Source: Terriglobia bacterium (GTDB lineage: Bacteria > Acidobacteriota > Terriglobia > 20CM-2-55-15). From it: 64,000 nt of DNA. The stretch lies in contig OZ252023.1 of the NCBI GenBank assembly GCA_965247425.1, forward strand, positions 348,891 through 412,890. The letters run 5' to 3'. The notes beneath the pieces were generated by a model, which saw nothing but the letters and a program-made list of their open reading frames with translations, did no database searches and was not told where the DNA came from. Positions 1-64,000 of this stretch are shown here, piece by piece (the stretch's first letter is position 1; each line of letters opens with the position of its first letter). The position numbers and the translations under genes are program-made.

Positions 1-1134
1 GGTTGGTTTCAGGAATACTGGCTCCTTCGGGAACTTGGGGGCGCGAAGCCGATCATTGAAGGCGCCGACGGTATCTACGACGCGTTCAACGTGTCCTACA
101 AGCTTCGCCGCGTCCACGATTTTCCGACGCGGGATGAGACCCTGGAATACCTCCAGACCGTGCTGGAACGTTCTGTCAATCGACTGGATTCCCGTCGGTT
201 GGACCTGAGGGAGAGGTACTTCTACTGGCTGGCGGCCCAGCACGAATACATGCATTCGGAAAACCTCTGCATGGTGCGGCAGACGCTCGGGTACGCCAGA
301 CCGAAGTTCGAAGAGAGAGAAGTGGTCACCGACCCGAACTTCGAGCCCAAGGATGTCGATATCTCCGGTGGAATATGTTCCATCGGTGCCCCGAACAATG
401 ACGCATTCGTCTTCGACAACGAGATGTGGGCGCATCAGGTGAGGATCGAGCCGTTCCGTATCGCCAACGCTCCGGTTACGAACCGGCAGTTCGTCGAGTT
501 CATCGAGGACGGAGGATACGCCACCCGGCGGTTCTGGCGCAAACACGGTTGGGAGTGGAGACGTCGGGAGGGTGCGACGCATCCGCTGTTCTGGCGAAAG
601 TCCGACGATGGATGGGTGCAGAAGATTTTTGACGAGGAGTTGCCCCTGGAGCCGATCCACCCAGTAGTTCACATCAACTGGTATGAGGCCCGGGCGTATT
701 GCGTATGGGCCGGCCGCAGGCTCCCGACGGAAGCCGAATGGGAACTGGCGGCTTCCGGGCCCGACGGTCGGCCCTTTCCGTGGGGCGAGGAGTTGCCGAG
801 TCCCGATCGAGCCAACCTGGACTGGAGCCATCTGGGAGTCGTCGACGTGGGTGCCTATCCGGAAGGCGACAGCGTGTTCGGTTGCCGTCAGATGATCGGC
901 AACATCTGGGAATGGACCTCCAGCTATCTGGAGCCCTACCCGGGTTTCAGGCCGGGTGCCTACAAGGAATACTCTCAGCCGTATTTCGGTAAGAAGCCGG
1001 TCTTGCGGGGTGGCGGCTTCGCTTCGCGTTCGAAGATGGTTCGCAATACCTGGCGCAATTTCTTCATGCGGCATCGCCGGAACATCGTTGCCGGATTCCG
1101 GACCTGTGCCCTTGATGAGTCAGCGCGTCCGTGA
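1..1134 (+). CDS. EgtB/SUMF1-family sulfoxide-synthase-like protein (DinB-like end + FGE-sulfatase domain), 5' end outside window
   Basis: Frame 1 is open from base 1 (GWFQEYWLLREL...) into tracked ORF 91..1134. FGE-sulfatase hallmarks: HINWYEARAYCVWAGRRLPTEAEWE, NIWEWTSS, GGGFASR...AGFRTC. The preceding YWLAAQHEYMHSENL resembles the end of a DinB-type bundle as in EgtB. Confidence 0.7.
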   Translation, partial: GWFQEYWLLRELGGAKPIIEGADGIYDAFNVSYKLRRVHDFPTRDETLEYLQTVLERSVNRLDSRRLDLRERYFYWLAAQHEYMHSENLCMVRQTLGYARPKFEEREVVTDPNFEPKDVDISGGICSIGAPNNDAFVFDNEMWAHQVRIEPFRIANAPVTNRQFVEFIEDGGYATRRFWRKHGWEWRRREGATHPLFWRKSDDGWVQKIFDEELPLEPIHPVVHINWYEARAYCVWAGRRLPTEAEWELAASGPDGRPFPWGEELPSPDRANLDWSHLGVVDVGAYPEGDSVFGCRQMIGNIWEWTSSYLEPYPGFRPGAYKEYSQPYFGKKPVLRGGGFASRSKMVRNTWRNFFMRHRRNIVAGFRTCALDESARP

Positions 1135-1198
1135 GGTCGTTCACCCGCCTCAAAGATAGACCCGTTCACGTATAATGCAAATCCCGGGTTGAGGAAGC

Positions 1199-2038
1199 GT
1201 GCGCGTGACAGAAAACCAGAGAACACAGGTTCCTTCGTTCATATATGGAACCGCATGGAAGAAGGACGCAACCGCCCACCTGGTCCGAACTGCCGTCAAC
1301 GCCGGATTCCGGGCCATCGACACGGCCAACCAGCCCAGGCACTATCAAGAGCCGCTTGTGGGCGAGGCGCTCGAAGCGCTGGCGGCCGATGGCACTGCGC
1401 GCGATTCGCTGTTCGTGCAGACGAAATTCACACCGCTCAACGGCCACGACCACCGGGTACCTTACGATTCGCATGCGGATCTCAAAACCCAGGTACGCCA
1501 GTCCTTCGAGTCCTCACTGCGAAATCTGAGAACCGACCGTGTGGATTCCTACCTTCTGCACGGACCGTACTCGGCTCCCGGTTTAGGACATGCCGACTGG
1601 GAAGTCTGGGGCGCCATCGAAGAGATTCACGGTTCCGGTCGAGCCGGAATGATCGGTGTCAGTAACTTCAACGCCGGACAGCTCGCAACATTGATTGAGA
1701 ACGCCGATGTCAAACCCATGGTTGTGCAGAACCGTTGCTTTGCGGAGCGGGGTTGGGATCGGCAGGTCCGGGAGATCTGCCGTGCGAACGGAATCATGTA
1801 CCAGGGGTTTTCGCTCCTGACGGCGAATCCTTTTCTTTTGAACCATCCTCGCGTGGTCTCCATCGCCGACCGCCTGGAAGTCCATCCGGAGCAGGTGATC
1901 TTTCGCTTTTCCTTCCAGGCAGGGATGGTGCCGTTGACCGGTACCACCAGTCATCCGCACATGACAGAGGACCTCGACGTCTTCTCAATTGAGTTGACCC
2001 CGGACGAGGTCCAATTCATGGACTCCATCGCCGGTTGA
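1199..2038 (+). CDS. aldo/keto reductase family oxidoreductase
   Basis: 279-aa ORF with AKR-like motifs: YGTAWKK, GFRAIDTANQPRHYQEPLVGEAL, VDSYLLHGP. Confidence 0.85.
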   Translation: MRVTENQRTQVPSFIYGTAWKKDATAHLVRTAVNAGFRAIDTANQPRHYQEPLVGEALEALAADGTARDSLFVQTKFTPLNGHDHRVPYDSHADLKTQVRQSFESSLRNLRTDRVDSYLLHGPYSAPGLGHADWEVWGAIEEIHGSGRAGMIGVSNFNAGQLATLIENADVKPMVVQNRCFAERGWDRQVREICRANGIMYQGFSLLTANPFLLNHPRVVSIADRLEVHPEQVIFRFSFQAGMVPLTGTTSHPHMTEDLDVFSIELTPDEVQFMDSIAG

Positions 2039-2074
2039 TCCTAAGGGCCCGATCAAGAATAACTTGACGTCTCA

Positions 2075-2217
2075 CGCCATCTTCGCGGGACCTTCGCGCC
2101 ATCTTCGCGGGACCTTCGCGCCATCTTCGCGGGACCTTCGCGCCATCTTCGCGGGACCTTCGCGCCATCTTCGCGGGACCTTCGCGCCATCTTCGCGGGA
2201 CCTTCGCGCCATCTTCG
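2075..2217. repeat. perfect 22-bp tandem repeat, 6 full units + 11-bp partial (cgccatcttcgcgggaccttcg)
   Basis: Counted directly: units start at 2075, 2097, 2119, 2141, 2163 and 2185, with a partial unit at 2207-2217. All units are identical. Confidence 0.95.
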
Positions 2218-2256
2218 TCCGCTCCTCAATCGCAGATCCTCGAAATAGCAGGGCGA

Positions 2257-2538
2257 GCAGCCTGTGGCAGAAGTCTGTAGGGTCGCGTTACGAGCGCCAT
2301 GGGGCTAGTTGCAAGGCGACCACGACGACGTCGATGTGCCCATCGAAGACGTCGATGCTCTCCATCCGACGTCGCGCCGCAGGTGGCCCCATGCCGTCGT
2401 AACCCGTAGGGCGCAGGGGTCTTCGGGCCTCAGGCTTTGTCGATCGTCGGTCATGATGACAAAGCATCGTTCCTTACGTCTGCGCCTGAGACCCGAATAC
2501 CCCTGCGCGCGACCCTACAGACTTCCGCCACAGGCTGC
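2257..2538. repeat. nested palindromic element inserted in MITE-A copy 1 (31-bp inverted termini, 1 mismatch)
   Basis: 2257-2287 (gcagcctgtggcagaagtctgtagggtcgcg) is the reverse complement of 2508-2538 (cgcgaccctacagacttccgccacaggctgc) apart from one base. A second inner inverted pair sits at about 2406-2435 / 2482-2518. This segment is absent from the short MITE copy at 30892-31069. Confidence 0.6.
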
Positions 2539-2668
2539 TGGTCCTCCGGTCTGCTCAATCGGTCGCGACTGAATCTGACGTAAATCTGGGCGCCAATTCT
2601 GCGAACCTATTCTTGAGCGGACCCTAGGTGTTAGAATCGGCCACACGAAACTATCCAAGGGGTGCGGC

Positions 2669-4783
2669 ATGAAGAACGGGTTGTCTCGGGTTTTGGCAAC
2701 GGTAGCAGCGGGTATGCTGACGATGGCGCTGACGACCGCTTGCGGGCGGCAGCAGAGTGCTGCGGTCGACCTGGACTCCGACGACATCGGCGGCGTTGTA
2801 ACGAGCGAGAATGGGCCGGAAGCCGGTGTCTGGGTCATCGCTGAAACGAGCGACTTCGCAAGCAGGTTTGCCAGGATCGTCGTAACGGACGAACAGGGTC
2901 GCTACGTGGTCCCGGACCTGCCTGAGGCTACTTTCAGTGTCTGGGTTCGCGGCTATGGGCTTGCCGACTCGGCAAAGATTGAAGCCTCCCCGGGCGAAAC
3001 AGTCGATCTCACCGCCCTCGTCGCGCCGGACCCCGTGACGGCGGCCCAGGTCTATCCCGCCGCCCATTGGTATTCCATGATGGGCTTGCCCACCGAGAGC
3101 GAACTCGGGGACATCCCGGGTGGCATGAACGAGTACCTGACCTGGATGAAGAACATGGGCTGCATCGGGTGTCATCAACTTGGGCAACTGTCGACCCGGA
3201 CGATTCCCGAAGAACTGGGTGAGTTCACATCCTCCCAGGAGGCATGGGTCCGTCGAGTTCAGTCCGGGCAGGCGGGCGGGCAAATGTTCCGGCAGGTTAC
3301 CGGAACGCTGCAGGGATTGCCTTTCAAGTATCTGTCGGACTGGACCGATCGCGTGGCAGCGGGCGAAGTCCCGTCAACCCAACCCGCGCGTCCCACCGGC
3401 GTCGAGCGCAATGTCGTTGCCACCGTGCGGGACTGGGCGACCTCGTCTGTTTACATGCACGACCTGACCTCGACCGATCGGCGCAACCCCACGGTCAATA
3501 GCCACGGGCCGGTTTATGGAGCTCCAGAGCTCAGCACGGACGACTTTCCAATCCTCGATCCCGTCGCCAACGTGGCCACCAGTTTCAGGGCGACGGTGCT
3601 CGACCCGGAAACGCCATCAACGCGCAGCGAGCCGACAGCGGCATCGCCATATTGGGGCGACGAGCCCATCTGGGACAGCCAGGCAAACGCGCACAATCCT
3701 ATGATCGATCAAAAAGGTCGGGTCTGGTATACCGCAAGGATTCGTCCTTCTGAGAATCCGGACTTTTGCCTGGAGGGGTCCGACCATCCGTCCGCGCGAA
3801 TGTTCCCCAACACTCGAGCCGGCCGGCAGCTTGCCTACTACGAACCCGGGACAGGGGAGTACACGACCGTCGATACCTGCTTCGGCACCCACCACCTGCA
3901 GTTTGCCGAAGATGAGAACGACACGTTGTGGACGAGCGGCGGCGGGCAGGTTGTCGGTTGGTTGAACACGAAGATGTATGACGAAACCCGAGACGCGGCG
4001 GCCTCACAGGGATGGACTCCATTGATACTGGACACGAACGGCAACGGTCGGCGTGACGATTACGTTGAACCGAATCAACCGGTGGATCCGGCGCGCGACA
4101 AGCGCATCAATGCGGGGTTCTACGCAGTGATGCCGAACCCGGCCGACGGCTCGGTCTGGGGATCGGTCAGCTTTCGCTATCCTGGCTCAATCGTCCGATT
4201 GGATCCGGGATCCAACCCTTCGGAGACGGCCCTGGCAGAGATATACAACGTTCCGCTTCCGGGTTTCGGAGTGCGAGGCGCGGACATCGACCGCAACGGT
4301 GTCGTCTGGGTATCGTTGGGGAGTGGTCACCTGGGCGAGTTCGACCGCAGCCAGTGCTTGGGTCCTCTGAACGGTCCCGACGCCACAGGGGATCACTGTC
4401 CGGAGGGCTGGACCTTCCACCCGTTGCCCGGGCCCGGCTTCGACGATCTGCCGGGGTTCAGCGTGGAGTCGAGCTACTACACCTGGGTCGATCAGCACAA
4501 CACGTCGGGCCTGGGCGCCAACGTCCCGATTGCAACGGGCAATCTCTTCGACGGTGTGCACGCCCTGGTGGACGGAGAGTTCGTCACCCTTCGCATCCCT
4601 TATCCCCTCGGCTTTTACAGCAAAGGCTTCGACGGCCGCATCGACGACCCGGATGCCGGCTGGAAGGGCAGGGGGCTGTGGGTATCGGAAGGCGACCGCA
4701 CGCCCTGGCTCATGGAAGGCGGCAAAGGGAACAAGCCCCTGGTGGTGCACTTTCAGGTGCGTCCGGATCCGCTGGCAAAATAG
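2669..4783 (+). CDS. secreted/lipoprotein-like protein with carboxypeptidase-regulatory-like domain and one CxxCH heme-c motif
   Basis: N-terminal signal with lipobox-like LTTAC. Beta-sandwich-like segment GVVTSENGPEAGVWVIAETSD...VTDEQGRYVVPDLPEATFSVWVRGYG. CxxCH motif within NMGCIGCHQLG. Confidence 0.7.
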   Translation: MKNGLSRVLATVAAGMLTMALTTACGRQQSAAVDLDSDDIGGVVTSENGPEAGVWVIAETSDFASRFARIVVTDEQGRYVVPDLPEATFSVWVRGYGLADSAKIEASPGETVDLTALVAPDPVTAAQVYPAAHWYSMMGLPTESELGDIPGGMNEYLTWMKNMGCIGCHQLGQLSTRTIPEELGEFTSSQEAWVRRVQSGQAGGQMFRQVTGTLQGLPFKYLSDWTDRVAAGEVPSTQPARPTGVERNVVATVRDWATSSVYMHDLTSTDRRNPTVNSHGPVYGAPELSTDDFPILDPVANVATSFRATVLDPETPSTRSEPTAASPYWGDEPIWDSQANAHNPMIDQKGRVWYTARIRPSENPDFCLEGSDHPSARMFPNTRAGRQLAYYEPGTGEYTTVDTCFGTHHLQFAEDENDTLWTSGGGQVVGWLNTKMYDETRDAAASQGWTPLILDTNGNGRRDDYVEPNQPVDPARDKRINAGFYAVMPNPADGSVWGSVSFRYPGSIVRLDPGSNPSETALAEIYNVPLPGFGVRGADIDRNGVVWVSLGSGHLGEFDRSQCLGPLNGPDATGDHCPEGWTFHPLPGPGFDDLPGFSVESSYYTWVDQHNTSGLGANVPIATGNLFDGVHALVDGEFVTLRIPYPLGFYSKGFDGRIDDPDAGWKGRGLWVSEGDRTPWLMEGGKGNKPLVVHFQVRPDPLAK

Positions 4784-4861
4784 TTGAAGCAGAATGCGGC
4801 ATCCCGACGAGATTGTGCGAGATCGGGTTGCCGCTCAACCGGACACGATAGGAGAAGAACG

Positions 4862-5740
4862 ATGAAGACTCGGACCTTTTCTCTGTTGATCCCGATCCTG
4901 GCGCTTTCGCTCGGGCTGTCGAAACCACTTCACGCTCAGGAGGCGACCGAGTACGGGCCTCCGAGCGGCACCCTCGTCATCGCCGGCGGCGGTTCCATGA
5001 ACGGAACCGGAATCATCGAGCGATTCATAGAGCTTGGAGGTGGCGCCGAGGCAGGCCGGTTCATCATCGTGCCGACCGCCGGAGGAAACTACGATCGAGC
5101 CGGCGAGCTCCGGGTCTACGAAGCGGATCGTGTCCTAGGTTCCTGGCGAGAACGTGGGCTGAAGAATGTCTCGATGCTCCAGACGCACGATCCCAAAATC
5201 GCCAACACCGAGGAGTTCATCTCCGAGCTCAGGCAGGCGACCGCGGTATGGTTCAACGGCGGCCGCCAGTGGAACATCGTCGATTCGTACGCTGGGACCC
5301 GCACCTACGACGAGTTCCACAAGTTACTCGAGCGCGGTGGTGTCATCGGAGGGAGTTCGGCCGGTGCCACGATCCAGGGAAGATACCTCGTCCGGGGCGA
5401 TACCGAGGGCTCGCGGATCGTCATGACCGAAGAGAAGAACCATCAGCTCGGCTTCGAGTTTCTCCGCAAGTCGGCGATCGACCAGCACATCAACACGAGA
5501 AACCGTTGGGACGACATCATTCCGCTCATCGAGCAGCAGCCGAATCTACTGGGAATCGGTCTATCCGAGGGCACGGCGATCATCGTCACCGGCGACACCT
5601 TCGAAGTCATGGGCAAGTGGATGCTTGCCGTGCACGACAACACCCGCGCGTACCAGCCGTGGGAGAAGCCGTACTTCGTCTTGTCACCCGGAGACATCTA
5701 CGACATGAAGGCCCGCCGGGTCGTGGCGCCCGAGCGCTAG
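4862..5740 (+). CDS. peptidase S51 / cyanophycinase-like (class I glutamine-amidotransferase-like fold), secreted
   Basis: Start chosen at MKTRTFSLLIPILALSLGLSKPLHAQE (signal peptide, GGAGA RBS upstream). GGSSAGATIQG nucleophile-elbow motif. The tracked ORF begins further upstream at 4784. Confidence 0.7.
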   Translation: MKTRTFSLLIPILALSLGLSKPLHAQEATEYGPPSGTLVIAGGGSMNGTGIIERFIELGGGAEAGRFIIVPTAGGNYDRAGELRVYEADRVLGSWRERGLKNVSMLQTHDPKIANTEEFISELRQATAVWFNGGRQWNIVDSYAGTRTYDEFHKLLERGGVIGGSSAGATIQGRYLVRGDTEGSRIVMTEEKNHQLGFEFLRKSAIDQHINTRNRWDDIIPLIEQQPNLLGIGLSEGTAIIVTGDTFEVMGKWMLAVHDNTRAYQPWEKPYFVLSPGDIYDMKARRVVAPER

Positions 5741-6039
5741 GGGTGGGTTTGTCCACCCGGTCTGGCCCACTTTTGATCGTCTGATTTGGCCCACCCCCTC
5801 CTGTTAATAATTCCGAGTAGTGATAATTACCGTCGGGCCTGTGTTGTAGATGTGGGAAAGCCGAGCGCCCTTGGCGAGGCTTTTCCAAGCGCTGTGGGAA
5901 TCCTGGTTTTTAGGATTTCCACAGCGCGTCATCTTCCACAGGCCTCCGTTTCTTTCTTTTTGGTTCTTTTTCTTTCTTTCGGGAAAAAACTCCGTTTCCA
6001 GGATCGCCCAGGATCGACGACCGCGCGGCGATCCGACCC

Positions 6040-6852
6040 TCAGGACGTGGTTTGTTTCGCGGGTTTCTCCTTTCCAGGCGGATGCCGTGGTTTCTGTCGT
6101 TTCTCCAACGTGCGCCGAAACCGGAAGGATTCGGTTCCGGTCTCGATGATGTGAGCGCGATCGGTTATCCGGTCCAGCAACGCCTTGCACAGCCGAACAT
6201 TGGGAAACACCTGGGTCCATTCCGAGAACGGCAGATTCGTTGTCAAGATCACCGTCGCCCGCTCGGCTCGATCCGAGATGACTTGAAAGAGGAGTTCGGC
6301 GCCGAGGTCTGCCATCGGGACATAGCCGACTTCGTCGATGGCAATCAACTCGTATCGGAACCATCGGGCCAGAACCCGGCGGAACTGGTCGTTGTGGTGG
6401 GCCTCGACCAACTCGTTGATCAAGCCGGCGGCCGTCGTAAAGCGAACCCGCTTCTTCTGCCGACAAGCGGCCACGCACAGTCCTGTGGCCAGGTGCGTCT
6501 TGCCCGTTCCACACTCCCCGATCAGGACGACAGGTTCGGCGTGTTCTAAATAGCCACCGTCTGCGAGTCCACGGATCCGGTTGGCTGGAACCTTCGACCG
6601 CGAGAAGTCAAAGTCCTCGAGTGTCTTCATTCGAGGGAAACGTGCGGCTTGAATCCGCCGGGCCACGGTGTTCCGTTCGCGTTCTTCAACTTCCATCGCC
6701 AGCAAGGCTTCCAGATACCGTGTGTAGGTGTGCTCTTCCCGCTGGGCCTGCTCGGCCATGGCCGCAAACTGCGTTCCGATCGTGGGCGTCCGGAGAGCTT
6801 TACAGTACTGCTGAATCGCCGCCTGTTCGACCCCGCCGGCTGTGGCGGACAC
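6040..6852 (-). CDS. istB: IS21-family helper ATPase IstB
   Basis: Walker [15 protein letters not shown], then DEVGY and a typical IstB N-terminus. Start overlaps the istA stop. Confidence 0.9.
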
Positions 6853-8384
6853 TAGACCACCTCCGCAGTGAGCAGTGCATCGTAAGTATTCACCTCCGGC
6901 AGGGGCCGCTCATAAGCGCGTAGTGCGGCCACTTCCAGTCGCGGCGCCGCCGGCCGGTCGAATCGGGCCTCGGTCATCAGGTAGCGCGCCGCGGCGGCAT
7001 CGGAGCATCCCAGGCGCAGGGCTTGTTGGAATGCGGAATCCAGCTCGCTATAGCCATGTTCCCGGCCCAGTAGGAGCAACTCCACCATTGCGCGGGTCCC
7101 ATTCTGTTTTCCGTTGCGATCGATCAACGTCTGCCAGAACTCGTCATAGCTTTTCGGCCATCGGCCCTGTTGCCGCCATTGCTCCAGAGGCTTGCTCCCG
7201 GCCAGCGCGCCCGGCTTCCGCTCCAACACCTCCAGATAATGTTCCAGATTGAAGAAGTGCTGGCCGTTTCCATATCCTCGCTCATGCCGCGCCACGCATC
7301 CGCCATCGTGCCAGACCTCCACGTAGGCCGGAAAAACGCTCGCCCGCACCACAGTCCCGGCCTTGACGGGGGCGGAGTAGAAGTTGTTACGCACCCGTAC
7401 ACATCCCTTACCATCGACTCGTGGAAAGCTGTCCTCGGCCAGAGGGAACCCTTCGGTCGATAACGCGAGCAGATGGGGCTGTTCGATCTGCATCCCTTCA
7501 CCCACCGTCTGGACCCGATCGCCGATCTTGCGCCGTTCATCGGCACGGCAACCGGCCAGCAGCTGCGCATTCAGATCCGCCAGGTCCTTCGCCTTCGGCA
7601 CCGGTACCAGGTGATTGCGCCGGAAGTATCCGGCTTCGCCTTCCACACCGCCTTTCTCGTGGCCCTCGCCGGGTGTGCAGAACTCGGCTTGAAACTTCCA
7701 ATGCGACCGAAACGCGATGAACCGTTCGGTCTCTACACGCCGGTATCCCCGCAGAATCTTCTTCACCGCGCTGGTCAGGTTGTCATAACGCAGCACCCCG
7801 AAGACCCCCGCAAAATAGCGGAAACCCAACTCATGAGCCTCCAGGAATGCCTGTTGTGTCGCCCGAGGATAAGCTCGATGGAATGCGCCACCACTGCCCA
7901 TGCTCCGCATACAGAAAACCTGGAGCTTCTGCCGTTCGCCATCCAACTCCGCGACGGCTTCGTACCAGTCGATCTGTGCTTCCTGACCCCAGGCGTAGCT
8001 TTGCGGCACGAACGTCTCCTGTCGGATGAAACCCATCTCCCGCTTCCGCCGCCCGACATACCGGCGAACCGTCGATTCCCCAATCGGATGTTTCGGAAAT
8101 TCCATCCGGATCCGTTCGTAGATCCGGTGACTGGTGTGCCGCTGCTTCCGCGGGGCCTGCCTGTCCGCCTCCAACACCCCGTTGATAAATTCCATAACCG
8201 GCTCCAGCCTCGGCCTCTTCCGCTCCGGGCTCTTCCTCGCCGGCGGCACGGCGTTTCCCAGCGCTTGACGCACCATCCGCCGATGCACCCCCAGCCGCCG
8301 GGCCACACCCTGGATCGTTCCCACACCAAACTCGTGCTCTCGCCGAATCTCTTCAAATAATTCCACCTTCGATCTCCTTGACAC
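6852..8384 (-). CDS. istA: IS21-family transposase IstA
   Basis: 510 aa with an N-terminal HTH and a DDE core (QIDWYE..., [18 protein letters not shown]). Confidence 0.9.
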
Positions 8385-8515
8385 CGGGTCCCTCCATTCC
8401 GACTCTTTGTTCGGAACAGCCTCTCCGGTTCAGTCGTCAGGGGTGGGCCAAATCAAACGATCAAAAGTGGGCCAATTTAGAGTAGCGAAATCAAGGGGTC
8501 CCTGCCAGATGGCCA

Positions 8516-8800
8516 TTACTCCGACCGGAGCGCCCGCATCGGATCCACCCCTGCGGCACGGCGGGGCGGTAAATAGCTAGCGGTGAGTGCCACCGCAGTC
8601 AGGGCCGTGCCCACAGCCCCGAACGTCACTGGGTCTGTTGGGCTCACCCCGAAGAGGAGGCCGGCCATGACGCGCGTGAGGCCCAGGGAGAGGCCGAGGC
8701 CGATGGTCACACCCAGCAGGGACAGCAACAGACCCTGGCGCAGGATCATCCCTTTCCCGTCGCCGGTTTGTGCACCCAAGGCCATCCGTATCCCAAGCTC
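8516..8800 (-). pseudogene. C-terminal fragment of an ADOP/FtsX-type permease
   Basis: ELGIRMALGA...LLFGVSPTDPVTF...ASYLPPRRAAGVDPMRALRSE matches the last ~95 aa of the full-length paralogs in this window. No N-terminal part is present. Confidence 0.7.
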
Positions 8801-8995
8801 ACTCCATGTGACTCCCGCTGTCTTGCGGAAGGTACGGTCCCCCAACGAATGTGGTGCTCCAAGTCACTTCGATCGTCGCATGGCCACTCCCGACAACGGC
8901 GTTTGAACGAAGCCGCTGTCGCGGCGGACGCTACGCGTGGGCTGAGCGAACGGTGCTAAGCAAACTGTAGAGTGTGGGCTTCAAAGGAGGCCTAC

Positions 8996-9892
8996 ATGAC
9001 GGACCTGCGTAAACGGATGCTGGAGGAACTCCAGCGTCGTAATTTCTCTCCGATCACCATCCGAAGTTACCTGCGAGTCGTTGAAGACTTCGCGGGCTAT
9101 TTTGGCACGCGCCCCGATCGTCTCAGTCAGGAAGACCTGCGGCAGTATCACCTACATCTGATCCGGGAGCGAAAGCTCGCGGCCAAGACTGTCGGCTTGT
9201 ACATTGCCGCCTTGCGGTTCTTTTTTGTAAAGACGCTGCGGCGTCCATACCTGAAGCTGGATCTCCCATATCCCAGAACCCCGAAACGATTGCCGACGGT
9301 TTTGAGCCAGGACGAGGTCGCACGACTGATCGACTCGGCAAAGAATTTGCTGGATTACGCGATGCTCATGACCTTGTACGCCACCGGGATGCGCCGAGCC
9401 GAGTTGATCCGGTTGAAGGCCGAGGATGTTGATAGCGAGCGCATGATCATCCACATCCGTCAGGGCAAGGGTCATCGTGATCGCGACGTGCCATTGACAC
9501 CAAAGCTCTTGCAGACGCTACGAGAATACTGGTGTTGGATGAAGCCCAAGACCTATTTGTTTCCGGGCATGGTGAACAACTGGCGCGCCGACAAACCCCT
9601 CACCCCCAAGTGCGTGTGGTCCGCCGTACACGATGCGGCGAAACGTGCCGGAATCAAGAAACGCGTATCCCCGCACACGCTGCGTCACAGCTGGGCCACT
9701 CACCTACTTGAAAATGGCACCGATCTCCGCACCATTCAGATGTTAATGGGTCACGCGGACCTGCGAGCCACCAGCGTCTATCTGCACCTGTCTCGACGTC
9801 ACCTGCAGGCGGTCACCAATCCGGTGGAGACCATGGCGGTTTCCAGCCTCGATGCGGTGAAGCGGTCCAAAAGAAGGAAGCAGAAACAATGA
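8996..9892 (+). CDS. tyrosine recombinase / phage-integrase-family protein (associated with IS91-type transposase)
   Basis: AGGAGG RBS 6 nt before the ATG at 8996. C-terminal catalytic region HTLRHSWATHLLENGTDLRTIQMLMGHADLRATSVYLH. Its stop overlaps the downstream transposase start (ATGA at 9889-9892). Confidence 0.85.
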   Translation: MTDLRKRMLEELQRRNFSPITIRSYLRVVEDFAGYFGTRPDRLSQEDLRQYHLHLIRERKLAAKTVGLYIAALRFFFVKTLRRPYLKLDLPYPRTPKRLPTVLSQDEVARLIDSAKNLLDYAMLMTLYATGMRRAELIRLKAEDVDSERMIIHIRQGKGHRDRDVPLTPKLLQTLREYWCWMKPKTYLFPGMVNNWRADKPLTPKCVWSAVHDAAKRAGIKKRVSPHTLRHSWATHLLENGTDLRTIQMLMGHADLRATSVYLHLSRRHLQAVTNPVETMAVSSLDAVKRSKRRKQKQ

Positions 9893-11036
9893 CCCGGCCC
9901 ACCGTGGAGGTGGCCGACATCCTTCGCGCCGCGGGCAACGACTTTATCGACCGCCATCGAAAACGAATCCATTTTCAGCAGCTCAAGGTGATGCACGCCA
10001 TCCAGCATTGCCGCACAGCGGCTCTCGGCGGTCATATCGATGCCTGCTCACGATGTGGTGGCGATCGGGTCCTCTCCTATAACTCATGCCGTAATCGCGT
10101 TGGATCGCGGCCAGAGAACGAGAGCTTCTGGCAACACGATACTTCCATGTCGTGTTCACCCTGCCGCACCAATTGCATTCGCTCGTCCGACAGAACCAGG
10201 TCGAGCTCTACAACCTGCTGTTCCGCACTGTGGCCGAGACTCTTCTGGAGGTCGCTCGAAATCCCAAACATCTTGGCGCGAGAATCGGCTTCTTCCTCAT
10301 CCTGCACACGTGGGGTCAGAACGTGCTGTTTCATCCTCACATCCACTGCGTCATTCCCGCCGGAGGAATCGCACCGGGCCGTGCGCGTTGGATTCATCCG
10401 CGATACCCGTTCTTCCTACCTGTGAAGGTTCTGGGAAAACTATTCCGCGGCAAGTTCGTTGACGGATTGCAGAAGGCTTTTCGCAAGAAGAGCCTGACCT
10501 TCGCCGGACAGATCCAGCACCTTTCCGAACCGAAGCACTTTGCGGCTTTCTTGCGACCGTTATTCCGCCAAGATTGGGTCGTCTATGCGAAGCCGGCATT
10601 CGGCGGCCCCGAACAGGTTCTTCGATACCTCGGACGCTACACACACCGCGTCGCCATCTCCAATCATCGATTGCTTTCCTTCGACGGCAGCCATGTCACA
10701 TTCCGTTGGCGGGATTACTCTCGCGGTAACAAAGCAAGGACGATGACGGTTTCCGCCGCCGAGTTCATCCGCCGATTCCTGCTCCACGTACTGCCGAAAG
10801 GCTTTGTCCGCATCCGGCACTTCGGTTTCATGGCGAACTCCCAACGATCCGTATCCATGGAACTTTGTCATCGGTTATTGGGAATGGCGCCGGTCCCTCC
10901 TCCTGAGGAAGTCCCGTCAACCAGCTCCGCCTGGCTGTGTCCAATCTGTCATGCCCCGATGACCGTTATCGAGAGGCTCACTGCGACCGAACTCGCATGG
11001 AGATTCGCTTCGAAATGCTTTTTAGACACGTCGTAA
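9889..11036 (+). pseudogene. IS91-family (Y2 / rolling-circle type) transposase, disrupted by an out-of-frame deletion
   Basis: The N-terminal Zn-finger part (HCRTAALGGHIDACSRCG...SYNSCRNR) is in frame 1. The remainder (RWIAARERELLATRYFHVVFTLPHQ...HPHIHCVIPAGG...LGRYTHRVAISN) is in frame 3. The expected HCPKCQ segment is missing at about 10098. Confidence 0.8.
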
Positions 11037-11353
11037 CAGGGATTCCAAATCCATGCCTTCCAGACGTGCTGGTGCACGCCAACGCCCACGTGCGCCTTGA
11101 TGTCAAAAGTTCGTACCGATCGGGCCTGGACCTGCTCGGTGAACTCTCCAAAACGGACGATCGGCCGCCATACATTCATTGTCGCCGCCTGGCCACACTC
11201 GCTGGTCGAGTCTCACTCGTGAGAACTTCAACCCCCAACCCCGTACTTTCTCCATAGCCCACCGCGTTCGCCGCAAACGCCAGCGCCTTCCTTCAAACGT
11301 CGTTATCGAAAGTGCCCGAAGATCTCGTCACCACCACGCCTTATCGCTCGGCA

Positions 11354-11384
11354 CTCCCGATGAACGCTAAGCGTTTGTCGGGAG
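11354..11384. repeat. 15-bp-stem hairpin (function unknown; possible IS91 end structure or terminator)
   Basis: ctcccgatgaacgct-a-agcgtttgtcgggag. It forms a perfect stem if two G-U pairs are allowed. No U-tract follows. Confidence 0.4.
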
Positions 11385-11438
11385 CGACGTGTGAAAAGGT
11401 TGAGCGGCCCAAAAGCCCGAGTGGTAGTACGCAATACC

Positions 11439-11467
11439 TTGACACTCTACAGATGAACGTGTAGAGT
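11439..11467 (+). promoter_or_regulatory. sigma-70-type promoter overlapped by a 7-N8-7 palindrome; candidate PadR operator; near-leaderless
   Basis: TTGACA (11439-11444), 17 nt, TAGAGT (11462-11467), then 8 nt to the ATG at 11476. Perfect inverted repeat CTCTACA-N8-TGTAGAG at 11445-11466. Confidence 0.5.
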
Positions 11468-11475
11468 GCCGATGC

Positions 11476-11811
11476 ATGACTGCCAGCAAATCCGACTTGC
11501 TCCAGGGCACGCTCGACATGCTCATTTTGAAGGTGGTCGCCCGCGCAGCTATCCACGGCTACGGCATCGCCCAGCATATCCGGAAGATTTCCCGCGATGT
11601 TCTCCAAGTCCAGCAGGGCTCGCTCTATCCTGCACTCCACAAGCTTGAAAAGAAGAAGTGGCTCAAATCCGAGTGGCGGATGACTGAAACAGGCCGAGAG
11701 GCGAAGTTCTACCGTCTGACCGCTCTGGGAAGGAAGCAACTGGGCGCCGAGAAAGCCAACTGGAACCGTCTCTCCGAGGCGGTTGCCTTGATACTTCAGG
11801 AAGCAGAGTAG
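11476..11811 (+). CDS. PadR-family transcriptional regulator
   Basis: QGTLDMLILKVV...HGYGIAQHI...GSLYPALHKLEKKKWL...KFYRLTALGRKQL. Confidence 0.9.
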   Translation: MTASKSDLLQGTLDMLILKVVARAAIHGYGIAQHIRKISRDVLQVQQGSLYPALHKLEKKKWLKSEWRMTETGREAKFYRLTALGRKQLGAEKANWNRLSEAVALILQEAE

Positions 11812-11813
11812 CC

Positions 11814-14419
11814 ATGTGGGAACGTTTCCGGAGGCGGCGGGAGAACGAGCTCGAGAAGGAACTCCGTTTCCACATCGAGCAGCAGGTCGAGGACTACATC
11901 GATGAGGGGCTCTCCCCCGAAGACGCCGGCCGGAGGGCACGGTTGGAGTTCGGCGGTGTCATGCAGATCAAAGATGCCTGCCGTGACGCTTGGCCAATGC
12001 GTTGGTTCTCCGGCTTCCTGGAGGACCTTCGGATCGCCTCACGCCTCTTCCGGCGCAACCCTTCGTTCACTTTCGTGTGTGTCCTGACCCTCGGCCTTGG
12101 AATCGCGGCCAACACGACCGTCTTTACCGTCGCCAACGCTCTTGTCCTGAAAGGATTGCCGTTCGAGGATCCGGACCGGGTCGTGCACATCTACGAATTC
12201 GATCGATCGAGAGGCCCCGATTCCCAAAGTAGCGGGGTCTCCTATCCGGATTTCCTCGACTTCAGGGAGCAGACCCGATCTTTCAGCGGTCTGGCAATGT
12301 ACGGCATCGGCACCTACAACATCAGTGACGAGGTTTCCACGCCAGAACGCGTCGAGGGAAGCCGAATCACGCCTGGATTGTTTTCTGTGATCGGGTATCA
12401 ACCCTTGCGAGGTCGTAGTTTTATCGACGGGGAGGACCGGCCCGGTTCTGCGCCTGTCGTGATCATCAGCCACGGGCTGTGGCAGACGCGATATGGCGGC
12501 GTTCCAGACATCGTCGGGCGGAGTCTGAGGTCGAACGGGGTAGCCCACACGATCATTGGCGTCATGCCTGCCGGCATGAAGTTTCCCCTCCGTTCGGAGA
12601 TATGGCTACCGCGGACCGCCTCGACGGAACCGTCCGATCGCAGCATGCGAGAAGGCAACGGCGTCATCGCCCGGTTGCGCGACGGCATTTCAATTTCAGA
12701 GGCGCGTGCCGAGCTTCAGAATATTGCCGAGCAACTTCGAAGCGAATATCCGGGAACGAATCGCGACATCGACGTAACCCTGATCCCTTTCCTTGACCGA
12801 TTCAACGATCCCTCCAATGTTCCCGTGTTCGCGGCCCTGTTTGGCTCGGTCACTTTCGTTTTGTTGATCGTGTGCGCGAATCTCACGAGCCTGATGCTTG
12901 CCAGGGCGGTGCGTCGAACGCGCGAGACGGCCATTCGCATGGCCGTTGGAGCCATCCGGTGGCAAGTCATTCGAGAGTTTCTTACCGAGAGCGTGATCCT
13001 TTCCTTCCTCGGCGGCTGTCTTGGGTTCGGACTCGCTTCGATCGCGGTCTATTGGATTGCGGGAGAAATGGCGGGGGTGGGTCTCCCGTACTGGACCGAT
13101 TTCTCGATTGACTACCGTGTGGTTCTCCAACTTGTGACGGTTTGTTTCCTGACTGCCGGACTGGTCGGGGTAGCTCCCGCCCTGCAAGCGGCTCGAACCG
13201 ACGTACAGTCCCGTCTCAATGAGGGAGCGTTCGGACTCGGAGCCAGCCGAAGAACCCGCAGGCTCACGTCCCTTCTCATCACGATGGAAATTGCGCTGAC
13301 GTTCACCTTGCTCATCGGAGCAGGACTCATGATCCGCAACTTTCTGAACTTCCAGCTGCGAGATACAGGTATCCGAACCGAGGACATGTTGACGGCAACA
13401 CTGATTCTTCCCGCGACCGCCTATCCGGAAGCTTCCGATCGGATTCGATTTGAACAGGACCTCATGGCGCGGGTAGAGGCTCAGCCCGGTCTTCGGCCTG
13501 TCACGTTGGCATCCCATGCCCCGCTGACCGGCGCGCTGCGCGGGACAATCCGGATAGACGGCCTCCTGCTGGACTCTGTCAGGGTTCTCTCTGTCGCCCC
13601 CGGATATTTGATGCGCTTGGTATCGGGATTCGACGTGGGCGGGATTTTCGGGGAAACGAAGGGACGCCCGCTAATGGCGCGGCGATCGTTAACGAGATCT
13701 TCGTGGCACAACACTGGCCAGATGAGGAAGCTGTGGGACAACGACTCCGGTTTGGAGATGGGCCGCAGGCGCCGTCCTTGTCGGTGGTGGGAGTCGTCAG
13801 AGATGTCTCCGTGGCGATTGGCATCGAACCCATCGTTTACGTTCCCTATAGGCAGGAACCGGTCCCTGTCGTCGAGATCGTCTCGCGAAGCTCTCTGCCG
13901 AGGGATGCCGCCGTTCGAGCGCTCCGGTCCTCGGTTCAGGACATGGATCCGAACTTGCCGCTCTCTAGAATAAGAACGGTGGACGAGTTTCTATGGCGTC
14001 TCAGCGTGGGTAATCGCGTTCTGGGTTCTCTATTCAGCGTCTTTGCTCTGATCGCTCTTGTCATGTCGCTGGTGGGGATTTACGGGGTGACCGCATATTC
14101 GGTCAGCCAGCGCAGTCGCGAGATCGGCATTCGGATGGCTCTCGGCGCCAGTGGCCGTTCGGTCTTGTGGCTCGTTGCCGGTCGCGGCATCTGGCAGTCG
14201 GTGATCGGACTTACCGTTGGCCTGGTGGGCGCATGGGCTGTAGGCCGCATCATATTCAGCCGGATGATGTCCGGACTGCCCGGGCAGATTTCCTCGACGG
14301 ACACTCTGACCTTCCTGGTCGTTCCTGTCTTCCTCGCGCTCGTGACGCTCATCGCATGTTTGGGTCCCGCACGACATGTCGCGAAAGCCGATCCCGCAGT
14401 CGCCTTGCGAGTCCACTAG
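11814..14419 (+). pseudogene. ADOP-family (MacB-like, duplicated FtsX) permease with -1 frameshift
   Basis: Tracked ORF 11814..13973 carries the homologous sequence only up to ...VLSVAPGY. The expected continuation FDALGIGIRRGRDF...AAIVNEIFVAQHWPDEEAVGQRLRF is in the next frame, which runs into tracked ORF 13703..14419. The shift is at the T-run 13605-13609 (ggatatttgatg where ggatattttgatg is expected). Confidence 0.85.
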
Positions 14420-14439
14420 AATTATTCACGATCGAGGGG

Positions 14440-15007
14440 TCACCTTGCACCGTCATCCACAAGTCGTTTTGCAAAGTGGATGCCTGGTTTGCCCAGCCCC
14501 TCTTCGTCCGGCATCACCCCCACGATCGAAAATCCCGCCTTTACCCAAAAGTTGATCGCATGATCCGGCGGCGCATCGAAGTCGTCTAGCTAGAGCGCTT
14601 GCGGGATTCTTATAAAGGTCGATGTCCGAGAAGCTCGTAGAACCTGTTTCGTCGCTCGTGCCTGCCCACATCGCAACCGCGCCACCGGCTCTCGCAAGCT
14701 GTGCGACATCGTTAATCAGCATCGCTCCATACCCCTTTCGTTGTTCTTTCGGTGACACCGCAATTGGATGGATTTCCCAGACATTGTCATCAATTATCGT
14801 GCTGACCCATCCAAGCGCCCTGCCGTCGCCATCGATAAGAACTCTGCTCCGTCGACCCGGCTCAAAGGACTCCTGAACTTCTTCCTTGCACGACTCCAAG
14901 TCGGGTAGCCATTCCGGCGCGTATTTCCTGAAGCACTTGAACAGGAATTCGGCGATCTGATCTATTCGATCACCATCACTGTCTCTTAGATCGACGATAC
15001 TCACCAT
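14440..15007 (-). pseudogene. GNAT N-acetyltransferase (AAC(6')-Ii-like C-terminus), frameshifted by a 4-bp CTAG duplication
   Basis: The ORF frame is GNAT-like up to ...DLYKNPASAL. Removing one CTAG from CTAGCTAG (14586-14593) restores DDFDAPPDHAINFWVKAGFSIVGVMPDEEGLGKPGIHFAKRLVDDGAR-stop, with the stop at 14440-14442. Confidence 0.8.
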
Positions 15008-15035
15008 AAAAATTTAATGAACTGCGGCGACAGGG

Positions 15036-17678
15036 CTAGTCGTGACGCAGTGCCACCATCGGATCGAGACCTGCTGCGCGGCGAGCGGGAAGGTAGGACG
15101 CGAGCAACGCGACCAACACCAAGACTATTGGCGCGCCTGCGATCGTAACCGGATCATACGGCGACACTCCGACCAACTGCGACTGCAAAATTCGATTTAC
15201 AGCGAGCGATGCCGCCAAGCCAAGGATCATACCAATCGTCACCGGCAACATGCCATCGCGAAGCACCATCCTGCGGATGTCCCGAGCGGCCGCGCCAATT
15301 GCAATGCGAACGCCGAATTCTTTCGTGCGTTGGCTCATCGAATGCGCTATCACGGCATAGAGCCCGATGGCGGCCAGCAGCAGGGCAACCACGGCGAAGA
15401 TGGGCGCCACCGCCGAATGCTTTCCCAACTCGGCATGCTCGAGATCCATGCGGTCGCGATCAAATTCGAAGCTGGCTTTCAAAGTGGTGAAATCTTCCAA
15501 GGTCAGACCGGAATCCAGCTTCTGGATCTCAGCTCGAACGGCTTGTGCCACTTGGCCTGGCACGCCCGCTCGAGCGAGAAAGAACGAACGACGTCCCGGC
15601 GATGCTTGCCGGAAAGGTACGTAGATCAGAGGTTTGAAATACTGCCGGGTCGGTTCTCCCTGCATGATATTCGAGACGACGCCCACCACGATCCGCCATT
15701 CCCTGTCCATCGCGCGCAGGCGCTTGCCAAGCGGTTGTTCGCCGGGCCAGAACTCGGCGGCAAAGCTTTGGTTCACAATGGCGACCAGCAACGCCGCCGC
15801 ATCATCTCCGTCGTTGAAGTAGCGGCCGGATATCGCGGAAGCTCCCACCACTCGGAAGTAGTCCGATCCGACCCTTAAGAACTGGGCAATCTCGCTGCTG
15901 TCCGGTGTGCTGGGTCTTCCCTCTATCTCAAACGCCCGACTACCCGTATTATCCACGGGAAGGAGGCTGGACACGGCCCCATACTCGATTCCAGGAATGC
16001 TCCTCAATTGCGTTTCGAGCCGCTCGAAATACCCAAGCCTTGTTTCGGAGATCGGGTACTTGTCGGATGGCAACATCACCGATCCAACCAGTATGTTTTC
16101 GGACTCTCGTACGCCGGTCTCGGCGTTTACAACGTTCAAGACGCTCCGCACCAGGACGCCGGCTCCCGATAGCAGCACCATGGCCAGAGCCATCTGGACC
16201 GCAACCAGGACCGTCGCCAAACGTTGGCCACGCGGACCCCGCGTTACGCCGCGGCCGGCGCCTTCGAGCGCGCTGTTCGAGCCGAGCCGCCAAACGCTGC
16301 CAATCGGAGCGAGAGAAAACAAGAGCGCTGCCGCAACTGAAATCGCCACCGCGTACGTCAGCGTGCCGGAATCCACCGTGTAGTCGAGTATTTGGTAAAT
16401 GGATGCGGTTGCCACAGCAAACGTGCGCACACCCCATTTAGCAATCCAGTAGCCGAGCGCTCCAGCGACGCTCGCAATCGTCAGGCTTTCCACTATGATC
16501 TGGCGTATCATTCGCCAGCGGCCCGCGCCGAGCGCAATCCGGGTCGAAAACTCGCGCCACCGCCCGGTGGTTCGCGCCAGCGTCAGATTGGCCAGGTTGG
16601 CGCAGGCGATTAGTAAGATGAACCACGCCGCCGCCCAAAGTGAGCCGTAAATTATGGGCGCATCCGGACTCACAAAAACCTCCGAATGGGTGTTCACCGT
16701 TGGGAAGACACCCCGATTCGTGGCCGGATAGGCCGCTTCCAGGCGACGGTTGATGAACCCGAGTTCCGTGCGAGCGTCTTCGACGTCTGCGCCGTCCCGC
16801 AGTCGCCCAAACGCAAACCAGCTTCCAGGAGTGTAGCCCCTCTGGTTCAACTCAGAGGTGTGGGCCAACGGCATCCACAGGTCCTGTTTCATCGCAAAGT
16901 CGAAACCCTCGGGCATCACGCCGATAATGGTGGCGGGTTCTCTGTCGATGGAAGTCCCCGGCGCTCTGTTGATATCGACGGTCAAGCCCACAATTTCTGG
17001 GCGCTTGCCAAACCAGCTCTCCCAGAAGTCGTAGCTCAGAATTGCAACCGGCGCGGCTCCGGGGACTTCATCCGTCGGCATGAAGTCTCGCCCCAGCATT
17101 GGCCCCACGCCCAGCAGATCAAACGTGTTGGTGCTCACTGTGGCCGTGGATATGTCTATCGAGCGTCCATCGCCGTCGCGGAAGTTGATGGTCCTGGTTG
17201 CCACATAGGCCATGCCTTCAAACGCCGGCGCCTGCGAGCGCCAATCCTCGAAGTCCGGGTAGGACATGACACCCCTCCCTGACGTATGGCGCTCCTGCAT
17301 ATAAACCAGCCGGTCGCTCCCCTGGACGAGCGGCGGACCCCGAAACAGCATCGTGTTCATGACCGAAAATCCTGCGACATTCAACCCGATGGCGAGCGCA
17401 AGTGTTCCGATCGAGATCAGCGCGAATCCGGGGCTACGCCGTAGTCCGCGTAGGGCATAGTGAACGTCTTGAGTTATGTCGGCCAGCCAGGTCAGCCGCC
17501 TGGTGTCGCGAATCTCCTCCTTGGCGAGTGCAACCGCCCCGAATTCGCGGAGGGCTCGGAGGCGCGCTTCCTTCCGGTTCATTCCCGAGGCGATAAGGTC
17601 CTTGACCGCTTGCTCCAGATGAAACCGAATCTCTTTGTCCATGCCAGCCTCGAAGCCGGGCTTTCGTCTCTTGGCCAT
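15036..17678 (-). CDS. ADOP-family permease with N-terminal prefix domain (type A)
   Basis: 880 aa. Prefix MDKEIRFHLEQAVKDLIASGMNRKEARLRALREFG, then ITQDVHYALRGLRRSPGFA, two FtsX-like TM blocks, and C-terminal YLPARRAAGLDPMVALRHD. Confidence 0.9.
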   Translation of the reverse strand: MAKRRKPGFEAGMDKEIRFHLEQAVKDLIASGMNRKEARLRALREFGAVALAKEEIRDTRRLTWLADITQDVHYALRGLRRSPGFALISIGTLALAIGLNVAGFSVMNTMLFRGPPLVQGSDRLVYMQERHTSGRGVMSYPDFEDWRSQAPAFEGMAYVATRTINFRDGDGRSIDISTATVSTNTFDLLGVGPMLGRDFMPTDEVPGAAPVAILSYDFWESWFGKRPEIVGLTVDINRAPGTSIDREPATIIGVMPEGFDFAMKQDLWMPLAHTSELNQRGYTPGSWFAFGRLRDGADVEDARTELGFINRRLEAAYPATNRGVFPTVNTHSEVFVSPDAPIIYGSLWAAAWFILLIACANLANLTLARTTGRWREFSTRIALGAGRWRMIRQIIVESLTIASVAGALGYWIAKWGVRTFAVATASIYQILDYTVDSGTLTYAVAISVAAALLFSLAPIGSVWRLGSNSALEGAGRGVTRGPRGQRLATVLVAVQMALAMVLLSGAGVLVRSVLNVVNAETGVRESENILVGSVMLPSDKYPISETRLGYFERLETQLRSIPGIEYGAVSSLLPVDNTGSRAFEIEGRPSTPDSSEIAQFLRVGSDYFRVVGASAISGRYFNDGDDAAALLVAIVNQSFAAEFWPGEQPLGKRLRAMDREWRIVVGVVSNIMQGEPTRQYFKPLIYVPFRQASPGRRSFFLARAGVPGQVAQAVRAEIQKLDSGLTLEDFTTLKASFEFDRDRMDLEHAELGKHSAVAPIFAVVALLLAAIGLYAVIAHSMSQRTKEFGVRIAIGAAARDIRRMVLRDGMLPVTIGMILGLAASLAVNRILQSQLVGVSPYDPVTIAGAPIVLVLVALLASYLPARRAAGLDPMVALRHD

Positions 17679-17681
17679 CTT

Positions 17682-18035
17682 TCAAGTCTCGCCTTCGAGG
17701 ATGAGACCGATTGCGCCGACCAGTCGCTTCCAGCCTTCGGTCTCAGAGGTCAGTGTCTGGCGGCCAAGTTTTGTAATCGTGTAGTACTTGGCTTCATGAC
17801 CGCTCTCGTTGGTCCTCCAGGCCGAGGCCAGCAGACCGCGCTCTTCCATGCGGTACAGCGCCGGATATAGCGACCCCTGGCGGACCTGCAGAGCGTCACG
17901 GGACATCTGCTGAATGCGCCCGACGATTCCGTAGCCGTGCATGGGCTCCAGGGCGACGACCTTCAGGACCAACATTTCAAGAGTGCCCTGCAGCAAACGG
18001 GCTTCTGCTGAGCGAGGTTGATCTTGCCTAGGCAT
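17682..18035 (-). CDS. PadR-family transcriptional regulator
   Basis: QGTLEMLVLKVV...HGYGIVGRI...GSLYPALYRMEERGLL...KYYTITKLGRQTL. Lies 3 nt upstream of the permease start. Confidence 0.9.
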   Translation of the reverse strand: MPRQDQPRSAEARLLQGTLEMLVLKVVALEPMHGYGIVGRIQQMSRDALQVRQGSLYPALYRMEERGLLASAWRTNESGHEAKYYTITKLGRQTLTSETEGWKRLVGAIGLILEGET

Positions 18036-18118
18036 TCTAGGTGCAGTCTCCGATGGAATGCCTAGAGCGTCAAGGCATATTTGACGGTTACCGGCGATCT
18101 ATGTTGATGCTTTGAAAG

Positions 18119-20461
18119 TCAGCTCCCCGGAAGAAGGTTCAACCGTTGGGCTGCCGCTCCTTCCACCGCGCCCCTGGTGAACAGGAGCGGGGCGTACTCT
18201 CCGTTTCCAAGGTACTCGCGCATGTCGCCGTAGTATGGGCTTCCCGGCTGACCCGATTGTCCGGGGGCGTTCGTCCAGACGGAGTTGTCGAGATTCGACA
18301 GATCGATGATGCGCCTGAAGTTCGCCCCGCTGGCGTTCACGGCTCCGAAGGAGCCGGGCCGCTCGACCGGAGCCAGGTCTAACTCCGGGGCGAACGTGTG
18401 CTGGAGGGTGCTCTGGTTGATCCTTCCATAGCGCCACTCGGACGAGTCCTCACCATAGTCACTCGTGAGTCTGGCGAGGGCCGCTCGGAGGCCGTCCTCG
18501 ACCATCGCTTGCCTCTGGGCAGCCGGGGTCTGGGGGTCCTGGATTGCCTGGTCGGCCTCGCTCGTCCAGCGTCTGTAAATCGCGGCGGGAACGCTCTCGC
18601 GAGCCAACACGCCATCCCAGTTGGCGATCATGGCACGCGCCTGTTCTACTTGTGGATCCTGGGAAGTCCAGTCTTCGAAGTAGGGGATGTCCCGCGCGGC
18701 TCGGATGATGTAGGCGTCCATCTGAATCCGCTTGTGATCCTCGACGGAAAAGATGTCTTGCGAGGCGAAGATCTGATGGAGTCGCGTGATGCGCGAGGTC
18801 TCCACGCCCCGGGTCGAGTGATAGAACACAGGGCGGCCCTCATAGCCTTCAGGATGCGTATTGTTGTTCGCGGACGCCACGTAGCCCCGAGCCGGATTGA
18901 ATTCGCGCGGGAGGTCGTCCCTGAAGCCTCTCCATTCGTATTGGCCGTTTCCGGGCACAGGCAGACGGCCGTTCCAGCCATCCCGGTCAGGCGTAAGCCC
19001 CGTCACCTGGAGGGCGATGTTCCCCTCGCTGTCTCCGCAAACCAGGTTGTGGGTGGGCACCACCCAGTACATAGCCCGTTCGAAGAAGTCCTCACAGCTG
19101 GTTGCCTGGGCGAGCTTGAAGCTGCCCAGGTAGGGAGCCGTCCCGTGCTCCTGGTTCACGGAACGCACGGCGTAGGCCAACCCATTCTCAATGTCCTCGT
19201 AGAAGATCGGGCCGTGGCGGCTGAACTTGAGGACGACCGTGCGCGGCGTGGCTTCGCCCTTGACCCGGATCTCTTCGGCGACCTCGCGAATGGGCTCCCA
19301 TCCATCCTGCCACCGCACCTGGGTCGGATCATCCGGGTTCAGCTCCTCCACGTAGAGGTCCACCATGTCGGTGCCCGCGTAGGTGAACCCCCACGCCACG
19401 TTTTCGTTGTTTCCAGCCATCGTGCCTACAAAGGGGGGCTCACCGCCCCCGATCAGGCTCCAGCCGGGAGCGTTCAGATGCACGAAGTAGCGGAGCGCCG
19501 GCATCTCGATGCGCCGATGCGGGTCGTTCGACAGGATCGGCACCCCGGTCGAACTCCGTTCTCCGCTCACCACCCAGTTGTTGCTCCCCGCGTCCGCCGG
19601 ATCCCACGGGGCCGAAACCATGGCCGTGCGGACCTCCGAGAGAAGGGATCGATAGTCCTCGACGACCTCGAGCGCGGGCAGGTTCGACCCCGCGAACGGA
19701 TCTCCGTCACCCGCGCGCGCGGCGTCGAGGACCTCCTCGGTGATCAGGTTCACGTCGAGGCCGTCGGGCACAACCAGGTCCGCGTAGGGATCGGGTGAGG
19801 CGCGTCGGTTGGCTTCCTCTGCGCCGTTCCGGGCCACGTTCATCGCGAGTTGGATTTCACTGATGGCGTGCCCGCGAACGCTCGACAAGCCGATCTGGGC
19901 CCATCGAAGGACCACCGTTTGCGCTGTCCAGGGATCCGGGCGAACTCCGGTCAGCTTGAACTCCAACGGCAGGTTATCGGCGTTCTGTTCGATGAACGCA
20001 TTCACTCCGTTGGCGTATGCAGTGAAGATTTGTTCCGCCTCGGGGTGGTATCTCGACCACTCCGCCTCGTCCCAGGGACCCCGGAACATCATGAGCCGCG
20101 TCCGCTGGTCGTACTCGAAGGCGTCCGGGCCGAAAATCTCGGAGAGACGCCCTTCGTGCCAACGGCGCCACAGCTCCATCTGCCAGAGCCGATCCTGAGC
20201 CATGACGTACCCCTGCGCGAAGAAAAGGTCGTCCGTGTTCTGTGCGTAGATGTGCGGGATCCCCCACTGGTCTCGGATGACTTCGACGGGCTGCCGTAGC
20301 CCCGGCAAGGTGAGATCCCCTTCGATCTGAGCCAGGGATTGCCGCGCCAGCTCGTCCAGTGTGGCCGGAACCGACGGCTCATCGGTGAGTCCTGTGCAGC
20401 CGGTAGCGATAAGAAACAACGTCGGAACGACGGAATTGGCGAGCCATCGAATAGGGGACAT
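18119..20461 (-). CDS. penicillin acylase-family Ntn hydrolase (possible acyl-homoserine-lactone/beta-lactam acylase), secreted
   Basis: 780 aa with an N-terminal signal peptide. Autoprocessing/nucleophile motif AGSNNWVVSGERSSTGVPILSNDPH. Confidence 0.88.
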   Translation of the reverse strand: MSPIRWLANSVVPTLFLIATGCTGLTDEPSVPATLDELARQSLAQIEGDLTLPGLRQPVEVIRDQWGIPHIYAQNTDDLFFAQGYVMAQDRLWQMELWRRWHEGRLSEIFGPDAFEYDQRTRLMMFRGPWDEAEWSRYHPEAEQIFTAYANGVNAFIEQNADNLPLEFKLTGVRPDPWTAQTVVLRWAQIGLSSVRGHAISEIQLAMNVARNGAEEANRRASPDPYADLVVPDGLDVNLITEEVLDAARAGDGDPFAGSNLPALEVVEDYRSLLSEVRTAMVSAPWDPADAGSNNWVVSGERSSTGVPILSNDPHRRIEMPALRYFVHLNAPGWSLIGGGEPPFVGTMAGNNENVAWGFTYAGTDMVDLYVEELNPDDPTQVRWQDGWEPIREVAEEIRVKGEATPRTVVLKFSRHGPIFYEDIENGLAYAVRSVNQEHGTAPYLGSFKLAQATSCEDFFERAMYWVVPTHNLVCGDSEGNIALQVTGLTPDRDGWNGRLPVPGNGQYEWRGFRDDLPREFNPARGYVASANNNTHPEGYEGRPVFYHSTRGVETSRITRLHQIFASQDIFSVEDHKRIQMDAYIIRAARDIPYFEDWTSQDPQVEQARAMIANWDGVLARESVPAAIYRRWTSEADQAIQDPQTPAAQRQAMVEDGLRAALARLTSDYGEDSSEWRYGRINQSTLQHTFAPELDLAPVERPGSFGAVNASGANFRRIIDLSNLDNSVWTNAPGQSGQPGSPYYGDMREYLGNGEYAPLLFTRGAVEGAAAQRLNLLPGS

Positions 20462-20715
20462 CGGACCTCCTCGGAAGAGACGGACGACCTCGGCACGCTG
20501 TACCGCTTCGAGCAGTCGGCTCGAGGTTCGACCCTTACAGTAGCTATCAATGCCGGAGGGGGACTTGAGCCCCCACGGGAGTCACCCCCCCCGCCGGATC
20601 GTGAGTCGCTTTACGAATGTTGTGGAAGATTGAGGTGACTTGTCAAATTGTTTCGTTCATGCGGGTTTTCGCCTCCAGTCGATCGTTTCGCTTATCCTGC
20701 CACCTTCAATCGTGC

Positions 20716-20828
20716 GTGTCGGGGCGTCCCTCCGTGGGCGCCCGCGTGTTTAGAGGGCGGGTGGCCCGGAGGGGTGTCCTGCACAGATTTCGTGTCCCGC
20801 GGGTGGCCAGGGACGGCCACCCCGACAC
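20716..20828. repeat. MITE/REP-like element family B, short copy
   Basis: Begins GTGTCGGGGCG and ends CGGGTGGCCAGGGACGGCCACCCCGACAC. The last ~30 nt are identical to 55980-56009. The termini are mutually inverted. Confidence 0.5.
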
Positions 20829-20867
20829 ACTGTCCTGCTCCTTTTCTTCGATCCGAGTTTCACTGCT

Positions 20868-21593
20868 CTAGGTGAACAACGCGGCTAACGCGATGCTCGT
20901 CAAAACCACCAGCGCGACTCGCCGGAACGCTACCTCCGAAACTCTGCCAAACAGGCGGCTTCCGAGCCATACCCCGCCGAGGTACGCGGGCACCAGGCCG
21001 GCCGTGCGCCACAGTACAGCTTCGGTGTACAGGCCGTAAAAAGCGTAGGCCGCCAGGCCCATGGCGCTGGTAAACACGAAGAGTCCCATGATGCTGGCGC
21101 GTGCGGCGCGCGCATGAGCCGGACCCGACAGGTAGAACAGGATGATCGGTGGTCCGGGAATGCCTGCCGCGCCGCCGAGAAGGCCGCTGGTGACGCCGAC
21201 CGCGAGGGTCAATGGCAGGCCGACCACTCCGCGATAGCGCCAGCCAAGTGCCAGCACGACGACGAAGCCCAGCACCACGAACCCGATCCCGCGCCGCACC
21301 ATCTCCTGGTCCAGGTGGACTAACATCCAGGCGCCCACCGGAACGGTACAGACACCGGCCAGGCCGAGAGGGACGACCGATCGCCACTCTCCATGGCGCC
21401 TCGCCTCTGGCAGGAAGTACAGGACAGCTGGCAGGTCGATCAGCGAAATGCTGGCAATCGCCGCCGCCGGCCCAAAGAGCAGGCTCAGGGCCGGGGCCAT
21501 GATGAGCCCCGCACCGAAGCCGGAAAAACCGCGCACGATTCCGGCTACGGTCACCACGCCCAATGCGATCGCAAATGCCTGGACGGGTGTCAT
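20868..21593 (-). CDS. TauE/SafE (TSUP) family anion exporter
   Basis: 241-aa polytopic membrane protein. GFSGFGAGLIMAPAL and GGAAGIPGPPIILFYL are duplicated TSUP motifs. Confidence 0.85.
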   Translation of the reverse strand: MTPVQAFAIALGVVTVAGIVRGFSGFGAGLIMAPALSLLFGPAAAIASISLIDLPAVLYFLPEARRHGEWRSVVPLGLAGVCTVPVGAWMLVHLDQEMVRRGIGFVVLGFVVVLALGWRYRGVVGLPLTLAVGVTSGLLGGAAGIPGPPIILFYLSGPAHARAARASIMGLFVFTSAMGLAAYAFYGLYTEAVLWRTAGLVPAYLGGVWLGSRLFGRVSEVAFRRVALVVLTSIALAALFT

Positions 21594-21941
21594 GACAGTG
21601 TCATCCAGGTCGTTGCAAAACGGCGAAGAGGCAGAGGCTCCATGTCCAGACTATACTGGGAAATGTGCGGTCGTCAGTTCCCTGAAACCATCTTGACTCG
21701 TTTACCAGTGGAAGATCGTGTTGTTCTCTCTCCGGCCAGGCACGTCCGTTGTCCCAGCGCCGCGGGATTCTTCACAAACCTACTATCCCGGTACTGACGA
21801 ACGCCGCACCCCTTCTCGACCATCGTCGATCCCAATCTTGATGGACAGTGATGGCCGAATGAGCCACGATAGCGCTCAGATCGATTTTGTGGTGAACTGA
21901 TTGGGTTCAAGGGTTCATCCGTTCACCCAGAGGCTCGTGTC

Positions 21942-23255
21942 TTGCTCAATGCAATCTTCATCGGACTGATCGCCGTCTCGGTCTTGTTCGCCGCCTTCAA
22001 CGGAACGATGGCTGACGTCATGGATGCGAGCATCGAATCGGCGAACGGCGCCGTCCAGATCGCCTTTGGGTTGCTGGGCATGATGACGTTGTGGCTCGGC
22101 ATGATGCGCGTGCTGCGCGACGCCGGCTTCATGGCAGCTCTGGCCCGGAGCCTCGCGCCCGTCATGCGCCGCCTGTTCCCGGACGTGCCCGCCGATCATC
22201 CGGCGATGGGCGTCATGATCCTGAACATTTCGGCGAACATGCTCGGGCTGGGAAATGCCGCGACACCGTTCGGTTTGAAGGCGATGCGGGAACTCGAGTC
22301 GCTGAACACCCGTCCCGGGGTAGCGACCAACTCCATGGCGCTCTTTCTGGCGATCAACACGTCCGGCGTTGCTGTGTTGCCGCTCGGTGTGATCGCCGTG
22401 AGGGCGAGCCTGGATTCAACCGATGCGGCGGGCGTCCTCGTCCCATCGATCCTCGCAACGGCGTGCTCGACCGTCGTTGCCGTGCTGGTGGCCAAATTTC
22501 TCCAACGGCGCGGTGCCTTCGAACTGGGGCGCTATCCACAACAGGGCAATCGAGAGGCGGACGCCCCTTCCGCCTCAAAGAGCATCAAAGGGCTCGATGA
22601 CGCCGAGAAGACCGCAACGATTGAAGCCAGCGGATCGACGTTCCGAATGATTTGGGTGGTCCTTTTCGTCGTGCTCATGTTCGTCGCGATCTCCCTTGAA
22701 GCACGCTCGGTGGGACCGGACATCAGTGCCTGGGAGTTTACCAGCTCGATCCTTTCCTCCTGGCTTCTGCCGACCCTCATGGTCGCAATCGTGCTCGCGG
22801 GTTTCGCCCGTCGCATCAACGTCTACGATTCGGTGGTTGCGGGTGCGAAAGAGGGCTTCAACATTTTTATCGTGATCATTCCGTACCTGGTTGTGATCCT
22901 GGTGGCGGTCGGGATGTTCCGGGCATCGGGCGCGCTTGATTATCTAGCCGCCGGAATAGCGACTTTCAGCTCGATCCCCGCGGAAGGCCTGATGATGGCG
23001 CTTATTCGTCCGCTTTCAGGAAGCGGCGCGTTTGGCGTGATGACCGAGGCCATGCGCGCGAACGGGCCCGATTCCTTCACTGGATACCTGGTCTCGGTGA
23101 TGAGCGGTAGTACCGAAACCACGTTCTACGTCCTTGCGCTCTATTTCGGAAGTGTGGCGGTACAGGCGGGGCGGCACACTGTCATCGCCTGTCTTGCAGC
23201 CGATGTGACCGGGTTCGTCGCCGCGTTGTTCTGGTGCCGTCTCTTCTTCGGATAG
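21942..23255 (+). CDS. fused SpmA/SpmB-like nucleoside-recognition (Gate) domain membrane protein
   Basis: TTG start. The N-terminus (MLNAIFIGLIAVSVLFAAFNG...GLGNAATPFGLKAMRELE) is typical of SpmA. The C-terminal half is SpmB-like. Confidence 0.8.
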   Translation: MLNAIFIGLIAVSVLFAAFNGTMADVMDASIESANGAVQIAFGLLGMMTLWLGMMRVLRDAGFMAALARSLAPVMRRLFPDVPADHPAMGVMILNISANMLGLGNAATPFGLKAMRELESLNTRPGVATNSMALFLAINTSGVAVLPLGVIAVRASLDSTDAAGVLVPSILATACSTVVAVLVAKFLQRRGAFELGRYPQQGNREADAPSASKSIKGLDDAEKTATIEASGSTFRMIWVVLFVVLMFVAISLEARSVGPDISAWEFTSSILSSWLLPTLMVAIVLAGFARRINVYDSVVAGAKEGFNIFIVIIPYLVVILVAVGMFRASGALDYLAAGIATFSSIPAEGLMMALIRPLSGSGAFGVMTEAMRANGPDSFTGYLVSVMSGSTETTFYVLALYFGSVAVQAGRHTVIACLAADVTGFVAALFWCRLFFG

Positions 23256-23272
23256 GAACCCGAAGTCTGATG

Positions 23273-23571
23273 TCAGTCGCAGCGCAGAGCGACCATGGAG
23301 TCAACCCTGCCCGCGCGGCGGACAGGAACCACAGAGCCGATCATCGCGGCTAATCCGAGCCCCAGGGCAACGGCGACAAAAGTCGTCGGGTCCCTCGGAT
23401 TTACTCCTACCAGCGAGCGCCCCATGAATCGCGTCAGTGCGGGCGAAGCCCCCATGCCAATCACCGTGCCGAGGGCCACCAGCGCAAATCCTTCCCGGCC
23501 GAAGATCGCGAGGATATCGCGCGGTCTGGCGCCAAGGGCCATCCGCACGCCGATCTCCCGTGTGGACTGGC
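23273..23571 (-). pseudogene. C-terminal fragment of an ADOP/FtsX-type permease, abutting IS1380-family copy 1
   Basis: GQSTREIGVRMALGARPRDILAIF...LVGVNPRDPTTF...VPVRRAGRVDSMVALRCD. Homology starts at the IS junction. Confidence 0.75.
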
Positions 23572-23575
23572 CTAG

Positions 23576-25313
23576 CCCGGATGGATCACCAATCGGAGAA
23601 TCGATCGGTGTTCGGATACGAGAAGCGATTTGCGGCGAGACTTGGAGCTGAGAGTGAGCGAGCCGTGGACATTGGCGGATTTTGAGCCTGTGACACGGCG
23701 ACATTTGGCGGGAGATCGGCATGAATGGGCGAGTGCAGGCAGGCCTCGCCGGGAGGCAGATGAGAGGCGCTGTTTTTCGGATCTGAAGGTTCGGTGTCGT
23801 CAGCAACGAAGCGGAATTGATTGCAGGTTTCTCACTATGAGAGCAAAGACGTCGGCATAGGGATAGGCCTCCGACATCGAGATCCAGACGTTGCGGACCG
23901 TGAGGCGGATACGCGCACCGATCTTAAGAAGCTTCAGACGGATGGTTCCGCATTGGGCATGGGCCATCGCGGTATCTTTGAGACCGAGACGACGCAACGC
24001 CTGCATAAGCATGTAGGCGGCTGAGGACAGATACAGTCGGAGCTGATTGGCGCGCATGGTTCCCGCACTGGTGCGGTCGGCAAATAGATCCAGTTGCTGT
24101 TCTTTGATCCGGTTCTCCATGTCGCCGCGTGCGCAATAGAAATCTTCGTAGAGCGCTTGGGCTCCGAGTCGTTCCGGTGGCAGTGAGGTCACCACGAATC
24201 GGGGATTGGCGCCCTTGGCCAGGAACTCGGCTTTGCCAACAACGCGACGAGTGCGGCTCCAGCTCTTTCGAGTCCGGTACAGGAAATCCTTAAACACTCG
24301 TGCCGATTTCCCAGTGGTCTGAAACTCCGCTTCAGCCTGAATCATCTGGTCAGCGATCTCTCGCTTGAGGCGGTCGTTCTTGGCCAACCCCATCACATAA
24401 TCGACCTGGTGGGTTTCACACCAGTCCAGTAATGCATCCCGGCAGAATCCGGAATCGGCCCGAATGATGATCGACACGTCCGGCCAGCTCTGACGGATCT
24501 GGCCGACGATACGTTCCAATTCATCGACTGATCCTGCCGCCCCATCGATATTGGACGGGCGCAGCCGAGCGCACAACAGATGCTCTCCACAGAAGATGTA
24601 CAAGGGCAGATAGCAGTAGTTGCGGTAGTAGCCGTGAAAGAACCGGCCTTCCTGTTGACCATGGATCGGATCATCGGTCGCGTCCAGATCCAGAACGATC
24701 TCTTCGGGCGCCGTGTTGTCATGGGCTGCCACAAACGCATCGACCATCCAACGATCGATCTTGTCCCCATCCATAGCGATCTTCTTGTACCGCTCCTGGT
24801 CGCCGACTTCGGCGCCGGTCAACTCCAATCGGTTTAGCGTGCTCTTGCCCGCCAACGCCTTTCCCCAGTCGCCGGCCTGTCGTCGATTCGTTCCCAGCGG
24901 ATCCGCTTTGTCCACCGCCAACGCAAGCATCGGGTCGGTCCGTAACTGATCGTGATCGTTCAGGTCTTCATATCCCAGGCACAGCCCGTAGACCCGCTGT
25001 CCCAACAGCTCCTTCACGGTGTGTTCGATCAACCGTTGGTCGCGATGATCGCTAAAACACCCCGCCAATCCATCGATCAAACCGGTCCGCTTTTCGACTT
25101 CACGCAGCAGCAGAACTCCAGCGTCAGACGTGATCTTGCCGCCGTCGAAACGCGCCTTCATTTTTCGTTGAAGAAGTCCGTGAAATTCGAACGTGGTTTG
25201 TTTACACTCTGTACTCATAAGGGCCGCCTCCGTTTGGTTTCTGAACCGTTCTCGACAAACGATTTATGCCAAACAGGGCGGCCTTTTCTGGTCCTTTCGG
25301 TGATTTATGCGGG
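23576..25313 (-). mobile_element. IS1380-family insertion sequence, copy 1 (1738 bp, CTAG on both flanks)
   Basis: Same sequence as 56654-58391 in inverse orientation (at least 2 SNPs seen). Ends CCCGGATGGATCACC / CCCGCATAAATCACC are imperfect inverted repeats. CTAG at 23572-23575 and 25314-25317. Confidence 0.9.
23800..25218 (-). CDS. IS1380-family DDE transposase
   Basis: 472 aa. FDGGKITSDAGVLLLREVEKRTGL, LDLDATDDPIHGQQEGRFFHGYYRNYCYLPLYIFCGEHLL, IRADSGF. Confidence 0.88.
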   Translation of the reverse strand: MSTECKQTTFEFHGLLQRKMKARFDGGKITSDAGVLLLREVEKRTGLIDGLAGCFSDHRDQRLIEHTVKELLGQRVYGLCLGYEDLNDHDQLRTDPMLALAVDKADPLGTNRRQAGDWGKALAGKSTLNRLELTGAEVGDQERYKKIAMDGDKIDRWMVDAFVAAHDNTAPEEIVLDLDATDDPIHGQQEGRFFHGYYRNYCYLPLYIFCGEHLLCARLRPSNIDGAAGSVDELERIVGQIRQSWPDVSIIIRADSGFCRDALLDWCETHQVDYVMGLAKNDRLKREIADQMIQAEAEFQTTGKSARVFKDFLYRTRKSWSRTRRVVGKAEFLAKGANPRFVVTSLPPERLGAQALYEDFYCARGDMENRIKEQQLDLFADRTSAGTMRANQLRLYLSSAAYMLMQALRRLGLKDTAMAHAQCGTIRLKLLKIGARIRLTVRNVWISMSEAYPYADVFALIVRNLQSIPLRC

Positions 25314-25527
25314 CTAGAGTTTCCACAAGCGCCTCCATCGGAGTTCCCAGCGGACTGCCGTCGGTTGCCGCCACGGTGTGTTCCTCTAGGCAGTTTAGTG
25401 CCGGGCTACTTTACCAAACTCAAGTCTCTTCATGTCGGATACGTTGCACTGAGTGCTCAACCAAATCGATATGTGGAATGAACAACAAGGGGTGAACCAC
25501 TCCCGGTTTCGAGGGGTCTAAGAACAT

Positions 25528-26178
25528 ATGTACATTCCTACTCTTCTTGCTCTCGTCATGTTCCTGCCTCAGCAAGCAATGGAGGCTCAACTGCAGCAGC
25601 AACAACGCACGCTGCAACGTCAGCAACAACAGCTGCAGCAGCTCGAACGGCGGGTAGAACGATCCGTCGGCCTGTTGGAAGAAGTTCGACAGGAACATCG
25701 CGACCAGCAGCCGCAACCCTCCTGTGCCGCGCGCATCAGCTGGGTCGCCGGTTCGGAAAGGAGAGACGTTCCCCCCGGGGATACGGTATCGGTTCTGTTG
25801 AACCTTTTCAGCACGGTCAGTCGACCTCGTGAAACCTGCTTGCCGGCTGAAGTCCGGGTCACGGTTAGCTTCCTCGACGGCGACGACAATCTGGTCTGTA
25901 ACGGTGCCGTTCCGAACGTTGCGGTCCAGGATTCGTTGACCCAGAGCATCAATCTGGAACTCTGGCCGTGGAATTTCAGGGAGTTCGTCTGGTGGAGAAA
26001 TGAACCTCCTCAAACCAACAGCGGACCCCGGGCTTTCTTCTGCCTGACTCCCGACGGTCAGGCTCAGGTGACTCCAGGCCAGTTGGAACGGGTTGTATCG
26101 GTTCGGATATGGACGACGGTCTTTCCTCCAGGCGGCGGCCTGTCTTCCGCGGAGCTCCGGCTGGATTTGCAGCGTTGA
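25528..26178 (+). CDS. hypothetical secreted protein with Gln-rich coiled-coil N-terminus
   Basis: Signal-like MYIPTLLALVMFLPQQAMEA followed by QLQQQQRTLQRQQQQLQQLERR. No family recognised. The 3' end overlaps decayed permease-like sequence in another frame. Confidence 0.35.
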   Translation: MYIPTLLALVMFLPQQAMEAQLQQQQRTLQRQQQQLQQLERRVERSVGLLEEVRQEHRDQQPQPSCAARISWVAGSERRDVPPGDTVSVLLNLFSTVSRPRETCLPAEVRVTVSFLDGDDNLVCNGAVPNVAVQDSLTQSINLELWPWNFREFVWWRNEPPQTNSGPRAFFCLTPDGQAQVTPGQLERVVSVRIWTTVFPPGGGLSSAELRLDLQR

Positions 26179-26229
26179 TGATCGTCGGTTGTGTCGGTTT
26201 TCAGCCACACCGTTTCTGGCAGCGAGTGT

Positions 26230-26482
26230 ACGGTGGTGATCCGGAAGTCTTGCGGCAGACAATCAACTCGCGCCAGTTGCGATTGGTATCATGGTTGGAC
26301 TTGGTGGGACGTTTGTCCTGACAAGACTGTTCGAAAGCTTCTTGTGCGGCGTCGGAACGAATGATCCCTGGACGATCGCGGGCGCTTCCGGGCTGTTTCT
26401 GGTGACCGCTGCCGTTGCCGGGGCGGTGCCGGCCGCACGAGCATTGCGAATCGCACCGATGACGGCCTTGCGTCACGAATGA
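26230..26482 (+). pseudogene. decayed C-terminal fragment of an ADOP/FtsX-type permease
   Basis: AIGIMVGLGGTFVLTRLFESFLCGVGTNDPWTIAG...VPAARALRIAPMTALRHE matches the final TM hairpin and tail. An upstream DPEVLRQ..RQLRL-like piece lies in a different frame. Confidence 0.6.
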
Positions 26483-26513
26483 GTTCACAACCGAGCGTCG
26501 TATCAGGCAAAGG

Positions 26514-27320
26514 ATGCAGAGTTTGAGACCGGAAACTGAAGTCGCCATTCAGGCAGCAAGAAGGGCTGTGGAGATCGCGGATTCGCGCACTGACGCCGAC
26601 CAGAGAGAATCCAAAGGGGGAATCGATCTGGTAACCGGCACGGATCTGGCTTGCGAGGACGCGATTCGAGAGGATCTTCTCGAAGCCCTTCCGGATTATC
26701 CGGTTGTCGGAGAGGAACGCGGCGGCGTACCGGTGGACGGGACTCCGTATTGGCTCGTGGATCCGATCTGTGGAACCCGCATGTTCGCATCCAACGTCCC
26801 GCTTTACTGTACGAACATCGCGCTAGTTGAGGAGCATGCTGTCACGGTCGCTGCTGTCGGCATCGGCCAAACCGGCGAGATCATGCTTGCCGAAAAGGGG
26901 TCGGGGGCATGGATGCGCACGGGAACGACTGAACGTCGTCTCGATACCAGCGAAGAGAGCAACACCGTATGGGTGGGCGCTCCGCGAGACCGGATGGGAG
27001 GGGTCGTCGATCGGTTACTCTCTACCGGCCACTGGTACGTCTTACTTTTCCCCTCAACCCTCGGCTCTGCATACCTGGCAGCGGGCCGGATCTCCGGCGT
27101 CATCCACATCGGTCATCGATCGGTCCGCCACGGTTCGGTCCACACCGCGGCGGGTTGCCTTCTTGCGTCGGAGGCCGGTGCTCTGGTCACCGACCTTGAA
27201 GACAACCGGCCGTGGAGCCTGGAAACCGGTTCGTTCCTCATGGCGGCAAGCCCCTCTCTCCATCGGGAACTCCGGGATTTGCTGCAGTCCATTCTTCCGC
27301 CGACCATCCCACCTACTTGA
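26514..27320 (+). CDS. inositol-monophosphatase-fold protein with substituted metal-ligand residues
   Basis: IMPase-like GTDLACEDAIREDLLEALPDYPVVGEERGG and YWLVDPICGTRMF (canonical DPxDGT) plus VHTAAGCLLASEAGALVTD (canonical WDxAAG). Confidence 0.75.
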   Translation: MQSLRPETEVAIQAARRAVEIADSRTDADQRESKGGIDLVTGTDLACEDAIREDLLEALPDYPVVGEERGGVPVDGTPYWLVDPICGTRMFASNVPLYCTNIALVEEHAVTVAAVGIGQTGEIMLAEKGSGAWMRTGTTERRLDTSEESNTVWVGAPRDRMGGVVDRLLSTGHWYVLLFPSTLGSAYLAAGRISGVIHIGHRSVRHGSVHTAAGCLLASEAGALVTDLEDNRPWSLETGSFLMAASPSLHRELRDLLQSILPPTIPPT

Positions 27321-28179
27321 TCAACTCACGTTCTAATCGTCTCATGGCGATCACGAACGTGACGCCGCCGATCAGGACCAGGTAGGCGACGTGTATGAAG
27401 ATGCCCGGGACAACGGCGCCAGTCGTCAGTTGTCGCAGGATTTCTACCCCGTGATAGAGCGGCACGGCCTGGACTACTAGTTGGGCGAAAGCCGGTAATT
27501 GGGTTGTCGGGAAGAAAGTGCCGCTGAAGAGGAACATCGGCATCACCAGCAGCCCCATCACGACGTCGAAGTCCTCGATCTTGCGTACGAAGCTCGTGAT
27601 GCACAGTGCGATGGCGGCGAAAGTGGCGGATACCAATATTGATGCCGGCAACGCCAGGATGGCCCACCACGAGAGGATCATCGGCGGACCGATGGTTTGT
27701 CCGATGACCATCACCACGACGAGAAAGGCGGCCGCGTAAATCGAGCCGCGTGTCAACGCCCAGAGCATCTCGCCGAACGCGATGTCTGGAACGCGCATCG
27801 GTGTCGCCAGGATTCCGTCGTACGTCTTCTGGTAATACAACTTGAAGAAGATGTTGAAGAAGCCATCGCTGATCGCTCCGTTCATGCAACTCGCTGCCAG
27901 GAGGCCTGGGGCCACAAATGCGCTGTAGGGAATCCCGCCGACCTCCCCGATCATCGATCCCAGTCCAAAGCCGATGCCCAGCAGGTAGAAGAGCGGCTCG
28001 AAGAACCCGGAGAAGACGACCATCCACATGTGTTTGTACACGAGCAGGTTGCGCTGGACCATCCGGATCGATCGCCGTAACGAGGGGATTGACGGCGAGA
28101 GGGACTGGGTTTGACTGACGAGGGTCACTTCAGAGTCCTCATGGTTCGAGCTTCCTTCGGAACGCAACGAGCGAGCCAA
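27313..28179 (-). CDS. ABC-2 type transporter permease
   Basis: Six-TM ABC-2/NodJ-like profile. The tracked start overlaps the upstream permease by 41 nt, and an internal start (MVQRNLLVYKH, about 28062) is possible. Confidence 0.8.
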   Translation of the reverse strand: MARSLRSEGSSNHEDSEVTLVSQTQSLSPSIPSLRRSIRMVQRNLLVYKHMWMVVFSGFFEPLFYLLGIGFGLGSMIGEVGGIPYSAFVAPGLLAASCMNGAISDGFFNIFFKLYYQKTYDGILATPMRVPDIAFGEMLWALTRGSIYAAAFLVVVMVIGQTIGPPMILSWWAILALPASILVSATFAAIALCITSFVRKIEDFDVVMGLLVMPMFLFSGTFFPTTQLPAFAQLVVQAVPLYHGVEILRQLTTGAVVPGIFIHVAYLVLIGGVTFVIAMRRLERELIK

Positions 28180-28909
28180 TCAGGCCAAGCGCAGTCATGC
28201 CCAGCAGGTAGCCAACGTGGATGAGCCATGCCGGCGACTCGATCGTGTTCAAGGTCAGACCTCGCACCAGCTCTACACCGTGGAACAACGGCGTGAACCA
28301 GGCGAACTTCCCAAGCACCTCGGGCAACCGCGTGACGGGAAAGAAGACGCCGGAGAACAGGAAGAGCGGCGTGATAACGAAGCGGAACATCCCGTTGAAA
28401 CCCGAGGGGCTCCTGTTCCACGCCGCGTAGCCGATGATCGGTGCGCTGACGGCCAGACCCGTGAGCACCGCCGCGGGGATTGCGAGCAGCACGAGGGGGG
28501 AGCGGGGAATGCCGATGACGGCCAGCACGGCTGTGAACGCGATCGCTACCATGGAGAGGCGTACGGCGATCCACCCCAGTTCGCCCAGGACCAGGTCCAC
28601 GATCCGCATCGGTGTGGCGCTGATCGCTTCGTAGTTGCGGTGCCAGCTCATCTTGCCGGTTATCGGGAAGCTGGATTCGAAGCTGGCCGTCTGCATGCAG
28701 ACAGAGGCCAGCAGCCCCGGTCCCAGGAAGTGCAGGAAGGGCACCCCGCCGAGCATCGAGGTGTCGCCCCCGTCGACCAGGGTTCCGACGCCGACACCCA
28801 TGGCAAACAGGAAGAGGGACGGCTGGAGGAAGCTGAAAAAAATCGAACCGCGCCAGACGCGTCGATAGACGAGCGCGTTGCGTTGAACTATCCGGAATGC
28901 GCCGATCAT
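28139..28909 (-). CDS. ABC-2 type transporter permease
   Basis: 256 aa. MIGAFRIVQRNALVYRRVW... Paralogous to the downstream permease. Confidence 0.8.
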   Translation of the reverse strand: MIGAFRIVQRNALVYRRVWRGSIFFSFLQPSLFLFAMGVGVGTLVDGGDTSMLGGVPFLHFLGPGLLASVCMQTASFESSFPITGKMSWHRNYEAISATPMRIVDLVLGELGWIAVRLSMVAIAFTAVLAVIGIPRSPLVLLAIPAAVLTGLAVSAPIIGYAAWNRSPSGFNGMFRFVITPLFLFSGVFFPVTRLPEVLGKFAWFTPLFHGVELVRGLTLNTIESPAWLIHVGYLLGMTALGLIGSLVAFRRKLEP

Positions 28910-28924
28910 GTGCGGTCCCTCATC

Positions 28925-29860
28925 TCACTCGAAGAGAGTCCGGCCCGTCAACCGCAAAAACACGTCTTCCATCGTGGATCGGCGCACGAGCGCGCTGTGG
29001 AGTGGAATGTTGTGCGAGTGGACACGTTGGAGCGCATGTTCGCCGTCGGTCGTGTAAACCAGTGTCCGATCGGCAAGCACCTCGATCCGTTCGGCCAGAC
29101 GGCCCAGTTGGCCGTCGATGCCCACGGGTATGCCGTCTGGGAAGCGCAGCTCCAACACTTCCTTGGTTGAATAGCGCTCGATGAGCTCACGCGGCGAGCC
29201 TTCGGCCACGATCTTCGCCTTGTCCATCACCACCAGTCGATCGCATAGCTGTTCGGCCTCGTCCATGTAGTGTGTCGTCAGCAACAGCGTGGATCCGCTC
29301 CGCTTGAGCTGATACAGGCGTTCCCAGATGACGTGGCGAGCCTGCGGGTCGAGACCCGTGGTCGGTTCGTCGAGGAGGACTATTTGCGGATCGTTGATCA
29401 ATGCCCGGGCAATGGTCAGGCGGCGCTTCATGCCCCCCGACAGCGGCTCCACCTGGGAATCGGCTCGTTCGGATAGCTGGACGAACTCGAGTAATTCGTC
29501 GGCCCGGGGGCGGGCGAGGCGACCGGGGATGTCGAAGTAACGCGCATACATCAGGAGGTTTTCCCGGACCGTGATCTCGGTGTCCAGGTTGTCCTGCTGG
29601 GGCACAACCCCCATTCGGGCCTTGATCCGGCTGGCATCGGTGCGTGGATCCATACCCATGACACTGAGCTCCCCCTCCGTCACCGGCGACGCGCAACCGA
29701 CCATACGCATCGTCGAGGTCTTACCGGCGCCATTTGGACCGAGGAATCCGAACGATTCGCCCTTGTGGACGTCGAAATCGATGGCGTCCACCGCAGTCAA
29801 TGCGGAGAACTTCTTCGTCAGATTCCGCGCCCGAACGATGGGTTCAACGGTAGGAGGCAT
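28925..29860 (-). CDS. ABC transporter ATP-binding protein (DrrA/NodI-like)
   Basis: Walker A GPNGAGKTST, signature LSGGMKRRLTIA, Walker B VLLDEPTTGLD. Confidence 0.9.
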   Translation of the reverse strand: MPPTVEPIVRARNLTKKFSALTAVDAIDFDVHKGESFGFLGPNGAGKTSTMRMVGCASPVTEGELSVMGMDPRTDASRIKARMGVVPQQDNLDTEITVRENLLMYARYFDIPGRLARPRADELLEFVQLSERADSQVEPLSGGMKRRLTIARALINDPQIVLLDEPTTGLDPQARHVIWERLYQLKRSGSTLLLTTHYMDEAEQLCDRLVVMDKAKIVAEGSPRELIERYSTKEVLELRFPDGIPVGIDGQLGRLAERIEVLADRTLVYTTDGEHALQRVHSHNIPLHSALVRRSTMEDVFLRLTGRTLFE

Positions 29861-29932
29861 TCTGCGATTCTATGAGGTTGCGAGCGGCAATGTCGAGGTA
29901 CGAAACGGTCGACTGTCAGGCTTGCGGCGCTT

Positions 29933-30580
29933 CTAATTTCTGCGAGCTCGTGCCAGCAGACGTGTCAGCGACTCCACCAGCGTTGGGATCCTGACGTCCA
30001 GACGCACCCCGTCTTCCACTGTGGCCACACGAACCGTGAAATCCAGAGGGAACTGTTCGAGGCCTTCCCGGAACGCGGCCTCAATGGCCTCGGCATCAAC
30101 CTCGGACCACGCGGCATCCGGTCCGATCAATTCGATAACGCCCTCGAAGGCACCATCGGCAGCCAGACCACCGGTCAGGTTGACCCCCTCGACCGCCTGC
30201 CACTCTGGTGGATTCTCGATCGCCTCACCGCCGATCGCCTCCCACAGGCGATAAACCTCGCCGCCCTGGTTGGTCAGCGCAGCGCGAAACGGATCGCCGT
30301 CCCGGGTCCTGGCGAACAGGCGTTCCAGCTCGGTCGGGTCCCGGTCCCGCTTTTCGGCCCGACCTAGCAGGTCCACGGCCCGTTCGGCCATTTCCAGCTC
30401 CGAGGTGACGAACACGGTGCCGTTCTGGCCGAAAAACGATAGATCGTAGTCTTTCCTCTCTATGTCGTACTGGTAGATCTTCTCGTCCTGATACTCGTGG
30501 ACCGTCGACCGATCGGATTCGCCCACAAGGAATCCGGCGATCCAGTCGGCGAACACGATCTGATTGGCTATTCCCTGCAC
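29933..30580 (-). CDS. hypothetical acidic protein upstream of the ABC-2 operon
   Basis: 215-aa ORF with a GTG start, on the same strand as the ABC operon. The frame is open a further ~30 codons upstream without a canonical start. No family recognised. Confidence 0.45.
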   Translation of the reverse strand: MQGIANQIVFADWIAGFLVGESDRSTVHEYQDEKIYQYDIERKDYDLSFFGQNGTVFVTSELEMAERAVDLLGRAEKRDRDPTELERLFARTRDGDPFRAALTNQGGEVYRLWEAIGGEAIENPPEWQAVEGVNLTGGLAADGAFEGVIELIGPDAAWSEVDAEAIEAAFREGLEQFPLDFTVRVATVEDGVRLDVRIPTLVESLTRLLARARRN

Positions 30581-30891
30581 GCTGAGGCCGACCAGGTGCA
30601 GATCGTCGCCTCGCTGTTGCCCGGGGTGCAGCGTCCACGCGGCTACCAGGGGGAAGATTCTTTCGATGTTGTCATGTCTCTAAATCATACGTCAAACCGG
30701 TGGAGGATTCTTCACTCCGATTGAATCCGCGTCGACGGACACGTTGTGAAATACCTGGTCGACGCGATCGGCCTCAACGCCAAGGCGCAAAGGCGGAGAC
30801 ATGCAGAGATCTGATGTCTTTGTTCCCGGCTAAATCTCTCCGACAATTTCCTTCCGATCTTGCGTCTTTGCGCCTCTGCGTCGAATATTTA

Positions 30892-31069
30892 GGGTCCGCT
30901 CAAGAATAACTTCACATTTTGGCATCCCATCTTCGCGCCATCTTCGGCCGCTCCTCAATCACAGATCCTCGAAATAGCTGGGCTATTCCTCCGGTCTGCT
31001 CAATCGGTCGCGACCGAATCTGTCGCAAATCTGGGCGCCAATTCTGTGAAGTTATTCTTGAGCGGACCC
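30892..31069. mobile_element. MITE-like element, family A, compact copy (178 bp, perfect 25-bp TIR, TTA/TA target duplication)
   Basis: GGGTCCGCTCAAGAATAACTTCACA at 30892-30916 is the exact reverse complement of 31045-31069. TTA sits on both sides (30889-30891 and 31070-31072). Confidence 0.8.
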
Positions 31070-31166
31070 TTAGGGCCCGCTCTTTTTCTTTTTGGCACGA
31101 ATTGGAAGTGGTTACTGTTGAGCATCAGTTATAGACTCCCGTGGAAACTTCCGATCAGGAGGCCCC

Positions 31167-32195
31167 ATGAAATCAGTCACCGTGTGCATGCTCCTTCTGT
31201 TGTCTGCCATCCCGTCGGTCGCTCAGGACCGAGAACAGCCCTACGATCTCGGTGGTGCCGAAACCTGGTTTGCCACGTTTTCGATCGTTGCCTTCGATCC
31301 GGAAACCGACGACCTCGGCGTCGCCGTTGCGTCCCGCCCCGTGGGTGCCGGTGCCGCCGTCCTATGGGCCGAAGCGGGTATCGGAGCGATTGCAACCCAG
31401 GCGGGTGCCAACCGGACCTATGGACCGAAGTCGATCGCGTTGCTCGAGCAGGGACTGACGCCTCGGGAAGTCGTCCAGAAGATCACCGATGACGATCCCG
31501 GTCGGGAGAGGCGTCAGGTTGCCGTAATCGATATCGAGGGACGGACGGGTGCGTTCACCTCGCAGACCATACTGAACCGTGGCGGCGGGAGATATGCCGG
31601 ATCGATCGAAGGGACCAACTATTCGGTCCAGGGCAACACTCTGGCCGGCGCCAGTGTGCTGACCGCCATGGCCGCGGCGTACGAGGCCGGCGAGGGCAAG
31701 CCGATGGAAGAACGCCTGATGGATGCCCTGGACGCGGGAAACGCCGAGGGGGGTGACGCACGGGGCATGGGATCGGCCGGGCTGTTGGTCGTGCGTCCCG
31801 TCCCGCCGGATTCGACATCGATTGGTCGTCGTGTGGACCTGCGTGTGGATCACAGCCTCGACAACCCCTTCGTCGAATTGCGTCGCATCCTGAACCTGCG
31901 CCACCTGTCGCGTCACTATGCCACGCGGGCCACGGAACTAGCGGAGCAGGGTGATCTTAAGGAGGCGCTGGATGCACAAAAGAAAGCCGCAGCGATGAAC
32001 CCGACGAGCGGGCAGCTTCGTTATGGTCTGGCGGAGCGGTATGCACAGTCTGGCGAGCTCCTGAATGCGTTGCTGGCTCTCGGCGCGGCCGTCGAACTGC
32101 AGGAAAATCTTAAGGAACGGGCAGCGACGAACCCGGCTTTCGATTCGATGAAGGAAATGGTGGAGTTCAAGCGGGCGGTCGGGCCGAGGGATTGA
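31167..32195 (+). CDS. DUF1028-family (Ntn-hydrolase-fold) secreted protein with C-terminal TPR-like helices
   Basis: Signal peptide, then ATFSIVAFDPETDDLGVAVASRP...IATQAGANRTYG, which is typical of DUF1028. Confidence 0.78.
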   Translation: MKSVTVCMLLLLSAIPSVAQDREQPYDLGGAETWFATFSIVAFDPETDDLGVAVASRPVGAGAAVLWAEAGIGAIATQAGANRTYGPKSIALLEQGLTPREVVQKITDDDPGRERRQVAVIDIEGRTGAFTSQTILNRGGGRYAGSIEGTNYSVQGNTLAGASVLTAMAAAYEAGEGKPMEERLMDALDAGNAEGGDARGMGSAGLLVVRPVPPDSTSIGRRVDLRVDHSLDNPFVELRRILNLRHLSRHYATRATELAEQGDLKEALDAQKKAAAMNPTSGQLRYGLAERYAQSGELLNALLALGAAVELQENLKERAATNPAFDSMKEMVEFKRAVGPRD

Positions 32196-32248
32196 CGGTT
32201 TGTTGAGTTCGACCGTGTTTCGAGGGTCGGTGTGTCTGTGCCCGACAC

Positions 32249-32896
32249 ATGGGTAACGCCATCGTGACCGGCTTCGATCCGCCGGAATCGATGGCGACAG
32301 ACCAGACGGGAGGAACCGGTTCGTTGTTCGAGCGGTTCGATCCGTCGGGCTACCGCACCCCGTACTCCGACATCGTTGCGTTGCTGGTCTTCAATCATCA
32401 GATGCACATGATGAATCTGCTGACGCGCGTCGGCTGGGAGATAAGGTTCGCTCTTGCCGAGCAGCGGTCGCCGGGCGGAGCCGGCCGCGAGCTGACCGAT
32501 TACCTTCTCGTGGAGACTGCGCGCGAACTGGTCGACTACCTGCTGTTCGTTGACGAATTGCCGTTGCCCGGTCGCGTCGAAGGCACGTCGGGGTTTGCCG
32601 AGAAGTTCGCTGCCGGAGGTCCGGCCGACAGCCGTGGCCGTTCGCTCCGTCAACTCGACCTGGAGCGCAGGCTCATGGCCTACCCCTGCAGCTACATGAT
32701 CTACAGCGACGCGTTCGACGGCCTGCCCGTCCCTGCCAGGGAGGCGATCTATCGACGCCTGTGGCAGGTCCTGTCCGGAGCAGAGCAGGCCGTGAAGTAT
32801 TCTCACCTGTCGATCGATGCCCGGCGTGCCATTGTCGAGATCCTAAGGGAGACGAAGCCGGACCTGCCGGATTACTTTGCCCCTGTCGTTAATTAG
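32249..32896 (+). CDS. hypothetical protein (possibly an N-terminally truncated gene)
   Basis: 215-aa ORF with protein-like composition (NHQMHMMNLLTRVGWE, YPCSYMIYSDAFDGLP). No signal peptide and no assignable family. Confidence 0.45.
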   Translation: MGNAIVTGFDPPESMATDQTGGTGSLFERFDPSGYRTPYSDIVALLVFNHQMHMMNLLTRVGWEIRFALAEQRSPGGAGRELTDYLLVETARELVDYLLFVDELPLPGRVEGTSGFAEKFAAGGPADSRGRSLRQLDLERRLMAYPCSYMIYSDAFDGLPVPAREAIYRRLWQVLSGAEQAVKYSHLSIDARRAIVEILRETKPDLPDYFAPVVN

Positions 32897-33963
32897 GGGG
32901 CATCAAATGGCGCCTGCAGCGTCACGCCCAGAGGGATATTGTCGATGAAGATGCCGTCGATGCCCAGCGACTGCAGGAAGAACCAACTCGGTGCATCGTT
33001 GACGGTAAAGCCCCATACGCTGAAGTCCAGGCCGTGCAGGAGGTTAACCAGCGCCGCGCCGACGACGGGCCCGGCTTGGCCAAGGAAAAGCAGGTCCAGA
33101 ACGACCGCGCGCGCCTCCAGAGCCAGCGCCACACCCCCGAACTGCGGTAACACTGAAGTGTAGCCGGGCAGGCGGAACTCGATGCCATCTGGGTCAACAA
33201 TCTCCGCCCATTGCAAATCAAAGCTTCCCACGCCCTTGATGATGGGGGTGACTGTGAAGTCTAAGGATTCCAACACTGCCTGGGGCAGGAATTGCAGGAT
33301 GGACATGGAGAGGGATCGGGGCAGTTCCGGCGCCACCTGCTGCGCGATGAGCAAGATGGCCGGCGAGAAGGACTCCAGGATGACCTGGTCGTTCATCCTG
33401 GCCTGCCGGACGTCGTGCACCACGGCCTGCACCAGAGGCATCTCGCCCTCGTCGAAGGGATCGCAGAGGGGCGACGGCGCCTTGATCTCAATATCAATCA
33501 GCCCCTGGGGCGTGTCGCCCTGTCGCGTGAAGCTGCGCGCGACGTTGAGCACGTGCCCCAGCCTGGGAATGTTCGGATTGAGCGCGACCAGTTCGTCGTA
33601 GGTCAGGCCATTGATGCAAGTGAAGTCTGACAGGAAGTCGTCGTGAAAGACCACCGCCCGGCCATCGACGGTGACCTGCACGTCCACCTCGACGATGCGG
33701 ATGCCGCTTCGGTACGCCAGACGCACGGACTCCATGGTGTTCTCAATGGGTCGGTTCGGGTCTTCGCCCAGGTTGACGCCGAAGCCGCGGTGGCCTATGG
33801 CGAAGGGCGCCAGGCCCGAGGGCGGGTCCAGCACGTCCTCCAGTTCCGATTGAGCGCTCTGCCCCTGGGCCGCGGCGGGAAGGGGCGGAAGGAGCAGCAG
33901 GGCTGCGGTCAGAAACGCCACTACGACAACCATGGTTCTCAATGCTCTTGTGATGCGAATCAT
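32893..33963 (-). CDS. glycerophosphodiester phosphodiesterase family protein, secreted
   Basis: Start chosen at MIRITRALRTMVVVVAFLTAALLLL (signal). GDPD motifs HRGFG...ENTMESV...VEVDVQVTVDGRAVVFHDD. Confidence 0.85.
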   Translation of the reverse strand: MIRITRALRTMVVVVAFLTAALLLLPPLPAAAQGQSAQSELEDVLDPPSGLAPFAIGHRGFGVNLGEDPNRPIENTMESVRLAYRSGIRIVEVDVQVTVDGRAVVFHDDFLSDFTCINGLTYDELVALNPNIPRLGHVLNVARSFTRQGDTPQGLIDIEIKAPSPLCDPFDEGEMPLVQAVVHDVRQARMNDQVILESFSPAILLIAQQVAPELPRSLSMSILQFLPQAVLESLDFTVTPIIKGVGSFDLQWAEIVDPDGIEFRLPGYTSVLPQFGGVALALEARAVVLDLLFLGQAGPVVGAALVNLLHGLDFSVWGFTVNDAPSWFFLQSLGIDGIFIDNIPLGVTLQAPFDAP

Positions 33964-34221
33964 TATTCCTCTCTCTGCTGTGTGACAGGTGGTTTTACGT
34001 AGTCTCAGTCTTTCTGGATCGTGAACAGGGCCGCCATGAACGCTCGGCATAATACATATTGGTGTGGTTCAGAAGCAAGCGGCGATGTTGACCCTCAGCG
34101 CCGAGGGCAGAGCGGGAGCTCTTCGCGCTCTCACCGTTCGTCGATCATCTGCCGGACCTGAGCTTTTCGATTCGGAACCAATGAGGAGGTAGGGCAGGGG
34201 AAGGCGGTTGAACGGTTGGGC

Positions 34222-36960
34222 TCATCCCTCCCGGAGCGCCTCGGCAGGTTCGACGCCGAGCGCCCTCCGCGCGGGCACGATGCATGCGAGCAAACACACC
34301 ATCATCATGAGCGCCGCATAGGCCACGACCAGCCCGACCTCCCGCCCGGACAGTACCCCGATTACGGCGCGCACCAGCGCGGCTACCAGACCGCCTCCCG
34401 CGATAATGCCGATCGCGACCTCGGCGAGCGGCCGCGAGAAGATCGCCGCGACGATCCGTCTTCGATCGGAGCCCAACGCCACACGAATCCCGATTTCGCG
34501 GGTCCGCCGCGAGACGGTGAACTCCATGACCGCGAAGACACCCGCGAGCGAGAGGAGCAGGGCGATGGCACTCACCAGGACGAGGAGCCAGAACAAGAAG
34601 CCCATCTCCAGCCACAACGTCTCTCCGACTTCGTCGAGAGGCAGGATCGCATGGAGCCGCAGAGTGGGGTCGACCGCCGCGGCGACCTGCCGGAGCCTCG
34701 GTGCGAACGACTCCGGGTCTCCTCCGAGTTGTATGGCCAGGTGGGTTGGGGAGGTGTCGCCGGGTGTCACGGGATAGTAGAGGCCCGCGTCTTCGTCCGG
34801 GTCCCCGTTGACCATGCCCAGATCGGCTACGACGCCGACGATCTCATACCACGGGCCCGGTTCCTCGCCCGCTGGGGCGGCTTCCTCGCCCGCTGGGGCG
34901 GCGTCACGAACTCTCCGTCCGATCGGGTTGCGGCCTCCCAGGATTCGCCCCACGAAGGACTGATTCACGATCACCACGCCCGGGTTGGAGCCCACATCGC
35001 CGGAGTGGAAGCCGCGGACCGAGAGGATCGGCGTATCCAGGACATCGAAGTAGTTCAGATCGATGGAAGCGGCTCCGATTCGGTGAAGAGCCACAGCGTC
35101 CGGCGCCGGATCGGGACCATCCACCTCCATCCATCGCTGAGGGTGATGCGTGCGGGGCAACCGGTCGACGAAGGTCATTCCGGTTACGCCAGGCTCCCCC
35201 GTCAGGCGCCGTTCCAACTCTCGGTACGTCTCTCGGAGGCGCACACGGAACTGTTCGGGGGACGGGTCCCCGGAGGTGCCGAATGGGATCTCCGGTTCCA
35301 TCTCGAGCCGCACCGAAAGGTACTCCTCGGCCTGGAATCCGACATCCAGAGTCTGGACCCGGACCACCTCCCGTCGCGCGAAGAACGCGGTCGCGGGGAA
35401 AGCGACCGTGACCGCCACCTGAGTGATGATTACCGCGGTCCACACGCCGCCGAACCGCAGTCGGTTGCCGCCCCCGGCGGCTGCCTGTCGGAGGCGCGCC
35501 TCGACGCTCTGGCCGGTCACCTTCAGGGCGGGCACGATCCCCGCGATCCCCGCGCCGAGCACCGTGAGCAGGCCCGCGTAGAGTATGGTTGTGGCTGCCA
35601 GGTTGTCGTTGAACCAGAACGGGAGCCGTCCTCCGGACTCAATCCGGAACACACCCAGCCACCACCGCAGTCCGAACCCCGCGGTCGCTAGCCCCGCGAG
35701 TGCGGCCACACACCCGAGCACCAGCGCTTCGGCGAATAGCTGCGTGATGATCCGGCCGCGGCTTGCCCCCAGGGCGGTCCTTACGACGATCTCGCTCTCT
35801 CGGGTTGCGGCACGCGCGAACATCAACAAGGCGACGTTGCCGCAGACCAGGACCAGTAGCATCACCAGGAAGACATTGATCGACATGAACCCCAACGATT
35901 CCCAGCCCGATATGTTCGAGATCGACTGCGCGTACGGCAAGACCTGAGGAACCAGCCGATCTTCGGTGTCCGAAAGGTCCGCTCCGGAGCGCAAGCCGAT
36001 GGAGTTCAATTCCGCCTGCGCCTCGGTAAGCGAGAAGCCGGGAGCGAGACGGCCGAAGACCCGGATCGCAGGGCCCTGGTGCCGTGGGTAGTCCAGGGCG
36101 TTCAGCCGTAGCGGGACCCAGAGGCTGTGCGCCACCGGGAACCGGAAGCCTTCCGGCATGACGCCAATTATCGTGGCCGGGGCGGTACCCAGGCGCACAG
36201 TTCGTCCGACCACCTCTGGAGCTTTCGCGAAACGTGTCTGCCAGACGTCGTGGCCGATGACGACCACCGGCGGTGCCCCGACCCGTTCGTCCGCCTCGAG
36301 CAGGGACCGGCCCAGCAGCGGCGGTACGCGGGCCAGTTGGAACGCAGACGCGCTGATTTCCGCCACCTCGGTTGGCGCGGCTCGCCCGCCATCGATGATC
36401 AGGTTGCGCTCAAGCGTCCGGAAGGCACCGAGGTCTTCGACCGACCGGAGTTCCTCACGCCACGTGACGAAGTCGTCGAACGCCCGTGCTTCCACCCTGT
36501 TCGATGTCGTGTTCCAGAGCCGGAGACCGACGATGCGATGGCCCTCGTCCAACGGTAGTGTGGGGTGGACCACCTGGATCACGAACTCGAAAGCACTCGC
36601 GCCAACGGCGATGGCGAATGCGATCGCGAGGCCACCGACCAGCGTCAGCCCCGGGTACTTGACCAGCATCCGGAAACCCAGCTTGAAATCCAGCCAGGAG
36701 GCCCAGGTGGTCCGACCGCGTCCGGGCGGCTCGGCTTTTGACCAAGCGGGCGGACTGCTCCTCGGTCGCCGGATTCGATCGCGCATCAGTATGGTCGCCA
36801 GATCCAGTGCCTCAAGGCCGGTCAGGAGACCGCCAATCACGCGACCATGTCGCTGGACCCGACTACGGTGTGCTTCCTCCAGGTCCCCGAGGACATCCTC
36901 GGCTCGACCCGGCGGTGATACGTGTCGTAACAATGCCAGGGCCCATCTGGGTGCTGTCAT
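34222..36960 (-). CDS. ADOP-family permease with N-terminal prefix domain (type B)
   Basis: 912 aa. Prefix RAEDVLGDLEEAHRSRVQRHG. Two FtsX-like blocks. C-terminal IVPARRALGVEPAEALREG. Confidence 0.9.
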   Translation of the reverse strand: MTAPRWALALLRHVSPPGRAEDVLGDLEEAHRSRVQRHGRVIGGLLTGLEALDLATILMRDRIRRPRSSPPAWSKAEPPGRGRTTWASWLDFKLGFRMLVKYPGLTLVGGLAIAFAIAVGASAFEFVIQVVHPTLPLDEGHRIVGLRLWNTTSNRVEARAFDDFVTWREELRSVEDLGAFRTLERNLIIDGGRAAPTEVAEISASAFQLARVPPLLGRSLLEADERVGAPPVVVIGHDVWQTRFAKAPEVVGRTVRLGTAPATIIGVMPEGFRFPVAHSLWVPLRLNALDYPRHQGPAIRVFGRLAPGFSLTEAQAELNSIGLRSGADLSDTEDRLVPQVLPYAQSISNISGWESLGFMSINVFLVMLLVLVCGNVALLMFARAATRESEIVVRTALGASRGRIITQLFAEALVLGCVAALAGLATAGFGLRWWLGVFRIESGGRLPFWFNDNLAATTILYAGLLTVLGAGIAGIVPALKVTGQSVEARLRQAAAGGGNRLRFGGVWTAVIITQVAVTVAFPATAFFARREVVRVQTLDVGFQAEEYLSVRLEMEPEIPFGTSGDPSPEQFRVRLRETYRELERRLTGEPGVTGMTFVDRLPRTHHPQRWMEVDGPDPAPDAVALHRIGAASIDLNYFDVLDTPILSVRGFHSGDVGSNPGVVIVNQSFVGRILGGRNPIGRRVRDAAPAGEEAAPAGEEPGPWYEIVGVVADLGMVNGDPDEDAGLYYPVTPGDTSPTHLAIQLGGDPESFAPRLRQVAAAVDPTLRLHAILPLDEVGETLWLEMGFLFWLLVLVSAIALLLSLAGVFAVMEFTVSRRTREIGIRVALGSDRRRIVAAIFSRPLAEVAIGIIAGGGLVAALVRAVIGVLSGREVGLVVAYAALMMMVCLLACIVPARRALGVEPAEALREG
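34861..34902. repeat. perfect in-frame 21-bp tandem duplication inside the ADOP gene
   Basis: ttcctcgcccgctggggcggc occurs twice (34861-34881 and 34882-34902). It encodes the duplicated APAGEEA in ...AAPAGEEAAPAGEEPGPW. Confidence 0.9.
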
Positions 36961-37313
36961 CGGGTCTCCAGGATCATGTCATCGAGTTCTGCGATCATCG
37001 ACAGGATGGCCCCTGTCGTTGCCCGGACGGAGGCGAGACCCTCCGGTTCCACCGTAACGAGCCGTCGCGCCTTGCCTCCCCGCTCCGGTCGCGGATCCCC
37101 CAGGCGCGTCGACACCAGACCCTTGGACTCGAGCCGTTCCAGAGTCGTGTAAACGTTCGCCCGCCTCACCGAACGTCCCGTCCTCTGTTCGATGTCCTCG
37201 ACAATCGAGACGGTGTAGGCTTCAGTCGGCCCCAAACGGAGAGCGGCGAGCACCACGAGGAGCTCGAACTCCGCGAGAGGCTTTGGACGCGGGCCCCCGT
37301 TTATTTTAGTCAT
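36957..37313 (-). CDS. PadR-family transcriptional regulator
   Basis: Winged-helix pattern FELLVVLAALRLGPTEAYTVSIVEDIE...VYTTLERLESKGLVS. Its stop overlaps the permease start (ATGA). Confidence 0.85.
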   Translation of the reverse strand: MTKINGGPRPKPLAEFELLVVLAALRLGPTEAYTVSIVEDIEQRTGRSVRRANVYTTLERLESKGLVSTRLGDPRPERGGKARRLVTVEPEGLASVRATTGAILSMIAELDDMILETR

Positions 37314-37378
37314 GTTGTGACTATACTAACATCTGGTACGGCGCTCGGACAAGAATGGACGCGGTTGTGACGAGTGTC

Positions 37379-40108
37379 TCAGTCCTCTCTCAGTGCTGTC
37401 ATCGGATCGATGTGCATCGCTCTTCTGGCCGGCAGGTATGCGGCCACGAGGGCGACCAGGAAGAGTGTTCCCGAAGTGCCGAGGAACGTCCGCGGATCCA
37501 CCGGCTCGATGCCGAACAGCAACCCCTCGAGGAAGCGCGTCGTCCACCACGCGCCGACCAGGCCCAGGAGGATCCCGAGCACGGTGACGCCGAGGCCCTG
37601 CCTCAGAACCAGCGCCAACAGCGAGCTGCGATTCGCACCGAGGGAGGCTCGCAAACCCAGCTCGCGGGTTCGGCCCGCCACTGTGAATGCGATGGTCCCG
37701 TAGAGACCGGCGGCCACCAGGAACAGCGAGATACCCGCGAAGGTGCCCAGAAGCATCGAGACCACACGGTGGCGTGCCGTCACGCTTGCCGCTCGCTCTT
37801 CCATCGTCATTACCGAAGTCAGCGCGAGGCTGGAGTTCAGTTCAGCCAACGTCCGGCGGATGATCGGGACGAGGCTTTGAGGGTCGCCCTGTGTCCGTAC
37901 CATGAGGCCCGTCGAAGGTCGAGGCGCCTGCCGCATGGACACCCAGCCCTGCAGTTCGGGCGCGAGGCCAAAGCCCTGCTCGAACTGCAGGCTTCGGACG
38001 ACTCCGACCACCGTGACTCCATTTCCCGCGAAGTCCGCCCACCCGAGCTGGATTGTCCGGCCGATGGGATTCCCATTGGGAAACAGGACGTCGACGGCCC
38101 TTTGGTTCAGCACGATCACGCGCTCGTTGTCTGTTCCGTCACCGGCTTCGATGTCCCGGCCTTCGAGGAAGTCGGCGCCGAGCAGGCCCAGATGTCCGTC
38201 CGCGACCGGCTGCAGTCGCACCCAGGTATGCATTTGGGGTATCAGTTCGGGGTCACCCTCGGACCCCATGACGATGGTTCGGTAGGTGGGTCCGCCCATC
38301 GGTATCTCACCCACCGTCGCGCCGACCACGCCTGGGAGGGCTCGGACCCGCTCAAGGAAATCGAGATGGAAGGTCGCCAGATCTACTCCGGCCTGCTCCT
38401 CGGCCGGGGTCAGCCCGTAGACCGCCGTCAGGAGCCGCTCGGAGTCGTAGCCGACATCGACGCTCTGGAGGTTTGCCAGGCTTTGCATCATCAGTGTCGC
38501 ACCCGTCATCAGCACGAGGGCCACGCCGACCTGAAAGACGACCAACGCGGTCTGGCCCGGGAGGCCGAAGGCCGTCGGTGCGGCTCCGAGGCTCGCGCCC
38601 CCTCCCTTGAGAGTCGCGGCCGGATTGATTCGGGCTGCCTGCAGGGCCGGCAAGATCCCGAAGACGACTCCCACACCGCCCGTCAATAGTGCGCCGAACA
38701 TCAGGACACCCCAGTCGAGCGACAAATTGTCCGGGTCGAGGTACTCGAGGCCACGATCACTGCCCGTGCCCACGGCTTCGGTGAGCCACGCGCCGAGCAC
38801 GTCGAGGCCGACCCACGCGACCCCAATACCCAGCACGCCCCCCATGACCGCCAACGAGAGGCTCTCGGTCAGCAGCTGTCTCACGAGCCGTGCCCGTCCC
38901 GCGCCCAGCGAGGCTCGGACAGCCGCCTCACGCCCTCGCGCCGCTCCGCGGGCAAGCAGCAGGCTGGCCAGGTTGGCAGTCGCGACCAGCAGGACCAACG
39001 CAACCGCCCCGAAGAGTGCGAACATCGAGGTTTCCGCAACGGGATTCACCCGCGCCGTGCGGTACGGTACGACGTCTGCTCCCGAGACCAGCCTCGAAGC
39101 GGCCACCGGCGGCGGGAAGCGTTCCATGATCGTAGCGCCGAAAATTTGCACTTCGCTGCGTGCGCTCTCCTGCGTGAAGCCTGGAGCGAGACGACCGATG
39201 AGGTTGAGCGTCTGGTTCCAGGCGTCATCCAACAGACTGTCGTTGTCCACCTCGCGCATTGCCGAGAACGGGATCCAGAGCTCGGCTCCCCCGGTGATGC
39301 CGTCGAAGCCCGGTCCCACGACACCGAGTACGGTGAAACGCAGACGGTCCAGGGTCATGGATGCGCCGACCGCGTCGGGCGAGGCCCCCATGCGTGTTTG
39401 CCAGAAGCCATGGCTGACGAGCGCGACCATGTGGGGATCACCGTTGTCGACCTCGTCGGGTCCGAAAACTCTACCGCGGATGGCTCCGATGCCCAGCAGG
39501 TCGAATAGTGCGGGGGTGACAGTCTCCACTCCGATGACTGCCGGGTTGCCCAGTTCGGTCAATGTCATGGTCCGGAGACCGTAGCCGGCGATGGTGTCGA
39601 TGGACCGGACTTCGTCGACGAGTGCTTGATACCTGGGATAGGACCATTTGCTGATCCCCATGGTTTCTTCGGACCTGCCGAACAAGCTATCCACGACGAC
39701 CAGTCTTTCGGCCTCGGGGAAGGGAGGCTCGGCGAGCACAGCCTGCTCGAGTACGCTGAAGAGTGCGGTGTTCGCGCCGATCGCCATGGCCAGCATCAGC
39801 ACCGCCGCGGCCGTGAACCCCGGACTGCGGGTCAACGTCCGGAGTGCGTATCTGGCGTCCTGCAACAAAATGTCCATTCTCCACCCCTCCTTCCATTCCC
39901 ATAACCCATGCCCGAACGCCCCGGTGAGAAACGCGACCAGTCGCACCGGATTTTCCTTGCTGTTGCGGAGTTGCCAGAGCTCCGCCTCCCACTCCATCAG
40001 CCATTCCCGCCGGCCCCTGAACGGCACCAGAAGGTTCGCCACACGCAGCGCACGTCGGCTCCACCGTGTGATTGAGTCGTTGGGCCACAGGGTTCCAGAA
40101 TCGCTCAT
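37379..40108 (-). CDS. ADOP-family permease with N-terminal prefix domain (type C)
   Basis: 909 aa. Prefix GRREWLMEWEAELWQLR, then LLQDARYALRTLTRSPGFT. C-terminal YLPARRAMHIDPMTALRED. Confidence 0.9.
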   Translation of the reverse strand: MSDSGTLWPNDSITRWSRRALRVANLLVPFRGRREWLMEWEAELWQLRNSKENPVRLVAFLTGAFGHGLWEWKEGWRMDILLQDARYALRTLTRSPGFTAAAVLMLAMAIGANTALFSVLEQAVLAEPPFPEAERLVVVDSLFGRSEETMGISKWSYPRYQALVDEVRSIDTIAGYGLRTMTLTELGNPAVIGVETVTPALFDLLGIGAIRGRVFGPDEVDNGDPHMVALVSHGFWQTRMGASPDAVGASMTLDRLRFTVLGVVGPGFDGITGGAELWIPFSAMREVDNDSLLDDAWNQTLNLIGRLAPGFTQESARSEVQIFGATIMERFPPPVAASRLVSGADVVPYRTARVNPVAETSMFALFGAVALVLLVATANLASLLLARGAARGREAAVRASLGAGRARLVRQLLTESLSLAVMGGVLGIGVAWVGLDVLGAWLTEAVGTGSDRGLEYLDPDNLSLDWGVLMFGALLTGGVGVVFGILPALQAARINPAATLKGGGASLGAAPTAFGLPGQTALVVFQVGVALVLMTGATLMMQSLANLQSVDVGYDSERLLTAVYGLTPAEEQAGVDLATFHLDFLERVRALPGVVGATVGEIPMGGPTYRTIVMGSEGDPELIPQMHTWVRLQPVADGHLGLLGADFLEGRDIEAGDGTDNERVIVLNQRAVDVLFPNGNPIGRTIQLGWADFAGNGVTVVGVVRSLQFEQGFGLAPELQGWVSMRQAPRPSTGLMVRTQGDPQSLVPIIRRTLAELNSSLALTSVMTMEERAASVTARHRVVSMLLGTFAGISLFLVAAGLYGTIAFTVAGRTRELGLRASLGANRSSLLALVLRQGLGVTVLGILLGLVGAWWTTRFLEGLLFGIEPVDPRTFLGTSGTLFLVALVAAYLPARRAMHIDPMTALRED

Positions 40109-40425
40109 GACTCGGCTTCGCCTCGGGCAGTTTCCGCGAAGATGCCGGCGCCGACCGCGCCCAGGTTGGCCCTCGCTTCCTTGAGGGCTCGCTCACCGTC
40201 AGGTGTGAGCTGGTAATACCGACGGCGAGGTCGACGCTCGGCTTCCGCGACAGCGTGGTCCTCCCAGTGCCCCTGGACGAGCCCTCGTTTCTCCAGGCGG
40301 CGCAGGGTCGTATAGACCGTCCCAGGCAGCAGCCCGGAATGCTGCGTGATGTCGAGACCGTAGCGCGCGCCCTGTTGAAGCGTCGCGAGAATTGCCGCCG
40401 TCGTCAGGCCGAGGGGTCGTGCCAT
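40105..40425 (-). CDS. PadR-family transcriptional regulator
   Basis: Start at MARPLG (cat at 40423-40425, GAGG RBS). ARYGLDITQ...GTVYTTLRRLEKRGLV...RRYYQLTPDGERAL. ATGA overlap with the permease. The longer tracked ORF (to 41361) is rejected. Confidence 0.85.
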   Translation of the reverse strand: MARPLGLTTAAILATLQQGARYGLDITQHSGLLPGTVYTTLRRLEKRGLVQGHWEDHAVAEAERRPRRRYYQLTPDGERALKEARANLGAVGAGIFAETARGEAES

Positions 40426-40524
40426 GTGGAACCTCGTTGGATAGGGACTTGTCCGAAAGTCCGCATATGTGTAGAGTAGATCACACTGTATAGTAGATAA
40501 CACAGAAGCGATGGAGGGGGCAAG

Positions 40525-41295
40525 ATGAAGAGGACGATGTGGGCGACGATGCTGGTCCTGTTGGCGGCGGGCTCGACAGCGTCCGCCGAGGCTCAGGGCG
40601 CCCGGACGATCGAGATACCGCTCAGGGTCGAGGATGGTCGCTTGATCGTACCGGTCGAGGCATCCGACGGCACCGAGCTTCAGTTCATCGTGAGCACCAG
40701 CTACACGGTCCTCTCGAAGTCGGGCGCGGCCCGGCTCGGGGATCGGCCGTCCCTCACGATGGGAGGCGTGGTGGTGCGCACAGATACCGTCCCGGCGTTC
40801 CCGGACGAAGAACTCACCGTCGCCGGGAAGGTCATGGACGGAATGGTCGGTTCGTCGACTTTCAATAAGTTCGACTTGTTGATCGATGTTCCCAGGGGCA
40901 GGCTCCTCCTGAAGCCGATCGGGCGCTCGGTCGAGTGGGAAGGCGTGAAGCTGTCCCAGCCCGTGCCCGTCCGGGTCATGCACGGGCTCCTGTTCGGCCT
41001 CGACGTCGAGTTCGAGGGCCAGGCATACGGTGCGACGCTCGAGTTGAAGCGTCCGGCTCTCGTTGTCAGCCAGGCGGTGAAGGCTCAGACGGGAATCGAC
41101 GACGACGATGTCGGCACCCTTCGCCTGGGATACGCGACGTTTGCAGATGTTCCGGCCCGGGTACGCGACCTCCCTTTGTTCTCGGGCTGGGATCCGAGCG
41201 GCAAGGGCTTCGTCGTTGTGGGGGCACCGATCACGTTCGACTGCGCGATTTCTCTCAGCTGGGCGCATCGTGAAATCAGGACGTGTGTGCGATGA
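40525..41295 (+). CDS. secreted retropepsin-like (clan AA) domain protein lacking the catalytic Asp
   Basis: Signal peptide MKRTMWATMLVLLAAGSTASAEA. The layout EDGRLIVPVEASDGTELQFIVSTSYTVLS...MDGMVGSSTFNKFDLLIDVPRGRLLLKP parallels bacterial aspartyl-protease domains, but DTGA is replaced by STSY. Confidence 0.55.
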   Translation: MKRTMWATMLVLLAAGSTASAEAQGARTIEIPLRVEDGRLIVPVEASDGTELQFIVSTSYTVLSKSGAARLGDRPSLTMGGVVVRTDTVPAFPDEELTVAGKVMDGMVGSSTFNKFDLLIDVPRGRLLLKPIGRSVEWEGVKLSQPVPVRVMHGLLFGLDVEFEGQAYGATLELKRPALVVSQAVKAQTGIDDDDVGTLRLGYATFADVPARVRDLPLFSGWDPSGKGFVVVGAPITFDCAISLSWAHREIRTCVR

Positions 41296-41402
41296 GTTGG
41301 AGACCTGCGGCATGTCGTCCCAACCTGTTTTCACACTGGATGTCCCGGCCACCATCGCCATCGGCTACGTCATCTACCTGTTCAAGGTTCACGCGCGAAT
41401 AG

Positions 41403-41533
41403 ATTCACCGCGACGACGCGGAGGATTTTTTTTACCGCAGAGGCGCAGAGGCGCAGAGAAAGATCTTAATCCCCGAATCTGCGTTGCGACTATACCCCTT
41501 TCGCTCCGCGTTCTTCGCGTCGTCGCGGTGAAT
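41403..41533. repeat. perfect 18-bp inverted repeat bracketing a REP-like GCAGAGGCGCAGAG motif
   Basis: attcaccgcgacgacgcg (41403-41420) is the exact reverse complement of 41516-41533. The interior contains ccgcagaggcgcagaggcgcagagaaagatc, related to motifs at about 30775-30885. Confidence 0.8.
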
Positions 41534-41736
41534 TCCCATTACGAACGTTGCGGCGGCGCGTAGGGTTATAATAAAGGTGGCGTATCAGGGCGCCGCCGTG
41601 TCCGCGGGAAGGACTGCGTCCCCCTGGAGTGATGGAGCCTGACATCTCTGTTTCGATGAACTCTTTTTCTGCCTGAGCGAGCGGACACCGGGCCGAACGG
41701 CCCACGCGAGGCGTGCGGCCTGGAAAGGAGCTCATT

Positions 41737-43689
41737 TTGAAGAAACACTCACCCACTCGGGCACTCCGCGACCGACCGGACCTCAATCAACTCAAACGTC
41801 AAGCGAAGGAACTATTGCGGGCGTTTGCCCGCGGAGAGGAAGAAGCTCTCGCCGAGGTGAATGCCCACTACCGCAATGCGGACGGTTCTGCGTTCGCCCT
41901 GCACGATGCCCAACTTGTGCTGGCACGATCGTATGGCTTCGATAGTTGGCGGAAGCTCAGGGCCTATGTGGACGGTGTGACGGCCGCGCGGATGTGTGAT
42001 GCAGTCGAGCGGGGCGATATCCAGGCGGTCGGTGAAATGCTCGGCCGGCGTCCGGAGATCGTGAACCTGGAGCGGCCGGACCACGGAGAACAACGGGCAT
42101 TGCACATTGCCGTACTCCGTCGCGACGGGGCGATGGTACGCCTTTTGATGGACCAGGGCGCGGACGCCCGGATTGGAATCTGGCCCCACCGCGACGCCAC
42201 CAGTGCTTTCACCTTCGCGATCGAGCGCGGCTACGACGAGATCGTTTCCATCATCGAGGGAGTGGAAAGCCGTCGTTCCGGTTCGCCTGCGCCCGCCCGG
42301 GCGGTGCCGGGGCTGGAGGAAGCGATGAGGCGCGGCGACCAGGAGCGGGCAATTGCGATGCTGGAGTCGGAACCGTCGCTGATCCATGCATCCGACGTGG
42401 ACGGTTGGACGCCGTTGCATCGGGCGGCTGCGATGCTCCACGAACACATGGTCGCTTGGCTCGTGGAGCGTGGCGCCGACGTGAATCGCCAGGGCAAGGG
42501 TGGATGGACGCCGATGGACCTGGCGGCGTCGGGGAGAGGATGGGGAAAAACCGGTACTCCGGAACGGTTCGCTTCGGTTGCGAAGATGTTGCGAGGTGGC
42601 GCGGAAATGACGTCGGTATCGGCGGTGGCGCTGGGTGAGGTGGAATGGGTGCGGGACCGCCATGCCGAAGACAAGCTGGTGAATGCGACCGTCCTGGATT
42701 TGTTCGGACCATTCGGTGGGTTGCTCACGACCGCTGTCCGACATGGACAGTCGGAAATGCTCAAGCTGCTCCTGGACCTCGGGTTCGACCCCGACGAGCG
42801 GGTTCGTCTGGATGGAACCGAAGAGGTCTCATACTCGTGGGGTCTGCCGCTGCACAGCTGTGCAGGTTCGGGCAAACTCGATATGGCCGGGTTGCTCCTC
42901 GAACGGGGTGCGGACCCGAACGGCAAGGTGTCCACTTCGGGCACGCCGGTCGGCATCGCGTATGGCCGACGCGACCAGGCGATGGTCCAACTGCTGGAAC
43001 GCTACGGTGGTGTGGTTTATGCCGCTAACGCCGGGTACTACAGGGACACGGGGCTGGCCCGGCGTCTGCTGGCAGACGAGGCTGCCGGTCGGTTGCGGGA
43101 AGGGACGGTTGAAGCAGGGAAGACCCTGGCGGAGACGCTCCTCGACAGTGCCTCAAGCGGCGGTGATCCCGAGATCGTACGGATGGCGCTCGAACGCATC
43201 GACTGGGAGCGTGATGATCCACGGTGGTACGGGATGTTATGGTCCCCGCTTGTCTTCTGGAACCACCTGCCCGGAATACCGTCAGCGAACCCGGACCTGG
43301 ACCGGGCGACCTATATCACCTGCTTCCGCATGGTGCTGGGGCGGTGTGATCCGAACATCCGATCCGACCGTTTCGGCCGGACGATTCTTCACGAGGTCGC
43401 TGCGATGGGAAATCACGTGAGGGGGGAAGAGACTGTGGCCTTCGCGAAATTGCTTCTGGACGTGGACGCGAGACTGGATGTCCGCGACGATTTGCTCGGG
43501 AGTACGCCGCTTGGCTGGGCTTGCCGGTGGGGCCGCGCCGAACTGGTGAAGCTATTGCTCGAGCGTGGCGTCGATCCGCTCGAGCCGGAGGCCGAGTCCT
43601 GGTCGCGGCCTCTGGCATGGGCGGAGGAAATGGGTCACCGAGACGTGGTTCGGATGCTCGGGAACGCGGCTGATTCCCGATCGTCCTGA
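41737..43689 (+). CDS. ankyrin-repeat protein
   Basis: TTG start 6 nt after AAGGAG (the tracked ORF begins at 41713). Multiple ANK units, e.g. GEQRALHIAVLRRDGAMVRLLMDQGADA and GWTPLHRAAAMLHEHMVAWLVERGADVN. Confidence 0.85.
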   Translation: MKKHSPTRALRDRPDLNQLKRQAKELLRAFARGEEEALAEVNAHYRNADGSAFALHDAQLVLARSYGFDSWRKLRAYVDGVTAARMCDAVERGDIQAVGEMLGRRPEIVNLERPDHGEQRALHIAVLRRDGAMVRLLMDQGADARIGIWPHRDATSAFTFAIERGYDEIVSIIEGVESRRSGSPAPARAVPGLEEAMRRGDQERAIAMLESEPSLIHASDVDGWTPLHRAAAMLHEHMVAWLVERGADVNRQGKGGWTPMDLAASGRGWGKTGTPERFASVAKMLRGGAEMTSVSAVALGEVEWVRDRHAEDKLVNATVLDLFGPFGGLLTTAVRHGQSEMLKLLLDLGFDPDERVRLDGTEEVSYSWGLPLHSCAGSGKLDMAGLLLERGADPNGKVSTSGTPVGIAYGRRDQAMVQLLERYGGVVYAANAGYYRDTGLARRLLADEAAGRLREGTVEAGKTLAETLLDSASSGGDPEIVRMALERIDWERDDPRWYGMLWSPLVFWNHLPGIPSANPDLDRATYITCFRMVLGRCDPNIRSDRFGRTILHEVAAMGNHVRGEETVAFAKLLLDVDARLDVRDDLLGSTPLGWACRWGRAELVKLLLERGVDPLEPEAESWSRPLAWAEEMGHRDVVRMLGNAADSRSS

Positions 43690-43722
43690 GATCCAACGTG
43701 ACCTGACGTCACGGCCCATTCT

Positions 43723-46137
43723 TCAGCGGCGATTCGCGTCCATCTCTGTGGCAGTGCCGACGGCCCGCATCTGGAATGGGGGACTGTTGACGATACCCAT
43801 GATGAAAGCCGACAAGCCGTTGCCGCTCTCGGCCGCCCCACGCTGGATCGATCGGACAGTCGGCATGTCCCGATGATCCAGCACACGCCCCAGACTGTAG
43901 GACAGAAGGTTCTTGGTGAAGCTTGTGATGAACGCTTCAGAGCGGGCCATCACCGCTTTGCGGAGACTGACCGGTCCGTCCAGTCGCGTTCCGTCGTACA
44001 TCTCTCCGGTCGGGTCGATGACGAATCCACCATCGGTCCGGCGCCACTCGCCGACCGCATCGAAGTTTTCCAGTGCCATCCCGATTGGGTCGATGATCCG
44101 GTGGCACGCATTGCACATGGGGCTCTCCCGGTGGTGTTCCATACGCTCCCGGACGGAGAGGACTTTTTCGTTGTCGACAGATTCCGCGAGAGGGGGCACA
44201 ACCGGGGGAGGCTTCGGTGCCGGAGAGCCGACCAGAACCTCGATCATGTACTTGCCCCGTGAAACCGGGGACGTTCTGCTAGCCAGCGACGTCATCGTCA
44301 GGATGCCGGCCTTGCCGATGAGCCCGAACCGGTTCGGATCGGTCAACGTCACGCGCCTGAAACGCGGACCCACGATGTTCGGGATTCCGTAATGTCGGGC
44401 GAGATTCCCGTCCACGAATGTGTAGTCTGCGGTCAGGAGTTCCAGGACGTCCCGGTCCTCGCGCATGATGTAGTCGAACAGGAGTTCCACTTCGCGACGC
44501 ATCGACACGGCGAGGTTGAGAGTGAAGTTTGGGAACAGAATCGCTTCCGGGAATATCTGCTTGATCCCGGCCAAACGCAGCCACTGGCCCGCAAAGTTCG
44601 TCGATATCTGCTCGGACCGCGGATCGGCCAGCATGCGTCGGACCTGGCTTTCGAGGGTGCCCGGGTCCCGGAGCCTCCCCTCCACGGCCAGTCGGACCAA
44701 CTCGTCGTCCGGGATCGAGCTCCAGAGGAAGTAAGCCAGACGCGACGCCAGTTCGAGGTCGGTGATCCGGTAGACGCTCCCGGGAGAAGCCGACGCCGGT
44801 TCCTGCTCGAAACGGAAGATGAATTCGGGTTTCGCCAGGAGTGCCTGAATTGCCGCCTGGACACCGGATTCGAAGCCGTCCCGATTCGAGCCATACTCGT
44901 AGAATTCGAGGAGGCTCTCCAGGTCTTCCGGTGTCGCCGGTCTGCGGAAGGCCTTACCGGCCAGTTCCGATATGATCTCCTTCGCACATGCTTCTTCTTC
45001 GTCCTCCCGGGCGGGACGACACGTAAATACCTTGCGGCGGCTGGCCGTCTCCGAGATTCCAGTCGGGTTGAAAGGGCCGGTCACCGAAAAACTTTGCAAG
45101 TGCGGTAACCCCGTCAGTTCGGGCGCCGTCGTGATGGTGATGTCCGCCAGGGTCTGTTCGACGAGCCTGTAATGGTCCTGCACCGGTCCGTCGAACTTCG
45201 AAATGAACGCTGCGGCCAGCCGGCGCTGTCCGCTGGAGATCTTGACTCGTGCGGTGACGTAGTTGGCCTTTTCTTCCGTTATCGTCGGATCGACGTCGAT
45301 TACGGCGACTCTCTCTCCGTCGACCGAGATTTCGACCTGTTGGCCCTGCATTTGCTCGGGCAACTGCCAGCCCATGAGTTCACCGGGGTAATCGTAGTAG
45401 AAGACCACTTTGAACTCATACTCGCCGTCGGCGGGGAACGTGTGCATGACCGAGGTGCCGCCGCGCGTCCCGAACGGAGTTCCGGGGACGTGACGCATCT
45501 GGTTGGCCAGCCTCGAGATCTTGTACAGAGACATTCTGGCGGGTGCTTTGGGGTCACCGACCGCATCCCGGCTGATCTTCTCGGCCGCCCGGATATAGGC
45601 GCTCATCAGGGCCGGCGAAATCGTCAAGGCTTCCGACATGTTATCGAAGCCGTTCGTCGTGGGATCCGGCGGCAGAAGGTCGGCCACATCCACTTCCAGA
45701 TCCAGCAGCTCGCGCACCGAATTCCGGTACTCGTTACCATTTATGCGATGCAACTCCGGGGCGCTGACATGCGGTTCGGTCGCGGCGGCCGCCTCGTCGA
45801 TTCGTGTCTCGAGTGCCGACGCGAGCGCTTTCAAAGTAGAGGGATCCGGCCTGGGCATGCCGACCGGCGGCATCATGCCGGAACGAAGTTTGAGAATGAC
45901 TCGTTCCGCTTGTGCGGCGTTCTGCTCGGGATGGGCCAGATCCAGCTTCGAAAATGAGAACCCTCCCTCCCCATCCACGTCGTTGTGGCAGGATTCGCAG
46001 TAGTTGTTCACCATGTCACGCTGCGATTCGAGAGTCATGCCACCGGTTTCCTGGCCATAGGCCAAGTCGTTGTGACCGCTTCCAATAAGTATGATCGCGC
46101 TTATGAGCAGGGCTCTATAGCTATGGTGCAGCTTCAT
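43723..46137 (-). CDS. DUF1592/DUF1588/DUF1595-family protein with N-terminal CxxCH cytochrome-like motif
   Basis: Start chosen at MKLHHSYRALLISAIILIG (signal). NYCESCHND heme motif. A second CNACH near the C-terminus. The overall architecture is typical of the Planctomycete/Acidobacteria DUF1592 family. Confidence 0.8.
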   Translation of the reverse strand: MKLHHSYRALLISAIILIGSGHNDLAYGQETGGMTLESQRDMVNNYCESCHNDVDGEGGFSFSKLDLAHPEQNAAQAERVILKLRSGMMPPVGMPRPDPSTLKALASALETRIDEAAAATEPHVSAPELHRINGNEYRNSVRELLDLEVDVADLLPPDPTTNGFDNMSEALTISPALMSAYIRAAEKISRDAVGDPKAPARMSLYKISRLANQMRHVPGTPFGTRGGTSVMHTFPADGEYEFKVVFYYDYPGELMGWQLPEQMQGQQVEISVDGERVAVIDVDPTITEEKANYVTARVKISSGQRRLAAAFISKFDGPVQDHYRLVEQTLADITITTAPELTGLPHLQSFSVTGPFNPTGISETASRRKVFTCRPAREDEEEACAKEIISELAGKAFRRPATPEDLESLLEFYEYGSNRDGFESGVQAAIQALLAKPEFIFRFEQEPASASPGSVYRITDLELASRLAYFLWSSIPDDELVRLAVEGRLRDPGTLESQVRRMLADPRSEQISTNFAGQWLRLAGIKQIFPEAILFPNFTLNLAVSMRREVELLFDYIMREDRDVLELLTADYTFVDGNLARHYGIPNIVGPRFRRVTLTDPNRFGLIGKAGILTMTSLASRTSPVSRGKYMIEVLVGSPAPKPPPVVPPLAESVDNEKVLSVRERMEHHRESPMCNACHRIIDPIGMALENFDAVGEWRRTDGGFVIDPTGEMYDGTRLDGPVSLRKAVMARSEAFITSFTKNLLSYSLGRVLDHRDMPTVRSIQRGAAESGNGLSAFIMGIVNSPPFQMRAVGTATEMDANRR

Positions 46138-46357
46138 CGACCACCCTCCATTATCACCGATAGAATTGACGACACGTATTACGGATATTTGCACCGCACC
46201 TGAAACAGGTGCTACTGGCACTATAAAGAGGGCAATGGTCGGAGGTCAATTGGTGGAACTCGGTTTACTCGCCCTTTCGTGGAGTTTACCGGAGGAAAAT
46301 CGTGTCGATTGAAGGGTGGACGACATAATCCATCGCCCGTGCAGACGCGTTGCCGAG

Positions 46358-47185
46358 CTATCCCAGAAGCTTCAGAACAGACTTGGCCGAGACGTTGGCG
46401 TATGCCATGGCTGCCAGACCACTCTCGATCAGCAATTTCGATTTCACCAGTCCGGCCGCCTCTCTGGCCATGTTGGCGTCGCGGATCCGGGATTCGGAAG
46501 CCTGCACGCTGGCCGCGGTGGATCGGGCTCGAGCCACGGCGAAGCTCAACTGGTTCATCGCACTTCCGGTTCGACCCTGGCCCGCTCCGAGCGTACCCAT
46601 CGCGGCCTGGAGGCTTGAGATCGCTGCCGCGGCGCCGTCCTGGCTCGTGATGTTGTCGGCGCCCAGGCCCAGTCCCTGGGCGTCTGCGGCATTCGTTGCG
46701 GGAACGGAAGTGTAGCTGACACTATCCGACGTGTTCGTCTGAGTATTTCCCACGAAAACGTCCTGGTTGTTCAGTTTGGTGCTGCCGGTTTCCAGTCCTG
46801 CCGCCGCCGCGCTCCTCGATATTTCCGCGATGACGGACTGGAATTCTTCATTCAGGGCCGACCGGTCACCGGTGAACGTGTCCGATACGGCCTGGCTGGC
46901 CAGTGTCGTCGCGCGACTCACCAGCGATGAAATGTTGTTGAGGGCGCCATCCTGGATCTGCAGTTGACCGATGGCTTCGCGCGCATTCTCGGAGCCGCTG
47001 TTGAGGCTCGTGCTGTCGAGTTGATGCCGATTGGCCACGGCGAGTCCCGCCGCGTCGTCGGCTGAGCTGTTGATACGCTTTCCAGAGGTCATTCGCTCAA
47101 GACTCTTTGCCATGCTGGCTTGACTGCTGCTCAACGCCGATTGCGCACTGAGAGAAGAAAGATTGGTGACGACTGAAAAGCCCAT
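46358..47185 (-). CDS. fliC: flagellin (short, 275 aa)
   Basis: Start at MGFSVVTNLSSLSAQ (cat at 47183-47185). N-terminal MTSGKRINSSADDAAGLAVANR and C-terminal SESRIRDANMAREAAGLVKSKLLIESGLAAMAYANVSAKSVLKLLG are canonical flagellin D0/D1 segments. Confidence 0.9.
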   Translation of the reverse strand: MGFSVVTNLSSLSAQSALSSSQASMAKSLERMTSGKRINSSADDAAGLAVANRHQLDSTSLNSGSENAREAIGQLQIQDGALNNISSLVSRATTLASQAVSDTFTGDRSALNEEFQSVIAEISRSAAAAGLETGSTKLNNQDVFVGNTQTNTSDSVSYTSVPATNAADAQGLGLGADNITSQDGAAAAISSLQAAMGTLGAGQGRTGSAMNQLSFAVARARSTAASVQASESRIRDANMAREAAGLVKSKLLIESGLAAMAYANVSAKSVLKLLG

Positions 47186-47249
47186 GATGTGATCTCCGTT
47201 CGATTCAAAGCAATTTTCTTGTCTTGGGGTAGAGTCCCCTCGTTTCATG

Positions 47250-47278
47250 TTATCGGCAGGGCGGCCGCAGAACTTTAG
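47250..47278 (-). promoter_or_regulatory. sigma-28 (FliA)-type promoter for the flagellin gene
   Basis: Minus strand reads CTAAAGTT-ctgcggccgccct-GCCGATAA, i.e. TAAA-N16-GCCGATAA, about 65 nt upstream of the flagellin ATG. Confidence 0.7.
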
Positions 47279-47727
47279 CCATACAAATCTATGCCTAGGA
47301 AATATTCCTGGTTCGCGACATCCTAAAGATCCTTTGCGGTGCGTATTATTTGGACCGCTCTGTCGCCGGGCACGGGAAGAGAATCTGGCACCGTAAGGTG
47401 CTGGAAATACTCTGGAATACTTGAAACACTCCTTCTCCGCTTCGAAGTATCGTGATGACGATCCCTGCGTAGCATCCCATTTGAATGTATTGGAGCTGCC
47501 GAAGACTAGGAAAAATGCTGGCATTTTCCCGGTCTCAAATGAGAAAATCGCACCTCAAAAATCCGGGCTGCCAGACGCTCTCGCCCGAATTCTGCAAGAC
47601 GCATCCCGAACAGCATCCGACCCCGGCCCCTGCATTACGAGCCGCGTGGATGTGGGTGTGTTTGCGTCCGAGTGTCGGACGTCGGAGACGGGGCAGCGGA
47701 AATTCCGCTAACGAGGAGATCAGACTG

Positions 47728-48471
47728 ATGACTTTACATGTGTTTCGACGGTTAACGCACAATGCAGCTCTCTTGTTCTTGATCATGTTCTTTCCGACGC
47801 TGGCCCTGGCCGCGGGTCCCTGCAGCGGCCTTCCGAGCCACGCCGATCTCCGCCAAGCCCTCACGGACGTTGCCGTGGACGAAGTGTTCGGTACCAACGG
47901 AGGATTTGGCCTCAACATGTGGGGGACGATCGTCAATCGCGATGGCGAAGTCTGCGCTGTCGCGTTCACCGGCGATGACCGCGGCGATCAGTGGCCCGGC
48001 AGTCGCGTGATATCGGCCCAGAAGGCCAACACGGCGAACGCCTTCAGTTTGCCGGACCTGGCTCTGTCGACGGCGATGTTGTTTTCGCTGGTACAGCCCG
48101 ACGGAAGCCTGTTCGGACTGCAGGAAAGCAACCCGGTGGATGTGGACGTGGCGTACGGCGGAGATTCAAGAAACAACGGCCGGCACAACGATCCCATGGT
48201 CGGCAAGAAAATCGGAGGAGTCAACGTTTTCGGTGGTGGTCTGGCGCTTTATGATTCCGACGATGTCCTGGTTGGAGCCATCGGTGTCAGTGGTGACACG
48301 TCCTGTACCGACCACGTCATCGCATGGAGAACCCGTGCGTTGCTGGGACTCGACAATACACCGACAGTCGACAACATCATCTTCGACATCGCTCCCGACG
48401 CGAATGGTCATCTGGTCAGCGCCAGTGCCTTCGGGCATCCGACCTGCGGCGCCCCGGTCATCGTGCCGTAA
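47728..48471 (+). CDS. GlcG/HbpS-like (DUF336) heme-binding-type protein, secreted
   Basis: AGGAGA RBS plus an ATG at 47728 with signal FLIMFFPTLALAAGP. GGGLALYDSDDVLVGAIGVSGDTSCTDHVIAWR is typical of DUF336. Confidence 0.7.
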   Translation: MTLHVFRRLTHNAALLFLIMFFPTLALAAGPCSGLPSHADLRQALTDVAVDEVFGTNGGFGLNMWGTIVNRDGEVCAVAFTGDDRGDQWPGSRVISAQKANTANAFSLPDLALSTAMLFSLVQPDGSLFGLQESNPVDVDVAYGGDSRNNGRHNDPMVGKKIGGVNVFGGGLALYDSDDVLVGAIGVSGDTSCTDHVIAWRTRALLGLDNTPTVDNIIFDIAPDANGHLVSASAFGHPTCGAPVIVP

Positions 48472-48485
48472 GACCGGGTCCTTGT

Positions 48486-48516
48486 GGACGGGGGAGGGAG
48501 TTTTCCTCCTCCGTCC
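48486..48516. terminator. imperfect GC-rich hairpin between convergent genes (possible bidirectional terminator)
   Basis: ggacgggggaggga-gtttt-cctcctccgtcc, located between the glcG-like stop (48471) and the glyQS stop (48550). Confidence 0.35.
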
Positions 48517-48549
48517 CTACACCTGAGAATGATGAGACGAACTGTGGAG

Positions 48550-49935
48550 TCACCGGAGTCGCTCCTGAAGATACCCATCGAGGGAATCGACACCGATTCG
48601 ATCCTGCGCCATCGTGTCGCGGTGGCGGACCGTCACTTGTTGGTCCTCGAGCGACTGGTGATCGACGGTCACGCAGAAGGGAGTCCCGATCTCATCCTGC
48701 CGCGCGTAGCATTTGCCGATATTCCCGCTGTCGTCGAAGAGACTGCGTAGCCGCCCTGCCGCCTGAAGATCCCGCTTGATGCGCTTGCCCATCTCCACCA
48801 GTTCGGGTTTGTTTCGCGCCAGCGGAATGACGGCGACTTTGACGGGCGAAAGGTCCGGGTGCAGGTGCAGGACCGTGCGTTTCTTGCCACCCTCGAGCGT
48901 CTGCTCCTCGTAGGCGTCCATCAGGAACGCCAGCGTGATGCGGTCGACTCCCCCGGAGGGCTCAATGACGTAGGGCGTCAGGTGCGTGTTCGTTTTCGTG
49001 TCTAGATAGGTTTGCTTCTTCACCGCGTGTTCGTTCGTGAGGAACGATCCATCGGGGAGATGCGTCTTCCCACCTTTGGTATGTCCGGCGAGATCGTGAT
49101 CCGTGCGATTGGCGATGCCCTCAACCTCGTCGAACTGCTTGCTCTCATCTTCGCGTTCCGGGAAGAAGCGGTAGACAAGATCGGTCGTCGCCTTCGCGTA
49201 ATGGGCGAGTTCATCCCCGACCTGGACGTACTTCCGCAGGTTCTCGGGTCGGATGCCGTACTTGTGATACCACTCCACGCGGTCGGTGATCCATCGTTCG
49301 TGCCATTCCTCATCCGAGCCCGGCATGACGAAGTATTCGATCTCCATCTGCTCGAACTCCCGGACGCGGAAGATGAAGTTCCTGGGTGTGATCTCGTTGC
49401 GGTACGCCTTACCGATCTGCGCGATACCGAACGGCAGCTTGCGGTTCGTCGAGTCGATGACGTTCTTGAAGTTGACGAAGATGCCCTGGGCTGTTTCCGG
49501 TCTCAGGTACGCGATACTCTCTTCGTTCTCGACTGGCCCGACCGTCGTCTTGAACATGAGGTTGAACGGGCGCGGTTCGGTCAGGTCGTGCTGGCCGCCG
49601 CTCGAGCATTTTTCTCCCGCGTCCACGTGGTCGGCGCGGAACCGCTTCTTGCACTTCCGACAGTCGACCATTGGGTCGGAGAATGTGGCCTCGTGACCGG
49701 AGTACTTGAGAACGTTGCGGTTCATGAGGATTGCGGAATCGAGCCCTTCCATGTCGTCCCGCTCGTAAACGTTCGCACTCCACCAGACCCGTTTCACGTT
49801 GTTCTTCAGTTCCACCCCCATGGGGCCGTAATCCCAGGTCCCCTGGAGACCCCCGTACAATTCGCTTCCCTGGAAGAGAAAACCCCGCCGTTTACAAAGC
49901 GATACGATCTTGTCCATCGTCGCGACCGCCATCAA
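48550..49935 (-). CDS. glyQS: glycine--tRNA ligase (single-chain class II)
   Basis: [40 protein letters not shown]..., [21 protein letters not shown] and a C-terminal anticodon-binding region. Confidence 0.92.
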
Positions 49936-49982
49936 TCCTCCTTAACGCCAAATATCAAAATATACCACGCCGCCGACAGCTG

Positions 49983-52166
49983 CTACGGCTCGGTGGCTAC
50001 TGCGACGATCAGCTCGGCGAGATGGGTCAGATCCCGCAGGTCCAGCACCTCGCCGGGGGAGTGACTGTACCTTCCGGGCCAGGAGAGTCCCTGGTTCGGC
50101 GCACCCCAGAAAGTGAACTGAGTCCCGTCGGTACCGCCTTGAGTGAGGCCCATCTGGAGAGGGATGCCCGCGGCGGCAGCGATTCGTCTGACCCGTGCAC
50201 GTTCGCGATCCGGAGAAATTCCGGAGTTCTCGATGGCCCGCAATACGGGACCGTTTCCGAGGGGGGCGTACGCGAAGTGGGGCGACTCGAGTGGGGTGTC
50301 CGACGACACGAACGTGTCCACCGAGTAGATCCTGCGTGCGGTCGCCGCGAAACGACGGGCCATGGCGCCTGCGCCGACCAGGCCTCCTTCCTCGTGCACC
50401 GACCATGCGAATATCACCTGGCTCTGAAGCCGATCGGGGTTCAGAGCGTTTACAGCAAGAATCAAGGCCGTCGTGCCGGCCCGGTCGTCCAGAGCTCGCG
50501 CGACGAACCGGGTCGATCCCATGCGCAACCCCTCCTTGTAGCTCGTCACCGCGGAGCCGACCCCCACGCCGCGCTCCGAGAGCGCCGCGGCGTTGAGGCC
50601 AAACCATGCCGTAAGCGTGCCCGGGTTCTTTTCGTCCGCCTCGTTCCGTGTACGGAAGACACCCCGGAGCGGCTCTGGGGCCGATGCAGAAAGAGACGTC
50701 GCTTTCCAGCGGGGATCGATGGCGGTCCCATCCCCCGTCCGCGTGCTTGGCGCTCCGGCAGGATCGAAGTGGAGAAGTGCGGTCTGGCCTTCCCAGGCCG
50801 ACGATACCGCGCCGCCCCGGCGGGCAAGCGTGACGATACCGTCCGGTGCGATGGATTCGACCTCGTAACCCACTTCGTCCATGTGCGCCATGAAGACTGT
50901 CGTGTCTCGTTCGGGGCCCACCGCAACCATGACGTTGCCGATGTCGTCCACGACGGCCCGATCCCGGGCCCATTCCGGGAGCGATTCGAGCACGAAACGT
51001 CGTACGGACCACTCGTGGCCCGGCACGGCGTGACGCTCGACCAGAGCTTTCAGGACAGTAGCGGTTCGCGTCAGTGATGCGTCCATGTGACTTGTGCGGA
51101 GGGGCGCTGGCGCTGGCGCCCGAACCCACGAAACGCCGGTCGGGAGGCTCATGCCGAGGGCCGCAGCCGTCCCCGACAGCATCGCCTGGGCCTCTTCGAC
51201 CCGGATGGTCTCCATGTGGGAACCGGGCGAACCTACCGCCGGAGCGATCCAGGTCAGCGAGGACAGATCCCTGGCGGAGAGAACGTCCCCAAATCGACCG
51301 AGAGATCCGGCAGGCCGTTCTTCAACGACGCGAGAGGACTGGCCGGGAGCCACCACGATCACTCCATCGAATTGACCGCCGCGGGCGATCAATGAAGAGA
51401 GTCCCACCCAACCGAACGCCTCCTGGGAACTCAGGACAAAGTGGGTTTCTCCCCCGCCAGAGTCCCCGCGCTCCGCGATCTCGGCGAGTACCGCCACAGC
51501 GGCACAGCCCACGCGGCGTCCTGAGTCCGGACCAGCCACCGCTCCAGCGATGTTCCACGGGGGCAGGTGTCTGGAAACGGGGTCCAGGAGACCGATCCCG
51601 AGCTCCGCCACGCCGTCGGCAGACTCCGCACCGACATCCACCCAGAGATCGTCCGCGCCGACAACCGCGGTCTCGTCCCGGTGTTGCTGTGCGAAGTGGC
51701 CGTTGCTCCGACCGACGACTCCGGCGACTGGACCCTGCTCGGTGAGGATTCGCACCTGCTGGGCTTCGAACGCCTGGTCCCACAGGGGATGGCGCGAGCC
51801 TCTTCCGATGCGATGGACCCGGAGATATCCGGTGTCGGTGATCTGACTCACCGCGTAACCGGGACGGTCCAGCGCGCAGGCGACGATCCGCCGCGGGGAC
51901 CCGGAACCTACCCGCTTCACGAGGTTCCCCCACTGGTCGACCGTCCAGCCGGACATACCGGCTGCCAGATCCGTCGCGACACGAGTCTCATACCCCGTGG
52001 TAACGTCGAGTGCCACCCACGAGGCCATCGCCTCCTGATCGGCGTCGCTGTCCTGCGCAGCGAGCGCCGACGGGGGGATGAAGATCATGGCAAGAAATAA
52101 GGACATCCCAAATACGGCCTGCAATAGAAGGTTCGTCGTCGGTAGTGCGGTTTTCGAGTGCGGCAT
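49983..52166 (-). CDS. secreted tandem M42-family peptidase (degenerate N-terminal copy + intact C-terminal copy)
   Basis: The C-terminal half has FMAHMDEVGYEV, DDRAGTTAL, VHEEGGLVGA and GGTDGT. The N-terminal half is M42-like (ALDRPGYAVSQITDTGYLRVHRIG) but lacks the HxDE metal motif. Confidence 0.78.
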   Translation of the reverse strand: MPHSKTALPTTNLLLQAVFGMSLFLAMIFIPPSALAAQDSDADQEAMASWVALDVTTGYETRVATDLAAGMSGWTVDQWGNLVKRVGSGSPRRIVACALDRPGYAVSQITDTGYLRVHRIGRGSRHPLWDQAFEAQQVRILTEQGPVAGVVGRSNGHFAQQHRDETAVVGADDLWVDVGAESADGVAELGIGLLDPVSRHLPPWNIAGAVAGPDSGRRVGCAAVAVLAEIAERGDSGGGETHFVLSSQEAFGWVGLSSLIARGGQFDGVIVVAPGQSSRVVEERPAGSLGRFGDVLSARDLSSLTWIAPAVGSPGSHMETIRVEEAQAMLSGTAAALGMSLPTGVSWVRAPAPAPLRTSHMDASLTRTATVLKALVERHAVPGHEWSVRRFVLESLPEWARDRAVVDDIGNVMVAVGPERDTTVFMAHMDEVGYEVESIAPDGIVTLARRGGAVSSAWEGQTALLHFDPAGAPSTRTGDGTAIDPRWKATSLSASAPEPLRGVFRTRNEADEKNPGTLTAWFGLNAAALSERGVGVGSAVTSYKEGLRMGSTRFVARALDDRAGTTALILAVNALNPDRLQSQVIFAWSVHEEGGLVGAGAMARRFAATARRIYSVDTFVSSDTPLESPHFAYAPLGNGPVLRAIENSGISPDRERARVRRIAAAAGIPLQMGLTQGGTDGTQFTFWGAPNQGLSWPGRYSHSPGEVLDLRDLTHLAELIVAVATEP

Positions 52167-52489
52167 GGTTCGGGGTCCCTCCGTTCCTGATTCCTATCCG
52201 TTCAAGATATTCTTTCAAACTGAAGTTCCTATCGATCTTAAACGCCGCTCCGCTCCTGTCAACAACTTGTCCTTCCATGAAACCTCTCCGATGGATGTTG
52301 CCCGACGCAACGTGGGGCTTGAATCAATCTGGATGGGGCTCGGCGTTACCTGCCAGGATCGGCGACTATCTCCAACTGAAGGGCTCGCCCACCGGACCCG
52401 CACATGTTCCTGCTTTCTCCCGCGCGATTGTAACCATTTGACTTTGCCGGACGTTAGAGGTGACAGTAGGCAGACTTTGGAGCATTTGA

Positions 52490-54934
52490 ATGAGCGAAGC
52501 GGTTGTAGATTCGAAGTCCGATTCTCCGGTTTCTAACGCGGCATTTCCGCTGCTGGTGTTCTTGTTCATAGGCAGTGGCTGCGCGGCGTTGATCTACGAA
52601 GTCGTGTGGTTCCAACTGCTCGGATTCGTGATTGGGGCGTCTTCAGTGTCGCTGGGTGTGTTGCTGGGAACGTTTATGGGAGGCATGTGCCTTGGCAGTT
52701 ACCTGTTGCCACGTCTTGTTTCCCCCAAACACCACCCGCTGCGCGTGTACGCCTTTCTCGAACTCGGAATCGGTGTCATCGGGGTCCTGGTGCTGTATGG
52801 AATGCCCCTGGTCGGCGGCGTTTACACCACATGGGCCGGTTCGGGCTTCATCGGCCTCCTCTTGCGAGGCCTCGCCGCGGCAATCTGTTTGCTGCCTCCA
52901 ACGATCCTCATGGGAGCGACACTGCCCGCTGTGGCCCGTTGGGTCAAGACGACGCCGGATGGCGTATCGTGGCTGGGATTCTTCTACGGTGGGAACATCG
53001 CCGGGGCTGTTCTGGGCAGCTTGCTTGCCGGCTTCTACCTGCTCCGGGTCTATGACGTCGCGATCGCGACTTTCGCCGCTCTCGGCCTGAACATTGCCGT
53101 CGCGTTGCTGGGCCTTGCGGCTGCGAAGGTGACAACCTACGAACCCGCTATGGAGCACTCAGGCCGAGAGCCATCGAACACCGGCGCCTGGCCGGTCTAT
53201 GTGACGATCGGTCTGTCCGGGATGACGGCTCTCGCGGCCGAGGTCATCTGGACGCGGCATTTGTCGCTTCTGTTCGGAGCGACCGTCTACACCTTTTCGC
53301 TCATACTGGCGGTCTTTCTATTGGGGCTTGGGATTGGAAGTACAGGGGGATCCGCACTCTCACGGTCCTTCAAAAAGCCGAGGCTGGCGTTGGGATGGTG
53401 CCAGCTTGGACTGTGTCTGGCGATCGGCTGGACGGCGTACATGGTGACCGAGTCCCTGCCTTACTGGCCCATAGACCTGACCATTGCCGCCGATCCGTGG
53501 ATCAACCTTCAGTTGGATTTCGTGCGGGCGTTGTGGGCGATGCTTCCACCGGCCATCCTCTGGGGCGCGAGTTTTCCCCTGGCTCTGGCCGCGGCAGCCA
53601 CTCGCGGACAGGATCCCGGGCGACTGGTGGGCGGCCTGTATGCGGCCAACACCATCGGGGCCATCGTCGGGTCTCTGGGCGCGAGCCTCATACTTGTGAT
53701 ATCGATCGGCAGCCACCACGCGCAGCAGGTCCTGATCGTCTTTGCCGCCATTTCCGGGCTGCTGATGTGGCTGCCCATTGGCCGCGATGTCGTCTTTCCC
53801 AGAACGGGTTTCCAGTCCGCGGCAATGGGGCTGGCCTTGGGGTGTGCCGCACTGCTGGTCGTCAGCGTGCCTCCAGTTCCGGGAGAATTTATCGCTTTCG
53901 GCCGCTTCCTGCCTATCTGGGGCCAGCGCCCCGAGGTCATCTATGTGGGGGAGGGATTGACCGGATCCGTGGCGGTGACCCGGGAACTGGATGGAATTCT
54001 CAACTATCACAATGCCGGGAAGGTTCAGGCATCGAGCTATCCCGAAGATATGAGGCTCCAGAGGATGCTCGGTCACCTCACCACCCTGGTGCCGGAAAAT
54101 CGCGGATCGTTCCTTGTTATCGGGTGCGGTGCGGGAGTGACAGCCGGAGCGGTCAGCATCAACCCCGAGGCCGAGAGCGTCATCATCGCGGAAATCGAAC
54201 CGCTCGTGCCGGAGGTCGTTTCAAGGTATTTCGGGGAAGAGAACTACCAGGTTGTCGACAACCCCAAGGTAGAGATCCACATCGATGACGGCCGTCACTT
54301 CCTGCTCACCACGAATCAGAAGTTCGACGGAATCACATCCGACCCACTCGACCCGTGGGTCAAGGGGGCCGCCGCTCTCTACACGCGAGAGTTCTGGCAA
54401 CTGGCCAGGGATCATCTGAATCCCGGGGGCGTGGTTACCGTGTTTGTACAGCTTTACGAAAGCACCGAGGAGGCGGTGAAGAGCGAGATCGCCACCTTCA
54501 TGGAAGTGTTCCCGAACGGAGCGGTTTTTGCGAATACGGTCGAAGGGTCGGGCTACGACGTCGTCCTGCTGGGTCGGGCCGAGGATGACAAGATCGACAT
54601 CGACCGGATTCAGGCGCGATTGAGCAGTCCGGAATACCGTCAGGTCGCAGAATCCCTTCGTGAAGTCGGGTTCTACTCCGCGGTCGATCTGCTGGGAACC
54701 TTTGCCGGGCAGGTTTCCGACCTTGCGCCCTGGCTCGAGGACGCTTCGATCAATCGGGACAGGAACCTGAGACTGCAATACCTGGCCGGAATGGGGCTGA
54801 ACCTCTATCAGGCTGATGTGATCTTCAACAATATGGTCTCTTCCGGAGTGCAATTTCCCGAGAATTTGTTTACGGGTTCGGCCGGGGCCATGCAGGCTCT
54901 CGAAAGAGAGGTCCAGGTACGCCAGGGTCGATGA
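52490..54934 (+). CDS. fused polytopic membrane domain / spermidine-synthase-like aminopropyltransferase
   Basis: About 480 aa of TM helices, followed by FLVIGCGAGVTAGA...IAEIEP...DGITSDPLDPWVKGAAALYTREF. Confidence 0.85.
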   Translation: MSEAVVDSKSDSPVSNAAFPLLVFLFIGSGCAALIYEVVWFQLLGFVIGASSVSLGVLLGTFMGGMCLGSYLLPRLVSPKHHPLRVYAFLELGIGVIGVLVLYGMPLVGGVYTTWAGSGFIGLLLRGLAAAICLLPPTILMGATLPAVARWVKTTPDGVSWLGFFYGGNIAGAVLGSLLAGFYLLRVYDVAIATFAALGLNIAVALLGLAAAKVTTYEPAMEHSGREPSNTGAWPVYVTIGLSGMTALAAEVIWTRHLSLLFGATVYTFSLILAVFLLGLGIGSTGGSALSRSFKKPRLALGWCQLGLCLAIGWTAYMVTESLPYWPIDLTIAADPWINLQLDFVRALWAMLPPAILWGASFPLALAAAATRGQDPGRLVGGLYAANTIGAIVGSLGASLILVISIGSHHAQQVLIVFAAISGLLMWLPIGRDVVFPRTGFQSAAMGLALGCAALLVVSVPPVPGEFIAFGRFLPIWGQRPEVIYVGEGLTGSVAVTRELDGILNYHNAGKVQASSYPEDMRLQRMLGHLTTLVPENRGSFLVIGCGAGVTAGAVSINPEAESVIIAEIEPLVPEVVSRYFGEENYQVVDNPKVEIHIDDGRHFLLTTNQKFDGITSDPLDPWVKGAAALYTREFWQLARDHLNPGGVVTVFVQLYESTEEAVKSEIATFMEVFPNGAVFANTVEGSGYDVVLLGRAEDDKIDIDRIQARLSSPEYRQVAESLREVGFYSAVDLLGTFAGQVSDLAPWLEDASINRDRNLRLQYLAGMGLNLYQADVIFNNMVSSGVQFPENLFTGSAGAMQALEREVQVRQGR

Positions 54935-55815
54935 GCCAAGGGTCTTTCGGCAGCCAGAGTATGGTCGAGCCACTTCGTACGGTGGTGGTCAAACGACCGA
55001 CCGAAGCGTTTCGATCGAGGACGGCAATCGCGCGGGAATGGGAAGGGTTGGACTACCTCCGCCCGCCGGACATGGATCGCGCCGCAAAGGATCACCAACA
55101 ATTTGTTTCGCTTCTCGAGTCGGCGGGAGCCACCGTGCTCAGCCTGCCTCTTGATGAACGCACCGGCCTGGATTCGCTTTATCCCCACGACCCTGTTCTG
55201 ATCACCAACCAGGGCGCAGTCGTTTTCCAGACGGGAAAACCGGCCCGCAGGGGCGAAGGGCCTGCGTTTGCGGACGCGTTGGAAGGATGGGGCGTGCCGG
55301 TCCTTGGAACCATTGGTGGTGATGCGACCGCAGAAGGCGGCGACATGGTCTGGCTGGACTCTCGAACGCTGGTCGCGGGTCGGGGATTCCGGACCAATGA
55401 AGCGGCCATCGCGGCGATCGGAGACCTGTTGAAGCCCCTGAATGTGACCGTGGTCCCGGTTCACCTCCCCTATTGGAACGGAAGACAGGAAGTGTTGCAC
55501 CTGCAGTCGCTCCTCAGCCTGGTGGCCGACGACCTTGCCGTTGTGTTCCGGCGTCTGCTGCCCGTGCCGCTCTTTGAGATGCTCAAAGAAAGAGGCGTGG
55601 GATTGATAGACGTTCCCGACGAGGAATACGATTCACTCGGATGTAACGTCCTGACGGTCTCCCCCCGCAACGTGGTCATGGCCGCAGGCAATCCCGCAAC
55701 CCGTTCCCGCCTTGAAGCCGCAGGCTGCAAAGTGAGGGAGTTCGACGGTGGCGAAATCTGCATCCCCGGCGCCGGCGGCCCCACCTGCCTCACCCGCCCC
55801 TTGTGGCGCGAGTAA
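54931..55815 (+). CDS. amidinotransferase-superfamily enzyme (dimethylarginine dimethylaminohydrolase / arginine deiminase-like)
   Basis: AEGGDMVW, RTN, LHLQSL and C-terminal GGPTCLTRPL (Cys nucleophile). The start overlaps the upstream stop (ATGA). Confidence 0.78.
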   Translation: MSQGSFGSQSMVEPLRTVVVKRPTEAFRSRTAIAREWEGLDYLRPPDMDRAAKDHQQFVSLLESAGATVLSLPLDERTGLDSLYPHDPVLITNQGAVVFQTGKPARRGEGPAFADALEGWGVPVLGTIGGDATAEGGDMVWLDSRTLVAGRGFRTNEAAIAAIGDLLKPLNVTVVPVHLPYWNGRQEVLHLQSLLSLVADDLAVVFRRLLPVPLFEMLKERGVGLIDVPDEEYDSLGCNVLTVSPRNVVMAAGNPATRSRLEAAGCKVREFDGGEICIPGAGGPTCLTRPLWRE

Positions 55816-55847
55816 GTAACGGTCAAGAGAATAAGGTACGCCGTTAG

Positions 55848-56009
55848 CGTGTCGGGGCGACCGTCTCTGGCCGCCCGCCGGTTTAGCCGTCACTGATTCC
55901 AAAGGCCGTGAGTTCGAGTCGTCCATCGCCACCCGGAATGTTGGCCGGAAGAGTTGGCAGGGAAAGCGGGGCTTGTGGGGCGGGTGGCCAGGGACGGCCA
56001 CCCCGACAC
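55848..56009. repeat. MITE/REP-like element family B, long copy (31-bp imperfect TIR)
   Basis: gtgtcggggcgaccgtctctggccgcccgcc versus the reverse complement of the 3' end (gtgtcggggtggccgtccctggccacccgcc) gives 27/31 matches. The 3' ~30 nt are identical to 20799-20828. Confidence 0.55.
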
Positions 56010-56022
56010 TCTTTGCGGTGGA

Positions 56023-56154
56023 CTATCGGTCTTCGAGGAGATTGCGGAGCTCGCTGAGGCGGCGATCACATTGCCTCTGCTTTCCGGACACCAACAACAT
56101 GTAACCGAAGATGGCGATCCAGACGACGATGTTGGCTGCGATGACCCAGCTCAT
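56023..56154 (-). CDS. ccmD: CcmD-like small membrane protein (alternative CcmD family)
   Basis: 43 aa: MSWVIAANIVVWIAIFGYMLLVSGKQRQCDRRLSELRNLLEDR. Single TM plus a charged tail. ATGA overlap with the ccmC stop. Confidence 0.65.
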   Translation of the reverse strand: MSWVIAANIVVWIAIFGYMLLVSGKQRQCDRRLSELRNLLEDR

Positions 56155-56653
56155 TTCGAGTACACCTGCTGTTGGAGGTATTCGATTTCCTGTCGGGTCT
56201 CTTCGACCGCCATGCGTTTTCGCACAAGGTGGGTGTAGATCGACAGGAAGGCGGCAAACGTTACGATGAAGGCGATGAACATGTCCGGGGTCAGGGCCGA
56301 ATTCGGATCTCCGGCCAGGACGGCCGAAGGGTGCTGGGTTCGCCACCATCGTATGGCCATGTAATTGACCGGAACGTCGAGGAAAGCCAGGATTCCGACC
56401 GCAGCCTGTACGGTGGCCCTCTTCCTCGGATCGGCGATGTAGGCTCCCAGCATCAGGTAACCGATGAAACTGACCCAAAGCACCAACTGCAGTGTCAGGC
56501 GCGCGTCCCAGGTCCACCAGATGCCCCAAATTGGCTTGGCCCAGATGACGCCCGTCACCAAGTTGATCGACGCGAACAGAACCGCGACTTCTGCCGAACA
56601 GCGAGCGACCCTGTCCCAGATCAAGTCTCGCTTCAAGAGGAAGCCAATGCTAG

Positions 56654-58391
56654 CCCGCATAAATCACCGAAAGGACCAGAAAAGGCCGCCCTGTTTGGCA
56701 TAAATCGTTTGTCGAGAACGGTTCAGAAACCAAACGGAGGCGGCCCTTATGAGTACAGAGTGTAAACAAACCACGTTCGAATTTCACGGACTTCTTCAAC
56801 GAAAAATGAAGGCGCGTTTCGACGGCGGCAAGATCACGTCTGACGCTGGAGTTCTGCTGCTGCGTGAAGTCGAAAAGCGGACCGGTTTGATCGATGGATT
56901 GGCGGGGTGTTTTAGCGATCATCGCGACCAACGGTTGATCGAACACACCGTGAAGGAGCTGTTGGGACAGCGGGTCTACGGGCTGTGCCTGGGATATGAA
57001 GACCTGAACGATCACGATCAGTTACGGACCGACCCGATGCTTGCGTTGGCGGTGGACAAAGCGGATCCGCTGGGAACGAATCGACGACAGGCCGGCGACT
57101 GGGGAAAGGCGTTGGCGGGCAAGAGCACGCTAAACCGATTGGAGTTGACCGGCGCCGAAGTCGGCGACCAGGAGCGGTACAAGAAGATCGCTATGGATGG
57201 GGACAAGATCGATCGTTGGATGGTCGATGCGTTTGTGGCAGCCCATAACAACACGGCGCCCGAAGAGATCGTTCTGGATCTGGACGCGACCGATGATCCG
57301 ATCCATGGTCAACAGGAAGGCCGGTTCTTTCACGGCTACTACCGCAACTACTGCTATCTGCCCTTGTACATCTTCTGTGGAGAGCATCTGTTGTGCGCTC
57401 GGCTGCGCCCGTCCAATATCGATGGGGCGGCAGGATCAGTCGATGAATTGGAACGTATCGTCGGCCAGATCCGTCAGAGCTGGCCGGACGTGTCGATCAT
57501 CATTCGGGCCGATTCCGGATTCTGCCGGGATGCATTACTGGACTGGTGTGAAACCCACCAGGTCGATTATGTGATGGGGTTGGCCAAGAACGACCGCCTC
57601 AAGCGAGAGATCGCTGACCAGATGATTCAGGCTGAAGCGGAGTTTCAGACCACTGGGAAATCGGCACGAGTGTTTAAGGATTTCCTGTACCGGACTCGAA
57701 AGAGCTGGAGCCGCACTCGTCGCGTTGTTGGCAAAGCCGAGTTCCTGGCCAAGGGCGCCAATCCCCGATTCGTGGTGACCTCACTGCCACCGGAACGACT
57801 CGGAGCCCAAGCGCTCTACGAAGATTTCTATTGCGCACGCGGCGACATGGAGAACCGGATCAAAGAACAGCAACTGGATCTATTTGCCGACCGCACCAGT
57901 GCGGGAACCATGCGCGCCAATCAGCTCCGACTGTATCTGTCCTCAGCCGCCTACATGCTTATGCAGGCGTTGCGTCGTCTCGGTCTCAAAGATACCGCGA
58001 TGGCCCATGCCCAATGCGGAACCATCCGTCTGAAGCTTCTTAAGATCGGTGCGCGTATCCGCCTCACGGTCCGCAACGTCTGGATCTCGATGTCGGAGGC
58101 CTATCCCTATGCCGACGTCTTTGCTCTCATAGTGAGAAACCTGCAATCAATTCCGCTTCGTTGCTGACGACACCGAACCTTCAGATCCGAAAAACAGCGC
58201 CTCTCATCTGCCTCCCGGCGAGGCCTGCCTGCACTCGCCCATTCATGCCGATCTCCCGCCAAATGTCGCCGTGTCACAGGCTCAAAATCCGCCAATGTCC
58301 ACGGCTCGCTCACTCTCAGCTCCAAGTCTCGCCGCAAATCGCTTCTCGTATCCGAACACTGATCGATTCTCCGATTGGTGATCCATCCGGG
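56654..58391 (+). mobile_element. IS1380-family insertion sequence, copy 2 (1738 bp, CTAG target duplication)
   Basis: Inverse duplicate of 23576-25313. CTAG at 56650-56653 and 58392-58395. The flanks reconstitute ccmC. Confidence 0.92.
56749..58167 (+). CDS. IS1380-family DDE transposase
   Basis: 472 aa, identical to the copy-1 protein except D to N (AAHDNT versus AAHNNT). Confidence 0.88.
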   Translation: MSTECKQTTFEFHGLLQRKMKARFDGGKITSDAGVLLLREVEKRTGLIDGLAGCFSDHRDQRLIEHTVKELLGQRVYGLCLGYEDLNDHDQLRTDPMLALAVDKADPLGTNRRQAGDWGKALAGKSTLNRLELTGAEVGDQERYKKIAMDGDKIDRWMVDAFVAAHNNTAPEEIVLDLDATDDPIHGQQEGRFFHGYYRNYCYLPLYIFCGEHLLCARLRPSNIDGAAGSVDELERIVGQIRQSWPDVSIIIRADSGFCRDALLDWCETHQVDYVMGLAKNDRLKREIADQMIQAEAEFQTTGKSARVFKDFLYRTRKSWSRTRRVVGKAEFLAKGANPRFVVTSLPPERLGAQALYEDFYCARGDMENRIKEQQLDLFADRTSAGTMRANQLRLYLSSAAYMLMQALRRLGLKDTAMAHAQCGTIRLKLLKIGARIRLTVRNVWISMSEAYPYADVFALIVRNLQSIPLRC

Positions 58392-58800
58392 CTAGATGCG
58401 AATACGACGAAGAATCCGATGTAGCCCACCAGGCCGGCCGACACGTGGAAGTAGAAAATCCGTTGAACGGTTCCCATGGTGGCTTCGGTGGGGGCGTAAA
58501 CGAACACGGCCAAGGTGGCGGGAATCAATACAACCAAGACCATCAGGGAACCCGCTGTCCCCCCCAGTATTTCGGTGTGTTGCCGGTATGCCGAACGAAA
58601 CAGGTCCCAAACCGTGTGAACCCACAACTTCATGAGATCGAGCGTTCCACTCCGGCATGCATCACGGCACAGATCCAGAAACGCCTGTTCCAGTTTCTGC
58701 GAATATGAAACGCGAAACTCCCTGGGATAGACTCGGGTCAACAACCGGTACAGACGCCAGGACCAAACGACGACGCGGGGGTCCCCGCTGACATTGGGTG

Positions 58801-59172
58801 TCATACCTTCACCAACTTCCTCGCCCTTACAACCTGAACCAGGCGCGTGAACCTCTCGGCCTCGGCCGTGGCGACTCTTCGACCAAAACCCGTCAGCCGG
58901 TAATAGCGTCGTCGTTGATCATCCATATCCGGATCCGGCCGTTCGTCCGACTCTTCGATGAGCGTTGCACCCAGCAGACGCTTGATGGATGTATACAGCG
59001 TTCCCGGTCCCAGTTTGAGGCTCCCTTCCGTCAATTCCCGAACGTGATGCATGATCGCGTAGCCGTGGCGGTCCGCATCAGTCAGGGACAGCAGGATGTG
59101 GAAGTCCGCATGGTTCAGAGGCAACAGACTTGAAAGATCTTTGTCGTCGGCATCGTATTTCCGGGTACGCAT
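58801..59172 (-). CDS. PadR-family transcriptional regulator
   Basis: Start at MRTRKYD (cat at 59170-59172). FHILLSLTDADRHGYAIMHHV...GTLYTSIKRLL...RRYYRLTGFG. ATGA overlap with the prefix::ccmC start. Confidence 0.85.
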   Translation of the reverse strand: MRTRKYDADDKDLSSLLPLNHADFHILLSLTDADRHGYAIMHHVRELTEGSLKLGPGTLYTSIKRLLGATLIEESDERPDPDMDDQRRRYYRLTGFGRRVATAEAERFTRLVQVVRARKLVKV

Positions 59173-59309
59173 GGGGAGTACTGTATCATAGATGGATATA
59201 TCATATATAGATATATTGGCCTTTCCTGAAAAATGCGATGATGATCGACAAGTAGCCGCCCTGACTATATTCATTGACACTATATTCATATGGGCTATAT
59301 ATTCGAGTC
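59173..59309. promoter_or_regulatory. AT-rich divergent PadR/PadR control region with phased direct repeats
   Basis: GATATAT at 59195 and 59210. ACTATATTCAT at 59264 and 59279, plus a variant at 59294 (15-nt phasing). TTGACA (59274-59279), 18 nt, TATATT (59298-59303), then 6 nt to the ATG at 59310. Confidence 0.5.
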
Positions 59310-59672
59310 ATGACTGACAAGCACACTGACGTTGCTGCTCTCCTCCCTCTTCCATCCGTCACGTTCCACATTCTGATGGCGCTTGCAGGCCAGGACCGCC
59401 ACGGGTACGCGATCATTCAGGAAGTCGCGGCCCGAACGAACGGGGAGGTCCGCATCGGTGCGGGCACCTTGTATCGTTCCGTTCAGCGAATGCTCGAACA
59501 GGGTTTGATCGTCGAAACCCGGGACCGGCCCGCACCGGACCTGGACGACGAACGGCGTCGCTATTACCGGATCACGTCGTTCGGTACCGGCGTGGCGAAA
59601 GCGGAGTCTCGCCGTCTGGCACTGATGCTCAAGCTGGCACGCGCCACCGGTTTCGCCCCGGGGAGGGTTTGA
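59310..59672 (+). CDS. PadR-family transcriptional regulator
   Basis: MTDKHTDVAALLPLPSVTFHILMALAGQDRHGYAIIQEV...GTLYRSVQRML...RRYYRITSFG. Confidence 0.9.
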   Translation: MTDKHTDVAALLPLPSVTFHILMALAGQDRHGYAIIQEVAARTNGEVRIGAGTLYRSVQRMLEQGLIVETRDRPAPDLDDERRRYYRITSFGTGVAKAESRRLALMLKLARATGFAPGRV

Positions 59673-62257
59673 TGCGTCTATACCGAATCCTCCTCTTCAT
59701 TTATCCGGCCGCGTTCCGTGCGGGATACGAGGAAGAGTTGTGTCACGTGTTCAGTGAACGGCGACGGGAGTCCACGACATTCCTGTCGCTGCTCGGGCTG
59801 TGGCTCGAGACCCTCGGAGACCTCCTGTCAAATGCCCTGCGGGTGCACTGGGACATTCTTCGCCAGGATCTTCGCTACGCGTTGAGAACCCTCGGGCGTG
59901 CGCGCGGCTTCGCTCTGACCGCCGTCGTCGTCACGGGGCTTGGCATCGGAGCCAATACGGCTGTCTTTTCGATTACCGACCACGTCCTCATTCGGCCGCT
60001 GCCCTTCGCCGATTCCGAACGACTCGTGAAGATATGGGAGAGCCCCCGCGAATACTCGCGAATGGAGGCGTCGCCACCCAACTATCGGGACTGGCGTGAA
60101 CGAAGTGCGTCCTTTGAAGCGATGGGGGCGTACTTTGCCATATCAGTCAACCTGCTCGGTATCGGCGATCCGCGGCGACTTCAAACCACGAAAGTGACAG
60201 CGGACGTTTTTGCCTTGCTGGACACCGGCCCCTTCGTCGGGCGGGTGTTCAGCGCCGATGATGATACCGAAGGCGCGCCCGGTACGGTCGTGCTCAGTTA
60301 CGGATTGTGGCTGAGGGAATTCGGTGGGGATAGAGCAGTGCTTTCGAGGGAACTTCGTCTGAATGACTCGACCTACAGCATCATCGGGGTGATGCCTCCG
60401 AATTTTTACTTTCCGAGCCGGGAAACGGCACTCTGGATGCCGATGCAACTCGGAAGCCAGGACTTCGAAGATCGGGACAACAACTACTTTCAGACGATAG
60501 CGAGGCTGAAACCCGATGTTTCGCTGGAGGAAGCCCGTGCCGAGATGTCGATCATCGCGGGGCAACTGGAACTCGAGTATCCCGAGACAAACACCCGAAC
60601 CGGCGCGACGGTTCGCTTTCTTCGAGATGAAGTTCCTGAACAGTCCCGGCTGCTGCTGGCGGCGCTCTTTGCTGCCTCGGCGTGCGTGTTGCTGATCACC
60701 TGTACCAATCTGGGAAACCTCCTTCTTGCCCGGACGTTGGGACGGCGAAAGGAACTGACGATTCGTACGGCGATCGGCGTCGGCCGGGAAAGGCTCGTGC
60801 GCCAGTTGCTTACCGAAAGCCTTGTCCTGGTTTTTCTTGGGGGAGCCCTGGGCGTGCTGGTCGCCATTATGGGGTTGCCACTTCTGACACGGCTCGTCCC
60901 GATGTCCCTTCCGATTGGCGATCCGGCCGTGCTCGATTTTCGCGTGCTGGTCTTTGCCGGTGTACTGACCGGCCTGACAGGAATCGGATTCGGGGTGATA
61001 CCTGCCCTTCGAATCTCGATCGGTGCTCGCGCGAAAAGCCTTCTTGAAATCCGAAACGCCGGAGTCGGCGGACGAAACCAGCGGTTCCGTTCCGTACTGG
61101 TGATTGTCGAGGTCGCGTTGTCCCTGGTCCTGCTCATCTCGTCCGGTCTGTTGATCCGGGCCCTGTGGCAGGTCCAGGACATCGATCCAGGTTTTCGCGG
61201 TGAGGACGTGCTGACCCTGCGGACCGAGTTGCCGATGCCGAAATACTACCCCACGGCCCGACGCGCGCAACTCTACACGCAGGTTCTGTCCGAGGTCCGA
61301 AGCCTGCCAGGCGTGTCGAGCGCCGCCTACGTCAGCTTCCTTCCGATGGTCATGCGTGGAGGAGTCTGGCCGGTGGGAGTCGATGGCCTTGATGTGGATG
61401 GTCCGCCCGACAGAGCCATCCTTCGATATGCCACACCGGACTTCTTCGAGACGTTGTCCATCCCCCTGACGGCCGGCCGGGACCTCAGTGAATTCGACAC
61501 GGATGATGTCGCTTCCGTCGCCGTTGTCAGCCAGTCCTTCGCTCGCCGGTACTGGCCTGGCGAGGATCCCCTGGGCCGCAGCTTCAGCTTCGCCTTTCGA
61601 GACCGGGTCGTCGCCGGTGTCGTGGGTGACATCCACGTCCGGGGCCTCGAGGCGAGGAGCGAGCCTCAAGTCTATCTGCCCTATAAGCAGGTTCCCGACG
61701 GCTCGATCATTTTTTATGCACCGAAAGACATGGTCGTCCGTTCTTCGCAAGACCCCGATTCGTTGATCCCCGACATCCGCCGTATTGTAGGAGAAGCCGA
61801 CCCGGAACTGCCGGTGTCGGATATACGTCTCCTTGCCGACATCGTCGATTCGGAAACCGCACCCCGCCGGACCCAGATCATCGTGCTCGCCGCGTTTGCC
61901 GCTCTGTCCATGTTGCTGGCGGGCATCGGCATCCACAGCCTTCTTTCTTTCGGGGTGTCCCAGCGTACCGGCGAAATAGGGGTCCGGATGGCAATGGGGG
62001 CACGGTCCGGCGACATTCTACGGATGGTGTTCCGGGAGGGTGTGCACCTTGCCGTTGTTGGCGGTGTGGTGGGCCTCGGGGCTGCCTACGCCGCCGGCCG
62101 GACGATGGAGGCGCTTCTGGCCGGCGTCAGGCCAGGCGATGCGGTCACGTTTCTGGCTGCCGTCGGACTGGCTTTAGCCATGACCGTCACGGGGAGCCTC
62201 CTGCCGGCCCTTCGTGCGGCCCGTGTGGATCCGACCGAGGCGCTTCGCGCCGAGTGA
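59672..62257 (+). CDS. ADOP-family permease with N-terminal prefix domain (type D)
   Basis: The ATG overlaps the PadR stop (TGATG); the tracked ORF uses TTG at 59669. Prefix LYRILLFIYPAAFRAGYEEELCHVF, then LRQDLRYALRTLGRARGFA. C-terminal LLPALRAARVDPTEALRAE. Confidence 0.9.
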   Translation: MRLYRILLFIYPAAFRAGYEEELCHVFSERRRESTTFLSLLGLWLETLGDLLSNALRVHWDILRQDLRYALRTLGRARGFALTAVVVTGLGIGANTAVFSITDHVLIRPLPFADSERLVKIWESPREYSRMEASPPNYRDWRERSASFEAMGAYFAISVNLLGIGDPRRLQTTKVTADVFALLDTGPFVGRVFSADDDTEGAPGTVVLSYGLWLREFGGDRAVLSRELRLNDSTYSIIGVMPPNFYFPSRETALWMPMQLGSQDFEDRDNNYFQTIARLKPDVSLEEARAEMSIIAGQLELEYPETNTRTGATVRFLRDEVPEQSRLLLAALFAASACVLLITCTNLGNLLLARTLGRRKELTIRTAIGVGRERLVRQLLTESLVLVFLGGALGVLVAIMGLPLLTRLVPMSLPIGDPAVLDFRVLVFAGVLTGLTGIGFGVIPALRISIGARAKSLLEIRNAGVGGRNQRFRSVLVIVEVALSLVLLISSGLLIRALWQVQDIDPGFRGEDVLTLRTELPMPKYYPTARRAQLYTQVLSEVRSLPGVSSAAYVSFLPMVMRGGVWPVGVDGLDVDGPPDRAILRYATPDFFETLSIPLTAGRDLSEFDTDDVASVAVVSQSFARRYWPGEDPLGRSFSFAFRDRVVAGVVGDIHVRGLEARSEPQVYLPYKQVPDGSIIFYAPKDMVVRSSQDPDSLIPDIRRIVGEADPELPVSDIRLLADIVDSETAPRRTQIIVLAAFAALSMLLAGIGIHSLLSFGVSQRTGEIGVRMAMGARSGDILRMVFREGVHLAVVGGVVGLGAAYAAGRTMEALLAGVRPGDAVTFLAAVGLALAMTVTGSLLPALRAARVDPTEALRAE

Positions 62258-62419
62258 GTTTCTTAGGCTTCCGCCACAGGCTGCCAGGGTCCTCAGTCCG
62301 AAATACCGTCACTATCTCCGATCGATGTTGCCGAACACAGGATAGTCTGCTTTGGTGGTAGAATATCAGACACTATGACACTCCGTTTATCGGCCCGCGG
62401 AAGTCGTGAAAGGAAGCTT

Positions 62420-62740
62420 ATGACATTCATGACGTGGTTCAGTGTGTACGGGTCGGTCAAGCAAGCAATTCAAGACGTAATCGCGCCGGAAATCCAGGCC
62501 TTGAGAGGAGACATCCACGCAATCGATGCTCGATTCGACGGTCTCGAAAGGCGTTTCGACCAACGCTTTGATCAAATGGACGTCCGGTTTGATCTGATGG
62601 AAAGGCGCCAGGATCAATTCGATCGGCGGATGGAACAGTTGGAAACACTTTTCCGATCGACGGATCAGCGTTGGCATGTCGCCATCGACATCCACGAGCG
62701 TCTCGCGACTGTCGAAGCCAAACTCGATAGACTCCAGTAA
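62420..62740 (+). CDS. hypothetical small coiled-coil protein with RFD repeats
   Basis: AAGGA RBS 5-6 nt before the ATG at 62420. One N-terminal hydrophobic segment, then ARFDGLERRFDQRFDQMDVRFDLMERRQDQFDRRMEQLE. Confidence 0.45.
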   Translation: MTFMTWFSVYGSVKQAIQDVIAPEIQALRGDIHAIDARFDGLERRFDQRFDQMDVRFDLMERRQDQFDRRMEQLETLFRSTDQRWHVAIDIHERLATVEAKLDRLQ

Positions 62741-62770
62741 CAACCATTCGAACACAGAGATCTGGGAAAT

Positions 62771-64000
62771 ATGGCGCCGGACTATCTGTCTCAGTTGCCT
62801 GACACGAACCCTGAAGAAACAGCCGAATGGTTGGAATCGCTGGAGAGTGTGGTTCACGCTGGAACCCGCGATCGTACCGCGTACCTGCTGCGGACCATCG
62901 TTCAACGAGCGAGGCATCTTGGGATCGATCTGCCGGTCGGGGTTCAGACTCCCTACATCAACTCCGTTCCAGCCGAAGACGAACCCGATCTTCCCCTGAA
63001 CGCCGATCTGGAAAAACGGATCCGCCGCTTGATTCGTTGGAACGCCATGGCGATGGTCCACCGCGCTAACGAACGCATTGAGGGCCTCGGGGGACACCTA
63101 TCCACCTACGCTTCGTCGGCGAGCCTGTACGAGGTCGGTTTCAATCACTTCTTCCGCGGACCCGATGCGCCCGGAGGAGGCGACCAGCTGTTTATCCAGG
63201 GTCATGCAGCGCCGGGCATTTACGCGCGGGCGTTTCTCGAAGGCCGGTTGACTGAGCAGGATCTGGACCACTTCAGGACTGAAACGGCGGGGCACGGTCT
63301 GCCTTCCTATCCCCATCCGTGGCTCATGCCGGACTTCTGGCAGTTCCCCACCGTATCGATGGGCCTCGGGCCGATTGCCGCCATCTACCAGGCCCGTTTC
63401 AATCGTTACCTCGAGGATCGCGGCCTGAAAGAAACCTCCGGCCAGCGAGTCTGGTGTTTCCTCGGCGATGGCGAGACGGATGAGCCGGAATCTCTGGGTT
63501 CGTTGTCGATTGCGGCTCGCGAGCAGCTCGACAACCTGACCTTCATCGTCAACTGCAACTTGCAGCGCCTGGACGGTCCCGTGCGCGGTAACGGGAAGAT
63601 TATCCAGGAACTCGAAGCGGTGTTTCGAGGTGCGGGTTGGAATGTCATCAAAGTGGTCTGGGGCCCCGAGTGGGATCCGCTTCTGGCACGAGATGACGAT
63701 GGGCTTCTGGTCGGGCGGATGAATCAGGTGACCGACGGCGAGTTTCAGAAATACAGCGTGGAGACCGGCGCCTACATACGAAAGCATTTTTTTGGAAGCG
63801 ACCCGCGCCTCCTGGCCCTCGTTTCGGATCTCGATGACCGGGATCTCAAAAAGCTGCGACGTGGTGGCCATTCGTTCCGGAAGATCTACCCCGCCTTCAG
63901 GACGGCGACCGAACGTCGTGGCCAGCCCACTGTGATATTGGCGAAAACCGTCAAGGGCTGGACCCTCGGAAAGCGTTTCGCGGGTCGAAACGTCGCCCAT
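62771..64000 (+). CDS. aceE: pyruvate dehydrogenase E1 component (homodimeric type), 3' end outside window
   Basis: My own translation from the ATG at 62771 is open to base 64000 (410 codons): [24 protein letters not shown]...[24 protein letters not shown]...[24 protein letters not shown]...[14 protein letters not shown]...[22 protein letters not shown]. It is not in the ORF track because it has no stop inside the window. Confidence 0.9.

Follow-up and report, generated by a model that had tools for sequence, protein, structure and literature searches.

A PadR-linked fusion of a permease-type prefix domain to CcmC, interrupted by an IS1380 element, in an uncultured Terriglobia lineage

Why would a CcmC protein be encoded behind a PadR regulator, accompanied by a CcmD but away from the other ccm genes, and what could such a unit do? 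This question is raised by a 64-kb stretch of contig OZ252023.1 of a Terriglobia bacterium (hereafter the window), whose relevant features are listed in Table 1. The reading frame concerned lies on the minus strand and is divided into two halves by an insertion sequence (IS). Excision of the IS in silico restores a single 912-nt ORF of 303 aa, i.e., a prefix::ccmC fusion; its 5' part, 162 aa as called, is the cluster member P0392. The preliminary description had proposed that a permease-type prefix precedes a complete CcmC in one protein, with a PadR gene upstream and a CcmD gene downstream, both translationally coupled, and no ccmABEFGH in the vicinity. This picture is borne out by our analysis. 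The operon order is padR-prefix::ccmC-ccmD and both junctions are ATGA start/stop overlaps. Homologues of ccmB, ccmE, ccmF and ccmH were not found within the 64-kb window, and the sole ccmA-like match there is a generic ABC ATPase at 28925–29860.

Table 1. Features of the prefix::ccmC locus and its divergent neighbour (window coordinates)
Feature	Coordinates	Strand	Remarks
CcmD paralogue	56023..56154	-	43 aa, single TM; ATG overlaps the fusion TGA (ATGA)
Fusion gene, 3' part	56151..56653	-	Remaining CcmC: WWD motif WAKPIWGIWWTWDARLT, second histidine (RWWRTQHP), C-terminal cytoplasmic helix
IS1380-family insertion sequence	56654..58391	+	1,738 bp; splits the fusion gene
IS1380-family transposase	56749-58167	+	NF033539 401 bits (cut-off 180), PF13701
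Fusion gene, 5' part	58396..58804	-	Codons 1-136 and first base of codon 137 (ORF reconstruction); prefix, TM1, first conserved histidine (FYFHV, H120)
Type-3 'permease prefix' domain	58565..58756	-	Fusion residues 17-80; motif LYxxLxxxYPxxFRxxY ... W ... A..H.eIL
Fusion-linked PadR	58801..59172	-	123 aa from ATG at 59172; TGA overlaps the fusion ATG (ATGA)
Two tandem 15-bp palindromic units (TATC-N7-GATA)	59184..59213		Directly upstream of fusion-linked padR
2-3 tandem units of about 15 bp (ACTATATTCAT...)	59264..59308		Overlap a sigma-70-like promoter for the divergent padR-ADOP operon
Divergent PadR of the ADOP module	59310..59672	+	120 aa; stop overlaps the ADOP ATG (TGATG)
ADOP-family duplicated permease	59672..62257	+	MacB_PCD and FtsX domains; type-3 prefix at residues 1-63

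In the window, the fusion gene is knocked out by a recent IS1380 insertion, while it is intact in sister strains. The element is bounded by imperfect terminal inverted repeats (CCCGCATAAATCACC / CCCGGATGGATCACC) and flanked by a CTAG target-site duplication (56650–56653 and 58392–58395). A second, 99.9% identical copy resides at 23576–25313, and inverted repeats together with the CTAG duplication are seen at both copies. In contig L001, which is 94–95% identical to the window, the site is empty at exactly that CTAG, and it is also empty in L173–L178. Uninterrupted orthologues, the search for which had been suggested beforehand, were indeed recovered with the full prefix and the PadR neighbour kept: intact 303-aa proteins with identical synteny are encoded by at least nine contigs from six samples, including contigs of 5.8 and 6.2 Mb with 20–22x coverage.

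Residues ~83–303 of the fusion make up a complete CcmC, as had been claimed, with both histidines, the WWD motif and a PF01578 match of 95.9 bits (cut-off 29.9). In the WWD motif (WGxxWxWDxRLT), residues W174, W179, W183, D186, R188, L189 and T190, invariant in an alignment of 71 CcmC sequences (A3), are all present; the conserved periplasmic histidines H120 (FYFHV) and H244 (RTQHP) also fall in invariant columns and align with the corresponding positions of E. coli CcmC in 7F02_C. The consensus residue is found in all 23 invariant columns of A3, a match that is true by construction, as this alignment consists of the query (P0001) and 70 canonical sequences. In the 69 columns conserved at ≥90%, the fusion departs from the consensus eight times, each time conservatively. 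A change is seen in the periplasmic loop that follows the second histidine (HPSAVLAGDPNSALTPD versus the consensus HPxPVIAGGExSGLDP). TIGR01191 matches residues 105–283 at 116.6–117.3 bits, under its cut-off of 186; this appears to be a lineage effect, because the genome's own canonical CcmC, located inside a full ccm operon, does not reach the cut-off either (127.7 bits). The sequence matches the CcmC structure 7F02_C (E 1.2e-19), and the AlphaFold2 model of the CcmC body, with pLDDT >90, predicts the six-TM CcmC fold, aligning in Foldseek with 8CE1_C (target-normalised TM-score 0.75, E 9.7e-9) and 7F02_C (0.73, E 3.5e-8). In turn, the 43-aa CcmD is recognized by TIGR04391 (CcmD_alt_fam) with 43.4 bits (cut-off 24). 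The fusion pair thus has in common with System I CcmC-CcmD (CcmABCD complex; PDB 7F02, 8CE1) the fold, the two histidines, the WWD motif and a translationally coupled, single-TM CcmD following CcmC. In contrast to canonical CcmC, the fusion possesses an 80-residue cytoplasmic N-terminal domain.

The fused CcmC is not the housekeeping copy. The preliminary description had asked for a second ccmC and considered that a full ccm operon might lie just outside the window; both the second ccmC and the operon exist, yet the latter is situated farther away on the same chromosome. A canonical ccmE-F-H-x-x-A-B-C-D operon was found about 0.6–0.7 Mb from the fusion, and two sister chromosomes show both loci directly, with the canonical operon and the fusion at 0.2 Mb and 5.43 Mb in ctg471348 and at 2.21 Mb and 2.93 Mb in ctg118096. 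The 6,411,617-bp contig that holds the window's two gene halves also carries a canonical CcmC of 224 aa (P0397). Unlike canonical ccmC, the fusion is placed under a PadR at this distance from ccmAB/E/F/H, and it evolves faster. In a neighbor-joining tree the fusion CcmC forms a long branch, sister to the canonical clade of its own lineage (66% identity), and the lineage's canonical CcmD is 48% identical to the fusion-linked one (E 4e-15). The ccmC-ccmD pair is shown by this to be a fast-diverged, in-lineage duplicate of the 3' end of the ccmEFH..ABCD operon, joined in frame, just before CcmC TM1, to the prefix of a PadR-ADOP module.

It was initially suggested that the pair could be a dedicated heme exporter or detoxifier, independent of CcmE and of cytochrome maturation. 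Such a role would suit its isolation from ccmABEFGH, its wiring, which resembles that of efflux-type ADOP modules, and the altered loop behind the second histidine. However, CcmC holds heme for covalent transfer to CcmE and its release of free heme is not known; moreover, the operon encodes no energising ATPase and displays no heme-stress regulator signature. We consider this possibility very improbable. The sequence data agree no less with accessory heme delivery, with heme sensing or with a dispensable chimera than with a regulated heme exporter or detoxifier.

The likeness of the N-terminal region to the ADOP prefix, noted earlier from the sequence, proved significant in both pairwise and profile comparisons. 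Taking the neighbouring ADOP as the reference, BLASTP gives 39% identity over 64 aa (E 9e-13), and an HMM of 118 other ADOP prefixes scores the fusion at 41 bits (E ~1e-12, HMM positions 2–63 of 65). The reference protein itself reaches 98 bits with this HMM, and its TIGR03434 match (870.6 bits) covers residues 64–862 only. The fusion prefix keeps eight of the ten most conserved residues of the family (consensus LYPxxFRxEYgeEm ... W ... NA..vHWDIL) at an overall identity of ~35%, but the ADOP-typical QDLRYxxRxL box is absent after it and CcmC TM1 follows directly. The family comprises 7,862 representative clusters at E≤1e-3; its best 150 members are ADOPs or frameshifted ADOPs, with the exception of one P450-like fragment. 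Identity with the NCBIfam 'permease prefix domain 1' or '2' was considered and rejected, as NF038403 and NF038404 do not match the fusion prefix, the neighbouring ADOP prefix or the family consensus at E≤10. Three further ADOPs of the window do match NCBIfam prefix models (65.2, 54.4 and 35.6 bits). A Pfam search with the fusion prefix returned no match either. Judged by these profile searches, the fusion prefix is a third, uncurated type (type 3).

AlphaFold2 places helices at residues 9–25, 28–52 and 55–80, followed by TM1 at 83–103, with low to moderate confidence for the prefix (pLDDT about 65–72). Since the CcmC N-terminus faces the cytoplasm, the prefix is predicted to form a cytoplasmic three-helix domain, the last helix of which runs into TM1. 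Initiation at the internal M88 would leave the first TM helix too short relative to canonical CcmC. A similar organization has been described for HAAS, a short all-helical cytoplasmic domain found N-terminally in varied multi-TM proteins, including FtsX/MacB_PCD permeases (PMC11237479), which is always encoded beside a stand-alone PadR-like wHTH protein and has been suggested to pass a signal from the membrane on to it (Ravi et al., mSystems 2024, PMC11237479). HAAS consists of three consecutive helices, the third kinked at a conserved GxP motif (PMC11237479). The fusion likewise has three predicted helices and an adjoining stand-alone PadR, both in the window and in its orthologues. Yet, in contrast to HAAS, its prefix lacks the GxP motif and has a conserved proline in YPxxFR, between helices 1 and 2, and CcmC is not among the partners in the HAAS fusions listed in PMC11237479. 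Comparison by hhalign with a small, four-sequence alignment of GxP-bearing perm_prefix_1 domains gave a probability of 0.2%, and Foldseek with the low-confidence prefix model found no structural match. The relation between the two domains seems to be one of analogy, or at most of very remote homology.

The PadR encoded upstream of the fusion matches PF03551 with 54.4 bits (cut-off 27) and remains under the TIGR03433 cut-off (60.7 vs 101.8); the earlier ATG chosen in the padR gene calls of sister contigs is ATA in the window. The divergent PadR of the ADOP module (PF03551, 57.5 bits) is 50% identical to it by BLASTP. We found that the fusion-linked PadR shares 46–54% identity with PadRs accompanying type-3 prefixes, as opposed to 21–35% with those of other types, and that, among the ten PadRs compared, phylogeny follows the prefix type, with the PadR of the fusion inside the type-3 clade. 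This implies that CcmC took the place of the permease body in an otherwise whole PadR-prefix module, and the co-variation of PadR clade and prefix type suggests that the prefix docks to, or signals, its cognate PadR. PadR-ADOP modules (TIGR03433 padR_acidobact and TIGR03434) are built in the same manner, with padR followed by a start/stop-overlapping gene for a helical prefix and then TM1; the prefixes of the fusion, of the ADOP next to it and of thousands more are homologous, and the fusion-linked PadR belongs to the matching clade. Differences lie in the body, which is a six-TM, heme-handling CcmC instead of a duplicated MacB_PCD/FtsX permease, in the third prefix type and in the low TIGR03433 score of the PadR. 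In the three prefix genes for which the context was read, the prefix follows a PadR in L086 and L087, and L088 is without one; the PadR and prefix genes overlap at start and stop in L086, as in the window ADOP. Other genomes carry truncated PadR-prefix stubs and an orphan prefix, and one of these adjoins an IS.

Two sets of repeats lie between the divergent padR genes. The palindromic units next to the fusion-linked padR, which belong to repeat family D2 and inverted repeat I1, are mostly conserved across the orthologous loci, and the spacer between the two sets has indels; we infer that they are a candidate PadR operator. The second set is likewise a candidate operator, overlapping a sigma-70-like promoter (TTGACA-18-TATATT at 59274–59303) of the divergent padR-ADOP operon.

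The PadR and prefix data bear on another explanation, according to which the pair is an ordinary alternative CcmC/CcmD isoform that connects to CcmAB and CcmE in certain conditions, PadR being a small-molecule-responsive repressor and the prefix an inert leftover with no signalling role. The complete CcmC core and the co-diverged CcmD agree with it, and in System I heme loading onto CcmE is possible with CcmC alone. The dN/dS of the prefix, which spans 0.15–1.28 on just 1–7 changes per class, and the failure to detect homology with the described HAAS domain are also in keeping with an inert remnant. On the other hand, the retention of the most conserved prefix residues at such low overall identity, the in-frame prefix with an ATGA-coupled start in all copies, the apparent pairing of PadR clade with prefix type and the short TM1 that a start at M88 would produce all speak against it, and we regard the isoform explanation as quite unlikely.

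The architecture is new and confined to one uncultured lineage, its parts being already known. In two public-collection scans, the best 80 matches of each contained no other prefix::CcmC fusion, nor did the literature searched, and no such N-terminal domain was present among the 119 non-fusion CcmC proteins listed and the 160 best collection-scan loci. All known copies fall in one cluster of ~96% or more aa identity, which counts against the explanation that we favour. Two further cluster members are aberrant, P0390 with an out-of-frame C-terminus and P0389 as a truncated call; together with the broken copy of the window, they indicate that the gene is dispensable at least sometimes.

Could the locus then be an accident, a PadR-ADOP module cut off behind its prefix by a rearrangement in an IS-rich genome and joined to duplicated ccmCD, the product being young, tolerated without a selected role and already being lost? 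Its restriction to a single narrow lineage and the disrupted or aberrant copies point this way, as does the same IS1380, found at various places near the locus in contigs L173, L174 and L177 and in two copies within the window. Furthermore, the canonical operon makes the pair redundant, PadR, prefix, CcmC and CcmD each form a long branch in their own family, and the stubs and orphan prefix of other genomes mean that raw material for such accidents is common. The substitution pattern argues otherwise. For the CcmC part, dN/dS is 0.13–0.25, significantly below 1 (binomial p 0.0002–0.007), and this part is under purifying selection now; PadR gives 0.18–0.25 in nine of ten informative pairs (p 0.003–0.014), the window-L001 pair standing at 0.46 (p 0.16). 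In each of the eight DNA copies examined, the gene is in frame and has both of its ATGA couplings; no catalytic or invariant CcmC residue is lost, the departures from the consensus being conservative; and it is hard to see how neutral decay could give 34% aa divergence from the canonical copy while leaving most strains free of disabling changes. An accidental origin of this kind deserves to be kept in mind, though we hold it to be rather unlikely.

The explanation we prefer, with middling confidence, is an accessory, PadR-autoregulated unit for heme handling or heme sensing, derived from a second ccmC-ccmD joined to a PadR-prefix module; as an accessory, it would be dispensable given that the chromosome also has a canonical System I operon. 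With the WWD motif and both heme-ligand histidines kept, the fusion is still expected to bind heme at the outer face, probably together with the CcmD that co-diverged with it. Information on the heme load or conformation of CcmC might then be passed through TM1 and the prefix to PadR, the prefix acting as a docking or signalling partner in parallel to the proposed HAAS-PadR dyads. In response, PadR would either occupy the tandem TATC-N7-GATA repeats of the promoter region or be released from them, and the unit would regulate itself according to need or heme. It may supply CcmE with additional heme, sequester or export heme, or do no more than sense it. As the prefix shows no detectable likeness to perm_prefix_1/HAAS, the signalling model draws on positional analogy and on the co-variation of ten PadR sequences, and the more specific idea that the fusion CcmC provides the input to a PadR switch tethered to the membrane, with heme occupancy read via TM1 and the prefix, is put forward tentatively and may well be wrong.

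The finding concerns one narrow uncultured lineage and a pair that is evidently dispensable. Nevertheless, it demonstrates that CcmC-CcmD, as a sub-module, can be copied, separated from CcmAB/E and given a control of its own, which is of interest for the partitioning of heme delivery. That the permease body was replaced by a protein of solved structure whose ligand, heme, is well understood also offers a tractable handle on the role of the type-3 prefix, which has neither a Pfam nor an NCBIfam model despite its thousands of members. If the PadR-switch reading is true, this would be the first member of the heme-handling-protein family used as a signalling receptor, and the natural domain swap would mark the prefix as a PadR-coupling device that can be moved between proteins and that also stands at the front of thousands of uncharacterised ADOP permeases. 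In bacteria of soil and sediment, ADOPs and the PadRs that go with them make up very large families of paralogues; six PadR modules are found inside the 64-kb window.

The gene that the preliminary description had read as a permease-type prefix fused to CcmC is present in the window in two pieces, a minus-strand ORF that starts at 58804 and breaks off at about 58396, and a second ORF (56660–56151) that encodes the remainder of CcmC. We found that the transposase of the intervening element matches the IS1380 model NF033539 (401 bits) and PF13701. Removal of the element together with one CTAG copy yields a clean 912-nt ORF of 303 aa. In L001, a 15-kb metagenomic contig that is 94–95% identical to the window and collinear with it over ~19 kb, the gene is uninterrupted at the exact site of the insertion; this justifies the conceptual removal, after which the fusion gene is readable as had been proposed. 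The second copy of the element in the window sits in what appears to be the 3' end of a further minus-strand permease gene, also ADOP/FtsX-like. In the sister-strain fusion loci, IS1380-type transposase genes occupy three different positions near the fusion (L173, 1–1134; L174, 9388–10939, just 3' of ccmD; L177, 3141–4556, where the insertion trims the ADOP gene at its 3' end). The IS1380 element is active and has a hot spot at the fusion locus; its insertion into the fusion gene is particular to the strain of the window.

Positions of insertion sequences, permease modules and accompanying features in the window
Feature	Position	Strand	Remarks
IS1380 element in the fusion gene	56654–58391		1,738 bp; imperfect terminal inverted repeats; CTAG on both sides; 472-aa transposase
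Second IS1380 copy	23576–25313	opposite orientation	1,738 bp; 2 mismatches, 99.9% identical; CTAG duplication
PadR + ADOP-type module	11443–13973	+	
PadR + ADOP-type module	15036–18100	-	
PadR + ADOP-type module	34222–37330	-	
PadR + ADOP-type module	37379–41361	-	
PadR + ADOP-type module	59310–62257	+	
Untyped prefix	37379–40108	-	weak similarity to type 3, E 0.017
418-aa ORF	40105–41361		PadR domain only at the C-terminus
LYPASFRAEYGEEM-type prefix	59672–59866	+	
LYPASFRAEYGEEM-type prefix	58565–58756	-	
HbpS-like/GlcG gene	~47725–48471	+	PF03928; between hisS and a flagellin gene

As for the CcmC part, PF01578 matches residues 57–241 of the fusion (95.9 bits) and the TIGR01191 ccmC model residues 105–283, at 116.6 bits and below its cut-off of 186. 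Since the canonical CcmC of the same genome also falls under this cut-off (127.7 bits), the low score is an effect of the lineage, not of decay. All 23 invariant columns of a 71-sequence CcmC alignment, including H120, H244 and the tryptophans and aspartate of the WWD motif, are the same in the fusion, an agreement built into the way the list was defined. At columns conserved to at least 90%, the fusion departs from the consensus at 8 of 69, the 70 canonical CcmCs at 1.9 ± 2.0, and all eight departures are conservative changes. The AlphaFold2 model of the full-length protein, made separately from that of the prefix, has a pLDDT above 90 over the CcmC body and reaches TM-scores of 0.73–0.75 with CcmC of the solved CcmABCD complexes; the sequence matches 7F02_C with an E of 1.2e-19. 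The N-terminus of CcmC is cytoplasmic, its histidines and WWD motif lie on the outer side, on which CcmC holds the heme that is passed to CcmE, and CcmD is a small partner within the CcmABCD complex. We determined that the gene upstream of the fusion encodes a PadR (PF03551, 54.4 bits) and that the 43-aa ORF downstream passes CcmD_alt_fam (43.4 versus a cut-off of 24); the fusion gene meets each of these neighbours in an ATGA start/stop overlap. A stretch 3' of ccmD that resembles a T-arm had suggested a tRNA, but neither tRNA nor tmRNA was found in the window.

The N-terminal part of the fusion resembles the N-terminus of the neighbouring ADOP permease, with 39% identity between residues 17–80 of the former and 3–64 of the latter (E 9e-13). 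With this ADOP N-terminus as a query we gathered 120 relatives, whose first ~65 residues were aligned and gave the consensus MRLYRaLLhLYPASFRaEYGeEM..vF..RRrdA......lW.....D...NA..VHWDILRQ. An HMM made without the fusion scores it at 41 bits across 62 of the 65 positions, with E about 1e-12 in a search of the window's ORFs, and the likeness first noticed from the sequence alone is thus significant at the profile level; the fusion retains Y4, L7, Y11, P12, F15, R16, Y19 and A57 among the ten most conserved prefix positions. Pfam has no match to the family, not even to its consensus, and the same holds for both NCBIfam permease prefix models (perm_prefix_1, NF038403, and perm_prefix_2, NF038404); the TIGR03434 ADOP model begins only after the prefix. 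Yet, the NCBIfam models do match three other ADOPs in the window; we therefore recognize a third, uncurated prefix type (type 3). No profile similarity was found between type 3 and the GxP-bearing perm_prefix_1 (hhalign probability 0.2%, in a small comparison set), and Foldseek with the prefix-only model (pLDDT 65) returned no usable structural match. Helices are predicted at residues 9–25, 28–52 and 55–80, the last running into TM1 (83–103), in a model of only moderate confidence. Searching 1.84 billion representative proteins with the family profile gave 7,862 prefix-family members as representative clusters (E<=1e-3). Of the best 150, each is an ADOP permease or a frameshifted call of an ADOP gene, except for one P450-like fragment; 30 of them lack an ADOP body and were rejected as new architectures, being mostly such frameshifted calls together with that fragment. 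The 159-aa fragment P0303 carries a type-3 prefix with the QDLRF box followed by cytochrome-P450-like sequence (...DPPDHTRLRGLV...) and is either another chimera or a misassembly.

We found a PadR directly upstream of every ADOP-type gene in the window, which holds six PadR modules in 64 kb. The five besides the fusion operon represent four prefix types: two perm_prefix_1, one perm_prefix_2, one untyped and one type 3. The start of the 418-aa ORF in the untyped module is probably over-called. Among ten PadRs compared, those accompanying type-3 prefixes, including that of the fusion, form one clade (46–82% identity within) and those of perm_prefix_1 a separate one (36–63%), with 18–31% between groups; though seen in a small sample, this co-variation suggests that PadR and prefix work together as a cognate pair. 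The divergent promoter region comprises two sets of tandem repeats of about 15 bp: the first consists of two TATC-N7-GATA palindromes adjoining the padR of the fusion, and the second overlaps a near-consensus sigma-70 promoter for the padR of the ADOP. Both are conserved in orthologous loci, with indels in the spacer between them. An upstream ATG, from which a 135-aa PadR is called in the sister-strain loci L173–L178, is ATA in the window (59205–59208), so the conserved padR start probably lies at 59172 (ATG; 123 aa). The codons that the longer call adds at the N-terminus overlap the TATC-N7-GATA repeats.

In the whole-protein search, the only full-length match listed was P0001 (97% identity, 303 aa); the other 119 matches listed show at most 69% identity, are about 211–249 aa long and cover ~62–76% of the query, that is, the CcmC part, and the prefix is found in none of them. 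The P0001 cluster has nine members, of which five are intact 303-aa variants, P0390 has an out-of-frame C-terminus, P0389 is a truncated call, and P0387 and P0392 are the halves of the window's gene, both on a 6,411,617-bp contig. Uninterrupted orthologues that keep the prefix and the PadR neighbour do exist: the cluster member P0385 is present on nine contigs, and the six places shown, from six samples, share one and the same gene order (ADOP <- PadR / PadR -> fusion -> CcmD, followed by DDAH/ADI-like and spermine-synthase-like genes). The prefix-CcmC architecture was absent from domain libraries, from the best 80 loci from GTDB representative genomes and from the best 80 loci from JGI metagenome contigs. 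Four loci with apparently long N-terminal matches (L006, L123, L131, L160) proved to be ordinary CcmCs preceded by ccmB. Literature searches on CcmC with PadR, ADOP permeases and permease prefix domains gave nothing relevant to the fusion. The architecture appears to be new, although its parts are known, and is restricted to a single narrow lineage.

The closest prefix-less CcmCs listed (P0002–P0005) lie in canonical ccmE-F-H-x-x-A-B-C-D operons. Both loci were found on each of two sister chromosomes, with the canonical operon at 0.20–0.22 Mb and the fusion at 5.43–5.44 Mb of ctg471348 (5.84 Mb), and at 2.21–2.23 Mb and 2.93–2.94 Mb, respectively, of ctg118096 (6.24 Mb). P0397, from the cluster of these canonical CcmCs, is encoded on a contig of 6,411,617 bp, equal in length to the one that bears both window halves; for the window, the case for a shared genome draws on this equal length together with the co-location on the two sister chromosomes. 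It follows that the fused ccmC-ccmD pair is the second copy in a genome that also has a complete System I operon. The architecture put forward in the preliminary description was confirmed, and its interpretation supported in part: a prefix-CcmC under a PadR and with a CcmD stands, separate from the canonical operon on the two sister chromosomes. The suggested role as a heme exporter or detoxifier, one that would be independent of CcmE, seems very improbable. We also observed a conserved 43-aa single-TM ORF (MDSFTLAVVIGMVAVMLMLGFFVLVDKG...), unrelated in sequence to CcmD, antisense and immediately 3' of the canonical ccmD in L170 (10923–11054, minus strand), as well as in L002, L084, L085, L169, L171 and L172.

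In a neighbor-joining tree, the fusion clade forms a long branch that is sister to the canonical CcmC clade of its own lineage, a position on which we rejected horizontal acquisition of the CcmC part. Between the fusion and the genome's own canonical CcmC, identity is 66%, and the fusion lies 7–11 percentage points further from outgroups than the canonical copy does. Canonical orthologues of neighbouring lineages are 86–98% identical among themselves; the fusion-linked and canonical CcmDs share 48% identity. The adjacent PadR-ADOP module was excluded as a recent donor of the PadR-prefix part, since the PadRs are 50% and the prefixes 39% identical, which makes the two old paralogues. We infer as the simplest history that ccmC-ccmD was duplicated within its own lineage, that the N-terminus of the CcmC copy would then have been joined in frame to a type-3 PadR-prefix module whose permease had been lost, and that a burst of divergence across all four components may have followed. 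Such intermediates occur, as truncated PadR and prefix stubs are present in other genomes, one of them adjoining an IS. L086 (3639–4447, on an 859-kb contig) contains a PadR and a 148-aa prefix/TM1 stub without the permease body, beside an rve-type IS, and L088 (4001–4432) an orphan 143-aa prefix protein without PadR or permease; the prefix genes of both are remnants of broken ADOP modules.

The canonical operon makes the fusion redundant, and the copy in the window is inactivated. The comparison for selection covered eight DNA copies of six haplotypes. The dN/dS ratio is 0.13–0.25 for the CcmC part (binomial p 0.0002–0.007) and 0.18–0.25 in most pairs for the PadR, and the eight copies do not differ in frame, in start or in either ATGA overlap. 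Against maintenance stand the IS-disrupted copy of the window and two further aberrant members of the cluster; some source assemblies have 2–3x coverage, so that errors in them are possible. Weighing the low ratios and the intact frame against these broken copies, we consider it unlikely that the fusion is an accidental chimera that is tolerated and decaying. For the prefix, dN/dS spans 0.15–1.28, with too few changes to decide; that the operon simply yields a CcmC isoform that is repressed by PadR and has an inert prefix is, beside the suggested pairing of prefix and PadR, distinctly unlikely.

The reading of the fusion operon as a self-regulating accessory heme-handling or heme-sensing unit, to which we give about an even chance, draws on an analogy. 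HAAS, a short helical domain at the N-terminus of diverse multi-TM proteins, FtsX/MacB_PCD permeases among them, was proposed to pass membrane signals to the adjacent PadR (Ravi et al., PMC11237479). By this analogy, the type-3 prefix would couple the state of its membrane body to its own PadR, and in the fusion that body is CcmC, with its predicted heme binding. Between hisS and the flagellin gene, both the window and L001 (10528–11274) carry the HbpS-like/GlcG gene, which belongs to a heme-binding or heme-degrading family (PF03928). The gene is missing from that interval in L173–L177, a strain-level indel ~8 kb from the fusion operon.
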